Source: Octopus sinensis
Taxonomy: Eukaryota
Reading direction: 5' to 3'
Assembly: GCF_006345805.1 (NCBI RefSeq)
Contig: NC_043012.1
Location: 13,640,001-13,704,000 of the forward strand
DNA length: 64,000 nt
Part shown: one piece after another, positions 1 through 64,000 of the stretch
Position numbering within the stretch: the stretch's first letter is position 1
Layout of the letters: each line of letters starts with the position of its first letter
Notes under the pieces: model-generated
The model's input: the letters and a program-made list of their open reading frames with translations, nothing else
What the model was told of the DNA's origin: nothing
The model's database searches: none
Made by a program: the position numbers and the translations under genes

Positions 1-223
1 TATTCTACGGAACATATGTTGTCATGAACAGGAAACTCAGGTTTACCCAGCACAAAAAGTTACCAGATCCTCGCAACTTATTGTTAGCTCGGGTTGGCAT
101 CTCAAATCGACTTGAAAGGAAGCACGTTTATTGCCAGGATAATATATCGCATTAAACCCAAATACCCACAACGTTTTAGATAGTCCGAGTCTATAGTGGA
201 ATGCATTTTGCTCAATTTACGAA

Positions 224-293
224 GCAGTGGAACTGAACCCGGAATCACGTGGTTGGGAAGCAAGCTTCTTACCACACAGCCACGCCTGTGCCT
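224..293 (-). mobile_element. tRNA-derived SINE family A, 5' head only
   Basis: Reverse complement of the A-box/B-box head GGCGTGGCTGTGTGGTAAG...GGGTTCAGTTCC shared with the full copies. Confidence 0.7.
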
Positions 294-1899
294 ATGTGAA
301 AAAAATATGAAATGCTTTACGAATTTGTGTGCCACGCTTGTGCAGGGAAGATGCTATTCTCTGCATCGTTCCAGTTTTAGTATATGTACAGCCGATAATA
401 ATATCTACACTTCTCCTATTTCAAAATGTCGTGTTTCAAAATGACACCATTTTATTATATTACATGAAAATGTTAATATAAAATGCTACTCTAAACCAAT
501 TTTTGTGTAGCCTATACAGAAGAAGAATTTCAATGTCCCCAACATTTTACAGTTCATGAAAACTGAGAACAAAGCACTAACTCAAGCACTATATTACGAT
601 ATCGAGTTTTCCAGAAATATTCTGTTGTTTGGATACACAGATTTTGAAAAAAAAAACATACTAAAAATTTATAAGAAAAGCGTGTTAAAATACTATCAAA
701 ATAATACAAGATTGATGAATATTGAGGGAAATGTCAAGTAGAATATTTCATTTTGTATTTGGTTTGCAGGAATCTTGACGAGAACTTGTGTGCTGAAGCA
801 GATTTGTGTCTTGGGAAGGCTCCGTTATGGCAATAATAAACACACCCACAGGTTCTATTACATTTCGTTATTTTTAAATTCACAATTGCTTAACTTTTTT
901 ACTATTTAAGAGATTGTTTGATGAATCCTTCGATCAATCAATCAATCAATCAATCGATCAATCAATCAATTAGCTTGTTTGATTGGCTGGGTATTTATCA
1001 GCTACTCATTTGATTAATTGGTTAATTGGCTATGCAACTGGACAAACACTGATAGAAAAGTGAACGTTGAAAAGTGTATTTGTTTATTATTGTTTCCAGA
1101 ACGACACTTCCGAGATACAAAATAATATCTCGATTAGAAGGATACTATATACTGTATGTTTTGCTGTCCCATCAACCTCGAGATGTACAATGGATTTTCT
1201 GCCTTGATTAGTTTATGTAGAAATTGTAAATCTATAAGTTAGCTTACTTGAAGTATCAGAGAGAATGAAACGCAGGAAATAAAATGAAATAGAAACAATT
1301 ATAACGAGTTGTCTGTAAAATGTGTAGATGTATTTGGATACTTTGTATGAAAGCACTAAAGTAGGATTATTTCACATACAAGGAAGTTGGGAATACCGTA
1401 TTGGATAAGACACAGTTTAGTAAAAAAAATCAAAGCGAATGGCGGGGTTCAAAGTGGAAAAGGGAAATGATCTGAGATAAAAGAATTAATATCCGTGACG
1501 TAACTAAAAGCTAAAGCTTGATGCTGCTATAAAATGTGTTATAGAGGCGTCGACGTTTCTATTATAGCTTACGAAGCAGATACGATGTACTTATAAGAAT
1601 TGCTCCCTGATTAGACACAAGCCAGTCAGTTGCCCAGGAGAAATAGATGGAGCCCATACATTGAGTGAAACATCAGTTTATTTCCTTGGGAGGGATGAAA
1701 AACAAAATTGATTTCAATGGATGGGAACATAGAAAGAATACAGTTGGAAGAGTTATCGCTGACCTAGCGTCAGGCGTAACAGTAGTGCTAGAATCCTTGA
1801 TCTAAATCTCAAACAGGAAAGTGAGGTTTGAAAAATGTCAGATCGTGACGTCACACGAAACATCGTAGCAAGTGAGTGATTAAGGAACATCTCAATAAG

Positions 1900-2510
1900 G
1901 TTTTCTGCTTGAGACTGTTCTTGATTCGACGATCATTCGGAATGCTCACAGCAGCCATATTCCTACCGCTCTATATCACGCTGGTGAGACCCATATTGGA
2001 GTACGGGATTCAAGCCTCTTCTCCTTATCTCCTCAAAGACATACAGCATCTCAAAAGAGTCCAGAAGCTGGCAACCCGCATGGTTCTTGGTCTCAAGAAT
2101 TTGTCTTATGAAGAAAGGCTGAAGACGCTCAACCTTTATTCTCTAGAAAAACGATGACGCCGTGGTGATCTCATTCTTGCTCACAACATCATAAGCGGAA
2201 AGTGTAACCTCTCGAAAGAGCTGTTCTTCACGCCGGCCCCAGAGCGTCGGCTGCGGGGTCATTCCGAAAAGCTCTATCTGCGACGATTTCATCTCAATCG
2301 AAGGAGAGGGGCTCTCTCTGTCCGGGTTGCGGATCCGTGGAATAAGCTGCCGGACGAGATAGTGAAGATGCCGACGACCGCTCGGTTCAAAGTCTCCCTT
2401 GACCTCAAGTGGCCTGAACTCTTTACATGAACACCACCCTGTACATAACTCCATGTCCCCCTACATGGCCTTGCTTTTTGCTTTTTGAGCCAAAAAATTA
2501 ACTAACGAAC
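1900..2510 (+). mobile_element. CR1-clade LINE, 5'-truncated 3' fragment
   Basis: LYITLVRPILEYG...LSYEERLKTLNLYSLEKR*RRGDLI...PWNKLP C-terminal RT motifs, followed by a TAAC-like tail. Confidence 0.85.
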
Positions 2511-2982
2511 TAGAGATACTCAACGGATGTCGTTTTAACTACAGGCTTAAAATTTTCATTCAAAATACATGAAATAACAACATGAAGAGACAAACGCTAT
2601 CAATTGTGCCAACAATATTCTTATTTCACGTCATTTTAGGACTTGGGTACCTTAACATCATTGTTTTCATTCATATACACGTAGTTAGACTTTATAGCGT
2701 CTAAAACGGCAGGCAATTTAACAGTAGCAGAATCACCACCCCACTACATCTACATGCAGGGAAACAGTTGCATAACCAATTACCTGAATACCTTGAAAAC
2801 TTGGTTGCGTGGAAAAAATTGTAGTAATAGAAAATAAATGTCCAACTGTACACCTTCTTGTTGACTCTAATTTTTTTCAATTATCTATTCACACACGACA
2901 GATGCCCAAACGCAAACCTGAAGGTAGACGAGCTTTTATACTATACTCTACTACATTCTTCAGAGAATATACATAACCTAAA

Positions 2983-3208
2983 TATGTGTGTGTGAATGTG
3001 TATGTGTTTGTTTCTTTGTGCCTGTGCTTGTCCCACCTATCACCAACTGAAAACTTGTGTTGGTGTGTTTACGTCCCCGTAAATTAGCGGTTCAGCAAAG
3101 GAACCAATAGAATAAGTATCAGGCTTACGAAATAAGTTCTGAAGTCAATTTGTTCGACTACAATGAGGTGTACAACAGCAGGGCCGCTGTCAAAGGACTA
3201 GTGAAAGA

Positions 3209-3210
<2 letters not shown>
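2983..3210 (+). mobile_element. SINE family A, 3' half (diverged)
   Basis: GGTGTGTTTACGTCCCCGTAAATTAGCGGTTC...ATAGAATAAGTA body matches the other copies. Confidence 0.7.
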
Positions 3211-3248
<38 letters not shown>

Positions 3249-3265
3249 TTATATATATATATATA

Positions 3266-3476
3266 GTTAATCCAAGCATGAAAACAAAAAGAGAAAACAC
3301 AACAACGCGAGGACGTGGAACAAATATAGTATTATAGGACGCTCAGGAAAGAAGGAAAGTAGGAGGGTTTAACGTTTCGAGCGGAGCTCTTCGTCGAAAC
3401 ATAGGAGAAGGAAAATCCCGACAAGGGAAGACAGAGGGAAAAAAATAAATTGACAACGGTACACACGCGGTCACAT

Positions 3477-3480
<4 letters not shown>
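3266..3480 (-). mobile_element. Penelope-derived short element with a degenerate minimal hammerhead, between microsatellites
   Basis: Minus strand GTTTC-GACGAAGAGCTCCGCTCGAAACGTTAAAC at 3367-3400. Homologous to 26100-26370. Confidence 0.6.
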
Positions 3481-3535
<55 letters not shown>

Positions 3536-3555
3536 TATGAATATATGTACATATA

Positions 3556-3947
3556 CTCTTTACTCTTTTTACCCTTAATGTTTCAGTCATTTGACTGTGG
3601 GCAAGCTGGAGCATCGCCTTAAGTAGAACAAATCGACCCCAGAACTTATTCTTCGTAAGCCTAGTACTTATTCTAACGGTCTGTCTTGCCGAACTGCTAA
3701 GTTATGGAAACGTAGACACACCAACACCGGTTGTCAAGAAGATGGTGGGGATGGAAAGACAGGCACAGAAACTCACACACACACACACACACACACAGAT
3801 ATATATTACGGGCTTCTTTCAGATTCCGTCTACCAAATCCAGTCACTGGTTGTAGCAGAAAAAAACTGCCGGAGGTTCCCTTCAGTGGGACTGAACACAG
3901 AACCATGTTGTTGGTAAGCAAGCTACTATTACACAGCCACTCCTGCA
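3556..3947 (-). mobile_element. SINE family A, full length
   Basis: tRNA-like head, internal (CA)n, conserved body and (TTTACTC)n tail. Confidence 0.85.
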
Positions 3948-4049
3948 TATATTATATATATATGTATGTATGTATGTATGTATATGTAATATATATGTAT
4001 ATATATGTTATATATATGTAGTATGTGTATATTATTATATTATATTATA

Positions 4050-4081
<32 letters not shown>

Positions 4082-4139
4082 CTATATATCCATATATATA
4101 TATATAAACATGAGGGACTTTCCCATAATTACACGATGT

Positions 4140-4352
4140 TTGGCGGTTCGGCAAACTCTTGCGGAACACAGATGATTTGTTTACACTGATCAAATGTCTT
4201 TGTACGCAAGCACACTCCCGCCATCATATCGGTATTACCTGTACAGGTGCAACATGTGCCATATTTGAGGTGACGAAATGATCGCAGTGCAACGTGAAAT
4301 GAAGTGTTTTGCTCAAAAACACAACCCAACGCCCAGTCTGGGAATCGGTGAT
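4140..4352 (-). mobile_element. SINE-like repeat fragment (family D)
   Basis: TTCCCAGACTGGGCGTTGGGTTGTG.. B-box-adjacent segment and ACCTGTACAGGT body, also seen at ~22790-22880. Confidence 0.45.
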
Positions 4353-5049
4353 GCAGTCAAGTTTCAAGAGTTTAGTACCTTAATAAGTAACAAGGCTCGA
4401 AATGTGCAGAAATAAATATTTTCTCGGGTCCTCAATTGATGTGTATGCAGAACATCAAAGATTTGACACACTGTGATATTGAGGCCGCCTCAGTTTTACG
4501 TTGGTAGTTATTTCTGTGTAAATTAGAGTGACCTGAAAAGTAAAGGTTTGCGCGAGGACACAACGCAAGTGTCAAGAATCAAAGCTTCATACATATAATA
4601 GTGAGCAGAAATTCTAATCACAAAAGGACGGGATCCCTCTTATAATCTATATATAAATATGTATGCGTGAAATCGTGTGTTTTTGTGTGTGCGGGGCGTG
4701 AGTTCTCTTCTGTTTTTGATTATTTGAAATTTTATTCTGAGGATAGAGAGATTCTTTCTAACAAATATACAAATCCTTGTCGTGAGAATGTAATAATTAA
4801 AACAAAATTCACATTGTAAATTCGAGAAAAGTTTTGCATATTTTTAGTTTGTTGTTGCAACGTGTGAATTATTTGATTCTTTCTCTGAAAGTTTTAAGTT
4901 ATTCAGTTTATCACTTAGCCATTTATTCACAAAACCAAGTGCATCAATTATTACAGGTATAGATTTTAATTTGTAATCTAGACTTAGCAACTGGAACTTT
5001 CGAAAGAGTTATCTGCATCTATTCTCTTTCTCATTTCTTCAACAGATAT

Positions 5050-5660
5050 TCACATTAACAGGCAGCGGACCTTCATAACCTTTCTTCTCTGTCCAAAACA
5101 ATATCCGGCCTAGTCTGTTTACACTATGCAGCAGCTTTCAAGGGGATGTTCCACCAATGTTCTTCCTAATAACACTTTCTTAAATCATGTTCCCACCTAA
5201 CTGGAGGTCTTCAGAGTTGTCTTTTCCGTTTGCACAGGTACTACTGCACAACTGCACGGGTCCGGCGATTGTCTGTGAACTTTGCAACATGACCGGCCCA
5301 GAGCTTTGGGTGATGCTATTCCTCGGCGACGCCCTTCACTCCAGTTTTTCTCTGATCTTCTCTTTCCGGCCTTCATCTCTTAGAGAGATTCCCAACATCG
5401 CCCTTTACATGGCTCTCTGCGCTGTAAGCAGAAGTTGTTGTATCTTCGTCAAGCCCGAAGTCTCACATTCGCATAGCATTACAGGCAAGACTGCGTTGTT
5501 GAAGAGATTGGTGGGAGTTGCCTTGTCCACTTTCGCCTTCAGCACATCCTTCACCGAGTTGGTCACTCTCCATCCTGTTCTTACACTTCGCGAGATCTCG
5601 TTCTCCGTCTTTCACCTCATAGTCAATTCTTACCGAGATGCCTACACCTGCGTTTTAGTG
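5050..5660 (-). mobile_element. RTE-clade LINE, C-terminal RT fragment (pseudo)
   Basis: Minus frames: NEISRSVRTGW..LFNNAVLPVMLCECET..AQRAM*RAMLGISLRD..WAGHVAKFTDNRRT..RPPVRW, typical of the RTE C-terminus. Confidence 0.8.
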
Positions 5661-6649
5661 TAGCATTTTAGCGTGAAATAATTTGACAATTGGTGCTTCT
5701 TTGGGATCTCATTTGTATCAGTCCGATGGCATTGTATGTTTGTATGCTTAATTTGTAACCCTTTATTACTAAGTGTCTTTTGAAATTGTATTTTCGAGCT
5801 ATTAAATTTGTATCGATGATATCGTGATATTTTTGCTTCCGTCTCTCTGAGTCTTGTCATGGGATTCCACTATTTTTAAAAAGTGAAGCCTTTGAACTAG
5901 CGTTTAGTTTTGTTGCTTGTTTGTTTGAGCAATAAGAAGATATTGTTAATGAACTTCTTTGTTGCTTGGATATACTTACGGATATTTCGATATAAATTTG
6001 ACTTGTAAGATTGTTCATGTGAAATAACAATGTTTAAAAATTTTATTTCGAGCATTCATCTAGCAGTAAACTGTCGTTTTATTCATATTAGTTTGTTGCA
6101 GGAATATCATATGTTTCATCTCCACAATATTTTAGAAAATATAGAAATTATTTGCATCGTTTGTGATGAATGTAATAGTTTATCTCACGAAGTAGGATGT
6201 ATTATTTTGCTTTGATTAATGTTAGTTTGAATTTTTTTGTTCTGTGAATTTGAGAATAGCTACAGAGTTACAGAAAAGATGGAAGTAATACAGAGTTTAA
6301 ATATGATTAAGTTACTTGTAAGAAGTGGAGACATCGAAATGTTGTTATCAAGCCATTCCTAGTTTCGATCTCTCAATTGCCTCTACTTCAAAGATTGCTT
6401 ATCTGAAACAGAATATTCAGACACGTATTATTTCGAGTGTAATTGGACCAGTAAAATTACATACACTGGTTGCAGTTCCCTTATTCATTGTAAACATAGA
6501 ATATTACTTGTCGATTACTTTGTCAAGCGAGTTCAATCAGGCATCAGTGGTCTAATCAATGATTTGAATACACCTTCTTGAGGAACTTATCTCAAGAATT
6601 TGTCAAAATCCCGAATAATCTTCATGCTAAATTTGTTACAAGATATTCT

Positions 6650-7185
6650 TTTCTACTCTAGGCACAAGGCTCGAACTTTTGGGGGATGGAGATAGTCAAT
6701 TAAATCGACCCGGTACGCAACTGGTAATTAATTTGACGACCCCGAAAGGATGACAGGCAAAGTCGACCTCGGCGGAATTTGAACACAGAATGTAAAGACA
6801 GGCGAAATACCTATTTCTTTATTACCCACAAAGGGCCAAACATAGAGGGGACAAACTAGGGCAGACATAGGTATTAAGTCGATTACATCGACCCCAGTGC
6901 GTAACTGGTACTTAATTTATCGACCCCGAAAGGATGACAGGCAAAGTCGACCTCGGCGGAATTTGAACACAGAACGTAAAGACAGACGAAATACCTATTT
7001 CTTTACTACCCACAAGAGGCTAAACACAGAGAGGACAAACAAGGACAGACAAACGGATTAAGTCGATTATATTGACCCCAGTCCGATTATACCGACCCCG
7101 AAAGGATGAAAGGCAAAGTCGACGTCGGCGGAATTCGAACACAGAACATAAAGACAGACGAAATACCGCTAAGCATTTCGCCCGT
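6650..7185 (-). mobile_element. SINE family B, head-to-tail trimer
   Basis: Three copies of the GTCGACTTTGCCTG/TTCATCCTTTCGGGGTCG core, joined by AAAGAAATAG|GTATTTCG junctions. Confidence 0.85.
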
Positions 7186-7825
7186 ACAGTTAATGTGGTT
7201 AGTAATATTAATTAACTCGAAAAATGATATGTTCAACAGCAATAAAGTTTAGAATACAAACAGTCATAAACATATATACACAGTCATACGTACCTATATA
7301 CTTATATGTGTGTATGTTTGTATGTGTGTAGATATGTGTGTGGGTATGGCAGTGTAGGAATGAGAGTGTAGCAATATTTGGATTTGTTTGCGTAGGGAAA
7401 CATTGTGAAATCGTTAGTGACTTGCCTGCAGTACCAACCTCAATAGATGTGGTTACATTCTGCTGCATCCATTCGTTTCTTTATTCCTTTCGTAGTACAA
7501 ATCTTGAACGCATATAGCGGTGTAGTCACAATATTTATTGACAAATATAAATCCATGCGTTTGTGTTGCCGTGTTTCCGCGTGAGTGTGCGAGATGAAAT
7601 AAATTGATATAATGTTCCATAAAATTCGGTTTAGAAACAATTTTACACTACATTAACCGATTTATATTTTGTTTGTGAAAGAAATCTTATACAAAACTTA
7701 CATCGTATATCAAAAAATTTGAAGTATAGATGCCTTCACTCTGTTTTTCTTTGTCTCTTGCTGTATATGATGCTGTTAACCCCATAGTGTATGTATGTAT
7801 ATGTATGTATACATGTATGTATACA

Positions 7826-9080
7826 TATAAAGGTGCTATCAAAACGTCCCTGGACTAGTTATACTTAATAACAAAAATAACTTAAATTTTAGAATCATCT
7901 TCAAAATAGTCACGTTGCACAGCAATACAGCGGTCGCGGCGCTCCTGCCACATTCGGAATCCGGACTGGAAGTCGTTTTCCGTAAGGGATTTGAACACCT
8001 CCTACGATTCATTCTGGATTTTGACAGGGGTATTAAAACGGTGACCTTTGAGCTGTACTTCCATCTATTTTGATCTTAGAGAAGAAACAGAAACCTGCAG
8101 ATGCCAAATATGGTGAATTGGGCATGGTGCGAAAGCGATACCATGTTGTTTTGGTCGGGAAACACAAGAGAGGAGAACTCGATGACACAGTGCATTGTCA
8201 TCATGAAGACTCGAATTCTTTGCACTCCACAGATCCGGTCGCTTTCACAGAATGTCCTCCCTGAAGCGCTTCAAAACATGGCAGTCTGAATTTTGATTGA
8301 CGGTCTAACCCTGGGAAACCAATTCCCGATGCACATTAACGCAGATGTCGAAGATAGGGATGAGAATGTCGTGGCTTCTTCGATCGTGGACATGAAGGCC
8401 TCTTCCATTGGGACGATTGCTGCTTCGTCTCAGGGCCATACCCGTAGTTCGAACTGTAGCCACTGGTGATGATCCTCGGAATAAAGGATAGGCCATCAGC
8501 GGTACGCTGACGGTAATCTTGACCGGCATGAATGTGATATCCTTTCTGCTCACTGATTATCAGACGGGGCAAAACTTGGCAAAGACATGCCGCATGTTCA
8601 ATTAAGAAGTTAGCATTGCCCACACGGTCCCTTAAGAGAGAGCAACAACATCAGAAATGTCGACAATTGTCCTTCATCGATTCTCACGCACATTTTCGAG
8701 GGTGATCATTATGGCAAGTCTTCCAGATCGCTCAGCGTCTTCTAGGGACACTCTTCCGCTTTTGAAGCGCCCGTGCCACTCGAAACATTACATAAATCAA
8801 TTGCCTCGCGCCGTAAGCTTCAGGAAGCATGCTTAATGTCTCTATAGTAGACTTCCTCAAAATTTCACTTAGGCTCTTTGTTCCAACTTCCTGTCCATGG
8901 CAAAATCAGCTAACATATCATCACAAAAACACAACTATCACAAGATAGACAGAGCAACATCACTCAGCACACTTCCCAGTGGAGGTCAACGCTACCTCTC
9001 ATTGTACACGGAATCACATGTTGCTACCTGTCGGCGTGCCGCAGAACTAATCCTGGGACTTCTTGATACCACCTCGTTTA
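7826..9080 (-). mobile_element. Tc1/mariner transposon, near full length, inactive
   Basis: Matching ~30-bp TIRs (AGGTG[C/G]TATCAA..GTCCC.GGA.TAGTT) at TA sites. Transposase remnants: FEWHGRFKSGR, ELVSQG*TVN, LHDDNA, PNSPYLASAGFCFF. Confidence 0.85.
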
Positions 9081-9133
9081 TACTACACATAAACACATAC
9101 ATATATAAGCATAAATATATATATATATACGTA

Positions 9134-10092
9134 TATATCAGGTCATCCCATAAGGTCTGTCTGAATTTTGAATAAAGAAAACAAGTGATCAAATATTAAG
9201 TTTAATTAAAATTTAATCATCAGTGTACTTTCCCTGATTATCTATATCTTCCTTCCATCTATTTACAACTTTTTAATCCCATCAATGTAAAACTCTTTTG
9301 GTTTCAAAGCGAACAACTCTGAAATGTTAGTTTCGACCTCCTCCCTGCACGTGAAAGTTATGTCCCCCAAACGATTCTGTAAACTACGAAACAAATGGTA
9401 GCCTGAAGGAGAAAGGTCGGGAAAATGAGGTGGATGAGGACTTTTTTCCCTGCCAAGCTTTTCAATCTTATGTGATGTGATCTTTGCAGTGTGGGGTCGC
9501 ACAGTGTCCCGAAGAAACATCACTCCTTTTCTATTCACTAAAGTGGGTCTTTTTTCTTCAAAGGTTGGTATAAACGCCCTAATTGCTGAGAGTAGACTTG
9601 AGCATTGATTTTAGGTGGTAATAATTCAAAATGAATTACACTTTTGCAATCCCACCATATAGAGTGAAACTTTTTTTTTCCATGAAATTCCCTTCTCGGT
9701 TGTGGTTGAGTTTTTCCCTTTTCCAAGCCACTGTTTACGGCGTTTAAAATTTTGATAGAAGATCCATTTTTCGTCATCAGCCACAAGTCTATCCAAAAAG
9801 GGTGAAATGAGTTCACGAGAATGGAGAGAAGAACAGAATAAAGCTAATATAATAGCATGGACAGGATAAATTATCCATATCGTGCAGAAAAAGCTGACAG
9901 CTGACAGCGGCCAGCCATGAGACTCGAACTCACATCCCTGTGAGCAAAACATTGTGTATCTGCAATGGCTATATCATTATATGGAAATTCTCAACAGTAA
10001 AAATCTCGAAGAATTTCAGTCCGTAATCTCATTAATATTTTCAAATTTTCAGCTCATTATTTCGATAGTTTTATGAACTTATACGATGTAGC
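9134..10092 (-). mobile_element. Second mariner (different subfamily), internally deleted, inactive
   Basis: FLDRLVADDEKWIFY, WWDCKSVIHFELLP, NRKGVMFLRDTVRPH and PHPPHFPDLSPSGYHLFRSLQN. Left TIR CAGGTCATCCCATAAG; right TIR degenerate. Confidence 0.85.
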
Positions 10093-10159
10093 TTCTCATA
10101 TGTTGCTAAAACTTGCCCAAAGTAACACAAATTTATTATATTAAAAATATGAATTTCAA

Positions 10160-10470
10160 GCTGTTATATATGTTCCTTTATTGCCCACAAGGGGCTAAAC
10201 ATCGGCGGAATTTGAACTCGGAACGTAACGGCAGAGGCAATACGGCTATCAAGATATTATATATATTTCCTTACTGCCCACAAGGGGCTAAACACAGAGG
10301 GGACAAACAAGGACAGACATAGGTATTAAGTCGATTACATCGACCCCAGTGCGTAACTGGTACTTAATTTATCGACCCCGAAAGGATGAAAGGTAAAGTC
10401 GACCTCGGCGCAATTTGAACTCAGAACGTAACGACAGACGCAATACGGCTATCAAGATGTTATATATTTA
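10160..10470 (-). mobile_element. SINE family B with local partial tandem duplication, just 3' of CR-A
   Basis: Family B core. CAATACGGCTATCAAGAT.TTATATAT occurs twice (~10238 and ~10441). Confidence 0.8.
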
Positions 10471-10525
10471 TTCACCCGTCGTTCTAAATCTACTATTATG
10501 ACGTATTGCTCATCTAGTTTTTCTT

Positions 10526-11719
10526 CTATTCTATACACAAGAAAGAAGTAAATAATATTGAAGTTATTACTGTTACTACAATGCTAATTTTCAGGAATGC
10601 CTCATCAAGTCGAAAATATTCGGTTATACCACATTTTCTTTTCGTCTTTGATTTTGAGTTCAAAGTTACGGGATCGATCTCTCTCGTGGAAATTGTTGAA
10701 ATATCCGCAATTTTGTTGCTTCGAGATTTGTATGTCGTTTGATCTGGGACATTCGATGTCTTTTCATCAGATGACTGAATGACATACAACTTGCATATAA
10801 TCACCGACCCGAGTGTTGCGATTCCACTTAAGAATGATAATAGCATCAAGTATGTCATAAGAAGTGAAGGGAATTTGGAATTCTTCGGTGTAGTTTTCTC
10901 GATTTCAACAAGATACAAGACGTTTGATAAAAATATTGTCGTAGCTAGAGAAACTTTTTCCCCTGATTCCGGAGGTAGAACGAAGACAAATATAGTCAAA
11001 ATAGTCATCATTATTGTTGGAATCAGCATAGCTACAATAGCTATTGTGAGTTTACGTCGTAAATGCAAATCAGCAACTGCAAAGCTGAATCTGTGGTCGG
11101 TAGCATTTTTCATACCATTGTAGTCGATGTCCCACTTATAGTTTTGGGAATAATTTAAATCCTTATATGTAAGTGACATTATTCTGGTATGGACAGGCTC
11201 ATGCAAAGCAACGCAAATGAATATTTCGCACTCATGCTGGTCAAACGGATAGGCGAAAGCATTGAAAGAGCAGTAGGTTTTCAGCAGTTTTAGTGACCGC
11301 ATTGTGACACGTCCATTATTAGAAACTTTTACTTCCTGAAAGATGCCTTTCTCTTCTGATTCCTTCATTGAATTGCACATTGCGATTTCTGGTGTCCACA
11401 GCTTATCTTTTTCTAGGTACATAACTGTAATGTTGTTGTAATCCAATGGATTCCAAGTCAGAAATTCGTCAGTCCATTCTAGACCAAAGTCGTACCGAGC
11501 TATAACTATGTTATTTACAAAGTCCAAACCATAGAATGTGTGAAGAAATAAAACAGCTTCTATATTGATAGTTGTAGATGAATCAATAACAGGCCTCACA
11601 CTTTTGCTATAATTAGATAATAAAGTCGCTTGTAATAATGTTTCATCATTGTACATGGGGCTCGAAATTACTATAGATATAACCGGTATCAGAATCAGAA
11701 AATATTTGTTTGACATCAT
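10526..11719 (-). CDS. Chemotactile receptor (CR), atypical Cys-loop ligand-gated ion channel subunit, single exon, 397 aa (here CR-A)
   Basis: Intact ORF with signal peptide, WTPEIAMCN loop A, Cys-loop C-SFNAFAYPFDQHE-C (13-residue spacing), M1-PESGEK-M2 (VSLATTIFLSN), M3, short intracellular loop and M4. No loop-C vicinal Cys and no introns. Confidence 0.95.
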   Translation of the reverse strand: MMSNKYFLILIPVISIVISSPMYNDETLLQATLLSNYSKSVRPVIDSSTTINIEAVLFLHTFYGLDFVNNIVIARYDFGLEWTDEFLTWNPLDYNNITVMYLEKDKLWTPEIAMCNSMKESEEKGIFQEVKVSNNGRVTMRSLKLLKTYCSFNAFAYPFDQHECEIFICVALHEPVHTRIMSLTYKDLNYSQNYKWDIDYNGMKNATDHRFSFAVADLHLRRKLTIAIVAMLIPTIMMTILTIFVFVLPPESGEKVSLATTIFLSNVLYLVEIEKTTPKNSKFPSLLMTYLMLLSFLSGIATLGSVIICKLYVIQSSDEKTSNVPDQTTYKSRSNKIADISTISTREIDPVTLNSKSKTKRKCGITEYFRLDEAFLKISIVVTVITSILFTSFLCIE

Positions 11720-12589
11720 TTTTCAGAATTAATTCCGAATTGAAATTTCAGTGTTTCCGTGTGTAATTTAATATTGTCATCTTATGAATTTAGATTACTG
11801 GTAATTTTATAATTTGTTCAATTATCTTGAATGAAAGAAAAGCAGTTATTAAATTAATTGTAATATGATATATTTCTAATATCTGGAATACGGGCAAGTA
11901 ATTTCGTTACTCATAAAGGCATCAAAGACATGATTATCAAAATATGCTGCGGATAAACCTTTCTGATTTTCGTTTTAAAGTATGAAACTAATAAATTACT
12001 ATTGTGTTATTGGTGAATTTTTACACGAGAGATGTGAACAGAATTTACCAGTTTGCAGAAGGTTTCTCATTTAAATACGTCAATTTTGTAAATTTCATTA
12101 GATTAATTGGCGAATTATATTAGGTATATTCCCATATTAGCGAATTTAGTCTCAACTGGAAATTATGTTAGTAAATATGTTCCGTGTGACAAAATGTACG
12201 CTGTATTTCCATTGTTGATATGTAAAATAGCAGATTGTCGTGCATATGTGTATGTGTGTTGATAAAGAAACGAATTACTCCCAAACCTGTATGTGATCCT
12301 CAAAATAATGGGTTGAATCAGCAATCTGAAACAAAACGATAATTCATTATATCCATCATACAAACTCATTACGCTTGAAAAACACATATGTACTATGTTT
12401 CTGTTGACCATCTTCCAACCATTACACTCAATGACATAAATATAGCAATATTAAAATAATGTAAAGTACGCAACGATACGTTTACTAAGTAATGTGCATC
12501 ATCAGCATCACTCTTAGTGGGAAAATACGAAATGGTTCAGAGCTACGTAACTCTAATGATCTCAAGATTTGTCCGAGTATAGACATACT

Positions 12590-12818
12590 CCTATTTCTTT
12601 ACTACCCACAAAGGGCTAAACACAGAGAGGACAAACAAGGACAGACAAACGGATTAAGTCGATTATATCGCCCCCAGTGCGTTACTGGTACATATTTAAT
12701 CGACCCCGAAAGAATGAAACGTAAAGTCGACCTCGATAGAATTTGAACTCAGAACGCAACGGCAGACGAAATACTGCTAAGCATTTCGCCCGGCGTGCTA
12801 ACGCTTCTGCCAGCTCGC
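12590..12818 (-). mobile_element. SINE family B, near full length
   Basis: Head GCGAGCTGGCAGAAGCGTTAGCACGCCGGGCGAAATGCTTAGC through tail AAAGAAATAGG. Confidence 0.85.
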
Positions 12819-12824
12819 AGAGTT

Positions 12825-12879
<55 letters not shown>

Positions 12880-12890
<11 letters not shown>

Positions 12891-13094
12891 TGCTTGTCCC
12901 CCTAGCATTGCTTGACAACCGATGCTGGTGTGCTTACGTCCCCGTCAATTAGCGGTTCGGCAAATGAGACCGATAGAATAAGTACTGGGCTTACAAAGAA
13001 TAAGTCCCGGGGTCGATTTGCTCGACTAAAGGCGGTGCTTCAGCATGGCCGCAGTCAAATGACTGAAACAAGTAAAAGAGTAAAGAGTAAAGAG

Positions 13095-13095
<1 letters not shown>
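12880..13095 (+). mobile_element. SINE family A, 3' half
   Basis: Body and GGCGGTGCTTCAGCATGGCCGCAGTCAAATGACTGAAAC end with (AGTAAAG)n tail. Confidence 0.85.
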
Positions 13096-13140
<45 letters not shown>

Positions 13141-13186
13141 CTCTTTACTCTTTACTCTTACAAGTAAAAGAGTAAAGAGTAAAGAG

Positions 13187-13217
<31 letters not shown>

Positions 13218-13224
13218 ATATATA

Positions 13225-13257
<33 letters not shown>

Positions 13258-13297
13258 CTCATTTCTACCCTCAGTATTTTAATACATACATAGTTAC

Positions 13298-13347
<50 letters not shown>

Positions 13348-13401
13348 GTTTATCTATATGATATATATATATATATTAGATGTATTATATATATATTATA
13401 C

Positions 13402-13670
<269 letters not shown>

Positions 13671-13984
13671 TATATATATATATATATATTATATATATAT
13701 AATATATATATATATATACATATATAATAAAGGGTAAAACTACGGAATTAATAATTATTAATTAACCAAGTAGTTCAGTATTCCAAAAGAACCATTATCA
13801 GTAAACCTATTCTATAATTATGAGTATAATTATAATTGGGGTTCATCAAAATTTGCTTAACCACATACGGAAATTTAGAAATAGCAGTTAAACTACTATT
13901 TCCCTACCATAAGAAAATATCCCAGACAGCAATACTCAACAACTGAAAGAAGCACGTCGTATATATGGATATGTATATATATAT

Positions 13985-14212
13985 GTGTGTGTCTGTGTCT
14001 TTGTGTGGCTTTGTTTGCTCCCCCCCTAACATAACTTGACAACTGATGCTGGTGTGTTAACGTCCTCGTAACTTAGCGGTTCGGAAAAGAGACCGATAGA
14101 ATAAGTTATAGACTTAAAAAGAATAAGTCCTGGGGTCGATTTCCTCGACTAAAAGTTTTGCTCCAGCATGGCCGCAGTCAAATGACTGACACAAGTAAAA
14201 CAGTAAAAAAGA
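13985..14212 (+). mobile_element. SINE family A, 3' half
   Basis: Same body and tail as the other family A copies. Confidence 0.8.
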
Positions 14213-14629
14213 GTATTGTTATGCTTGCCATCTCAGTATATCTGATTTTAACTTCATCATATATAAATGAACGTTTGCCACAAGTAGAATCTGATTTTCC
14301 TTTTATTTATCAAATTTCAGCCATTTTACAGATTGCATAACACTGTCATTTATATTGAGAATTGAATTTAGCATGGTACTAGTTTTCATATTTTACAGAA
14401 ATATACTAAAATTTAGTTTCACTTGATGAAAGTATGTTCGATTTAAATTGACTAAATGTTGAATTACAAATTGTGTTTAAAATACATTTGGATGCATTAT
14501 CATAATGAATCTGTTTTCTTATGACAATTGTATATATATCCGTCTATACAAATTTTATACCTTCAGAGTTTTGAATTTGTGGGAAATTATTTTGATTTTC
14601 TTTTACTCTTTTATTTGTTTCAGTCCTTT

Positions 14630-15017
14630 GATAGCGGCCATGCTTGAGCACCCCCTTCAGTCGAAAAAATTGACTCCAGCACTTATTCCATCGGCTTCTT
14701 TTGCCGAACCACTAATTGACAGGACGCAAGCATACCAGCTTTGGCTGTCAAGTGATGGAGTGGGGACAAGTTAAGGCGGCGAGCTAGCAGACGTTAGCAC
14801 GCCGGGCGAAATGCGTAGCCGTATTTCGTCTGCCGTTACGTTCTGAGTTCAAATTCCGCCGAGGTCGACCTTGCCTTTCATCCTTTCGGGATCGATTAAA
14901 CAAGAAGCAGTTACGCACTGCAGTCTTAATCGACTTAATCCATTTGTCTGTCCTTGTTTGTCCCCTCTGTGTTTAGCCCATTGTGGGCAGTAAAGAAATA
15001 GGAGGGGGGACAAACAC

Positions 15018-15052
<35 letters not shown>

Positions 15053-15054
15053 CA

Positions 15055-15092
<38 letters not shown>

Positions 15093-15266
15093 TATACATA
15101 TACGACGGGCCTTTTTCAGTTTCCGTCTACCAAATTCACTCACAAGGCTTTGATCGGCCCGGGGCTACAGAAGACAACACTTACCCAAGGTGTCACAAAG
15201 TAGGACTGAAATCCGGAAGCATGTGGTTGCTATATAAGCTAATTACCACACAGCCACTCCCGCGCT
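14630..15266 (-). mobile_element. SINE family A (minus) interrupted by SINE family B (plus, ~14772-15002)
   Basis: Family A halves flank a full family B copy. GGAGTGGGGACAA / GGAGGGGGGACAA is duplicated on either side. Confidence 0.8.
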
Positions 15267-15520
15267 TATTATCTCTATTTTAAATATTGTTAAAGAAAGA
15301 AAAACACATACCTGAGAAGGTAGTTTGCATTGTATCAACAAAAAATATCTTTTACAAACTGAAATCTATCAATTAAACTGTTATCACGTTACATTTAGCA
15401 GCGAACACATCAGGCATGTTTACTTGCTTCACACACACACATATATATACATATGTATATGTATATATATGTGTATATATATATATATATTTGTGTATAT
15501 ATATATATATTTGTGTATAT

Positions 15521-15551
<31 letters not shown>

Positions 15552-16416
15552 TATAGTATATATTATATACTGTAAATTTTAAAGCAGAGGGTGCGTAAAT
15601 GTACTAAAAAATGTAGTAAATTCTGACTATATTTTAAATATTCATTTACTTTTAGTCTGACAAATGAGTGGTTTGTATAAAAATTGCAGCACCATTGATT
15701 TTAATCTGGACAACTTTGGCTCTTGAATAAATACATAGAACATAAATAAATACGTAGACTTACGTGTCAAAGTTCAGCGGTGGAATTGTTTAGAGTGCGT
15801 TGTATAGATATGATACTGCGAAGATATTTCTTTCATTTCCACCCACAGTGTTGAACGTTTCAGGTAATAGACTTCAGAAACAACTCTGTTGTGACTCGAT
15901 ACTTGGAGAACGAACCCCAAAATTACTTTCTCGGTCTTGGATATGTCAAAATATATGAAAGTTAAACCTAGATTCTCGGTAAAGAAACTATGCTTCCGAT
16001 GTATTTGGTGTCCTTTCAAGATGCACAGTATTTCGTGTCGTTGCTGAATAGATAACGGAGATGAAGTGCATAGTGTGGGGTGCACCTATGAAATCCAGGC
16101 ATTTCTTGTTATTATGAATGTTTGGAGAAAACGTTGGACGGAACATATTTCCAAATCATTGTGATTTCTAGTTGATGGTTGAAGGGAGTGCTCTGCAACC
16201 GAGACTGTATCTACTTTATATCCATTTGTCTCTGTGTATCGGTGTAGGTGGACGCGTGTGTACATACCTCTATCTATCTATATATTTCAATCTCCTTCTC
16301 TCTCTCTCTTTCTATCAATCTTACAGTCCCCCCTCTCTCTCTATATATATATAGAGAGAGAGAGAGAGATTCATATATATATATATATATATGATCTACT
16401 CTTATTATAAATATAT

Positions 16417-16463
<47 letters not shown>

Positions 16464-17110
16464 GTAAGTATGTGTATGTATGTGTATGTATATATATATA
16501 TGTATATGTATGTATTTATATGTATGTTTGTATGTATATAAGTTAATATTTGTTTGCCTTAATACATAATATATATACACATAGAACATGCTTCATTGGA
16601 GTAATTGATGTGAAAAGCGTTGTCTTTGTAAGATGATTTCTGAAAACTTAGTCTCAAATGACAATATGTTACAAACAAATTCGATAACAATGCAACACTC
16701 CTTGAAGAGAGGAGAGATGATTATATACATTACGAAAACTTAGCTTTTAGAACAGTCACTTAATTTGCCTGTATGTATTGAAAATTGTTATTAAACGGAA
16801 CTGAATAAAATCATTCTAGTCGTAAAAGTGCGTATTTTTGCTAATAAATTTCTATCAGGTAATTGTGATATAAAATCAATGAAGGTATTATCAGGAGCAT
16901 TACTCCAAACAAAGATATTATAACAACACCGTAACTCAATGACTAATGTTCACCAAATGTCGATTAATGAATAATAAACTTATGTAGCAGTAATTATTCC
17001 TATGTGTTTACCCTGAATGCGTGATATATGATAGAATATGTACGATCTTTATGAAGCAGCCTCTAAATGCTCGTCACTAAAAACACACATCAGTATTATG
17101 TTATTGTTAT

Positions 17111-17570
17111 GGGATCTTTTCGGTTTGACCGGTAGTTTTTTAAAATAATTTCCACGTAACTAAACACTTTTAAACTTCGTATACTGGTAGAATGTGTTTA
17201 TAAAACATCTTTTCTCTCGGCTTTATTGAGAAAATCGTATAGTTTGTAAGATATTTGTTATTTTTCTTCAATTTCTGCAATTTCAACCAACAAATGACGT
17301 CTATTGAGGTGAAAACATTCTGTGCCGCATGAATATGTCCCTCGTTTAAGAAACAGATTGGGTTTATTTACATTTCTGAAGAAAAAGAGATACCCTTGCC
17401 CCCACCCATAACCCTAACCCTAACCCTAACTAACCCTAACTAACCCTAACTCTAACCCTAACCCTAAAACAGATTGAAATGCAATAGATTGATACTAGGG
17501 TCATAATTATGGGTGACCATTTCATATGACACCGCTAGAAAAAAATGCCGTTCAAACCGAAAAGATCTTC
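17111..17570. mobile_element. Non-autonomous DNA element (MITE-like) with ~28-bp TIRs and an internal (TAACCC)n tract
   Basis: GATCTTTTCGGTTTGA[C/A]CGG[T/C]A.TTTTTT inverted at both ends. GTTA(T) on both flanks. Telomere-like repeats at ~17408-17466. Confidence 0.75.
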
Positions 17571-17611
17571 GTTATGAGAGCATTTAATTGCGAATATTTA
17601 ATGCCACTGAT

Positions 17612-17780
17612 GCGGCGAGCTGGTAGAATTGTTAGTATGTGAGGCAAAATGATTAACGGCATTTCGTCCGTCCACACGTTCCGAGTTCAAAATTCTGCCG
17701 AGATCGACTTTGTCTTTCATCCTTCGGGGTCTTTAAAATAAGTACCGGTTGAAAAGTTAGCCAATTTCTCGTATTCCTGA
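17612..17780 (+). mobile_element. SINE family B, diverged
   Basis: GCGGCGAGCTGGTAGAATTGTTAG head and ATCGACTTTGTCTTTCATCCTTCGGGGTC core. Confidence 0.65.
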
Positions 17781-18067
17781 ATTTGCGCCTAAATTTGAAC
17801 ACAATATTGAATACCACTTAGCTGTACGTAGGCAACATTACAGATGCACTCTTAAAATTCTCAAAACCGCCGTAACAACAGCAATATATACGAAGCCATA
17901 TATGCACATCATCACTACCTGTCTGATGAGTATACCAGGAACATGCATCACAAACTTATGTGCACGATATGGTGATCTCATATCAATATAAACAGCGCGT
18001 GACATCGCGCTGTTTATATTATTATTATTATTATCATCATCATCATCATTATTATTATTATTATTAC

Positions 18068-18115
<48 letters not shown>

Positions 18116-19041
18116 CATTAAACGCATATACTTAACGTATATACTTCGTGCATTTTCCAGTGGTTACAAAAGTATGGCAGAATACATACACTGTTAAAAC
18201 ACCTTAGTATCATGTACGGGCAAGATAACTCACTGTCAGTCACATTCGGGAGTAATGGAAATCGATGTTTCGCCATTTATTATTTTATTAGTATAAATTT
18301 ATTGCTAGCCGGTCCCGTAAATATTTCACGGAATCAATGGTATAATTATTCCGTTATACTGAAAACTTTACCCCAAAAATCTGAACGCGTAGACTGTGTG
18401 GTATCTATATGGAAATTTATTCGCTCATCTGCCACTCATTGAAAAGTGAAAGAGATTGGAATACGATGATTACTCAATGCACTTTATGTATACACCTTAT
18501 ATACTTTATGCACAATTGTGTATTAAGAATTAATATTCACTCTTACTTTTCCAAAAAAAGTTACATATGATACAACCTTTAGTTAAATTGCATATATCTA
18601 CCAAGTAAAGAAGCGTGAATATTTCAGGGAATTGTGCATATGTGCCTACGTTAAGTGATAGGTGATATAAAAAAAACCTTAGTTCAATTTTTTAAAAATA
18701 TAATTTTCACTATCCAGTCACTACTACCACCACCTCCATCACCTCCATCACCACCACTACCATCATCATCTCTCTCCCTCCTTTCTCTTACCTCTCACTC
18801 CCCCTCCCTCTGTCGCTCTCCGTCCTCTCTTCTCACTACGTTTCTTGAACTTCACCATCAGTGCATCACCTTTCTGCTGAAATTATATTTTTATCTCTCC
18901 TCCTCGAAGTAATATTACACCCCCACATCTCACGCCCAGGATGCTTCCCTCTCCCTCTATTCTTTCTCCCTCGTTTTCAGTAATCATATCACCGACGGGC
19001 TAAGTAACTCAGTGACAAGCAGAACAGCTATTTCTTCATGT

Positions 19042-19072
<31 letters not shown>

Positions 19073-22000
19073 AACAATTTTTTCACTTAAATAAATATAT
19101 TTATTTATATTATGTAGAGGGTATTACTATACATAAATGCCACACGCTAGGACGGATTCTTAAAGTCAAAACTACCAGAATAAATAAACACATTGTACCG
19201 AATGTAACTCTTGAAACAAGTCATTTGAAAACAGAATTTAGCTGCATATCACCGTTATTTATAATTTATTTTTGCTAAAGTTCACAGGGAATTTTCAGTT
19301 TGAAAATAGAATTTACAACAAGCTTCAATTATTTCCCAAGGATTCAATTTGAACTTAAGATAGTGATTATGGCAAGATCATATATCATTTCAGTCTTAAC
19401 GTCTCAAGATTAAAAAATGGTTCAACTTGCCTTACCCTCACCTACAATTAAAATAAAATCATTAGCGCCTTAAACGTCTTACTACATGGTGTTAATTTGT
19501 TAAAACAATGCAGTTGGGCTTATGAAGGAACTTGCAAAAAGATGCCTTCTTTTCTCACATAATCTATAGTTTCACAGTTATAAACACTAACATGATATAT
19601 AATTTAAAATATTCTCGCAGACCAACACCAGTGTTCTTGCTGATATTCTGCAGTATAAGAAACAACATCCTCCTTCAATACACAGTTCTTAGGGCCACAT
19701 TCGAACTTTTTACACAACCATTAGAACGTGAAGCGGCCTCACTAACGCAGGTTTCTGAGATTGCTGTGATCTGTAAACAGTTTTGAGTAGGAACCGGAAA
19801 GAGAAGTACAAACACGCAATACATATGTGCACACTGAATTCGTAAAAAGGAAGGGAAGAATTAAAACGGAATATCAAACAATAATATGATGGGGTGTATG
19901 CTATGTCTGACACCACTATCACGAAGCTTTGCTGTAATTTTCTCGCCATTTCTGTGTTAAACCATTGAGTATCACATCCTCAATTTTCCTAACAAAATTT
20001 TGCTACTACGCCAACAAATTCTTTCTACCTTCTTGTAGCCATCTCCAAGGAGATTAAATTCCTACCACCTGCATTTATTCAATCAACACATCAGCCGATT
20101 ATTTGACTCTTCTTTCCTACTTTGAAAAATTCCAACATATATTCGATAACTTATATATCCAACAAATACTTTATTTACGTAGAGTTTGAATAAACACAAT
20201 CCAGCTAAACTTTGAAGCAAAAGTTAACAAACTTATAATCAATTATTCACACCAGGCATGCTCTTTGAGCTATCGCTTTTGAAAATATTTCTATATTGAC
20301 ACATACACATATGTATATGTGTATCTGTCTAGATATATATCAAACGGAAATAGAAGGAACATAGAAACAGCACTGGAAGTTTTTTTTCTAATTTCAAAGC
20401 GTATTACCATTTAATGTTTGTGCATATATTGAAAATATAATGTATGGCAAATAATCATATATGTACTGGTTTCAACTCAGATTACGCATTTTAAGGATAA
20501 CTGAATATCTTTTATAAACTTTCTTTAAGTGTCGTTTGCATAAAGTCAAATGTAATATAGAATAAAATTAAATAAAATTATTTACCTATTATTTCTGTAA
20601 TATATATTGAATATTCATGACCTGGCCACTAAATGTTATTTTCTAAATCCATCATAGCTTGCCATAAATTACAAAAAATAAATAATGAAATAAATATGAA
20701 AGAAGAGAAAATAAAACTATTCACCTATTTTTCCCTATTATAATCTCCATGTGTATGTCCATAAGTCAGAATCTTGACAACTGAGATGTGTTAAACAATC
20801 GTAAGCCTATTTCAATTAAAACGAAAGCCTGTCCTTTTGATTAAGATTTACTTACAATAATGAAAGTAAAATTTGTTAACACATTAATAATTTCATGTTA
20901 GTCCTACTTGCCTACAATTGTAGGGTGAAACATGTACTGGATCTTTTCTGTTTCAAATTTTAGTTTCTTCAATTTCTGTTCCAATTGAATTTATATTTGG
21001 TTTAATGATGTAGTTTTATATGCTAATCATTGACATAAATTCATTTTCGTCATATATCAATAAACAAGGAGTGAATAGCTTTTCAAGTCTGCAAATTTTG
21101 TGTAATATTGGCCAGTTGTAAGCCACAAACACATTGATGACTATTTCCATATTAAGAAGCCAATCATGAGAACTGTTGAGAAGCGTTGACAAATATGTTC
21201 TACTCATTTAGGTGGTCGTGAGATGTGATAAAAATAACAGCTAAGTAAGCCTTAAATCACGCATCATCAATGTTTTTGTTTTGGTTCTTGCATAATCATA
21301 TGAATTCCTGCGTATACAATACAAATTTACAAAAGTTTTCTGAAAATTCAAAACAATAAGTTCCGAAGGTTTATAGGGCGCTACGTAAAGCAGAACTCTG
21401 CTGTTATTTCACCTGCAATCACGCATAAAATGGTAGCTTCCAAATGTTGTTTTCTGACTGGGTAAAACTTATCAAACTTTAAAGCTCTATAATTTTTTAA
21501 ATCATTTTCTGGAAAGGTGAAATATCGCTAAAGGTTCAGCGTAGAATCAGTAAACCAAATTCCAAAATGCTCAGTAAAGTCTGAAATTTCCACAGGCGTA
21601 GCCAAACGGAAAACATCCCATATCCTGAACTTACAAACGGCTGCATACCGTACAATTTCTTCTATGAACACGTTACAAACATTACAGGGGAAAAGTAGTG
21701 ATGAGCTCTCCAGTTTCGGCTCTTACCTATGCATCAAGTACTCTACATAAGTACTCTACATAAATTTGAACTTGACATGTGCTGATACATGGACTGTCCT
21801 GTTTTTTGAAAGATGGCAAGCAACGAATCTAAAATGACACTGAAAGTCCGACATCTGATTTAGTCTCTTGCTGCGATACTCTGGATATTGTGTGTGAAAA
21901 TATAATGTGAATAAAAGCAAAAAGATTCCAAATCAAAATAGGAATTGATAGTAAACAAGCTCACTTCGTTTAATCTAGCCATAGGCATGTAAATCCAAAC

Positions 22001-23852
22001 GGTTTTAGTTTTTACATAATTCTGTTATGTTTACGTCTGCAGCAGGAACTTATAGCAGTACACATCATCTGAAATCACAAATAAATTTGAACAGAGATAA
22101 CTAGAAATTGGTAGCCATTGATAAATTTCAAAACAGAAGCAATGATAGGTACTAAATCATTATCATTAGAAATTTATATACATGGAACCTGAAAAATAAA
22201 TAAGAACAAATTGTTTGGCTGATGATGAAAGAAAATACAGAAAAAAAAAGAAAGAACAAAGATTAGATTTAATGGACAACAAATATTTGAATAAGTCATG
22301 TCCTAAAGTCATGAATAAGTCATGTCCTAACTAACAGTTTTTATCTTTGGTGTGAGTAAAACATAGTTTTATACTTAAAATGTAAATTAAAAATCAGAAT
22401 TTTGGAAACCAAACAGTTTAAACTTTTTTTCCAAAACATGATGATCAGCGTTTCTAAACATTTCAAAGTCGAAGCGAAGAATGAACGTAAGAGAGTGACA
22501 AAATATGTAAGTGCGTGTTTCTGTGTGTGTACACGGGTGCGTGTATCAGTGTGTATGTGTGTGTGTGTGAATCTCTGTTTGTATGCCTGTTGTAATCGCA
22601 AGTACAAAAACCTGGAATTGACGGGTAATCGTAGCCAAACATTTTCCGACTATCTATTCATCTACCCGTCTATCTATCAAACTGGTACGTGCATAGAAGC
22701 ACTGAACACTTTTCAGAAAACCCTCGGGTTTGTTATTTTTGCTTTTCGTCTGTATTTTTGTTTCATCAACGGATTTAAAGCTTGCGTTATATTTTTTAGC
22801 AACGCACTTCATTTCCCGTTGCTCTGCAACCATTCGACATCTGACATGTAGCACCTACATGAACCTGTACAGGTAATGTCGATTTGATGTAGGGAGTGAG
22901 CTTATGCCTAGACAAACATTTCCTCACTATAAACAAATCCTCTGTGTCGTTGCTCGGTAAGAAATTGTCGGACCCTCATAAGTCGTCTAACGACGGGAAG
23001 TCACGTTATTATTATTATTATTATTATTATATACATATGCATACGTATATATACATGTGTATATATATATATGCATATGTACATGTATGTATATATATAT
23101 ATACAGTGTATATATATATATATATATGTATGTATATGTATATGTATATACAGTATATATGTATATATATTTTATATATTAATCAATCGATCAGTAACTC
23201 GTAAAATAGCTAGATAAACCGATTGACAGACGAATAGATACATAGATAGTGAAATGGATAAAAAGAGAGTGAAACAGAAATATTCTAATCGGTATATCGG
23301 CAGATTGGCATTAATTGAAGTATTCATAGGTACCAAAATAGATAACAATAAAAGACAGATCGACAGATAGACAAATATATAGACTGAGGAACAAGTGGTT
23401 AGAGGAACTTTAAGAGAAAGGTCGATGGATATAGATGGAAAAGGAATCTGAATATCGAATATTAACGTAAAATGAAAGCTGTAAGTATTGACAGATTCGG
23501 AAATACAAAATAACTGTATCAAATTGTAAATCCAATCAGGGAAATGGAGTTAAATTAAGCAAAATACCCCGCTAGTAATTACTACCAAAGCGCGGACGAA
23601 AATGGAAATATGTTGTAGTAGACCACGGAGATATCAGAAAGCTTTAAATAGCCGAAGAACACCTCATTAAATTTAACAAATGCTCATCTTGAAACGCCGG
23701 AACGAACCGGACCGATAAAAATAATTATATCTCCACATGCTAGAAGTATTTGAAATCCATAAGTTCTGAGTTGGGGATGTCTTAAGTTATTAATAGGGGA
23801 AAGACGTGAGAGGATCCGTTTAGTATTAGTAGGCAATGACGTTTGAACACTA

Positions 23853-23989
<137 letters not shown>

Positions 23990-24017
23990 GTGTGTGTGTG
24001 TGTGTGAGTGTGTGTGT

Positions 24018-24405
24018 ATAGGTGCAGGAGTGGCTGTGTTGTAGTATAGGCGCAGGAGTCGCTCTGTGGTAAGTAGCTTGCGTACCAACTATATGGTTCC
24101 GGGTTCAGTCTCGGACACACCGAAGACTTGTGAGTGGATTTGGTAGGCGGCAACTGAAAAAAGCCTGTCGTATATATATATATAAGTATGGGTGTGTGTT
24201 TGTGTGTCTGTGTTTGTCACCCCAACATCGCTCGGCAACAGATGCTGGTGTGTTTACACCCCCGTAACTTGGCGGTTTGGCAAAAGAGACCGATAGAATA
24301 AGTACTAGGCTTACAAAGAATAAGCCTTGGGGTCGATTTGCTCGACTAAAGGCGGTGCTCCAGCATGGCCGCAGTCAAATGACTGAAACAAGTAAAAGAA
24401 TAAAA
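24018..24405 (+). mobile_element. SINE family A, with duplicated head and internal deletion
   Basis: AGGTGCAGGAGTGGCTGTG immediately followed by AGGCGCAGGAGTCGCTCTGTGGTAAG; complete 3' end. Confidence 0.85.
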
Positions 24406-24779
24406 GTATATATATACACACGGGCTGAAAACACTAAGTACTAGTGTAATAATACAAACTTGTTATCGGTTAGAATATATTTGAGGCGTATTCGATCCTG
24501 CACAAAATCAATTCAATATATTTTGACTTGGAGAAAATTTACGCTGTAAACATTTAGGTATATCATATGAAGTCAGTTCGCACCTGTCTCCTCACCAGGC
24601 TGCTGGATGATTGGATTTTAGAGTGGTTGCCATCTCCTTAGCACCAGGAACGAGAAAGGCAGGTCTTTCGTCACGTATCTTATCTATCCCCAGCCGCAGA
24701 CAATCATTATAGGATGGATGGAATATATAAGAGTTCTCAATGTCTCCATCTTTCTCTTTTTCTCTTCCCCTCTATCCCT

Positions 24780-24847
<68 letters not shown>

Positions 24848-25160
24848 GCCAGTTCACACCTAAAGTAATAGATGCACATAAATATATGGGACCTATACAC
24901 ATTCAGCCGATTCCTTCAGGATGGGCATCACTCCCATCATATGCAGTTTTCTTTCAATGTCCAGATAACATCATATACCCTTTTAACAGATAACTAACAT
25001 TCACTCACTTGTCACTCACAGATATTGATATACAGATACACAGCCATATGCACTAAGGGACGTAGTTGAAAGGATTAAAGCAACTGTGTGCAGACCAGTG
25101 GACCATTCCTTTGTCTTGAGAACATAGAAACGGAGAAAACACGTAGATGTATATGTGTGT

Positions 25161-25202
<42 letters not shown>

Positions 25203-26210
25203 AGACAGAGAGAGAGAGTTACATCCATATATACATATATATATATATACGCGCACCAATATACATATATATTTATATATATATATATCTTTGTATGTAT
25301 GTATGCATGTATGTATCAATATTTATACGCACTATACATATATATATATATATATAATATATATATATATATGCGTATCATAAATGTCGATGGGAGTGTA
25401 TGATATAATTAAAGCTGTTCTTTACATATGACTTTCTCAAAACATAACATTAGGAAATCAGTTGTTGGCAAACACTTGATGCTTATGTGCAAATTATCCT
25501 TTATATCTGAAAAGCACGATAGATATATTATCAGAATTCATCTTTGAAAGCACTGCGATACTTTGATGTTATTGATTGAAAATTACGTTGCAAAACAAAA
25601 AAAATATACAAATAATCCTTTTAACACTAATGTACGGTATTGTTGTTTAGGAAGGAGTAATACCAGTTGACTGTAAGAAACGGATAACGATTTTAACCTC
25701 AAGCGATATTTCGAAAAGAAATAAATCAACTACTTACCAGCGTACTTAATGTCCATCCTGCGTAAATTGATAAATAATTGACTTTCTGTGAATACATTAT
25801 TATATGTATTTATGGTCGAGTGCGTGGCACACAATCTGATTACAATGGAAATATCGGAACAACCGAAAAGTTATTCATTTAAACTGGTACCAATATCTAT
25901 CTTTGACTCTGGACACCTCTATGTCTCAGTCGCCTAATCATTGGCCACACAGCATTATACAGTATAAGTCGCTTCTCTAAGCTGCACTATTGTAATAATT
26001 TTGTTTTTTACTACTTTAATGCCATGAATTCCCACCTAGGGTTTGTGGCTAGACTTTTAAAAGGTTTTAACAAGTCTATACATACATACATATTATATGT
26101 GTATGTGTATGTTTGTGTGGGTATGTATAAATATTTGTGTAACTACATGTAAATCGTTGGCGATTTTTTTCCTCCGTCTTCTTTTTCAGTTGGACTTTCC
26201 CCTGTCTCCT

Positions 26211-26245
26211 GTTTCCGATGAAGAGCTTTGCTCGAAACGTAAAAC
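26211..26245 (+). ncRNA. Minimal type I hammerhead-like motif (U4C variant) in a Penelope-derived repeat (~26100-26370)
   Basis: GTTT-CCGATGA-A-GAGC(TTT)GCTC-GAAA-CGT-A-AAAC: stem I GTTT/AAAC, 4-bp stem II and a palindromic ACGT in place of stem III. Confidence 0.6.
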
Positions 26246-27189
26246 CACTTTTCTTTCTTTCCCTGAACGTCTGCCAATATTTTACATGTACCACGTCCTC
26301 ACGTTATTTTCCTGTGTGTTTGTTCTTGGTTTTTTATTAATTTTATTAATTGACACACTATTTATTATCTTATAACAACAATGCTTGGGAAAATCGTGGA
26401 TTACATGGGAAAATGCGAGCATGAAATGTAATATTCTTAAGATGATAAACCTGGAAAATACACACGTTATTACACCTGGAAAAATATAGGAGAAGCTATT
26501 ACTAATAGTTAAGAATAAGAAACTCTTTACTTAAATATTGCAGCTAAAATTAAAATTTGAATATTAAAACTTACTTTATTATAGTTAACAAATACAACAA
26601 TACTTATTTAAGTAGAACTTCGCTAATTTACTTCCTTAAATACAGAAAATGAGTGGCTAATTAGACAAACTTACAAATTAGCTGAACAGTTTTGTACAAT
26701 AAATTTAAAGGATGAGAACTGTAAAGAGTGATAAATTAGAATTTATCAATTTAATTGCAAAGGTACCATCAGCTGCATAAATAAATATACTTTTATTCAG
26801 TTGGACACATTAATATAATTTTTCTGAAAAAATTTAACCGAGCAAGAAGATGGAAGAAACTTATGTTGAGGCTATTGAAGCGAAGAATAGACTACATTTC
26901 CAAGAAACGCATGAAGCCCACTGGGGTCATATCTCCTAAAGGATTGTGGTTCATTTCTTATTTGTCTTCTTATCAACTACTAAATCTAAGACTAGAAGAC
27001 TGTGTCTGTTTGGAATAAAGGGCAAGATTGAGCTCATGGCTAGGTACGGTCATAAATATTGTCAAGACGTTAGTAGTAGTAAATTGGGTATCTATAAAAG
27101 GAGGCTGGGTGGGAAAGACGCTAAATTATGATGTTAATTACTAGTTAAAGGGATAAGACTCTTAAAAAATCACGATGTTAAATACAGAG

Positions 27190-28450
27190 GAAATTTTGTT
27201 CTCCTACGCTCCGTGCTGTCTCCCCTACGTTCATCGTTGTCTTGTTTCTGCAACGTCCCTCAGTACATCTTATACCATCGACTACATTCCTAGCTTTACA
27301 GTTTGTTCGTAGGATAGATCTACATACAATATACTTCGTATCAGTACAGGGGATTCTCTTAAATGGGTAGGTTCCAGCGATTAGTGATCTGATAGAGTTA
27401 CCTGTTCTTTCTACAGCCTTAATTCTTAGCTTAGTCTTTCTAGGACCCTTCTAAAGCGGTACGCCAGTTCGCCTCTAGGGGTGGTGTCGATGAACATGGC
27501 ACTCTGGTATATCTGACTGTCATACCATGAGTTGGCCTTCCCTATTTTCTTCTTAGTCTTTTCAATGGTATTCCACGACTTGCTCCTATAAAATGGGCAA
27601 ATCCAATTCTTATCGTTACGTATGATAGTTTCAAATTTCCTCATGAATCTATGGCTGTATCCTGAGAACTGCATGCGATGAACGAAGTGTTGTGTGTCTC
27701 TTTAACTCTGTAAGACCGAAAATACAGGACACATTTCTCATTACCCTGATGAGGTATGCCATCAATTTATTGTATTTGTCATTGTCTGCGATAGCTGAGT
27801 TCCGGTGGATTAGGTATTTGGAGGCCATAGGTTTCACATAGTGCGAATGGAGGATTTGGTTTTTATCATTCACCGTTTCCAGCCAGAGTTCTGTATCATG
27901 TACAGTAGTCTATGGTTAGGGTGATTCGTAGGGTAGTCTATCGTGACCTTAATACTGTGGTGGATAGAGTTAACTATTTGCTGGATGCTCTCCATAGTAT
28001 TAGTTTATGTTTCTATTTCAAGAGTTCTGTGTTAAGAGGGTGCCTTTACCACTATGTAGATAACATCAACATAGCGAGAGTACATGTTCATGAGTATGGA
28101 GTTCTGTGTCAGGCGTTCTTTAAGCGTTCAGTCCCATCATCACCGACGATGCTTATCCCTATCGCTGCCCCCTCATCCTGGGCGTATATTTTGTTGTTAA
28201 ACTTAAATGTGTGGCCTTTTAGGGTAACTCTTATAGTAGCTACTAGTGCTTGTGTGATCATTTTCTTTACTTGATATTGGTTTTCGGGGATCCATATGAC
28301 TCTGAACTATCCGAGCCATCTTTCTATATATGGGTCCTCCTAGCAATAGATGTAATTGTAGGAGGTCTAGAAGAGGAAGTTCAGAGTCGAGATGTAAATG
28401 TTGCCTTGTAGCAAGTTTGTTGAAAGGTGGATGAATGTTGGAAGAATGGC
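27190..28450 (-). mobile_element. Penelope-like element remnant (RT plus GIY-YIG endonuclease)
   Basis: HTFKFNNKIYAQDEG.AIG, MYSRYVDV (degraded YVDD), HYVKPMASKYLIH, MQFSGY, CKARNVV and VGETARSVGE, in that order. Confidence 0.8.
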
Positions 28451-29154
28451 CAGTGTGAAAGGACCAATTCTGAGCGTGCACCAGTAAACCTAAAGTCCAC
28501 CCCCTCCTCAAAGCGTTAGGGTGGTGTAAACGGGCAGTGTCAGAGCTATGCCGTCGGGATCTTCGGTTCCTGGTAGGGCGACCCAAGGCGGATTGGTCTG
28601 GCACCGAGCGGTATTAAGGCCGCAGTCTGGCCAACAGGGCTCTGGTGAAAATTCCAAGAGGCATATGGTCGGCAACCGGCGGCTTGGAGGTCGTTCTATC
28701 CCTGCGTCTGTGGAGACTCCGTGGCAAACAGGGCGTGCAGTCACTCAGGATATGCATGCAGGATGTCGGGGACCGCTTGTGAATTCAATATTCCCACGAA
28801 ACTTCTATGAATCCTACTTCAGGACCAGAGAATAAGCTGGCTCAACCCGCCCTGGGTGAATGCCGTCACAAGTACAAGTAAAAGTAAGTTCACCTGTAAA
28901 CAAAATGAGAAGGGCTCTTGCCTTGTTGTTCAGGCACCAGTGGCTTCTGTGGGGTTTTCCACGAGCTCCTTAAAACGCCTCCCCTATCGGGGGCCTAAAA
29001 TTGTTTAATTTTTTAATTGTTAATTATATTGTTTAAAGGTTATTAACCCATTGTGTCGTCCTGTTTTGTTGTTTATGATGTTGTTTGTTTTGTAATGTAA
29101 TTTTATGTGAGGCCTTGCAGCTAATTAAAGAACTTGTAATTCTTCTTCTTCTTC

Positions 29155-29208
<54 letters not shown>

Positions 29209-29239
29209 TATTATTATTATTATTATCATTATTATTTTC

Positions 29240-31380
29240 TTAATCACAGGCTTTGCTGGAGCTCCTGGAGTCTTGCATTCGTAGCGGGCTTACTACCTGC
29301 ATCCTACGATACCATGCTATCCTTTCTGTTCAGCTATCTAATGCTATCTTATACTTCTCTGATTATTCTATCTGTGCCAAGGAAGCAAAACTTCTGTAAC
29401 CGTTCTACTGAGCACTCTATTCCAATTTCTTTTATATTCCTTTTGTTGTCTTCTAATACTGTTCCCAAGGAACCAACAGTAATTGGCACTATCTTCACAT
29501 TCTTCGTCTTCCATAACCAGGCTATTTCGTACTTAAGAGGGTTGTATCTATCTGTCTTTTTGCCTTACTACTTGACTACTCGTGGGTCAAAGGGACATGA
29601 AATGTCAACTATATGGCATATGTTAGGCACCTTCTCCACCACCACTATATCCGGTCTGTTATGGTTGAGTACCTGATCTGTTTGGATCGGGAAATTCCAG
29701 AGGATTTTGCTAGTCTCCGATTCTTCCACTCTCTACGGTCTGCCCTCATACTGCGTCTTGCCTCTCTCTAGACCCCACTATTCGCATTGTCCTCATCGTA
29801 GAACTTCCGCTACATGGTCGTGTCGTGACAACTTGTAGTGGTTTATGGTAAGTCTAGGGCATTCGTTTGTGTGGTTTCATCCACTCTATTCTAGATGCGG
29901 CACATCAGAGACACTTGCTCATTCCTCAGTTCGTAGCCAGAGGTTGGTCTTGCACTGGCAGTATATTGTTCTGAGGCTTTTTTAGAGCTTCTTTTGTCAG
30001 CCAATCCCACCTATTTTTTCCAGCAAATTATTTTGCGGCTACATGGAAGTGAATGGTTAGACCCTTCTCGCGTAATTCTTCTTCATGTTCTTTTTGTACC
30101 TCTTCTTTTGTTTTCCTATTTTCTCTGCTCTCAATACTCTCAAGTAAAGTTTCCTTACTTTTCGATACGCACACAGCCTTCCGCACCTATCAGACCCCTT
30201 CCTCCATTTGCTTTCTTCATGTATAGGTAACCAGTGCCTGCTCGTGGACGATTGGATCTATGCATCGATAGGAGCTTTCTTAACTTCCGTCCATCTCTTT
30301 TAGCTCCTCCTCTGACAATTTCAGGATTCCATCGCCACATCGAATTACTCTCTCTGCGCTCGAATTTATTGCTGAAATTATGTTTCTAGTATTCAGCTTT
30401 GAAGCCTCGATTTTTCTCATTCGTCGCAGGCAATCTCTTTTTGTCTTTTATTTCATGTCGAGGTGTTTGATTCCATCTGCCTCAACAATTCCCAGATTTT
30501 TTATAACCGGATTGAAGTTCAATTGCCTTCATTATTTCACCACTCGGCAACCAAATGCTTTCTGCTCTGGCAAGCTTTCCTCCCATCATCACTATCATAG
30601 CACATTTTGAGATTCCAAATTCCATCTTATTATCATTGGAGAAAATCTGCACAGACTGGACTAGACTATCGAGTTATGTATCAGTTTTTCTGAATAGTTT
30701 CATGTCGTCTATGTATAGCAAGTGGTTTAGTTTTCCATTACCACTTTTCAGATCATACCCCAACTTTACTTTCTGTAGTATTTCATTCAAGAGGATTATT
30801 CCCAGCACGGATATCAGTGAGGACACAATGTCCCCTTGGAAGATTACTCTCTTGATTTTCACCGCCCTTATTTCTGCCCCTTTTTTCCATGCACTTCTCA
30901 ACATTTTTACTCACTGTACCCATGGCTCCAACTTTTGCAGCGACCACAACTGCTCAACCTTCCAAGCTAACCTGTTATATTTCTCGACTTTTCTTGATTT
31001 ATCTTGCTATATCTTTTCATGCAATATCTATGATACAACATCGTTTACTTTATTTCACATTCGCTCTATTCTCTATATCCCGGTCGCACTGAATCATAAA
31101 ATCCTATACAATCTTTGCATTAACATTTTCGATGATGCATTCGGGTTTATGTTCGTACCAGTTTTTTCCTCTGTCAAGTCCATATTTGTTGCAAAGTGCC
31201 CATTGGACAATCCTTGCTACATTGTCATGACGTCTCTTATATTCTTTCTGGGCTAGTTGCGTACCTTGACTGGAAATATGCCATACGATTTCACCATTTT
31301 GTCCACAAAGTCTGCATTAATCACCTTTTGATGTGTTGTCTATTCTGTATTTGATGTAATTCCTTCTTAGCACTTGCTCT
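29240..31380 (-). mobile_element. R4/Dong-clade non-LTR retrotransposon, 5'-truncated (RT, CCHC, restriction-like endonuclease)
   Basis: IKRVIFQGD..LNHLLYIDDMKLF, RHDHVA, KILWNFPIQTD..HNRPDITVV..IVDISCPFD, GSLGTV..LQKFCFLGT. (TAA)n tail at ~29140-29235. Confidence 0.85.
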
Positions 31381-32190
31381 TGGGCAGCACAAATTAGAGC
31401 ATCCGTTTCCGGTTTTAAATCACTTTTTGTCATGCAAAGATATCTTTTTTGTTTGTGTGTCTTAACTTCAACATCCCTATGAAATTGACCATGCATTCTT
31501 CTCTATATCCATTTATTTACAGTTTCATTCATTCTCCAATGCTTGTACATTGCTTCATATTTGCAATCTTCCATCTTGCACAAGCCTGAATTTCTTACTT
31601 CGAATAATGGGGGTTCTGTGACATTTTTTACATACCATGCTATGTTGTTTTTTCCTGCTCTAATGCGGTGTTCGCCTCCAATTAGTCCTCTTCTCGTTCG
31701 TGTTTGTTTTCTTGGTACATACCGTCTGTCTCTGTCACTTTCTGGGTGGAGTATCCCATATCTAGTCAGCAACGTTCTTGTCTTTCTGTCTAAGCTGTTT
31801 AGTTCGTCTACTCTCCATGCTATTAATACTGCTCCATATCTAAGGAATGAAATCGCCCAGAAGTTGAGAGCTTCAATATTATATCATCCGTTTAATTTCG
31901 ACTTAAGGATCATCCTCAGTCTGTGCAAGTACTCCAGCATATATTTTTCTGTCATTTCTTTCTCCATCAATCTATCAATTTCAAGTATCCCCAAGTACTT
32001 ATAGTCCGTCCGTCTATTCTAACTGCTTCATAACACACCCCGACGGTATCGCTAGCCCGTCCATACATTTGATTTTGCCTTTCTTCAAGACTAACACACC
32101 ACACTTTTTCAGTCCGAACTCCATTCTGATACCAGCGCTGAATGTACACACCGTATCAACGAGGGAACTGGTTTTGGATTCTTATTTGTC
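31380..32190 (-). mobile_element. Second R4/Dong-like fragment (post-RT region)
   Basis: LTRYGILHPESDRDRRYVPRKQTRTRRGLIGGEHRIRAGKNNIAWYVK, paralogous to the adjacent copy. Confidence 0.75.
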
Positions 32191-32559
32191 ATAAAGTTTG
32201 AGGTCTGGTAATTGCGCAACCTGAAAATCGCTACCTCACATGAATGAAAATAAAGAAACAAAATTTATGAATAACGGCTGTAATGATACTGAATCCCTTG
32301 ATGGTGAGTGTTGCATCCGGCAGACTCAGAGATACTTGTCCGATTCCTCTCTGTCTGTTTGAACATTGTGTTTGGAAAAATATCTCATATATATATATAA
32401 ATGTGTGTGTGAGTGTCAATGTGTATGTATGAATGTGTGTGTGAATGTATGTAGCTACCATTGGTTTCATGTAAACATATCTTAAATATTATGAAGCCTA
32501 TCATGTGCAAAATCGGTGTTTGTCAATTCCCTAAATATTAGCATAACCTTTTGCAGGCA

Positions 32560-32900
32560 ATTTTAAGCCCTACCAAAAGCGAAGTGAGGAGACCTTATAC
32601 ATGAACGAAGACTCCAACCAACCAACCAACGTCAATAATTAAACAATTAGCTAGAAACATAAGTATGCGTATTTCCAATCTGTCCTTCGATAAAGACTCT
32701 TTTGAAAAGGTTGCCCTATAAAATGTCAGATTAGAAGTATGAACTATATTGAACCATATGTTGAAACACCCTAATGGCATGAATGTAACCATTAATATAG
32801 CTAAGAAATTCTTAAAATTAATAGACAATCACTTTCGACAACACAATTACCGTTATATCTTCAAAATAATACTGATAAATTTAGCTATATTTGATTCCCG
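32560..32900 (+). mobile_element. Penelope-like RT thumb fragment (different family, degenerate)
   Basis: KPYQK..YMNEDSNQP, ISMRISNLS and NVTINIAKKFLKLIDNHF motifs. Confidence 0.6.
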
Positions 32901-33150
32901 AATACAGGGCCGATTGTACTCAGCCATAGCAAAAATAATTTATTATTTTGCACATTACTTAATCATCGTTATATTTTTTATCGTATATTTAATATTTCTA
33001 TTATATCTAATTTGTAGATGGTGTAATTTGATTTTTCATTTTGAATTGATAAAACGTATTTTTTAAATAATTTATATATATATATATTTAATATATGTGT
33101 TTATACATATATGCGTATATACATGTATATGTATGTATGCACATATATAT

Positions 33151-33228
<78 letters not shown>

Positions 33229-34429
33229 TGAATACGTGTGCATGTGCGTGTGTGTGTGTATGTATGTATCCATAATCGTGTTACCACCGTACCGCAATAG
33301 TCTTATTGGAGTCGGAAGCATAAAATATCACAATATGATTTAACTCTGATGAGGTCACTTAAAGATAATACCAAATTTGTATTAAACAGATTTGGTATGT
33401 TCATTTATTATATATGCCATTTCATTTTGGTTAAGCCTCATCGTTTTCCAAAACTCTTTTGCTTTTCCCACCAAAGGGACTCGAGGACATATAATTCAAG
33501 TTGGCAGGAATTGAACTCACCAGTGCACATACACTAATGCTCAGATCTATCTGGCATGCTCACGTATAAGGCCATGTACACAACTTTCATACAAACAAAA
33601 ATGGCAGACTTAAGAAATCTGTGTGTAAAATAATATCGACATTTATTAAGTGAAAACGTTAGAATTATGAATAAGAAATTAGGATTCTCAAAAACTTGCT
33701 CATCGTAAAAACCTGGAAAAAATGAAGTTTCATCATGTGTTCCAATATAATAAGAATATATGCAAGCATACTTAGATGCCGAAAATATGAATTACACAGT
33801 ACATCGCAATCATTAAAATCCTTGCTATGATATAATTTAAAGAAAAAGTTGTTTTTTTTCCAAATGTAAATATTATTACGTACATATATTCATGAATATA
33901 TGTATAAGTATACACATACACTCATAATTACACATCCACATATATATAGATACAATAATATTCAGCAAGAATGTTTTTTATTCAATCAAATCGGTTTCCA
34001 CAATAATTTTGCAGTTACAATAATAGTGCCAACATTTGGAATACTAGCTTACACACTTCAAATGATGCAGAAATTTTACATCGATATACAAAAATACTAA
34101 CACTTACTGGTAACATCCTTATCAACTGCAACATTGGCAGTACAATATCATGGAGAGGGGATGGGGGTCGAGAGAAACATAGGGTCTGCCCAGACGGCAT
34201 TTGAATGGCACAGTATTGATTCGGCATCAAATACTGGGCAGTGAAAAAGAGATATGTCTACATCACATGCGTAACAACCGTGAAAAAAAAAACCTTATGG
34301 AATTAGGTGAAGAAATCCTGAATAAATACTCCAAGAGTACAGCTCATTCATGAGAGGCATCTATTGCTGGCTTCATCTATCTAAACAAAAATATAATTAA
34401 AACACCCAACACGCAAACAGGAAATTATA

Positions 34430-35870
34430 CTTGGATATATGTCGGCCACAAAGCGAATACTAACCAAGATATTCACAAGAATAGTAGCTTTTACTGGACT
34501 TGTGATACACAAACTTTGTCTCAGCTAGATGCATACATCTTTGGTATCAAGAAACACGAGAAAAAATATTGAATATCTCATCAACAAAAGAGATAAAGAT
34601 TCCTCTCAAAAGAGGAGAGATAAATTACTGATAGTGGCATTTCACTGCGGTAGGTATCACCGGATGTCAACAACTCACCAACATGTCTACAATGTGCTAC
34701 GTCACCATGAGGAAAGAAATACTCGTTAAAACTGAATCCCACATGATTCGCCGGCTCTAATTCTGGTGGGACAGTATGTGCATGATACATACATACATAC
34801 ATACATACATACATACATACATACATACATACATACATACATACATACATACATACATACATGCATGCATAAATACACTTATAATTTCCACATCAGCAGT
34901 GTCGTATACGGTCTGTAACTGAGGCGTAAACCAAGCTGTTCAATGTTGTATCATATCCCTTCGGCAACATCTTATTACCACCAAGTGTTGAAGTGTGTCC
35001 TAGCAAGTCTGGAAGTTCATCCCTGCACCAAGGATAACTTCATTAGGCTTGGAAAGCAGCTGCTTGAGCAGCATTCCTTCTCTGATAGCTTAGAGAAGTT
35101 GCACGAGTCTATCGGAACATATCATCAGGTAAAATTATGAGCATATATGAGCAGAGGACCATGCATGGTTATGTTAGTAGAAAACTAAGAGATGATAATA
35201 TCGTTGATCAACAAAGCAGTTTATCATGGTTCAACAATTGGGCTACTACCTCCCACCTTGAAGAGTATGCGTTTGCAACCCAGGTACTAGAAATATCAAC
35301 CAAATACCCGATGCACAATAGGGACTGAGATGCAGGAAAAGTAGTAAAATTTTACAACCTATGCAAACGTTGGTCCAAAAATGTCATCACGGTATTATGT
35401 ACCTATGAGACACGTGCTTTAACTAGGAATCTGTATAACGAGACCCATCGAAAGGATAACGCAGAGAACAAAGAAATAAGAACCCGCTGTATGGTGGAAG
35501 CCATATCCACTCAACACAAGGGATTACAGGTGGAATGCCCCAGTGAAAACCGTAATAACGTGTAAAAACAATATACCTGATATAACGATTTAGGATAGAG
35601 AAGACTAACTGCGTACAGTTGTGGAAATGCGCTGCCCAGCGGATGTTAACATCAGTGAAAAAGAGAATACTTACGTTGAACTATTAATAAATCTACAGAT
35701 ACTCTAACCAGGCTTATACTGTGGCACTGGATATTTAATACACTGCCTAATTATTCAATCTTGAGAAATTAGCATTCTCAAAACCAGAAAGTAGAAAGCG
35801 GATTCGAATACTACTGATCCAATCCATCACTGAAACTAAAAATCTGTAAAACTTTCCAGTTTATCATTTA
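34430..35870 (+). mobile_element. Two degenerate R4/Dong-like fragments separated by a (TACA)n tract
   Basis: LDAYIFGIKKHE..EYLINKRDKDS, and MHGYVSRKL..TSHLEEYAFATQVLEISTKY. Confidence 0.55.
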
Positions 35871-35894
35871 TGTATATAGAGCATTCTATATATA

Positions 35895-36315
35895 ATCTTT
35901 ACTCTTTTACTCTTTTACTTGTTTCAGTCATTTGACTGAGGCCATGCTGGAGCAGCGCCTTTAGTCGAGCAAATCGACCCCAGTACTTATTCTTTGTAAG
36001 CCTAGTACTTATTCTATCGGTTTCTTTTGCCGAACCTCTAAGTTACGGAGGGCATAGCGGTTACGGAGGACATAAACACACCAGCATCGGTTGTCAAGCA
36101 ATGCTAGGGGGACAAACACAGACACACACACATACATATATATACATATATACGACGGGCTTCTTTCAGTTTCCGTCTACCAAATCCACTCACAAGGCTT
36201 TGGTCAGCCCGAGGCTATAGTAGAAGAGACTTGCCCAAGATGCCACGCAGTGGGACTGAACCCGGAACCATGTGGTTGGTAAGCAAGCTAGTTACCACAC
36301 AACCACTCCTGCGCA
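35895..36315 (-). mobile_element. SINE family A, full length
   Basis: Complete head, body and (TTTTACTC)n tail. Confidence 0.9.
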
Positions 36316-36902
36316 AATATATGTATGTGAAGTCATACATAAAACAAAACATACAAATCTTCACCTATACATATATGCATACAAAAATACCCAGTTGTCG
36401 ATGTTGAAATTCCAATGAAGGAGCCTTGGATCTTGGTTAGAAAACGGCTCTTTCTCTATTGGCAAGAAATCTTGAAATGAAACTAAATAATGACAAACAT
36501 ATGTATCTGTCCGTGAGTTGCCTAGTTCTTGTCATAATCTTACTGCAACTGGCATGGCCTAGCAAAACTCATGATTCTTGTAGTATCATCGTATCTTACT
36601 GTACTCTGGAAACTATTTTCAACATCGCCGTCATTACCAACAATAATTACTGTTATCTTCCGTAAACAAACTTTACATATGTACATGTACACGTACAAAT
36701 TTCCACTGTGTGGTAAGACGATTACTTCCTCACCGCGTCGTTGAGATCCACCGCGTAGCAGCGTGGGTATCTTCTGCTATTGCGCTTCTCAGCCGTATGA
36801 GAAGATTTAGTAGGCGGAAACTGAAAGAAGACCGTTGTATATATATGTGTGTGTATGCGTGTGCGTGTGTGTTTGTTTGTCTCTTTGCCTCTCATACACA
36901 CA

Positions 36903-36974
<72 letters not shown>

Positions 36975-37377
36975 ATATACGAATATGTATATATAAATGT
37001 TTGTATGTGTATATGTATATATGTATGTATGTATCAATGTATGTATGCATGTATGCCTACAGTTGTCTTTTTTCTTCAGACGATGAGACTGCTTTTACAT
37101 GTCATATGTCGATTTCGGAAAGTATATTGTTTTAACTTATTAGATTATTTTAAGATTTTGAACAATCACCAAATTGGTATTCTTGTTTATATGGTCATAT
37201 TCACATATCTGTAAATAATTTGTAGTGTCTTAGCGCCAGTGGAATGGTAGAAGCAGTACAATACTTAATAAACAACACACCATATATATATTGTTGATTT
37301 TTTTTCATATAAACCCATACATGATATTAATATGTATATCATGCTGTATTCTGACACACCTTCGTTATTCCTTTCTT

Positions 37378-38580
37378 TTAGTCTTGTTGAGTAAACAGTA
37401 GACATGTAAATATTAATGAAACTATTACCGATATCACGATGCTAATTCTTAGAAATATATCATCCCATCGATTGTAGTCGGATATGCCAAGCCATTTTTT
37501 TCTTGGCCTTTCTTCTGGATTCAAAGTATTCGATTGTGCCGAGGCAATTATTGAAACATCGGCAATTTGGTTAGCATGGGGTCTCTTTCTATTTTCATTC
37601 GGTGAATTTGATTTCACTTCATCAGAAGTTTGTATTACATACAATTTGCTTATAATTACCGAACCAATTGCAGTGAATCCACTCATCATCGATAATAGCA
37701 TTAAATATAACATAAGAAGGCAAGGATATTTTGAATTTTTTGGTGTTGTCTTCTCCATCTGAACAAGATACAACACGTTTGATAAAAATGTTGTCATGGC
37801 TAGAAAAACTTTCTTTCCAGATTCAGGAGGTAGAAGGAAAACGAAAATAGTTAAAACGGTCATTATTACAGACGGAATCAGCATAGCTATGACTTCTATG
37901 GTAAGTTTACGTCGTAGATACATCGGTGCAAATGCGTAGCTAAATTCATCGTTCGAGGCATTTACCGTACCATGAAGCGTGATATCCCACTCATAGTTTT
38001 CTAGCCAATTTAGATCATAGTAATGGAGAGATTTTATTCTCGTGTGCTGCGTGCTATGCAAAGCAACACACATGTAAATTTCGCACATATGCTTATCAAA
38101 TGGGTAAGTATATGCGTTGACTTGACAATATGTATTAAGTAATTTAAAAGAATACATAACCACATGTCCATTACTAAAAATCCATATTTCAAGGAAGTCA
38201 TCTGTTTCTTCTGAGTTACCCATTGAATTGCATAATACAATAGGTGGTTTCCAAACATTTTCTTTTCCTAGATGAATATTTGTAATGTTATTATAATCCG
38301 AGGGGTCCCACTGTAAATTTTCATCAGTCCATTGTAGTCCAATGTAGTACTGAGCCGTCAGTAAGTTATTCACTAAGTCCAAATCATTGAATGTGTGAAG
38401 CATTATGGTAGCATATATATCGACCGGTGTTGCCAAATCAATAACCGGTCTTATATATTTGTTATAATTGGATAGTAATTTGATGTGTAGTAGTCTTTCA
38501 TCATTATCCGTAGGGTTAGAATTTGCTATCAATATATTTGGAGTCAGTACCAACATACGATATAGTATTAACAAAAACAT
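37378..38580 (-). CDS. Chemotactile receptor, single exon, 400 aa, with non-canonical M2 pore (here CR-B)
   Basis: Intact ORF paralogous to the other two. Cys-loop C-QVNAYTYPFDKHM-C. M1-M2 linker reads PESGKKVFLAMTTFLSN instead of PESGEKVSLATTIFLSN. Confidence 0.93.
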   Translation of the reverse strand: MFLLILYRMLVLTPNILIANSNPTDNDERLLHIKLLSNYNKYIRPVIDLATPVDIYATIMLHTFNDLDLVNNLLTAQYYIGLQWTDENLQWDPSDYNNITNIHLGKENVWKPPIVLCNSMGNSEETDDFLEIWIFSNGHVVMYSFKLLNTYCQVNAYTYPFDKHMCEIYMCVALHSTQHTRIKSLHYYDLNWLENYEWDITLHGTVNASNDEFSYAFAPMYLRRKLTIEVIAMLIPSVIMTVLTIFVFLLPPESGKKVFLAMTTFLSNVLYLVQMEKTTPKNSKYPCLLMLYLMLLSMMSGFTAIGSVIISKLYVIQTSDEVKSNSPNENRKRPHANQIADVSIIASAQSNTLNPEERPRKKWLGISDYNRWDDIFLRISIVISVIVSLIFTCLLFTQQD

Positions 38581-39846
38581 TTAGACTCTTTTTTATATTC
38601 AAATCTGTCTGGTTTAGTGTTTATGCTTAAGTTTTCGTCATGAATATAAATTTGTTAAAGTATGTATATAAATCGTTACACTTCTTTGTCTGAGATGAAT
38701 GATATTTCCGATGTTTTTGGATACTGAATAGGTTACCAAAATATATTATAACATAAATTCTAGTCTATTACAATAGAAAACAAAAGAAATGGAATTTTTC
38801 CTGCTGAATACAATTTCATATTTTTCTAAAATGTTGCTTTATTTTATTGTAATATATAAAACATATTTTTCATGATGTGCGTATTTTAAATTCTTTATCT
38901 GAAGAGAATTTGCCAACTGTGCTATCGTAAAAGGTCGCACATTTCTTCAGCTTATAAATTCCATGAATCTAGTTGGTATTTTTCAAGTCTGTTAACATAT
39001 TTTTAATCACAAGTAGATCTTTCCAGTTATTTTATAATTATTATATTTCAGGATATTTTCGCTTATTCCAGCGCCGACATCTGGATGAACGTAGACCCTT
39101 TGTGGAAATTTTGAAATGAATTTCTCCAAATATATACGTGACTGTGACATAACATGATAAATTCGCCACCTGGAAGAGATCTGTGAATCATAAGATGAAG
39201 GCGTAAAAAATGACAATGTTTGAAATAAAGCATACGCTACAAGACGAAGGCACCTTACTCTAGACAAGCAGTTAAAATACATAGGAAAACAAGTGAAAAA
39301 GTGATGAAGTCAGAATAAAACAAAGTATCGTTGCAACATATATTGCATACATTCATGTACACGTGAGGTTTTGGCTCATAACCCGAATTATAATCACTTG
39401 AACTTCAGAAACCATAAACAATGCTTATCACAGTTAATAAATTCCAATTAATAGATTAATTTCGTAATTATTTCCGTCGTTATCGTCATCACCAGCAGCA
39501 GCATCATGGTAATAACATGTGGCTTATCTTCCTAAATTTATTGATGTAAACAAAGACTTTTTTTTAGATATTTTATTCACTCATTTAATATAATTTTATT
39601 AAACAAAACACAAACGGTCTTATAGGAACAATCTCAACAGCTAATTGTGTTATCGTGTCAAAAGAAAAGCAAGCAGTCACGAAATTTTATGAAACAGTAA
39701 TTAATATGTTGTAAAGTTTGTTGCTAAATCTATTAAATAAATTCACGCAAAATTAGTTCCTTGACTGCGACAGTATGACTGAGTCCACGTTAAAGTAACT
39801 GAATGCATGTGCGTGTGTATGTAAGCATGCTGTATATGTATATGCG

Positions 39847-39926
<80 letters not shown>

Positions 39927-39960
39927 TGTATGTGTGTGCGTGTGTGTGTGTGTGTATGTG

Positions 39961-40337
39961 AGTTAGAGGTTCAGCAACAATCTAAGAGATAATAAATATC
40001 TAATATATGTCCATAGTAGAAAAAGCTGTTAGAGTTTAGTATTTATTCTTATTCATTTATTTGTTTTTATTTATCTTTTCATCTACTTTTTTATTTACTT
40101 ATTTCATTTCCTTAGTTTGCTCACTTATGCATATGATTGTAATCAATTAATTATCAGATATAAATGAATGTTTAGAGGCTGATGTTTCTCCATTGATCAT
40201 CCTCTACATTTTCTTATTTCCAATATATATATATAAGAAGATGAAATTTGATATTAACATATATACTTACGTATCTATATATCTATATATTCTTATATAA
40301 ACATACATGTATATATATATATAATATATATTATATA

Positions 40338-40387
<50 letters not shown>

Positions 40388-40394
40388 GTGTGTG

Positions 40395-40433
<39 letters not shown>

Positions 40434-40813
40434 GTGTGTGTGTGTGTGTGGTGTGTGTGTGTGTGTGTATGTGAGTTAGAGGTTCAGCAACAATCTAAGA
40501 GATAATAAATATCTAATATATGTCCATAGTAGAAAAAGCTGTTAGAGTTTAGTATTTATTCTTATTCATTTATTTGTTTTTATTTATCTTTTCATCTACT
40601 TTTTTATTTACTTATTTCATTTCCTTAGTTTGCTCACTTATGCATATGATTGTAATCAATTAATTATCAGATATAAATGAATGTTTAGAGGCTGATGTTT
40701 CTCCATTGATCATCCTCTACATTTTCTTATTTCCAATATATATATATAAGAAGATGAAATTTGATATTAACATATATACTTACGTATCTATATATCTATA
40801 TATTCTTATATAA

Positions 40814-40823
<10 letters not shown>
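39961..40823. repeat. Tandem duplication, period 513 bp, with an apparently identical ~350-bp unique core (39961-40310 and 40474-40823)
   Basis: AGTTAGAGGTTCAGCAACAATC...ACATACATGT appears twice, separated by (TA)n(TG)n tracts. Confidence 0.9.
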
Positions 40824-40856
<33 letters not shown>

Positions 40857-40866
40857 TATATTTATA

Positions 40867-40982
<116 letters not shown>

Positions 40983-40992
40983 TATATCTATA

Positions 40993-41155
40993 TAGGCGCA
41001 GGAATGGCCTGGTGGTAAGTAGCTTACTTCCCAAACACATATTTTCGGGTTCAGTCTCATTGCGTGGCACCTTGGCCAAGTGTCTTCTACTATAGTATTG
41101 TGAGTGGATTTGGTAAACGGAAACTGAAAAAAGCACGCCATATATATATGTGTAA

Positions 41156-41186
<31 letters not shown>

Positions 41187-41405
41187 ACGTGTGTGTGTTT
41201 GTATATATGTTTGTGTGTCTATTTGTCGACCCTCCGTAACTTGACAACCGATGCTGGTGTGTTTACATTCCTGTAAATTAACAGTTCGGCAACAGACACC
41301 GATAGAATAAGTAGTAGTCTTATACCAATAAGCCCTCAGGTTGATTTGTTCGACTAAAGGCGAAGCTCCAACATGGCCGCTGTCAAATGACTGTAACAAA
41401 TGAAA
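40993..41405 (+). mobile_element. SINE family A, near full length
   Basis: AGGCGCAGGAATGGCCTGGTGGTAAG head, GCGTGGCACCTTGGCCAAG segment and 3' end. Confidence 0.85.
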
Positions 41406-41649
41406 GAATTAAAAAAGACAGTCTACAATTGTTGAGTATATAAACAGGTTGGCAAGTTGCTTCTCTGGGATTGCTCGAATTTATGTAGACACCTGTGATG
41501 AGAATCGATTACGGTAGTTCGATATTTTTCAATCAGCGGAGAAATAGCTAAAATACCCCTGTTTATATATCTATACTCACGCATACACGCACATACATAC
41601 ACACACATATATATATATATATACATACATATACATGTGTGTATATATG

Positions 41650-41711
<62 letters not shown>

Positions 41712-41712
<1 letters not shown>

Positions 41713-43675
41713 CTTTGATAGGTTTCGGCCATTATTGGCCCAGGCATGTCTAACTTAATAGCACCACCTGGTGAAGTCTTTCAAGTCAGAATTTGGGCAC
41801 TATGGCCCACTCAAGTAGAGAGTTATTGTTTACAGAGACATATCCGGGTGTAGGGGGTTTATCCGGGATTTCTTGAAGGAATCTGTCCAAAGACTTCTTG
41901 AACCCTATAGGGTCAGTTTCTGTTTTAATGTGTTTTGGTGTAATGTTAAAGAGAGCGGGGCCAATTGAGGTGAAATAATTGTGCCGTATTGTTGTTATGA
42001 GATGAGAGTGCGATTTTTGTTTTGGGCGGATGGCACGGGGCCCAAGCCTTGGATGTACCTTAAAGGTGATGCCAACATCATTTGGGCAATGCTGATGGAA
42101 TATTTTCCACATCATGCAGATGATGTAGCGCTCACGACGACGTTGGAGAGAATAGAGTTTTAGCTTTTCTAGTCGACCCCAATAGTCGAGGCCTGTCATG
42201 CCATCTATCTTTTTTGTGATTGCCCTTTGAGGTGCTTCAACTTTTATGATACCTTGTATTGTGTGGGGAGACCACAGTGGACAACAGTATTCAAGGTGGG
42301 GTCGGGCAAAAGTGGAGAAGAGAAGGATAATGGTGTGGATATCTCTCGACTGGAAAGTTCTGAGAATCCAGGAACACATTCTGCGGGCCATGTCAACTTT
42401 GGTGTTCATATGAGTGGCCCAGCTTACGTTGTTGTCCACAATTACTCCCAAGTCTCTGATGTTGTTGGACGCCGCGAGAGTTTCACCTGAAGGAAGGGAG
42501 TATGGGAGTTTCAGGGCATCCTCTTTTCCAAAGTGGATTAGCTCAAATTTATCCTCGTTCAGCAGCATATTGTTTTTTTCTGCCCATTGGATAACAGCCA
42601 GTAGATCTGACTGAAGGCATGTCCGGTCACTCGCCTCATTTATGACCTTCTGTAGCTTGGAGTCATCTGCAAAGATTTTTATGTTGCTGTGCTGATGATG
42701 TCATTAATGTCATTAATGTAAATGATGAAAAGAAGTGGGCCCAGCACAGTGCCTTGCGGAACGCCACTACTGACTTTGGCTGGGCTTGATTTTACCCCTT
42801 CAACTACAACATGTTGAGATCTGTCTGTCAGGAAACACTTAATCCATTTCAGTAACTTTCCAGAGACACCAATGTTGGATAGTTTTTTCAATAGGATCTT
42901 GTGATCGACCCTGTCGAAGGCCTTACTGAAATCAAGGTAGATGACATCGGTGTTGGAGCCCTCTCCGAAAGCTCTCAAAATGTCCTCAAAGTGATGCAGG
43001 AGCTGCGTTAGGCAGTCCCTTCCATTACGGAACCCATGTTAGTTGGAGATCAGCCGTCTGTTGCTTTCCAGAAATTGGGTTATTCGAGATCTCACCACCC
43101 TCTCAAATACCTTGATGATATGAGAGGTGAGTGAGATCGGACGGTAATTCACTGCAAGGGACTTGTTTCCCTTTTTGAAAACTGGGACAACAGACTGGGA
43201 CAGAAGGTTTTTTGGAATATAGCCAGCATCCAGTGAGTTTCTCCACAGATTAGCAAGGGGAGATGCAAGTTGGTGTCGACACACCTTCAGGACACAAGCA
43301 GGGAACCTATCGGAGCCTACTGCTGAATTGTGTTTTATTTCGTTTATCGCCGCTAAGACATCAGGGGCACTAAACGTTATGTCCGATATAGTGTGTGGGG
43401 GTTGACATCACTGATACAGCCCAGATCGGCCATATCAGGATTGCTGAAAACAGAGCAGTATTGTTTCTGCAGTATCTCGGCCATGGATTTGGCATTATCT
43501 TGGAGAGTGCCAGTTTCGTCAATTAGAGGGCCTACAGTGGAGACAGTGACCCTGCGTTTCCTCGCAAATGAAAAGAACACTTTGGGGTTGAGTTTGATTT
43601 TTTCAATGGCCCACTTCTCCTCAGCTGATCTTTGGTTATTGATGAGGGTCTTCATGCATTGTTGGAGGTTATATT
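41712..43675 (-). mobile_element. CR1-clade LINE, 5'-truncated, relatively young (RT ORF with a few frameshifts)
   Basis: NYRPISLTSHIIKVFE, VIYLDFSKAFDRVDH, GVPQGTVLGPLLFIIYIND and HLEYCCPLWSPH. 3' stem-loop GGCCA-ATAA-TGGCC. Confidence 0.92.
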
Positions 43676-44061
43676 TTTTGGATATATATATATACGTGTG
43701 TGTGTGTATGTATAATAATAATATGAGGGAATATTATTCCAAACTTACAGGGAAAAATTCACTTTAGAAATACTAAATCAAATTTCACAAAATATTATAT
43801 ATATATAATATATATATATATATATAATATATATATAAATTAGAAAAAGTATATGTATATATGGTTTCAGGTGAACTTTCGTTTCTATTTTTTCACATAT
43901 ATCTTCCAATGAACATATATCAATGCTAAAGTAGAAGAGAAAAAATGCAAGTAATAAATAATGTTTGATCTTACACGTCCCAAATTTCTCTTCCTTTCTG
44001 CGAAGCGCATTCAAATTCACAGCGATTTTCGCAAAATGTCTGTAATTTCACATTCAGATTT

Positions 44062-45294
44062 TTATTCCCGTGGAATAAACAACAAACATGTAAATATTAT
44101 TGAGGTTATGACAGATGTAACAATGCTTAGTTTTAGAAATACGTCATCGAGCCGTACGTAGTCGGATATGCAAAATATTCGTTTCCAATGGGGCTTCTCT
44201 CTGATCAGTGAATCTGATTGTGCCTCGGAAATTGTTGAAATATCTGCAACTTTGTTAGTATGAGATTTATTCAAATTTTGATCTGACGTGTTCGATTTTC
44301 TGAAGGAAGATGACTGATCTACGTACAACTTACTTATAACCACAGAACCAAGTGTAGCGATTCCGCTTAACATTGACAATAGCATTAAATATAACATTAG
44401 CAGTGAAGGATATTTTGTATTGGTCGGAGTAGTTTTATCGATCTGGACAAGGTACAAGACGTTCGATAAAAATATTGTAGTCGCTAGTGAAACTTTTTCC
44501 CCTGATTCAGGAGGCAGAAGGAAAACGAAAATAGTTAAAATAGTCATCATTACTGTTGGAATAAGCATAGCAATAATTCCTACAGTAAGTTTTCGTCGTA
44601 AGTACATCGGTGCAAAAGCGTAACTGAACATGTCGTCCATACCATTCACTTTACCAGTGAAATTGATAGCCCACTTATAGTTTAGTGTAAACTTTGAATC
44701 TCCGTATATGAGTTCCTTTATTCTGGTGTGGTTAATAGTATGCAAAGCGACACACATGTACATTTCGCACGTATGTTCATCAAATGGATAGGTGTAAGCG
44801 TTGACTTGACAATAAGTGTGCAGTAATCTGAATGACCAAAAGTTAGCCCAACCCCTATAAGTAATACTTATTTCACCTACACCATCGCTTTCTTCCGATT
44901 TGTCCATTGAATTGCACATTTTAATAGGTGGCGTCCATATCTTATCTTTGGGTAGATATATACTCGTAATGTTGTTATAGTCCGACGGGTTCCAAGTCAA
45001 CTTTTCATCGTTCCACATTAATCCAAAATAATAGCGTGCCCTTACAATGTTATTTACAAAGTCCAAATCATAAAGCGTTTGAAGGTACAGTAAAGCAGTT
45101 ATATCCACTGCATTGGTCAAATTAATAACTGGTCTTATACTTTTACTATAATTAGCTAACAAATTGTCTCGTAATAGCCTTTCATCGCCATACGTAGGGC
45201 TAGAATTTACTATCGGTACACTCGAAATCAGAATAAAAACAAGATATATCACAAATATCATTGTGTAGTTTACTTCTAAAAAGTGAAATTTCAT
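44062..45294 (-). CDS. CRT1: Chemotactile receptor CRT1 (CR518)-like, single exon; Met12 (45261) is the likely start, giving 399 aa
   Basis: Intact ORF. Long stretches (PTYGDERLL, YLPKDKIWTPPIKMCNSMDKSEE, VALHTINHTRIKELIY, the whole M1-M3) match my recollection of O. bimaculoides CRT1. The orthology is recalled and needs an alignment; the CR family call is supported directly by the motifs. Confidence 0.9.
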   Translation of the reverse strand: MKFHFLEVNYTMIFVIYLVFILISSVPIVNSSPTYGDERLLRDNLLANYSKSIRPVINLTNAVDITALLYLQTLYDLDFVNNIVRARYYFGLMWNDEKLTWNPSDYNNITSIYLPKDKIWTPPIKMCNSMDKSEESDGVGEISITYRGWANFWSFRLLHTYCQVNAYTYPFDEHTCEMYMCVALHTINHTRIKELIYGDSKFTLNYKWAINFTGKVNGMDDMFSYAFAPMYLRRKLTVGIIAMLIPTVMMTILTIFVFLLPPESGEKVSLATTIFLSNVLYLVQIDKTTPTNTKYPSLLMLYLMLLSMLSGIATLGSVVISKLYVDQSSSFRKSNTSDQNLNKSHTNKVADISTISEAQSDSLIREKPHWKRIFCISDYVRLDDVFLKLSIVTSVITSIIFTCLLFIPRE

Positions 45295-47558
45295 TTGGTC
45301 TGTGTTTTATTACTTCCTCATTAATTTTTAGTAATAGAACTTATTTATTAAATTCATGGTGTTGTTGATAAAAAGAAAATATCGTCAGGAGAGCTTCCTA
45401 ACATACACATTATACTTTTATCATACGACAGAGAAAAGGCAAAAATCTGCATATAAAATACAAATTAATAAACTTCACAGAATGCCGATTTTACTGAAAA
45501 ATATGAAAATTCTAATACCTTCACGAAAGGTTTTGTGCTGTCCACTTTGTCAGTATCTATTTGAGTTCTGCGTATGATGAGGAATTTGCAAGGTGTAGAG
45601 GCGCATGCGTTCTGTCAGCGTCACATTTTAAAACTTCCACAAAAATATGTTGGTTGAGGATTTATTATTGTCAGTTAACATGTTGGGTTTCGCATTAGAT
45701 GTTTCAAAGAATGTTATAATTATTGTTTTGTTCCTCTAGCTGTCTTTATCCGTGTGAAGCCGTAGAACGATGTTTTCGTGTGAAAATCAAGAAGAGAATT
45801 CTTTCAAACGTGTGAATCTAAATAATGTGGTAACACATCGAGCTAAATCCGATCGGTGATTTGGTGGCTAAATTCATGCAAAATGGCAATGCTTGGAATA
45901 CAGTCGTCTGCTATAAAAGTCAATGAATTTATACTCGAGGAAAAAGATATAGATGAATATTTAAACAATGGTTGCTGGAGTAGAAACAAAGACGACAGTC
46001 CCGAGATGAAATTACACAAATGTCAATAAAAGCATTAATAATGTAAAGAAAATTTTAATTGCATCAGTAATACTGTACCATATTCAATGTATATGTGTGT
46101 GTGAGTGTGTGTGTGTATATATATAAATATATATATAAATGTATGAGTGTGTATGCGTACGTGAATGCACTCATATGAACATATGCATGCGTTTGTATCG
46201 AACGTTTGACATGCACATATATACTTATGTACGTATTCATTTATGCGTGTGCTTGTGTATCTGTATGTGAGCCTGTGCATGCGTAGACTGATGTCTGAAT
46301 CTGTGCAGATGAGTGCATTCATTTATTGAACGTGAGGAAGGGTTATTGATGAAATTACACGAAATTGTTAGGTTTCATAAGTGTACGGAATGAAATATTA
46401 ACAACTAATTGAAGTAAACAAAGCCAAATGCAGTTCTCCGCTCTTGAGAGCCTCTAGAGACAATTTTCAAAACATTTATTTTGGAGCCGAGATGTAATCT
46501 GCTAATATTGATTCGAAAATGTAACACAAATATATTAGCATTAATAATCTCTTTAGCCGTTACGTGGTGTATTGTTACTAATATATTAATTTTATCATCT
46601 AATCATTGGGAAAACCAAGAATAAATAGCAATTATTATTTTAAAATATGAATTATCTGTTTATGAATTTATACAATGAACGATGTACATAAATTACCTAT
46701 ATAATTATACGAATACATAGATAAAATCTATATAATTGCATAAGCTTACGCTCAATAAATAGGCTATTATTTTCACAGATGAGAGAAGGACAACTTATTT
46801 GGTTTCGATTTCTCATCGGTAGTTTTCAATTTATTAGTCTGAGGGAGATTATAGAATCTGATTTAAATACAGAGTGAGTGAGAGAGAGGAGAGGAACAGA
46901 CAGACAGACAATCAGACAGACGGACACACTGACAGACGGAGACAGAATGAGTATCCTATGATGATACATTAAAAACCGCAATAAAGAGCAGAAACTTCTT
47001 TTATGCGAATACATATGCACACGTAGCTTGAAAATGTGCATAGATTAGAGAAAATAAAAGCAAGGCAGCGTCGTTTTACATAGGTTGTTAAATAAATTCG
47101 ACAGCATTCACGATATCATGAGAGGTTTAACAAGAAAACTTAACTGTGAGGCTGTAAAATATACAAAGTAAAGGACAATGATAGTGCAATTCTAGGTAGA
47201 AGCGATATATTTCTACAATGAGGTTAAATACATCATTACGAGACAAAGATAATAATATATTTTTTTAGCTTCCGAATTTAAAAACACAAGCACAAATATA
47301 AGTACGTGCATTTTCACACGCAACATATATTTATGCAAATAAATACATATATATATACTTTGGTTTTGTGCTGAGTTTTATTTGAGAACATAATCTTTAT
47401 GGAGAATGGCGATTTGACGTCTATATCTAGCATGTTGACTGTCCACTTTTCGTTTTCAGTCCTTAATTGGTATACATATATATTTTAATCTTCGGATTCT
47501 TTTTAATATGCTAGACCACTGGTTTTAATTGATAAATATCAATTTCTACCCTTAATTA

Positions 47559-47595
<37 letters not shown>

Positions 47596-47602
<7 letters not shown>

Positions 47603-47912
47603 ATCACGTGACCGACCAGACAATCAGATGTTGTTACACATCGCTGGTCATAATGCGTTCGCATTGTTTTAGCCTTCGAATGACGCAAACCCCGCTGGCT
47701 AAGCGAGCAGGCCAACAGAAGAAAGAGTGGGAGAAAGAGTGGTGAAAGAGTACAGCAGGGAGTGGTGAAAGAGTACCACCCCCTGCCGGAGCATCGTGGA
47801 GCTTTTTAGGTGTTTTCGCTCAATAAACACTCACAACGCCCGGCCTGGGAATCGAAACCGCGATCCTACGACCGCGAGTTCGCTGCCCTAACTACTGGGC
47901 CATTGCGCCTCC
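47596..47912 (-). mobile_element. tRNA(Arg)-like SINE family C, full length
   Basis: TGGAGGCGCAATGGCCCAGTAGTTAGGGCAGCGAACTCGCGG...GGTTTCGATTCCC head; TCACGTGA repeat tail. Confidence 0.85.
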
Positions 47913-47914
47913 AA

Positions 47915-47947
<33 letters not shown>

Positions 47948-48206
47948 CATGCATGTATATATATATATGTATGGAGAAAAATATACATACGCCCACATAC
48001 ATAGAGAATATATTATTGATAGATGCATAAGTAGTACTAATAGTAAAATGTAATATTTATTGCCCACTTAAAATGGTTTTGCGTTACAACAGAAAATGCA
48101 GGTCCCCTCCTGTTAAGTAACGCAGTATTCTATCTTTTAAGACAACACGAACTTTAAGTGGGATATATATATATATATAAATAATATATATATATATATA
48201 TATATT

Positions 48207-48528
48207 ATGTGAAAAAGAAAGATGAATAATCTTGTAGTAGATTAATCAAAAGTTTAACCGATACCTTAGTAGCAAAAATCACAGCAGTAAACAGCACGGT
48301 TGGAGGTACAACCATCTGGCGTTGCAACCGTGCGTTGGTGCGGATAATTGAAATTAAAACATTATTGGTGAATTGAAGAAATGGAGCTGAACGCAGATTG
48401 AACAGAAATCGTTTTATTTCATTCTACACGTGTTTCGAAAGGCACAAATTACCAAAATCCGATTGAATAATGGGACCATATTGTGTCTTTCTCTTCAGGA
48501 AGAAAAAAGGATTTTCCAACGGATTTCC
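48207..48528 (-). mobile_element. Penelope-derived terminal-repeat element carrying a hammerhead, copy 1
   Basis: About 6 differences from 62633-62935 over ~300 bp. Ends in a (TA)n tract. Confidence 0.8.
48415..48508 (-). ncRNA. Type I hammerhead ribozyme (copy 1)
   Basis: Minus strand TTTTCTTC-CTGAAGA-GAAAGACACAA...TTGTGCCTTTC-GAAA-CACGTG-TA-GAATGAAA: intact core, 11-bp stem II with one mismatch, palindromic stem III, GUA cleavage triplet at 48427-48425. Confidence 0.8.
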
Positions 48529-48982
48529 TTCTACGGCTTCACACGGATAAAGACAGCTAGAGGAACAAAACAATAATTATAACATTCTTTGAAACATCTA
48601 ATGCGAAACCCAACATGTTAACTGACAATAATAAATCCTCAACCAACATATTTTTGTGGAAGTTTTAAAATGTGACGCTGACAGAACGCATGCGCCTCTA
48701 CACCTTGCAAATTCCTCATCATACGCAGAACTCAAATAGATACTGACAAAGTGGACAGCACAAAACCTTTCGTGAAGGTATTAGAATTTTCATATTGTGT
48801 GTGTGTGTGTGTTTAAATGCATGTATAGACTTATACAGACAACCACACAAGTGCGCCCATTCAGAGTCCCAAGCGCATGGACGTGCGCCTATGCAATCAT
48901 TCACACACAGGTGGAAGCAACAGTGGATATACATTTCAGTATATAGTTATATAAATACAGATGCGCATGTGTATATATGTGT

Positions 48983-49013
<31 letters not shown>

Positions 49014-49037
49014 CATATATAAGTGTGTGTGCGTTTA

Positions 49038-49053
<16 letters not shown>

Positions 49054-49068
<15 letters not shown>

Positions 49069-49325
49069 ATTCTGCAGTTTTAGCTCAAAGCTCCGGCCAT
49101 GCTGATGCACCGCCGTTTTGTGCTACACTGTTATTGCGAAGAACCTCGTCTAATATGTGGCATTTGGGGAAGAATGGAGTTTGATGCAGCTACTCTCATT
49201 TGCACCTCTTGCCGTGAGGTAGGTTCATCTGGGGTTCTCGACAGGAAGATGTCCAGCTTTGATTTAAAAACCGCTACATCTACTTTGTGCAAGTTCCTCA
49301 GACTCTTTGGAAGAATATTAAATAT
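49054..49325 (-). mobile_element. CR1-clade LINE 3' end with poly(A)
   Basis: IFNILPKSLRNLHKVDVAVFKSKLDIFLSRTPDEP, then GGCGGTGCATCAGCATGGCC and an A-tail. Confidence 0.8.
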
Positions 49326-49330
49326 ATATA

Positions 49331-49713
49331 TCTCTCTATATATAAACGGCAGTTTGTCTGTGCGTTTTCTGTGTGTCTGTTTTCTCGTATCCTCACCCTG
49401 ACCACGCCTTTCAACCGATTCTGATGAAACTTGACACACACATAGCCCAATGTCATAATTCAAAACTAACGGAGCGAAAATTTTGAAAAGTTCCCCCAGT
49501 TCTGAAAAAAATCGATAAATTCGACATGGGGTCGAGAATCAGAAACCCAAACCGCAGACCGTCTAGGGGACGCAACTCCACCTTTTTTAACTCTCAAAAA
49601 GAATTTACCATCATTTTTTTCCCATTTTTTGCTATTTTTTGGCTATAGCTCTCTAAAAATGCTTTATAGTTACTTCCCTTACAAACCTGAGCAACGCCGG
49701 GCGATACTGCTAG
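49331..49713 (+). mobile_element. Non-autonomous Helitron
   Basis: Starts with TC after A and ends in CTAG before T. Subterminal hairpin CCTGAGCAACGCCGGG; no TSD. Confidence 0.8.
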
Positions 49714-49759
49714 TATATTATATATATGTATACATATATATATATACTTAACTTTGTGT

Positions 49760-50607
49760 GAGTATGTTGTTGTTTGTTCCCTGTCGAGCCATGCCTGGTT
49801 CATAAGGGCTGGTTTTCCTGTTTTATTGACATATAGGTTACCAACCGGTTTTTTTTTCTACGAGAATTACGGACCCCAGATACGAACTCATCTATATGCA
49901 ACAAATCAGAGCTGAATTATCAATCTTATTTATGACCGCATAAGTGATGGGTGGTAAGATAATGTCAGTTGGGTAACGTATGTCGATGCTTATTTTCCCA
50001 TTTTATAATGCTTGTTGTTCTTGTTCTTGCTTCAACCATGGCTGCCTCTGCGTAGTTATTTGTGTTATTTACTTTGTAAAAAGTAAGCGGAAACGTTTGC
50101 TAGCACACCACTTTCTACCCACGTTTTTTCCAATTCACATCTTTACCATATGGCGCCCTAAAAAATCCGATAATAGTCATAGATGAAAATCTATTTAAAT
50201 ACTTCCTTTTTCTGAAATCAGGCATAGCTTAGCGATGGGTCGACTTACAATACCGTTCTTCGTCTTGAGTTTACTTGGTAGAGTGTTTTTATTAACTGGA
50301 CAACAAGGTCAAAGTGAGCTCTGATTGGCTGTATGCAAATGAGTTCATTACTGAAGTCCGCAACTTTTGTGTTAAAAAACAAATTTTGCGGACAGGACGA
50401 CGGTACGTAGCAGCTGAGCTGCTACTTGTAGGACGAAAGAGTGTGAATAAGTTGTGGCAAAAATGCCCGCAGAACTTCACCATTACCTTCTGCTGGAGCC
50501 GCGTGGAGCTTAGTTGTTTCGCTCAAGAAAACAGACATTGCCCGGTCTGAGATTCGAACCCTCGACTGCGTGTCCGCTGCTCTAACTACTAGGCCATGTG
50601 CCTCCAC
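49760..50607 (-). mobile_element. SINE family C variant split by a ~540-bp MITE-like insert (~49849-50388)
   Basis: Head and body at 50389-50607 and tail at 49760-49848. The insert has imperfect inverted termini. Confidence 0.7.
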
Positions 50608-50619
50608 TTGTGTGAGTAT

Positions 50620-51041
50620 TTGTGCAAAAACAATGAGATGCAGAGAGTGAGTTAATGTGCAGCACTATAAATAAATCATTTGTGAAGGTCGGTTACATCG
50701 GCAAGGGTTCTAGTTGATCCAATCAACGTAACAGCCTGCTCATAAAGTTTACGTGCAAAGGGCTGAGCGATCCACAGACACATGTACTCATTAACACAGT
50801 TCACGGAAGGATTCGGCGTGACACAGAAAGTGAAAACGCTGTCACTTTGAAATACAGGTACAACAGAAAGAGTAAGAAAGATCGAGAGAAAGATGCAGTA
50901 GAAGATTCCAGCAGGGTTCGCCATCACACCTTACCGGATATACGTGGATCTCCAGGTGTTTTCGTTCAATCAACACTCACAACACCCGGTCTGGGAGTTA
51001 GCGAGTCCGCTGCCCTAAACAACAGGCCGTTGCGCCTCCAC
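50620..51041 (-). mobile_element. SINE with a family C head and a different body
   Basis: GTGGAGGCGCAACGGCCTG..GGGCAGCGGACTCGC head, followed by a body unlike the other two family C copies. Confidence 0.6.
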
Positions 51042-51091
<50 letters not shown>

Positions 51092-51379
51092 AGGATAAGG
51101 TCGTTAATTTAAAAATAAAATAACGATTTAACAAGTGGTCAGCATGGAAAAAATAAACTTCAAAGGTAATAATTATTAAAATTATAAATTAGGGTATCTA
51201 CGAGATACCACCATGCTGAAAATAGCAGCCATGATCTGACTCTACTGGATAACACACCAATCCCCGTCCTCTTTCTTTCCTCTTTACATATAATCTTGAC
51301 ATTCTCTATTGGGGTGTAGTTCCCTGTTCATTTTCATTAATTTACGTGTTCTCCGGTCTGTCTATTGTAATTCATGTTT

Positions 51380-53320
51380 CTTCCATATCTCATTAAAGCA
51401 ACCACCCTTTTAGCTTCGATTGTAGCACATGCTGAGTTCTCAAATACTCTCTCCTGTGCATTTCTTTCATCTTGTGTTCATTCATACTATCGCTTTCATT
51501 TATCCCAGACATTTATATCCTTCCTCTCCGACTTCCTTTATAACTTCACCACTTTCCAGCTTCATCGCATGGCTTTTAGTGATTTTTACTCTTTTGAAAA
51601 TCATTATACCACATTTCTTGATCCCATATTCCATGCCAATATCTTTGCTAATCATCTGCTCAGTTGCGGTCAAATTCTCAATTTCTTTCTCAAACCTTAG
51701 AGAATAAATTTAGGTCATTCTTAAACCACAGGTTGTTTACTTTCACCCTGCCTAACATGTACCCCACACACATCTTTCTTAAAATGCTCGTTAGTGATGT
51801 ATGCAGATAACAAATAGGTGAGACGACAGACTATTCCCTTGAAAGATTCCTCTTTTGATATTTACCTTTCCCAACATAACCCCCTGTTCTTTGAGTTCAG
51901 GTCGTTACGTTGTCATTGTGTTTTGCATTAAGTTCAGGATATTAAGCAGTTTAAGGTACTCAATAAACCACGAGTGTGGGACAATGTCATAACCTTTTCT
52001 GTAGTCCACCCATTCCATCGACAAACTTTTGAGCCTCTTCTTGCAGCAAACCAAGATAGTTTTATCGATTATTAGTAGATACATCGTTCCTCCTCTCTTA
52101 CGTCTACACCCTTTTTGTTCCACTGGTAGCAGGTGGTTCTCATCTAGGTACTTATAGATGCTGTTTGATATGATGCCCGTCATCAGTTTCCACATCAGTT
52201 TTCCAAATACATTTCCTTTACTTGGGTCCTTCTGGCATAGTACCTTTCTTACTTTTGTCATACAGGCCAGTACTTAGATGCTATTACTCAGTATTTCGTC
52301 CATACGTCTCACCAAATCTCCCGTGAAGACCTGTCAGATTTTAAACCAAAAACCCTGAACCCCATCTGGATCAAGCGCTTTTCAGTTAGACATTTTCATC
52401 TCAGTTATTCTCAAATCCTCCGACTGATACTCTCCACTCTCCACTCTCCTCTTTGAGTGTCTTTAACCACTCTGCTTCAGTTTTGTGTTGTTTTTCCTGA
52501 GACCATATGTTTCACCAGAATCTTTTGCTTTCATCAGCATCCGGTATGGCATTTTCAACATTTTCCTTCCCATCCAATTCCTGATAGACTCTTTTTTGAT
52601 TTGGTTCGTAAAGTCTATTTAATCTGTGCTGCTCATTTCTCTGTTCAAATATCTTTAGTTTATATGCTTTTACTTTCAACCTCTGTTTTAATTTCTCAAA
52701 CACAATATTGATTTCCAGTCTAGCTCAACATTTTTCTCTCGCTGAACTGCATTTCTTTTTTTCTGGTTACGATAAAAAACTGCGTTATTCTCCTTTTCCG
52801 CCATAGCTCCTTCAGGTTATGTTGACATTTACCTTTGGCTTTCAAACCTAAATTCCGAGCTATAAAGATCGAGATTGCATTTATAAGATTATTAGTGTCT
52901 GTGATATTGTCAGTCCGCATTTCACCAGTGATATCATTTATCTTCCTGACTCATTCATTGAGTTTCTCTCTGTCTACGTTTATAAATCCCGTATTAAAGC
53001 GCTGTTCACCAGAAGTCCAAATATCAATGATTTCCTTTAAAATGGATATCTGTTCCTCGGTTCTCTCATCAATAATCTCAGACTTATGTTTGATTTATTC
53101 CTTTAATACGACTGCCATAGTTTCACTATCTGCATTCTATTCCGTTCACCGCTGGTCTTATTATCCGTCTCTTAATGCTTTCTAGTTCAACCTGAGATAA
53201 CAACTCATTCTTTATGGTGGGTCTAGCTTGCTCACACAGATTTTGTTCAGTTAATTCAAATAGGCTTCTGTCGTTCCAAGCCCTGAGCATTCTTTTCCGA
53301 TATACCCTACCAGGCAATTC
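51380..53320 (-). mobile_element. R4/Dong-like element, N-terminal to RT portion, degenerate
   Basis: GRVYRKRMLRAW..EQNLCEQAR, NQKRVYQEL, WKLMTGIIS..LLPVEQKGCRR..WVDYRKGYDIVPHSW, DIGMEYGIKKC. Confidence 0.8.
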
Positions 53321-53381
53321 ATTATTATTATAATTATTATTATTATTATTAGTAGTAGTAGTATTAGTAGTTGTTGTTGTT

Positions 53382-53459
<78 letters not shown>

Positions 53460-53464
53460 ATAAT

Positions 53465-55270
53465 ATTATCTCAGGTTTTGTTGGAAATCCTGGAGTCTTG
53501 CATGCGTAGATGGCTTACTACATGTAGCCTATTCTACCATGCTGATCGTTATTTTCAGTTTTCTAATACTTTCCTGATTATTCTGGTTGTGCCAAGGAGG
53601 CGAAATTTTTGTAACAGTTCTATTGGGTACTCTATTCCAATTTCCTTTATATGTGTGATGCCTGCTGATACTGTCCCCAAGGACAAAAGAATAATTGGCA
53701 TTATCTTCACCTTCATTTTTCCATTACTGTTTCTGAACTGATAGTCTGCCTTTGCCTTCCTTACTAATAAAATGATGGCGATCAAACATAAGACAAATAT
53801 CAAAGGAAACAACGAGTACGCCTGGAAAATTTTTCCTTTGATATTAACTTTCCCTAAGCGTGTCTCACTTGGGTAGAGATCTATTTTACATTTCTTCATG
53901 CTAAAGTTAATTAATTCTCTTATGTCTTGTGCTATATTGAATGTACCCAGGCACTCACTTATCCATGAGCATATGATCATGATATAGACTTCCCTTTATT
54001 CCATCCATGCTATTGTTAGATTTTTTCTTTCTAGCTCTTACTTCATTGGAAACTGCTTTGTCTGTTTATATTAGATCATGTGTTTCTCTATCCTTCTTCC
54101 TGCAACATTGGTATCTTCTGGTTCTTAAGGTGCTCGTAAATGCTTTCTGAAAGCATTCCTGTTAACAGTCTCCACACTAATGATAAGGAGCTGATTGGTC
54201 TATAGTAGCTAGCTGTTTTACAATTGCCCTTATCTTTCAGAAAGGGTATTGTCCCCAAAGTAATCCTGATTTTGTTCACTCAGACTCTCATGTAAAGTAC
54301 TAAATATCTTTAGTCAGTACCTTTGAACTAAATCTGGACGTAGACCCTTCCAATTCGGTATTTCTCCTAAAACCTTACTCATTAATGCACTAATTAGCCT
54401 TATTTTTGGCTGCTTCTCTCTCACTATTTCTTCCCTCAGTTTTTAAAGCCATACTGCATCTCCATTATAATTGACTGGCTTATCTCAAATATTTCTCCAG
54501 AACTTTTTAGTTTCTTCTACATTAGGTTTCTCATCTTCAGTACTTCACTCTCCACTATTTATTTATTTATAAAATCTCCTCTGTTGAGTCTCAGATAATC
54601 TATTCTCTTGATACTGATTTCAGGAACGCCTGCCTGCTATTACTATGATACGCTGTTTCAACTCTTTTATTACTCTCCCAAACCTTTCTCTTCGACTAAA
54701 TATCTTGTCTCCAAATCTTTTGTTCAGACCATTTGCTCTTTCAATCATTCCGTGTGAGATATTTAATCTTCTAGTAATTACTGCCTCTCCTGCTCAGATC
54801 AATAAGTTGGTTTCTCCTATATTTTTAGTTTCTATGCTACTCATAAGAGAATCTACTTTCCAAGTCATTTCTAGCAGTTTCCTTATGTTGGTACCTTTTA
54901 ATGCAGGCAATCTTTTTTACTACTTCTTTACACATTACTTACTACAATTCATCTAAAATCTTATCTTCCTCACTTAAATCACTTAAATCGCTGTGACAGT
55001 TGTCACTTCCTTATTAGTAGCCTTTATATTATTTTCCCTTTAAGTATCTCTGAAGTTGGTGTTTGTCTTTCCTATTGCCTGGTCTTTCCGTTCTAGTTCT
55101 CTCGTGATCTCTGCCATCCAATTCTGCCATCGGCTTTCTTCTCTGAATAGCAACTACTAATCTATGCTCAGTCACTTTAAACATATACTACATCCGTTTC
55201 CTGTAGCCCCTTCTTTTGGGTTCACTTTCTAAGTAACATTGCATCGTTATCTTGCTTTCTTCGATGGCCC
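53465..55270 (-). mobile_element. R4/Dong-like element with a large internal deletion
   Basis: YYRPISSLSLVWRLLTG and VNIKGKIFQA..ADYQFRNS fused directly to KVKIMPIILLSLGTV..LLQKFRLLGTTRIIRKVLE. Microsatellite tail. Confidence 0.8.
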
Positions 55271-56044
55271 ACTTCATCCTCCTTATTCTATTATCCGCTG
55301 ATGTTTTATTATGATAACGGCTGTGGTCACTCTGCATCTTCACTGAGCCACTGCCTTAAAGTTCCAGCTTCATTATCACTGTTACACCAGAGTTTCATCG
55401 GAAACTCCTGTTTCTCATAAACTGAGCTACGGTAACGGTCGTCATCAACGCCATCACCACATATATTTTTTGGCACCTGACAGTTTCAAGCAACTTTCTA
55501 TTGCATCATTTGTTGCACCTGTATGCTGGGGGTGGATATCGTTTTGTTTTGAGGTTTGGGCTGAGTCTTCTGTTGTATTAGTTTTTGTATTGTGTGTTGT
55601 TTATGCAGTGCAGCTTGTGTTCTTCTGTTGGGTATCGGACTTATGTGGCACACGTTGTGGGCTTTGTTCATATGAGTTTATTCCTGTATATTTTAGGAGT
55701 GATACATAGTAGGGTGTGTAAATCATAGATCAACTATTTCAAAGTATTAATGGTTATCTGTCCACCGTGGTTTTTCTGTTGGTTGCTTTTGTTATGGTTT
55801 CGTTGTTACAGAGTTCTGCTGTTTTCCGGAATTTAGCGCGCCAGAGCTGAGACATTAAAAAGAACTCCAATGTAATCGGTAGAACTGCACATACGTCTAA
55901 TTTTGTGAGGACAACCTGTGTATAGTTCTGCATATTATATTGAATTAGAACGGTCGTAGTGAAGGGCCACGGATGTTGTTACGTAAGTAAAATCGTTAAT
56001 GGCGAAACTAGTCTACGATTAATACGATTAATATATATATATAT

Positions 56045-56217
56045 ATATATACATATATACGATGGGCTTCTTTCAGTTTCCGTCTACCAAATCCACTCAC
56101 AAGGCTTTGGTCGGCCCGAGGCCATAGTAGAAGATACTTGCCCAAGGTACCACGCAGTGGGACTGAACCCGGAACCATGTGGTTGTTAAGCAAGCTACTT
56201 ACCACACAGCCACTCTG
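56045..56217 (-). mobile_element. SINE family A, 5' half
   Basis: Near-identical to 36140-36310. Confidence 0.85.
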
Positions 56218-56977
56218 CACTTATATATATTATTTTTTCTTGAGGAATCTGGTGATTTCGTTTTCGCAATATATGGTAGTTGAATTTTTTTTTGTTTTCC
56301 GAATGTTAAGGAAAATTTTGATAAGCTAAAAAGATTCCGTTCTTGTCTATATCTGTCTAACACGCGAGATGGAGATATTATTTCGACTCAGCTGCAAATA
56401 GCGAAAATCAACGCAGATATGTAGTCCTGCTTCGTTAATCACGATCAGGGATTCATTAATTGCACCTCCAATATCACAATATAGAGAGATATAAGATTAT
56501 TAATAAAATGTATTTAATAGCCTCACTATATTGAAAATAATAAATCACTTCTATTTCATTCATCCCTATTAAAATTCGACCTCTAACTGACTTCTTACAT
56601 TTCTTTTCCATTAAATATATGTTTCCACATCTTTAAGATTTATTCCTATTCATCTAATGCACTATATTTCTCAACTCTTGGTTTACTGCTATTTTCCCTC
56701 TTTCTCCTCCTCCATCACTTTCTTTAAATTGCATTTGACGTTAAATCCATTAACGGTTAAAAAAAATGACTTGCCATAATTTCATCATATACGCGGTCAT
56801 CACATTCAGTTAAAATGACTTAATGATGATGTTTCTGTTTATTTCTCTGATGAGAAGGTCGTATTGTTTTACATCGTTTTATTCCCTCTGCAATAATACA
56901 AATGTTTTCATCGAAACATATGTCGGAAGTATTAATATTTGAATTACACCTGCGTTTAACTACATTTCTTTATTTAT

Positions 56978-57026
<49 letters not shown>

Positions 57027-57141
57027 AATATATATATGTGTGTGTATATATATATATATATATGTATGTATATATATACACACACACACGCACATATATA
57101 TATATACACACACACATATATATACATATATATATACATAC

Positions 57142-57179
<38 letters not shown>

Positions 57180-57581
57180 CTGTGTGTGATGAAACAAAAA
57201 TGCAATAGAGAACAATAACTTAACCGGACAGATAGACGATAGAAAGGCGGACTGGAAAAACAATTAGAGAGGCAGTAAAAAGGAAAGGTCGTTCGTCAGT
57301 CAAATTACCAGATGTCCTTTCAGTTTCGGTTAGTTACATTCGAGACTGCTCAATCTGGTTGCCCCCCCCCCCTCGCCCCAAAGTCTAAGCTAAGAGTATT
57401 ACCGTTTTTGTAAGAAAGCTAGCGAAGGTGTGCGGCACCGATGATGCTTGACGCATAGGTCGTGTTTGACGGTGGTCAGTTTATAGGGCCGTGAGCGCTA
57501 TATTATGGTGCGGAGCACGTGTTATACCAGATCTCAACACAGTTGTATTGTAATACAGCCTATGTATATGTAGAGAATAAC

Positions 57582-57692
57582 TGGAGGCGCATGGCCTAGT
57601 GGTTAGAGAAGCGGACTCGCGATCGAGGGATCGCAGGTTCGAATCTCAGACCGGGTGATGTTTATGTTTATGAGAGAAACACCTAATCTCAA
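57582..57692 (+). mobile_element. SINE family C head
   Basis: TGGAGGCGCATGGCCTAGTGGTTAGAG..GCAGGTTCGAATCTCAGACCGGG. Confidence 0.75.
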
Positions 57693-57855
57693 CCGTGAGT
57701 CAATGAAGTATGCAAACTGAAAGTTACTAGAGCATAGCCTCCAAATTAACGTAACAGATTTAAAGAAACAAAAATATCCCTTTCTATATCTTTACACTTG
57801 TATGCAGATATTCATGTTCATATAAGTTCAGACATGTAACCTTACGATGAGCTAT

Positions 57856-57925
<70 letters not shown>

Positions 57926-58005
57926 TAATAGGTGATGGTGATAATGGTAAAAACAAAAATAACAATAATAAGATACTGTTGTGACTACACGTAAAACAAT
58001 GTCAT

Positions 58006-58042
<37 letters not shown>

Positions 58043-58049
58043 GGTGATG

Positions 58050-58095
<46 letters not shown>

Positions 58096-58339
58096 TAATA
58101 ATAATAATAATAACAATAATAACAATAATAACTGACAGCTTCTTTTTTTCCGTATTTTACTCTCATTTTTTCGAACTAATACAGGCAGAGTGCATCTTTT
58201 ATAAGTTTTTTTTAAAAATGTTCAGAGATAAAACTATCAACAAAAAAAAACAGACGAATACAGATCTGCTAGACTTAAGAAGCTGCACTACGAGCAATGT
58301 TTACGTACAGAGAACCCTAAACTGACAGATCCATCTCCT

Positions 58340-58860
58340 AATGTATGAGTCGAAGCTCGTCATGCTTCAATGTCAACAAAACAAACTACAAACCGCAATG
58401 GTCATCGCGCGCATTACAAAAGACCACGTACCCGAAAATTTAATCAAATTCTGATTGAAAAATCAGCTACTGGATCAAATCTTCCCAACACACAGGAGCT
58501 GGACGTACCACACAGCCGGAATATTCCAACAGATGGCCATCCATGCCCGTCACCAAATAATCAAAAGAAAAAGAAAGAAAAATAGTCTAGGGAAGATAAT
58601 TAAGAAGTTCTTGCGGCCTTCTGCCATGCCATATGAGGACTGGATGTTAAAACTTGTCTCAAAATATGAAAACAAGAAAGCATCATACTCAGTAACAAAA
58701 AAGGCAAAGGAATATCTAAGTGAATTCCGAATACAACAAACTTCGGAATTAGAGATAGACATACAAGAAACAAACGCTGGATGACACCAGGTACCCCAAA
58801 CTCTGCCAGTGCTCTAGCAAAATCTTCAGGAGATTAATCCACAATATACCCATTAATCCA
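58340..58860 (+). mobile_element. R4/Dong-like fragment (degenerate)
   Basis: EDWMLKLVSKYENKKASYSVTKKAKEY resembles the post-RT region of this clade. Confidence 0.5.
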
Positions 58861-59329
58861 AAATCTGAAATATATATAAATATATATATGTGTATATTGA
58901 CAGGGCAAGACTGCTAGGTAGTCGGCCGTATGCTAGAAATAGATCATCAACGATCAAACTACAAAGAAAGTTCTCTAGTTCTCTAGAGTAAAAATTCAGC
59001 GAACACCAGAACCAAATTTGGCGGACTGGACAGATGAAAATTTATATAAAAAACAGAATTAATTGCATAACTCGGTTTCGGCCTTTAACAAAAGAAATTA
59101 CTTACATAATTCAAATGTCCGTTGCCTCATCAGTACAATCGTTCAGTGTAAATGCAATCCGAAAACTAACCCCAGCTTTCTGTGCCAAAACAGACACGTG
59201 TTTAGTTTTACCGAATACATTAGGGATAAAATTTCAAATGTCTTAGTTCCGGCGCGCTAAAAAATTCCTGAAGCGAAGAACTGCAGTAAATAATTCACTG
59301 CGGTTAGTGCTTGCTACTGGAGAACGTAT

Positions 59330-60456
59330 TTATTTCAATTAATAAAAAGTAAAAAAAAAAGAATTATATATTGCTAATCCGGTTCAAGTGGATATGTAAA
59401 CGCGAATTTTTAGAAATATCACATCAAGTTGAACGCAATTAAAAATGTCCTTACTCCATTTTCTTTCTTGAACAGTTTTCGACCTTACTTACCTTTTCGG
59501 ATCGGGATGTGAAAGGTATTGAAATATTCGTAGTTTTCTAAATTTGATAATATTTTTATATGATGGATTCGATTTTTCTGCATCAGATGTTTGATTTAGA
59601 TACAACCTACTGACAAGTACTGAATCAAATGTGCTCATTCCACTCAGCAGTGATACTAATAATATATAGTACGTAAAATGTGAAAGATATTTTGAATTTT
59701 TTGGTGTATTCTTACCGATTTGCACAACGTACACGACATTTGATAAAAAAAAATATCGTGGTATCCAGAGGAAGTTTTTCACCTGATTTAGGTGGCAGAA
59801 GGAGAAAAAATAGATAAAACAGTCAACATTACAGTCTCAATTATCATAGCTACTATACCAAAATTGAATAAGTAAATCGAAGCATATGCGTAACTGAGAG
59901 AGAATTTCAGACCCTTCATTTCTCCACGGATCTGAACATCCCATTCATAGTTTTGTATATTGTTTAAATCATTATGTTTAAATGCTTTTTTCTTGAATGG
60001 ATTGGCTTCAGCAAAGCCGTACACATGGATAAAAGTAAGCATTGACTTCACAAAATGTAAGTAATAATTTCTAAGACCACATTTCCACAGATCCATTACT
60101 ATAAAGAATTAGTTCGCGTAAACACTCTTTCTCTTCTGAACCCTTCAATGCATTACAAATTGCTAAATTTGGTATCCAAAGCTGATCTTTTGACACATTA
60201 AACACTGGTAATTATATAGAGCAATCATTTCCATGTTAGATTTTCGTCGACCCATCGTTGCTCTAAAATGTAGCGATCCTTAAGTACGTTATTTCAAAAA
60301 TCCAATTCATGAAGTCTCTCAAACTGTAAGACAACATATATCTCAACAGCTGTAATTAGATTAATGACATGTCATATATATGACATATATAGCGCTGTAA
60401 CGTAATGTCGATAGAATCTGAGTAAAAATGGAACCAGAATATTATATCAGTATCAT
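59330..60456 (-). pseudogene. Degenerate chemotactile receptor pseudogene (CR-psi)
   Basis: Stitched frames give VINLITAVEIY..LHELDF*NN..RWVDENLTW, KDQLWIPNLAICNALKGSEEK, CEVNAYFYP, QNYEWDV, LPPKSGEK, LSNVVYVVQIGKNTPKNSKY and VQLDVIFLKI, collinear with the intact CRs. Several stops, frameshifts and deletions. Confidence 0.9.
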
Positions 60457-60640
60457 GATTCGGAATAATTAGAAAGGTTGAATCTCAGTTCTGCTAATTT
60501 GCTTTATCAGATTATTTAAGATTTGTAATTCGTTTTAGTCAGTTGCTATTTATATTAAGTGCATTCATGTTATAGTTGATAAAATGAAATATTATAAACA
60601 GATTCCCAATATATACAATATTTTCTATATTAGGAAACTG

Positions 60641-61012
60641 TTAGCACGCCGGGTGAAATGCTTAGCTGCTGCAACGTTCTGATTTCAAATTCCGCCGAGG
60701 TCGATTTTGCCTTTCATCCTTTCGGGGTCGATTAAATAAGTACCAGTTACGCGCTGGGGTCGATATAATCGACTTAATCTGTTTGTCTGTTCTTGTGTGT
60801 CCCCTCTGTGTGTATCCCATTGTGGGTAGTAAAGAAATAGGTATTTCGTCAGCCGCTACGTTCTGAGTTCAAATTTCGCCGAGGACGACGTTTCTTTTCA
60901 TTCTTTCGGGGTGGATAAATTAAGTACCAGTTGCGTATTGGGGTCGATCAAATCGACTGGCTCATCCGCCAAAATTTCGAGCATTGTGCCTTGAGTACAA
61001 AACAATATAGAG
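60641..61012 (+). mobile_element. SINE family B dimer, upstream of CR-psi
   Basis: Two cores joined by AAAGAAATAG|GTATTTCGTC; terminal AAAATTTCGAGCATTGTGCC tail. Confidence 0.85.
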
Positions 61013-61812
61013 AATATTTTCTTTTTCCATGCTGCATGGCTTTTTACGTGAGGAATAAAACCACTATCTATTAAACATTGTTTTGCGTAGGAATTTTGGA
61101 AAATTTCAGAGAAATCGAGCATGAAATATTATTCTGATTCAACTATTAGTGTAATATCTGAAAATAATTTATAAATATCCCATTCAATATAGTCGCAATT
61201 CTGTTGAACAATATCATCTAAAATTGATTTTTTACAAAATATGTTTCTAAATATAAACGTAAAATATTTGTGCGATTATATTATGTTCCTTTTTGATGCT
61301 TTAATTCGTAAAGCATATAGGCGCCTTTGGTGTAAAGGGATGAAACAGGGACCTGAAATGAAAAATGAAAAGTAAGTAAGTTATTCTTTATGTCATTTTA
61401 TAAACTCAAATTTTCGATACAAACAGAAGGGACTCGAAAGAAACATATCAAAAATAGTGAAATTATACCAACGACACAAAGAGAAACATTACTCAATAGA
61501 CGAAGGGGCATCACTAACAATATGAATTTTCACTTTGGAATTTATTGATTTATTACCAAGAATAAGAAAATATTACCAGAAATAAGAATAAAGGCAAGAA
61601 TCCGATCTAATTCAGATATATCCGTGACATTGCCGTTCGAAAATATATGCATGTGCACGAGAGATATGCTGTAGTATGAACCAGATTGTAAATGTGATAC
61701 TCTAGCGGGAAAATTGTGAAAATACCGCAAGACACGATCCAATTAGATTGTTTAAGCCCTGAGTAGAGAGATAGTATGTATAAAAGATATTACCACAGAA
61801 GAGGTAAAGTAT

Positions 61813-61861
<49 letters not shown>

Positions 61862-62300
61862 TATGGCTGCCCCATCGTTATCGAGTATGGCCATTGCACG
61901 AAGCTTAACTGTTACTGGTGCTGTGATCGAATGTGACTTTTTAGTCCGGCTAAAGATCTACAATGTCTTGTAAAGAATTGGCAACTAAAGCCTTTACTGG
62001 TTATTGCCGGCTGTAGGTGTAACTGGGCTTCATGTACCTTTGCATGTCGTTTAAGTCCTCCTGCCGAATTACACTCTCTTCTACACGCCCGAATGATATG
62101 ATTAGTATGGTGTGTTGCACCACCACCAGTGGCCAGGTTGTCACTCATCTGTCTCACTTTATTACTACGAAGATGACTCTTGAGTCCAGCTTTACTGAAG
62201 CAGGGTCTTGCACAGACACTGCATGTCAGGTCACTTTCGAGTGCTACTGGTAACATGTAACCCAGTACAACCTGTTGCATGGTCGGGTCGTCGGCGACGA
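61862..62300 (-). mobile_element. Probable LINE 3' end (RTE-like) encoding three C2H2-type zinc fingers
   Basis: CSVCARPCFSKAGLKSHLRS, ACRRECNSAGGLKRHAKVH and CQFFTRHCRSLAGLKSHIRSQH, then a short 3' UTR (GGCCATACTCGATAACGATGGGCAGCC) ending at (TA)n. Confidence 0.6.
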
Positions 62301-62544
62301 AACCGGCAAATAAGCGTAATGGAAAACGGAGATAAACGCACAAGATGTTATTTAAATGATTTATGGTGATATAAATAACATCTTGTGCGTTTGTCGCCAT
62401 TTTCCATTACTCTTATATTCTCCAAAATACATCTCACTTTTCGGAATTATTGCCCATGTAAATGTCGTTACTAATTTCTCTGGCACTTAAGCGACATTTG
62501 GCTACTTTGGTAAGTTTTTCTCTGGATATTTCCTTGTTAATGAT

Positions 62545-62579
<35 letters not shown>

Positions 62580-62590
62580 TATATATATGC

Positions 62591-62631
<41 letters not shown>

Positions 62632-62632
62632 A

Positions 62633-63020
62633 TGTGAAATAGAAAGATGAATAATCTTGTAGTAGATTAATCAAAAGTTTAACCGATACCTTAGTAGCAA
62701 AAGTCACAGCAGTAAACAGCACGGTTGGAGGTACAACCATATGGTGTTGCAACCGTGCGTTGGTGCGGATAATTGAAATTAAAACATTATTGGTGAATTG
62801 AAGAAATGGAGCTGAACGCAGATTGAACAGAAATCGTTTTATTTCATTCTACACGTGTTTCGAAAGGCACAAATTACCAAAATCTGATTGAATAATGGGA
62901 CCATATTGTGTCTTTCTCTTCAGGAAGAAAATAGGAAATCCGTTGGAAGAACAAAAACAGAACAGAGGCGGAGCAAAAACAAATCGAACTATGCTCCTAA
63001 GAGCCCATGGCGAAACTTTT
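62633..63020 (-). mobile_element. Penelope-derived terminal-repeat element carrying a hammerhead, copy 2
   Basis: Near-identical to 48207-48528; bounded by (TA)n on both sides. Confidence 0.8.
62842..62931 (-). ncRNA. Type I hammerhead ribozyme (copy 2)
   Basis: Same core and stems as copy 1; GUA triplet at 62852-62850. Confidence 0.8.
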
Positions 63021-63063
63021 ATATATATATATATATATAATATATATATACACACTCACACAA

Positions 63064-63107
<44 letters not shown>

Positions 63108-63579
63108 GCACACACACACACACACACACACACAATAGCAATGCATCCCGACATTGCTTGGCTGTTATGACCTACAACCACATTGTATTTGTTCCTTTCT
63201 TATCGGCAGAATCGGTACAAGAGGAATTTGAAGCAAAGAACTCTTCTTTATAAACGTTTTTCTTTCGTTTTTGTGAAGAACTCTGCCGAAATTTTTCACA
63301 CCAAAAGCATGTAGAATGGCACCTTCGATTAGAATGAAATACTAACATTGACACCAAAATGACCTAGACTTGCGGATTTAAAGAGTTCAGTGACGTATGA
63401 GGACGTAGAACTATCTGTACTGCAGAAAGTAAAGTACAGAGAAAGAAAGCTGCTTCATTATGAAAAGCATAGTCTGTAATGTTTGGGCAGACTGCACACT
63501 TCAACATATGTTACGTGAAACTGACAATGCTTCTGGGTAAACTATGTTTTGCGTAAGCCAAGTGTTGATAGAATAAATA

Positions 63580-64000
63580 TACAAGTCATCTGCACTGCTA
63601 AATGGACATCATGAGAAAAGCAGGGTATTTGTAAAGTTTGACCCTGGGGTTTGTTGATTGTCATAGCGAAGCACAATCGCACTGGGAAGTAGAGGTGCTT
63701 GAACTGAAATGACACATATGGGGGAATAAGGGGTATGTGTGGAATGCATGCGATCTGTCCTCGATGACAATAATGGTTGCTTCTAGGACATGACTTGTCA
63801 CTTTAGTTACAATCAATTTTGTACCATTACATAGTCGTGACGGGTCCAAATTCCTCAAGAGCATGACACATACTAGGAACAACTAATGCGATAACAGTCC
63901 TGTGGGTTGTAGAGAGCTGAAAAATTCTACTGGATACTCAACAGTGTCATGTTCATCGATGGTAGTAACAATCGTGACAAACGTTGAAGCATCTCCAGGT
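63580..64000 (-). mobile_element. Helitron Pif1-helicase fragment (pseudo), runs off the window edge
   Basis: EYPVEF, MLLRNLDPSRLCNGTKLIV and FQFKHLYFPVRLCFAMTINKPQGQTL motifs, with frameshifts. Confidence 0.8.

What the first reader, a model, noticed from the sequence alone, without database searches (positions are those of the whole stretch)
37790..37830. CR-B has a rewired pore: charge reversal at -1' (E to K) and a bulky 2' (S to F)
CR-A, CRT1 and even the pseudogene read G-E-K at the M1-M2 linker; CR-B reads G-K-K-V-F-L-A-M-T-T (AAG at 37815-37813, TTT at 37806-37804). In Cys-loop channels the -1' Glu ring determines cation selectivity and 2' lines the narrowest part of the pore. CR-B also has a Glu early in M1 and an altered M3. 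The ORF is otherwise intact. It may therefore be a non-conducting or modulatory subunit that changes ion or Ca2+ permeation in heteromers, or have altered selectivity. Early pseudogenization is the alternative.
Basis: partly seen in the sequence, partly recalled or inferred. Interest (0 to 1): 0.8.

Follow-up and report, generated by a model that had tools for sequence, protein, structure and literature searches.

The report
Conserved octopus taste-by-touch receptor, rewired pore
One octopus "taste-by-touch" receptor gene next to CRT1 has swapped the negative residue that normally lets cations through the channel for a positive one, plus a bulky residue one helical turn further in; three octopus species have kept this altered pore under selection, so it is probably a working subunit that changes the ionic signal, not a dying gene.

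Summary
CR-B (window 37378-38580, minus strand, 400 aa, intronless) reads PPESG-K-K-V-F-LAMTTFL. The other 23 octopus chemotactile receptors (CRs) compared, three more distant outgroups and the local pseudogene all read G-E-K at that point.

The window is Octopus sinensis. Its "CRT1" is the O. sinensis orthologue of O. bimaculoides CRT1 (87% identity).

The change is neither an assembly error nor early decay:
- The syntenic O. bimaculoides orthologue and a third, unidentified octopod carry the same AAG (Lys, -1') and TTT (Phe, 2') codons, with synonymous differences around them.
- All three ORFs are intact, where about 25 stop codons would be expected under neutrality.
- dN/dS is below 1: clade omega 0.51 (p=1e-5) and transmembrane domain 0.36 (p=5e-4). 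The transmembrane domain is about twice as relaxed as in CRT1 and CR-A.

Lys at -1' occurred in 5 of 216 related pore domains. Four are rows of this gene's orthologue group (three genes); the fifth is a garbled pearl-oyster gene model.

Function was not tested. My best guess (about 0.45) is a pore-modifying subunit in heteromers that lowers cation conductance and Ca2+ entry. Rivals are a homomer with altered selectivity, a non-conducting subunit, or a mild effect. I class it as a new variant of a known kind, interest 0.6.

The parts
37378..38580 (-). CR-B coding sequence: a single-exon ORF of 400 aa plus stop, encoding a chemotactile-receptor (nAChR-like Cys-loop) subunit
   Evidence: ORF. Pfam Neur_chan_LBD and Neur_chan_memb. 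Match to CRT1 in PDB 9e6b/8eis at E=5e-152. Foldseek top hit 8eis_A, TMt 0.89. Orthologues are intact in O. bimaculoides (L002:10001-11203) and a third octopod (L001:776-1978).
37813..37815 (-). Codon AAG = Lys256 at M2 position -1' (intermediate ring); every other CR has Glu
   Evidence: AAG in all three species. Glu in 23 of 23 other CRs and in 200 of 216 related pore domains.
37804..37806 (-). Codon TTT = Phe259 at M2 position 2'; the other CRs have Ser or Thr
   Evidence: TTT in all three species. Ser in 21 and Thr in 2 of the 23 other CRs. Phe at 2' in only 6 of 216 related domains, 4 of them rows of the CR-B group.
37750..37812 (-). Rest of M2 (residues 257-277, 0' to 20'). The remaining pore-lining positions are unchanged (T6', L9', L13', V16', K20'). 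The non-pore positions 5' (Met or Ile, versus Thr) and 7' (Thr, versus Ile) are derived.
   Evidence: AF2 predicts helix 255-278.
37894..37896 (-). Codon GAA = Glu229 in the first turn of M1; all other CRs have a small residue (Gly, Ala or Ser)
   Evidence: E in all three CR-B orthologues; G17, A4, S2 in the others. AF2 starts M1 at residue 228. Squid CRB1 has Gln at the aligned position.
37669..37722 (-). M3 segment with CR-B-specific fixed residues C287 (Ser or Pro in others), F302, A304 (Thr in others) and I305
38374..38376 (-). Leu69 in the extracellular domain (LDLVNN); the other CRs have Phe. This is the fifth clade-specific signature position.
44062..45294 (-). CRT1-like gene (O. sinensis orthologue of CRT1). 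It is the upstream tandem neighbour of CR-B and its sister paralogue, and has a GEK/Ser2' pore.
   Evidence: E=1.7e-233 to 9e6b; 87% identity; sister clade, 78% bootstrap. Synteny with O. bimaculoides.
10526..11719 (-). CR-A, the third intact CR of the cluster, with a GEK/Ser2' pore. Used as outgroup and control.
59348..60419 (-). CR pseudogene split over three reading frames; it still reads G-E-K

Best explanation
CR-B is a functional, evolutionarily retained octopus chemotactile-receptor subunit. It is the tandem sister paralogue of CRT1.

After the CRT1/CR-B duplication, and before three octopod lineages split, its pore acquired two changes that have been kept since:
- Lys replaced the otherwise invariant Glu at -1' (the intermediate charge ring).
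- Phe replaced Ser at 2'.

Both positions lie in the narrow cytoplasmic end of nAChR-type pores.

Proposed mechanism (inferred): CR-B assembles with GEK-type CR subunits into heteropentamers. Each CR-B copy shifts the intermediate-ring charge by +2 (for example from -5 to -3) and adds a bulky hydrophobic side chain at the constriction. This would lower unitary cation conductance and especially Ca2+ permeation, and might alter rectification or desensitisation. Complexes containing CR-B would then give a different ionic signal for whatever ligands its diverged binding pocket detects. A CR-B homopentamer, with a +5 ring and five Phe, would be expected to conduct cations poorly or not at all.

Shown here: the sequence, its rarity, orthology and synteny, and purifying selection. 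Inferred: heteromeric assembly and the direction of the permeation change.
For: 1. Conservation. O. bimaculoides XP_052829363.1 (syntenic, directly downstream of CRT1) and a third octopod (identical product in 3 Logan contigs from the run series SRR118693xx) both read GKKVFLA(M/I)TTFL, with E229 and C287. The AAG and TTT codons are identical while neighbouring codons differ synonymously.

2. Selection.
- Pairwise NG86 omega is 0.62, 0.39 and 0.46 (Fisher p=0.044, 4.5e-9, 2.7e-6). For M1-M3 it is 0.21-0.42 and for M2 plus linker 0.06-0.19.
- ML branch model: CR-B clade omega 0.51, omega=1 rejected at p=1.2e-5. Transmembrane domain 0.36, rejected at p=5e-4.
- About 25 stop codons would be expected under neutrality; none are seen.

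3. Focused change. Only 5 positions are fixed in CR-B, absent from all 23 other CRs and at least 85% conserved in those CRs. Two of the five are pore-lining (-1' and 2'; hypergeometric p=0.018 among conserved columns). The other pore-lining residues are unchanged, and so are the -4' Glu, the 19'/20' residues and the acidic vestibule residue equivalent to CRT1 E104 (E, D, D). This fits a subunit that still sits in a cation-conducting complex.

4. Heteromers are reported. [quoted passage not shown]

5. Mutagenesis precedent (PMC2217203).
- Conductance falls roughly linearly with ring charge: a ring of -2 gives about 20% of the conductance of a ring of -4.
- Each negative charge removed shifts the local potential by +57 mV.
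- A single beta E252K heteromer still gave currents, whereas a fully neutral ring gave under 50 nA.
- The region from -2' to 2' is the narrowest part of the pore.
- alpha7 E237A abolishes Ca2+ permeability (PMC5447003).
Against: - I found no evidence that CR-B is transcribed, co-expressed with another CR, or able to assemble.
- No electrophysiology exists for this gene. According to the 2025 preprint read, only CRT1 and CR840 have been cloned.
- Transmembrane-domain constraint is about twice as relaxed as in the CRT1 and CR-A lineages (omega 0.36 vs 0.17, p=0.027). M1-M3 also evolved about three times faster than in CRT1 (Tajima test: 14-15 vs 4-5 unique changes). Both could reflect partial loss of pore function.
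- The O. sinensis-O. bimaculoides comparison alone is only borderline (omega 0.62, bootstrap CI 0.40-1.02).
- The stem branch shows no gene-wide positive selection (omega 0.28), though dS there is saturated.
- A Lys ring may be partly deprotonated or point away from the pore, so the effect could be smaller than predicted.
Confidence: 0.45

Rival explanations
1. CR-B forms homomeric (or CR-B-rich) channels whose charge selectivity is shifted towards non-selective or anion-permeable. Direct charge reversal at -1' would then create an inhibitory or shunting chemoreceptor without the canonical Pro-Ala-Arg filter.
For: The -1' residue is the main determinant of charge selectivity, and neutralising the ring is necessary for the cation-to-anion switch in alpha7 (PMC2217203). 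Per subunit, the net charge at the cytoplasmic mouth (-4', -1', 0') goes from -1 to +1. The gene is under purifying selection. A 2026 preprint notes "mixed ion selectivity patterns" in the CR clade without giving details (PMC13174522).
Against: - There is no -2' Pro insertion; the M1-M2 linker has the same length as in cationic CRs.
- Position 13' is Leu rather than Thr.
- The cation-favouring -4' Glu and the acidic vestibule residue (E/D125) are retained.
- Five Phe at 2' would probably occlude or dewet the constriction (inference from general knowledge).
- In alpha7, neutralising the ring alone was not sufficient for anion selectivity, and it strongly reduced current.
Confidence: 0.12
2. CR-B is a non-conducting subunit. 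It would act as a dominant-negative silencer, a ligand-binding decoy, or an assembly or trafficking partner that shuts down or regulates CR complexes rather than tuning permeation.
For: A +5 Lys ring plus a Phe ring at the narrowest point should block cations (plus inference). The extracellular domain is under purifying selection over the longer comparisons (omega 0.31-0.38), while the transmembrane domain is relatively relaxed. That is the pattern expected if binding and assembly matter more than conduction.
Against: M2 plus its linker is still the most constrained part of the gene (omega 0.06-0.19). The remaining pore-lining residues, including the 9' Leu gate, are intact. That is unexpected if the pore no longer mattered. 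A single E-to-K subunit in the muscle AChR still allowed current.
Confidence: 0.15
3. The substitutions have a mild functional effect. The Lys side chain is deprotonated, salt-bridged or turned away from the pore, the Phe packs tangentially, and CR-B is an ordinary cation-permeable CR whose real specialisation is its ligand pocket.
For: The CRT1 ligand-contact positions differ in CR-B: Y39 becomes Met or Ile, S169 becomes Leu, and L191 becomes Glu or Lys. CRs are reported to diversify mainly in the binding pocket (PMC11526382). The adjacent 0' Lys ring in nAChRs has little effect on conduction because it does not face the pore.
Against: In cation-type pLGICs the -1' side chain does face the pore and dominates the local potential. 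Glu is invariant at -1' in the 23 other octopus CRs and in the three distant outgroups (P0032, P0033, P0036), which argues that this position is not free to vary without consequence.
Confidence: 0.15
4. CR-B is a decaying gene in which relaxed selection let pore-disabling mutations fix; the intact ORF is a coincidence.
For: M1-M3 evolves faster than in CRT1. Transmembrane-domain omega is higher than background. The O. sinensis-O. bimaculoides extracellular-domain omega is 0.90. A true CR pseudogene lies in the same window.
Against: ORFs are intact in three species against about 25 stops expected if neutral (P about 2e-11). Omega=1 is rejected gene-wide, for the extracellular domain and for the transmembrane domain (p=1e-5, 1e-3, 5e-4). 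The K and F codons are identical in all three species. Whole-gene omega is in the same range as that of the functional CRT1 (0.39-0.62 vs 0.33-0.41).
Confidence: 0.04
5. Assembly or sequencing error in the O. sinensis reference.
For: None found.
Against: The same two codons occur in the independent O. bimaculoides chromosome assembly and in Logan assemblies from three separate sequencing runs of a third species.
Confidence: 0.01

Closest known systems
CRT1 (chemotactile receptor for terpenes 1, Octopus bimaculoides; PDB 8EIS, 9E6B)
   Same: Same family, fold and gene structure. CR-B is 59-60% identical to CRT1. CRT1 is the top PDB hit by sequence (E=5e-152) and by fold (TMt 0.89). Both are intronless, and the two genes are adjacent in tandem in two species. 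They are sister clades. They share the Cys-loop, the 9' Leu, the -4' Glu, the 20' Lys and an acidic vestibule residue (E104 equivalent).
   Different: CRT1 has Glu at -1' and Ser at 2'; CR-B has Lys and Phe. CR-B also has E229 in M1, C287 and A304 in M3, and different residues at the CRT1 ligand contacts Y39, S169 and L191. CRT1's M1-M3 is almost frozen (omega 0-0.03), whereas CR-B's is 0.21-0.42. CRT1 works as a Ca2+-permeable homomer; CR-B has not been tested.
Engineered intermediate-ring (-1') Glu-to-Lys or Gln mutants of muscle and alpha7 nAChRs (Imoto 1988; Wilson et al. 2000, PMC2217203; Bertrand 1993 via PMC5447003)
   Same: The same position and the same chemistry, including a single E-to-K subunit within a heteropentamer. 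These mutants show graded loss of cation conductance and loss of Ca2+ permeability.
   Different: Those are laboratory mutations. CR-B is a natural allele, fixed and conserved across species, and it is combined with a bulky 2' residue.
Natural pore-tuning subunits of cationic pLGICs: muscle gamma/epsilon (-1' Gln), neuronal beta2/beta4 (20' Lys, 'Ca2+ limiter'), and 5-HT3B versus 5-HT3A
   Same: In each case subunit composition sets ring charge and so sets conductance and fractional Ca2+ current (PMC5447003; PMC2217203). The 5-HT3A/B comparison is from my own knowledge.
   Different: None of the vertebrate examples cited here places a positive residue at -1', and none has an aromatic residue at 2'. 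The change in CR-B is more extreme.
Anion-selective molluscan or invertebrate nAChR-like channels (PAR-type filter; van Nierop 2005, cited in PMC13174522)
   Same: These show that molluscan nAChR-derived channels have switched charge selectivity through a few M2 changes.
   Different: They use the -2' Pro / -1' Ala / 0' Arg motif. CR-B keeps the cation-type linker length and reads G-K-K, so it does not meet that definition.

Membership tests
Cys-loop / pentameric ligand-gated ion channel superfamily | N-terminal ligand-binding domain plus a channel transmembrane domain (Pfam PF02931 and PF02932) | tested here: met
   Neur_chan_LBD at 114.5 bits (cut-off 26) and Neur_chan_memb at 36.7 bits (cut-off 28.1).
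Cys-loop / pentameric ligand-gated ion channel superfamily | Signature Cys-x13-Cys loop in the extracellular domain | tested here: met
   Read directly from the sequence: C152-QVNAYTYPFDKHM-C166. Both cysteines are invariant in alignment A1.
Cys-loop / pentameric ligand-gated ion channel superfamily | Beta-sandwich extracellular domain followed by four transmembrane helices M1-M4 | tested here: met
   AF2 predicts helices 228-249, 255-278, 288-324 and 367-397. Foldseek top hit is 8eis_A with TMt 0.89 and rmsd 2.7 A. The monomer model has only moderate confidence (pLDDT 70.7).
Octopus chemotactile receptors (CRs) | Groups with CRT1 and other CRs rather than with canonical nAChRs | tested here: met
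   E=5e-152 to CRT1 against about 1e-31 to nAChRs. Nested in the octopus CR radiation as sister to the CRT1 clade.
Octopus chemotactile receptors (CRs) | Intronless coding sequence within a tandem CR cluster | tested here: met
   A single uninterrupted ORF. The order CRT1, then CR-B, then CR-A, with the same orientation, is found in O. sinensis and O. bimaculoides. The intronless character of CRs is stated in PMC13174522.
Octopus chemotactile receptors (CRs) | Loss of the canonical ACh-binding loop-C vicinal Cys pair (YxCC) | tested here: met
   Read directly from the sequence: there is no Cys-Cys dipeptide anywhere in the 400-aa protein.
Octopus chemotactile receptors (CRs) | Expression in sucker sensory epithelium and activation by poorly soluble ligands | not testable with these tools
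   No transcript assembly carrying this ORF is in the collections. The same is true of the demonstrably expressed CRT1, so this absence says nothing.
Cation-selective nAChR-type pore (GEK filter) | Glu at -1' (intermediate ring of negative charge) | tested here: not met
   K256 in all three orthologues.
Cation-selective nAChR-type pore (GEK filter) | Small polar residue (Ser, Thr or Gly) at 2' in the constriction | tested here: not met
   F259 in all three orthologues. Among related domains, 2' is Ser, Gly or Thr in 186 of 216.
Cation-selective nAChR-type pore (GEK filter) | Cation-type M1-M2 linker length (no -2' Pro insertion), 0' Lys or Arg, and 9' Leu | tested here: met
   PPESGKK aligns without gaps to PPESGEK. 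K257 and L266 are retained.
Anion-selective pLGIC pore (PAR filter) | -2' Pro, -1' Ala, 0' Arg motif, with 13' Thr | tested here: not met
   CR-B reads G-K-K and has Leu270 at 13'.
Pseudogene | Disabling mutations (frameshifts or stops) or dN/dS not distinguishable from 1 | tested here: not met
   No stops or frameshifts in three species. Omega=1 is rejected. The true pseudogene at 59348-60419 provides the contrast.

The most novel reading that the evidence does not exclude
CR-B is a naturally evolved charge-reversed nAChR-type channel. On this reading a Lys ring at -1', without the canonical Pro-Ala-Arg filter, makes CR-B-containing or homomeric complexes anion-permeable or non-selective. Octopus chemotactile cells would then have an ionotropic inhibitory or shunting input next to excitatory CRT1, reached by a second, previously unseen evolutionary route to inverted charge selectivity in pLGICs.
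Probability: 0.1. Interest if true: 0.85.

Novelty: new variant of a known kind. Interest (0 to 1): 0.6.

Why it matters
Octopus CRs are a recently described sensory-receptor family. According to the 2025 preprint read, only two of the 26 (CRT1 and CR840) have been cloned and characterised. How different CR complexes produce "specific ionic signals" remains an open question.

CR-B is a conserved, selected natural experiment at the two residues that set conductance, Ca2+ entry and charge selectivity in nAChR-type pores, and it lies next to the best-studied CR. That makes three things directly testable with existing CRT1 assays and cryo-EM pipelines:

- It gives a concrete candidate for a pore-tuning (or inhibitory) CR subunit.
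- It offers a natural test of 35 years of intermediate-ring mutagenesis.
- It suggests simple reciprocal mutants: K256E/F259S in CR-B, and E-to-K/S-to-F in CRT1.

If it only lowers conductance in heteromers, it is a neat but incremental addition. If it inverts selectivity, it is a new route to anion permeation.

Tried and rejected
- **Primary CR papers.** van Giesen 2020 (PMC7605239), Allard 2023 (PMC10228259), Kang 2023 (PMC10262778) and the Current Biology primer (PMC11055638) are not held. I could not check whether their supplementary alignments mention this subunit. Searches for its accession numbers and for CR numbers found nothing relevant.
- **More orthologues.** A profile search with the three CR-B proteins found no further members.
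- **O. vulgaris.** It has no CR-B entry in the collection. It also has no CRT1-like entry, so the absence reflects annotation rather than gene loss.
- **Identity of the third species.** Searches for the run accessions of this series (SRR11869384, -385, -390, -391, -394) found no paper. I treat it as an unidentified octopod, more distant than the O. sinensis-O. bimaculoides pair (dS 0.27-0.38 vs 0.11-0.16).
- **Positive selection on the CR-B stem.** Omega is 0.28, so there is no gene-wide signal, but dS to the paralogues is about 1 (saturated). I draw no conclusion.
- **Structure.** The AF2 monomer has moderate confidence, and no coordinates or pentamer are available, so no pore-radius or electrostatics calculation was possible.
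- **Method caveat.** The ML codon model is my own GY94/F3x4 implementation rather than PAML. It agrees with the NG86 counts.
Full report
**What the window is.**
The window comes from an Octopus sinensis chromosome. Its proteins sit on the same 59,466,961-bp record as annotated O. sinensis proteins. It holds three intact, single-exon genes for nAChR-like chemotactile receptors (CRs), all on the minus strand:
- CR-A at 10526-11719 (397 aa).
- CR-B at 37378-38580 (400 aa).
- A CRT1-like gene at 44062-45294 (410 aa).

It also holds a frameshifted CR pseudogene at about 59348-60419. The CRT1-like gene matches the solved O. bimaculoides CRT1 (PDB 9E6B/8EIS) at E=1.7e-233 and 87% identity. It is therefore the O. 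sinensis orthologue rather than CRT1 itself.

CR-B reads ...LLPPESG-K256-K257-V-F259-LAMTTFLSNVLYLVQMEK... The AAG codon lies at 37815-37813 and the TTT codon at 37806-37804. The conserved Lys before M2 is 0' and the intermediate ring is -1' (PMC5447003). In muscle alpha1 the equivalents are E241, K242 and T244 (PMC2217203). So K256 is -1' and F259 is 2'.

CR-A, the CRT1-like gene and the pseudogene all read G-E-K. The Glu early in M1 (E229) and the M3 differences (C287, F302, A304, I305) are also present.

**It is more than chance.**
In 23 other octopus CRs, -1' is Glu in all 23 and 2' is Ser or Thr in all 23. I also surveyed 216 M1-M3 domains from 177 proteins: the CRs plus the 150 best representatives from a 1.84-billion-protein library.
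- Position -1' is Glu in 200 and Lys in 5. Four of the five are rows of the CR-B orthologue group, representing three genes because O. bimaculoides appears as two gene models. The fifth is a garbled Pinctada gene model.
- Phe at 2' occurs in 6, four of them rows of the CR-B group.

Only five positions in the whole protein are fixed in the CR-B group, absent from every other CR, and at least 85% conserved in the others: L69, K256, F259, C287 and A304. Two of these five are among the six conserved pore-lining positions (hypergeometric p=0.018). The remaining pore-lining residues (T6', L9', L13', V16', K20') are unchanged.

**It is neither an artefact nor a dying gene.**
The O. bimaculoides genome carries a 400-aa orthologue, XP_052829363.1 (87% identical). 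It lies immediately downstream of CRT1, with the CR-A orthologue about 29 kb further on. This is the same order and orientation as in the window, and the flanks are collinear.

A third, unidentified octopod also encodes a 400-aa orthologue at 71-72% identity. It comes from Logan assemblies of the run series SRR118693xx, with an identical product on 3 contigs. The true start codon is at L001:776. All three read GKKVFLA(M/I)TTFL with E229 and C287. The AAG and TTT codons are identical, while neighbouring codons differ synonymously. That excludes an assembly error.

About 5.1% of single-base changes in this ORF would create a stop. Over the synonymous tree length of about 0.40, roughly 25 stops would be expected under neutrality, and none is seen.

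Pairwise Nei-Gojobori omega values:

| Region | CR-B | CRT1 | CR-A |
|---|---|---|---|
| Whole gene | 0.62, 0.39, 0.46 | 0.41, 0.33, 0.38 | 0.64, 0.37, 0.30 |
| M1-M3 | 0.21-0.42 | 0-0.03 | 0.08-0.21 |
| M2 plus linker | 0.06-0.19 | 0 | 0-0.09 |

The one-sided Fisher p values for the three whole-gene CR-B comparisons are 0.044, 4.5e-9 and 2.7e-6.

My codon-likelihood branch model gave:
- CR-B clade omega 0.51. Omega=1 is rejected (p=1.2e-5), and the value is marginally above the background of 0.36 (p=0.04).
- Transmembrane domains 0.36 against 0.17 for background (p=0.027). This is still below 1 (p=5e-4).
- Stem branch omega 0.28.

A relative-rate test shows that M1-M3 changed about three times more on the CR-B lineage than on the CRT1 lineage (14-15 vs 4-5 unique changes, p=0.01-0.03).

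The picture is a burst of change in the channel domain after duplication, followed by retention under purifying selection that is real but looser than in the paralogues.

**What it is.**
CR-B is a bona fide Cys-loop receptor subunit of the CR family:
- It has both Pfam domains.
- It has the Cys-x13-Cys loop and no loop-C Cys pair.
- Four transmembrane helices are predicted, and its best structural match is CRT1 (TMt 0.89).

A neighbour-joining tree places the CR-B clade (100% bootstrap) as sister to the CRT1 clade (78%) inside the octopus CR radiation. Distant outgroups still read ESGE(K/R)VSLATT, so Lys and Phe are derived.

CR-B keeps the -4' Glu, the 19' Glu, the 20' Lys and an acidic residue (E, D, D) at the position of CRT1 E104. 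That residue is the vestibule ring reported to promote Ca2+ permeation in CRT1. Three published CRT1 ligand contacts differ: Y39 becomes Met or Ile, S169 becomes Leu, and L191 becomes Glu or Lys. Its ligand range is therefore probably different.

**How it most likely works (inference).**
In nAChR-type pores the stretch from -2' to 2' is the narrowest part and forms the selectivity filter. Published mutagenesis gives these benchmarks:
- The local potential (about -230 mV) comes almost entirely from the -1' Glu ring and falls by 57 mV per negative charge removed.
- Conductance falls roughly linearly with ring charge: a ring of -2 gives about 20% of the conductance of a ring of -4.
- A receptor with a single beta E252K subunit still conducted, whereas a fully neutral ring gave under 50 nA (PMC2217203).
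- Removing the ring in alpha7 abolishes Ca2+ permeability (PMC5447003).

CRs are reported to form both homo- and heteropentamers. I therefore favour CR-B as a pore-modifying subunit in heteromers. Each copy would shift the ring charge by +2 and add a bulky hydrophobic side chain at the constriction, lowering conductance and Ca2+ entry. A CR-B homomer should conduct cations poorly. I give this reading about 0.45.

The rivals are:
- A homomer with non-selective or anion-preferring permeation (0.12). Against it: no Pro insertion, Leu at 13', and retained acidic rings.
- A non-conducting silencer or decoy (0.15). Against it: M2 is the most constrained region of the gene.
- A mild effect, with specialisation mainly in the ligand pocket (0.15).
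- Decay (0.04).
- Artefact (0.01).

**Comparison with what is known.**
The gene is annotated in both genomes as a generic acetylcholine-receptor subunit, and is probably one of the 26 counted CRs. According to the 2025 preprint, only CRT1 and CR840 have been cloned. I found no paper in the searchable library that mentions this subunit or a GKK/Phe-2' pore. The three primary CR papers were not available to me, so a note in their supplements cannot be excluded.

One 2026 preprint says, without details, that the CR clade shows "mixed ion selectivity patterns" in TM2 (PMC13174522). In function the closest precedents are:
- The engineered intermediate-ring mutants.
- Natural charge-tuning subunits: muscle gamma/epsilon with -1' Gln, and beta2/beta4 with 20' Lys.

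CR-B fails the defining GEK feature of cationic nAChR pores, and equally fails the PAR definition of anionic ones.

**Verdict.**
The functional interpretation is plausible but untested. CR-B is a new variant of a known kind of receptor, with a clear and inexpensive experimental path. Interest 0.6.

Noticed in passing
window 59348-60419 (-): A CR pseudogene split over all three minus-strand reading frames (at least three frameshifts), 30-43% identical to CRT1-like over most segments. It still reads LLPPKSGEKLPLDTTIFF.
   Followed up: partly
window 41700-43850, ORF 41786-42568 (-): About 2 kb between the CRT1-like gene and CR-B has no counterpart in the collinear O. bimaculoides interval. It holds a 260-aa ORF that looks like the C-terminal part of a retroelement reverse transcriptase (my impression from reading the sequence; no Pfam hit). 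It is probably a lineage-specific transposable-element insertion.
   Followed up: partly
window 37465-37489 (-), CR-B residues 364-372: O. sinensis CR-B alone has lost two cysteines just before M4. It reads KWLGISDYNRWDD, against KWFCISDYTRCDD in O. bimaculoides and KWFCISDYNRCDR in the third species. The first Cys is conserved in most CRs. The paired loss is unexplained.
   Followed up: no
window 61912-62400 (-): A 162-aa ORF with C2H2 zinc-finger matches (Pfam zf-met; the Zn_SUZ12 match is on a short stretch). It may be a gene fragment or a transposable-element-derived ORF.
   Followed up: no
P0017 (O. vulgaris CR-A orthologue): The O. vulgaris gene model for the CR-A orthologue lacks the N-terminus and has a divergent C-terminal tail (…VTRLHSVGYATYLHGRRTFI) where M4 should be. 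This is either a frameshift or an annotation problem. No O. vulgaris CR-B or CRT1-like protein is in the collection.
   Followed up: no
window 28000-32000 and 52000-56000: Strongly skewed base composition (AT skew down to -0.27, GC skew to -0.26), with long low-complexity ORFs on the plus strand (30555-31256, 31543-32004). Many TA, TG and TAT microsatellites occur throughout the window, for example 13095-13514 and 40785-40994.
   Followed up: no
window 6694-7167: A tandem repeat with a 184-bp unit, 2.6 copies, 86% matches.
   Followed up: no
P0148 (ENA contig, unnamed) and P0054 (MetaClust): Two distant nAChR-like proteins also have unusual filters: GERLFFAMNV (Phe at 2' and 3') and DTKQKVTF (Lys at -2', Gln at -1'). 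Natural variation at the cytoplasmic constriction therefore exists elsewhere, but it is rare.
   Followed up: partly

What the first reader, a model, noticed from the sequence alone, without database searches (positions are those of the whole stretch)
45500..48796. Perfect 268-bp inverted copy of the CRT1 upstream region captured at the 5' junction of a hammerhead retroelement
48529-48796 is the exact reverse complement of 45500-45767, which lies about 200-470 bp upstream of CRT1 and contains the shared motif. It abuts hammerhead element copy 1. At the junction, 16 bp (TTCCAACGGATTTCCT, 48514-48529) are the reverse complement of what follows in the same orientation in copy 2 (AGGAAATCCGTTGGAA, 62933-62948). 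This reads as two template switches during a recent Penelope-type insertion: first onto the element's own opposite strand, then onto DNA or RNA about 3 kb away. The result is a duplicated candidate promoter facing away from CRT1, and a substrate for a 2.8-kb loop or an inversion.
Basis: partly seen in the sequence, partly recalled or inferred. Interest (0 to 1): 0.7.

Follow-up and report, generated by a model that had tools for sequence, protein, structure and literature searches.

The report
Inverted promoter-region copy at retroelement junction
In the Octopus sinensis genome, a 268-base stretch from just upstream of the taste-by-touch receptor gene CRT1 has recently been copied backwards next to the broken front end of a small mobile element 2.8 kb away; this is a real and tidy scar of sloppy copying during DNA insertion or repair, with no sign so far that it does anything.

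Summary
48529-48796 is the exact reverse complement of 45500-45767. 48514-48529 is the exact reverse complement of the sequence that follows the shared part in element copy 2.

The window is Octopus sinensis chromosome CM016874.1. The gene at 44062-45294(-) is the syntenic orthologue of O. bimaculoides CRT1.

Arm 1 is ancestral: two other octopus genomes align straight through it. Arm 2 is derived. O. bimaculoides has one copy only, and its synteny resumes exactly at arm 2's outer edge, in a (GT)n/(TA)n microsatellite. Zero differences in 268 bp dates the copy to under about 1.5 My, after the split from O. vulgaris.

The neighbour is a 5'-truncated copy of a ~390-bp non-autonomous element that sits in (TA)n. 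It has a complete hammerhead core with a palindromic helix III, but no Rfam hit, and no Penelope ORF lies nearby.

The most likely origin is one insertion-coupled template-switch event. The 16-mer looks like a twin-priming inversion (4-nt duplication, 2-nt filler) rather than a jump onto the element's own opposite strand. Whether the 268-nt template was DNA or RNA is unresolved.

The copy lacks the most conserved, gene-proximal part of the upstream region, so calling it a duplicated promoter is unproven. This is a known kind of event and of moderate interest.

The parts
44062..45294 (-). CRT1 orthologue: an intron-free ORF of 410 aa encoding a Cys-loop (nicotinic-like) chemotactile receptor
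   Evidence: Pfam Neur_chan_LBD and Neur_chan_memb. 87% identical to O. bimaculoides 'Chemotactile receptor CRT1'. Syntenic with the O. bimaculoides CRT1 locus L008.
45445..45544 (-). Most conserved block of the CRT1 upstream region. It contains TTTTTCAGTAAAAT (TCAGT is initiator-like, or a splice signal). Only its distal half (45500-45544) lies within the duplicated segment.
   Evidence: 98% identity to O. bimaculoides and 90% to a third species in 50-bp bins. The reading of the motif is inference.
45500..45767 (-). Arm 1: the ancestral copy, 206-473 bp upstream of the CRT1 ATG
   Evidence: Exact reverse complement of arm 2. Colinear alignment runs through both of its ends in Logan contigs L002-L006 of another octopus species and in O. 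bimaculoides L008. 92.5% identical to O. bimaculoides against 79-80.5% for its flanks. Weak homology to the upstream region of a paralogue.
45768..47357 (.). Distal CRT1 upstream region, forming the inner part of the 2,761-bp spacer between the exact arms. It is ancestral and is conserved in O. bimaculoides.
   Evidence: L008 7863-9087 and 9154 onward align colinearly with window 47357-46116 and 46155-43849 at 88-89.5%.
48165..48206 (.). (TA)n microsatellite at the 3' end of element copy 1. It is the target and/or the tail.
   Evidence: Sequence. Copy 2 is flanked by (TA)n on both sides.
48207..48511 (-). Element copy 1: a 5'-truncated copy (positions 84-388) of a ~388-bp non-coding element
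   Evidence: 98.0% identical to copy 2 over 305 nt, with 6 differences. Copy 2 continues 83 nt further 5'.
48425..48498 (-). Type I hammerhead-like motif. The parts are CUGAAGA (48498-48492), a long stem II (48491-48438), GAAA (48436-48433), a 2-bp helix III inside the palindrome ACACGUGU, and the predicted cleavage site after A48425.
   Evidence: The descriptor scan hits only the two copies; simulations give a mean of 0.03 hits per window. Stem II is predicted by RNAfold. No Rfam hit.
48512..48513 (.). 2-nt filler (TT) between the truncated element and the inverted 16-mer
48514..48529 (+). Inverted 16-mer: the element's sense sequence (positions 72-87) lying on the opposite strand to copy 1. 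It overlaps copy 1's first four bases (TCCT), which gives a 4-nt inverted duplication.
   Evidence: Exact match to the reverse complement of 62933-62948.
48529..48796 (+). Arm 2: the derived inverted copy of arm 1. It reads in CRT1-sense, distal to proximal, on the + strand.
   Evidence: 268/268 match. Absent from the orthologous position in O. bimaculoides, where homology resumes at 48796/48797.
48797..48812 (.). (GT)8 microsatellite, the first ancestral sequence to the right of the composite insert
   Evidence: L008 5070-5294 aligns with window 49021-48796 at 85%. In O. bimaculoides the (GT)n is preceded by TATATAA.
62632..63019 (-). Element copy 2: the longer reference copy, embedded in (TA)n, carrying the same hammerhead motif (CUGAAGA from 62923, cleavage after 62850)

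Best explanation
This is a real, young (<~1.5 My), lineage-specific scar of one complex insertion event.

A short non-autonomous retroelement carrying a hammerhead motif integrated into a (TA)n(GT)n microsatellite 3.5 kb upstream of CRT1, and was 5'-truncated at element position 84. The 5' junction was not closed by simple end joining. Instead, a single DNA strand was made on two templates in succession. One template was 268 nt of the CRT1 upstream region lying 2.8 kb away. The other was 16 nt of the element RNA immediately 5' of the truncation point.

On the element's sense (minus) strand the product reads: target (AC)n, then 45500->45767, then AGGAAATCCGTTGGAA (element antisense), then AA, then the truncated element.

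The simplest route uses second-end priming, as in twin priming. The 3' end on the far side of the break (ending ...ATAT) anneals at AUAUU/ATATT at 45500-45504 and copies to 45767. It then switches at a 1-4-nt microhomology onto the element RNA, copies 16 nt, and is joined to the first-strand cDNA with a 2-nt filler.

Shown: the anatomy, which arm is ancestral, the recency, and the microsatellite target.

Inferred: that an element-associated reverse transcriptase did the copying, the direction of synthesis, and whether the 268-nt template was DNA or a promoter-associated RNA.

The product is probably neutral. It is a 268-bp perfect inverted repeat around a 2.76-kb spacer that contains CRT1's conserved distal upstream DNA. 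Recombination between the arms would flip that spacer.
For: - Arms are 268/268 identical, and they are the only such pair in the window.
- Arm 1 is colinear with two other species across both of its ends.
- O. bimaculoides has one copy only, and its synteny resumes exactly at 48796/48797.
- Local O. sinensis-O. vulgaris substitution divergence is 1.81%. With the 2.5-My split quoted in bioRxiv 10.1101/2023.05.16.540928, P(0 of 268 differences) is 0.008 if the copy predates the split, and the 95% upper age is 1.5 My.
- Arm 2 begins 18 nt from the truncation point of copy 1. Those 18 nt are a 2-nt filler plus an exact 16-nt inverted copy of the very next element sequence, with a 4-nt overlap. A coincidence between two unrelated events is very unlikely.
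- Microhomologies exist at two junctions. The 16-mer and the arm share a T, with TCCT against TCGT around it. At the outer junction there is ATAT, using the O. bimaculoides TATATAA|(GT)n as a proxy for the target.
- Both element copies sit in (TA)n.
- PLE insertions are reported to favour (TA)n/(CA)n microsatellites and to form inverted 5' structures (PMC8557442).
- A purified PLE protein cleaves and extends both target strands in vitro and cuts AT-rich DNA (PMC11167929).
Against: - No independent reads or second O. sinensis assembly could be examined. Look-ups of junction-spanning ORFs found nothing.
- The O. bimaculoides interval has two N gaps (L008 5523-6754 and 7483-7847), so absence of a second arm there is not absolute.
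- No target-site duplication can be read, because the flanks are microsatellites.
- The element's link to a reverse transcriptase is indirect. No RT ORF is nearby, Rfam finds no hammerhead, and my hammerhead descriptor was written after I had seen the sequence.
- Classical PLE inverted copies carry the element's 3' part, not a 16-nt piece from next to the breakpoint.
- Nothing distinguishes copying by an RT from copying by a repair polymerase.
Confidence: 0.55

Rival explanations
1. One first-strand cDNA (the + strand) left the element RNA at position 84. It copied 16 nt of an antisense element strand, then switched again to the + strand of the CRT1 upstream region (DNA, or an upstream-antisense RNA) and copied from 45767 down to 45500. 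It was then joined to the (TA)n(GT)n target.
For: The same anatomy and microhomologies fit this route. The arm would lie in the same sense as the element, as in U6-L1-type chimeras made by RT template switching (PMC4476161, listed; my own knowledge of that literature). The stop at 45500 could be annealing of ...CATATT to the (TA)n target, or run-off at the 5' end of a divergent promoter transcript.
Against: The first switch needs an antisense copy of the element as template. During first-strand synthesis the only antisense strand is the nascent cDNA itself. Self-copying would retain the forward copy of the 16-mer, which is absent. An independent antisense RNA or a second cDNA must be assumed, and that assumption collapses this route into the two-ended model.
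Confidence: 0.15
2. A repair or replication rearrangement with no reverse transcriptase involved. A double-strand break or stalled fork at or in the element's 5' part, possibly long after insertion, was repaired by microhomology-mediated template switching (MMBIR/FoSTeS or polymerase-theta end joining). This copied 16 nt and then 268 nt from nearby DNA and deleted the element's 5' 83 nt.
For: All junctions show 0-5-nt microhomology or short filler. The donor lies only 2.8 kb away on the same chromosome, which is typical of local templated insertions (established knowledge of MMBIR and TMEJ). A second near-perfect local duplication flanked by microsatellites (39833-40894) shows that this region is prone to DNA-level rearrangement.
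Against: The 16-mer is the reverse complement of sequence that is no longer present at the locus in forward orientation. A DNA-only route therefore needs the full-length element, or a sister or homologue copy, as template, followed by loss of exactly that segment. The breakpoint coincides with what otherwise looks like an ordinary 5' truncation of a retroelement in its preferred (TA)n target.
Confidence: 0.2
3. An assembly or polishing artefact. Arm 2, or its perfect identity to arm 1, was created by a chimeric long read or by consensus polishing in a microsatellite-rich region of GCA_006345805.1.
For: There is no independent sequence of this interval. Both outer flanks are microsatellites, where assemblies are weakest. 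Polishing with multi-mapped reads can erase real differences between repeats. A second 100%-identical local duplication exists in the window.
Against: Missed-adapter or fold-back artefacts give adjacent palindromes. They do not give a 268-bp patch 2.8 kb from its source, joined through a 16-nt inverted piece of the neighbouring element with microhomologies. The junction structure matches known biology. Synteny with O. bimaculoides resumes to the base at the patch edge.
Confidence: 0.1
4. An older inverted duplication kept identical by gene conversion between the arms, with the element inserted next to it by chance.
For: Inverted repeats can homogenise by conversion. The N gaps in O. bimaculoides leave a little room for an old second copy.
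Against: At the orthologous outer junction O. bimaculoides has different sequence. 268 bp is close to the minimum efficient tract for conversion. The chance juxtaposition with the 16-nt inverted element piece would be left unexplained.
Confidence: 0.03

Closest known systems
L1 twin-priming 5' inversions (Ostertag & Kazazian model; see PMC2837659 and PMC2912911, listed)
   Same: The 5' piece is inverted relative to the 3' body. It derives from the RNA segment immediately upstream of the breakpoint. There is a small duplication (4 nt) and a filler (2 nt) at the inversion junction. The inverted cDNA is covalently attached to the DNA strand coming from the far side of the target.
   Different: The inverted piece is only 16 nt. 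It is attached not to plain target DNA but to a 268-nt copy of a sequence 2.8 kb away. The element is not a LINE, and no target-site duplication is readable.
Complex tandem/inverted insertions of Penelope-like elements and their non-autonomous 'non-LTR retrozyme' derivatives (PMC8557442, PMC7229834, PMC11167929, bioRxiv 10.64898/2026.07.22.740005)
   Same: A type I hammerhead core with a very short helix III inside a palindrome. Low GC, with size in the 170-400-nt range. Insertion into (TA)n, 5' truncation, and an inverted structure at the 5' end. A PLE protein primes on both target strands in vitro.
   Different: No RT/GIY-YIG ORF or pLTR is nearby. Both copies are monomers, not tandems. Stem II is unusually long (54 nt) and Rfam models do not score it. 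The inverted piece is not a 5'-truncated copy that carries the element's 3' end. Capture of local host DNA at the junction is not a described PLE feature in the papers read.
Chimeric retrocopies made by RT template switching (U6-L1 and similar; PMC4476161)
   Same: A foreign sequence is fused to the 5' end of a truncated retroelement at a junction with little or no homology, presumably in one integration event.
   Different: The captured piece comes from a non-genic (or not known to be transcribed) promoter-proximal region 2.8 kb away in cis. It is separated from the element by an inverted 16-mer. RNA origin is unproven.
Local templated insertions and inverted duplications from microhomology-mediated repair (MMBIR/FoSTeS, polymerase-theta end joining), including L1-associated rearrangements (PMC11702581)
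   Same: Nearby donor, inverted orientation, short microhomologies and filler, microsatellite context.
   Different: One templated piece derives from retroelement sequence that is absent from the final locus in forward orientation, which points to an RNA or transient template.

Membership tests
Hammerhead ribozyme, type I (PLE/retrozyme-style minimal variant) | Conserved catalytic core: C3-U-G-A-N-G-A9, G12-A-A14, the A15.1-U16.1 pair, and H17 at the cleavage site | tested here: met
   CUGAAGA ... GAAA-C-ACGU-G-UA is present on the minus strand of both copies. These are the only hits in 64 kb, against a mean of 0.03 in simulations. The descriptor was written after I had seen the sequence.
Hammerhead ribozyme, type I (PLE/retrozyme-style minimal variant) | Helices I and II flanking the core, with a G10.1-C11.1 closing pair; helix III short and palindromic so that the ribozyme can act as a dimer | tested here: met
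   Stem II GAAAG.ACACA/UGUGC.CUUUC is predicted by RNAfold. Helix I has 7 of 8 pairs. ACACGUGU is an 8-nt palindrome. Overall folding energy is not better than that of shuffles (z about 0).
Hammerhead ribozyme, type I (PLE/retrozyme-style minimal variant) | Scores against curated hammerhead covariance models | tested here: not met
   No hammerhead family at gathering threshold on the window, or at E<=10 on 20 kb or on the 561-nt region. The 54-nt stem II probably defeats the models.
Hammerhead ribozyme, type I (PLE/retrozyme-style minimal variant) | Self-cleavage activity, and covariation across homologues | not testable with these tools
   Only two copies, 98% identical, are available. No eukaryotic genome-wide DNA search is on hand.
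Penelope-like element or its non-autonomous derivative (non-LTR retrozyme) | RT plus GIY-YIG endonuclease ORF (autonomous element) | tested here: not met
   The element has no long ORF. No RT or GIY-YIG domain is found in window ORFs near either copy. At most it is non-autonomous.
Penelope-like element or its non-autonomous derivative (non-LTR retrozyme) | Tandem or partial-tandem organisation (pLTR, or multimers) | tested here: not met
   Both copies are single units bounded by (TA)n.
Penelope-like element or its non-autonomous derivative (non-LTR retrozyme) | Insertion bias for (TA)n/AT-rich microsatellites, 5' truncation, and inverted structures at the 5' end | tested here: met
   compared with PMC8557442 and PMC11167929.
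Penelope-like element or its non-autonomous derivative (non-LTR retrozyme) | Sequence relationship to the pLTR or 3' end of an autonomous PLE in the same genome; a multicopy family | not testable with these tools
   There are two copies in the window and none in the 30-kb O. vulgaris or 21-kb O. bimaculoides loci. No repeat library or octopus genome search is available.
Twin-priming-type 5' inversion | The inverted 5' segment derives from RNA just upstream of the breakpoint, with a small duplication or deletion at the inversion junction | tested here: met
   Element positions 72-87 are inverted and the body starts at position 84. That gives a 4-nt overlap (TCCT) and a 2-nt filler.
Twin-priming-type 5' inversion | The whole insertion is flanked by a target-site duplication, and the inverted segment abuts pre-existing target DNA | tested here: inconclusive
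   The flanks are (TA)n and (GT)n, so no duplication can be read. The inverted segment abuts the newly made arm 2, not ancestral DNA.
Chemotactile receptor (CR) gene CRT1 | Cys-loop receptor ORF orthologous and syntenic to O. bimaculoides CRT1 | tested here: met
   Pfam domains. 87% identity to named CRT1, against at most 62% to other CRs. Colinear flanks and the same downstream neighbour gene.

The most novel reading that the evidence does not exclude
The reverse transcriptase that mobilises this hammerhead element (PLE-type, priming on both target strands) used a chromatin-tethered, promoter-associated RNA of CRT1 as a second template in cis. Candidates for that RNA are an upstream-antisense transcript, a 5' leader, or an intron end; arm 1's edge lies 5-6 nt from a conserved TCAG|T signal. 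If so, hammerhead-element insertions can copy and relocate regulatory modules within the fast-evolving chemotactile receptor cluster. The resulting perfect inverted repeat would then segregate as an inversion polymorphism that swaps CRT1's conserved distal upstream DNA for retroelement sequence.
Probability: 0.1. Interest if true: 0.6.

Novelty: new member of a known kind. Interest (0 to 1): 0.35.

Why it matters
This is a clean example, resolved to the base and polarised by outgroups, of a chimeric retroelement 5' junction in a cephalopod. It combines a twin-priming-like micro-inversion with a 268-nt templated patch from 2.8 kb away.

How Penelope-like and retrozyme elements integrate is still poorly understood. 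Young, unmutated junctions like this one constrain the models: priming from both ends, use of microhomology, and microsatellite targets.

The event sits directly upstream of CRT1, the best-studied octopus taste-by-touch receptor. It duplicates the best-conserved long stretch of that gene's upstream region, and so creates a possible inversion substrate and a possible ectopic regulatory fragment.

It gives one sharp prediction: it should be absent in O. vulgaris, and may be polymorphic in O. sinensis.

On present evidence it is most likely a neutral scar.

Tried and rejected
1. Independent confirmation of the junctions. Exact look-ups of the two junction-spanning ORFs (48719-48934-, 48424-48573-) in public assemblies, including Logan, found nothing. 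Even the source assembly has no such calls, so this says nothing either way.
2. The O. vulgaris empty site. The only O. vulgaris locus I could reach (L007, through the CR-A orthologue P0021) covers window 1-20867 only. No annotated O. vulgaris CRT1 or CR-B orthologue exists in the protein collection, so the decisive comparison could not be made.
3. Rfam hammerhead models at three scales gave no hit. I fell back on a hand-written descriptor with a simulated null.
4. Extension of the element beyond the (TA)n. A TTATTGCCCA similarity in the left flanks of both copies is not significant (score 27 against shuffles of 24.7 +/- 4.3).
5. More copies of the arm or of the element. Sensitive BLAST of the window, L007 and L008 found none.
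6. Snap-back (self-primed) synthesis as the origin of the 16-mer. I rejected this because the forward copy of the 16-mer is absent.
7. 5' transduction from a source element next to arm 1. I rejected this because arm 1's inner edge is colinear with the outgroups.
8. Whether contigs L002-L006 are transcripts, which would show that the arm is transcribed. They end in (TA)n on both sides, so they are genomic contigs. Their SRA runs are not mentioned in the paper library.
9. Shared 9-mers among the four CR upstream regions: essentially none. Only the CRT1/CR-B pair shows weak homology.


Full report
**Where the window comes from.** The 410-aa ORF at 44062-45294(-) is found, by exact protein look-up, on Octopus sinensis chromosome CM016874.1 of assembly GCA_006345805.1. 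It carries the two Cys-loop receptor domains. It is 87% identical to the protein that UniRef names 'Chemotactile receptor CRT1' of O. bimaculoides, and at most 62% identical to other receptors of the family. The O. bimaculoides CRT1 locus (L008, CM046615.1) is colinear with the window on both sides of the gene and has the same downstream neighbour. The window also holds two further intact receptor genes (10526-11719-, 37378-38580-) and a decayed one (about 59348-60443-).

**The observation.** 45500-45767 and 48529-48796 are 268/268 reverse-complementary. The match extends to 271 nt with one mismatch. At 95% identity or more and 100 bp or more, the window contains only this pair, the two element copies and one tandem duplication. 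Arm 1 lies 206-473 bp upstream of the CRT1 ATG. On the + strand arm 2 reads in CRT1-sense, from distal to proximal, so it points away from CRT1.

Left of arm 2 lies a copy (48207-48511, with (TA)n at 48165-48206) of an element whose second copy is at 62632-63019. The shared 305 nt differ at 6 positions. Copy 2 continues 83 nt further on the right. In copy 1 the homology stops at 48511. It is followed by TT and then by TTCCAACGGATTTCCT (48514-48529), the exact reverse complement of the next 16 nt of copy 2 (62933-62948). The last T of that 16-mer is also the first base of arm 2. Every factual statement in the finding is correct.

**Which arm is the original.** Five Logan contigs from another octopus species (L002-L006; protein 81.5% identical) align colinearly from the CRT1 coding region through the whole of arm 1 and beyond both of its ends. 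They stop only at the microsatellite at ~46134. These contigs end in (TA)n on both sides, so they are genomic. O. bimaculoides does the same: L008 9154-11447 aligns with window 46155-43849 at 89.5%, and L008 7863-9087 with 47357-46116 at 88%. Arm 1 is therefore ancestral, single-copy upstream DNA.

O. bimaculoides has only one copy of the segment in the 21 kb examined (L008 9555-9820). Its homology with O. sinensis to the right of the structure (L008 5070-5294 aligning with window 49021-48796) ends exactly at the outer edge of arm 2, in the (GT)n/(AC)n repeat. Beyond that point O. bimaculoides has unrelated sequence. Two N gaps in L008 (5523-6754, 7483-7847) mean that absence of a second copy is strongly suggested, not proven.

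**Age.** In 17.9 kb of alignable non-coding DNA from the same window, O. sinensis and O. vulgaris differ by 1.81% in substitutions. The split is quoted as 2.5 My in the O. vulgaris genome paper (bioRxiv 10.1101/2023.05.16.540928). On that rate two paralogous 268-bp copies would gain about 1.9 differences per My. Zero differences has probability 0.008 if the copy is as old as the split, and the 95% upper bound on its age is ~1.5 My, barring gene conversion. The structure should therefore be missing from O. vulgaris. I could not reach that interval: the only accessible O. vulgaris locus covers window 1-20867.

**What the neighbouring element is.** It is ~388 bp, non-coding and AT-rich. Copy 2 is embedded in (TA)n on both sides, and copy 1 has (TA)n at its 3' end.

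On the minus strand both copies carry a complete type I hammerhead core: CUGAAGA, a long stem II closed by G-C, and GAAA. Helix III is a two-base-pair helix lying within the 8-nt palindrome ACACGUGU, followed by GUA as the cleavage triplet. Helix I has 7 of 8 pairs. A descriptor scan finds only these two sites in the window, and first-order Markov simulations give 0.03 hits per window. RNAfold predicts stem II. A very short helix III inside a palindrome is the signature of the dimer-acting hammerheads of Penelope-like elements and amphibian retrozymes (PMC7229834).

Several points count against a firm call:
- Rfam's hammerhead models give nothing at any threshold.
- The fold is not more stable than shuffles.
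- The two copies amount to one independent observation.
- My descriptor was written after I had seen the sequence.
- No RT/GIY-YIG ORF is in the window.
- Neither copy is tandem.

The safe description is 'a non-autonomous element bearing a hammerhead motif, with the target preference of Penelope-like elements'. 'Penelope-type' remains a hypothesis.

**Reading the junction.** On the element's sense (minus) strand the structure reads 5'-(AC)8 | 45500...45767 | AGGAAATCCGTTGGAA | AA | TCCTTTTTTCTTC-CUGAAGA...element...(TA)n-3'. Four things follow.
- The 16-mer is element antisense, covalently continuous with the arm on this strand.
- It covers element positions 72-87 while the body starts at position 84. 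The bases TCCT are therefore present twice in inverted orientation, and 2 nt of filler separate the two parts.
- That is the anatomy of a twin-priming inversion as described for L1: a second 3' end primes on the same RNA just upstream of where the first cDNA stops.
- The alternative, a first-strand cDNA jumping 'onto the element's own opposite strand', lacks a template. The only antisense strand in the intermediate is that cDNA itself, and self-copying would leave the forward 16-mer in place. It is not there.

The strand that primed on the element RNA ends with the arm sequence. The arm was therefore made first on that strand (from 45500 to 45767), or the same product was made in the opposite direction on complementary templates.

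Microhomologies are short but present. The 16-mer and the arm overlap by one T, with TCCT against TCGT around it. At the outer junction the arm ends in CATATT, where the O. bimaculoides proxy for the target reads TATATAA|(GT)n. An ...ATAT-3' end from the cut (TA)n could therefore anneal at 45500-45504.

A purified PLE protein cleaves AT-rich DNA and extends both target strands in vitro (PMC11167929). PLE insertions are described as favouring (TA)n/(CA)n microsatellites and forming inverted 5' structures, with target-site duplications often unreadable (PMC8557442). The structure fits that biology without being a textbook case of it.

**What cannot be decided.** Three questions stay open: whether the 268-nt template was DNA or RNA, which direction synthesis ran, and whether an RT or a repair polymerase did the copying.

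A DNA-only rearrangement (MMBIR or polymerase-theta type) explains the microhomologies and the nearby donor. It has to assume a full-length element, or a sister copy, as transient template for the 16-mer, followed by exact loss of that segment.

An assembly artefact is unlikely given the junction anatomy and the base-exact resumption of synteny. It cannot be excluded without reads. The window contains another 100%-identical local duplication (39940-40239 = 40453-40752), so either the region is rearrangement-prone or the assembly is imperfect in microsatellite-rich DNA.

**Is arm 2 a duplicated promoter?** Arm 1 is the best-conserved long stretch upstream of CRT1: 92.5% identity to O. bimaculoides against 79-80.5% for the flanks. 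It also shares recognisable blocks with the equivalent region of the paralogue at 37378-38580 (AATAATTATAA, ATGTTAAC, GCAAATT). It is probably regulatory.

However, the most conserved block is 45445-45544 (98% and 90% in the two outgroups), and only its distal half is in the arm. The copy stops 5 nt before a conserved TTTTTCAGTAAAAT (TCAGT is initiator-like; it could also be a splice signal) and lacks the 206 bp nearest the gene. No ORF or gene lies downstream of arm 2 on the + strand. Promoter activity of the copy is untested and, in my judgement, not likely.

The clearer consequence is structural. A 268-bp perfect inverted repeat flanks 2.76 kb that includes CRT1's conserved distal upstream DNA (45768-47357). 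Recombination between the arms would invert that segment and put retroelement sequence next to the CRT1 proximal region. This is inference, and it can be tested by PCR.

**Verdict.** The Penelope label is unproven, the first 'switch' is better read as twin priming, and the promoter claim is weak. The event is a new, well-polarised example of known junction pathologies of retroelement integration. It is not a new kind of system. Interest is moderate to low (0.35). It would be higher only if the template proved to be a promoter-associated RNA, or if the repeat proved to drive a functional inversion polymorphism at CRT1.

Noticed in passing
window 301-408 (-): U6 spliceosomal RNA match (64 bits against a gathering score of 44, E=8e-14). 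It has a 3-nt deletion and several changes in the conserved central region, so it could be a U6 gene or a retro-pseudogene.
   Followed up: no
window 39833-40894: Near-perfect tandem duplication with a 513-bp period. The 300-bp core 39940-40239 is 100% identical to 40453-40752, and the unit is embedded in (GT)n/(TA)n microsatellites. It is a second very young local duplication, or an assembly expansion.
   Followed up: partly
window 45445-45544: The most conserved block upstream of CRT1 (98% to O. bimaculoides, 90% to a third species). It contains TTTTTCAGTAAAAT, which could be an initiator-like TCAGT or a splice signal. It lies just beyond arm 1's gene-proximal edge, so half of it is not duplicated.
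   Followed up: partly
window ~47640-47912 (-): A SINE-like element with a tRNA-like head (GGTTTCGATTCCC box B-like) lies inside the spacer between the arms. ARAGORN calls no tRNA. A 43-nt relative lies at 50954-50996. It has no counterpart in the alignable O. bimaculoides sequence.
   Followed up: no
window 59348-60443 (-): A decayed chemotactile-receptor pseudogene. tblastn fragments in several frames show 30-55% identity to family members.
   Followed up: no
window 61912-62426: A 162-aa ORF with C2H2-type zinc-finger matches overlaps a ~120-nt near-perfect hairpin at 62300-62426, which draws sub-threshold microRNA-family hits. It lies ~200 bp from element copy 2 and is probably part of another transposon.
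   Followed up: no
window 6623-7184, 10259-10464, 12587-12792, 14792-15002, 60634-60958: A family of short interspersed repeats of about 190 bp, with copies 83-95% identical in both orientations. It is also present in the O. vulgaris locus L007.
   Followed up: no
L007 (O. vulgaris OX597828.1) 10001-20403: The annotated O. vulgaris orthologue of the receptor gene at window 10526-11719 is a 329-aa model spanning 10.4 kb. Its N-terminus is truncated and its C-terminus is unrelated, while the O. sinensis ORF is an intact 397 aa. This is probably a gene-model error.
   Followed up: no
L008 (O. bimaculoides CM046615.1) 5523-6754 and 7483-7847: Two assembly gaps (runs of N) lie in the CRT1 upstream interval of the O. 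bimaculoides reference, both bordered by microsatellites. They limit any empty-site inference from that species.
   Followed up: yes
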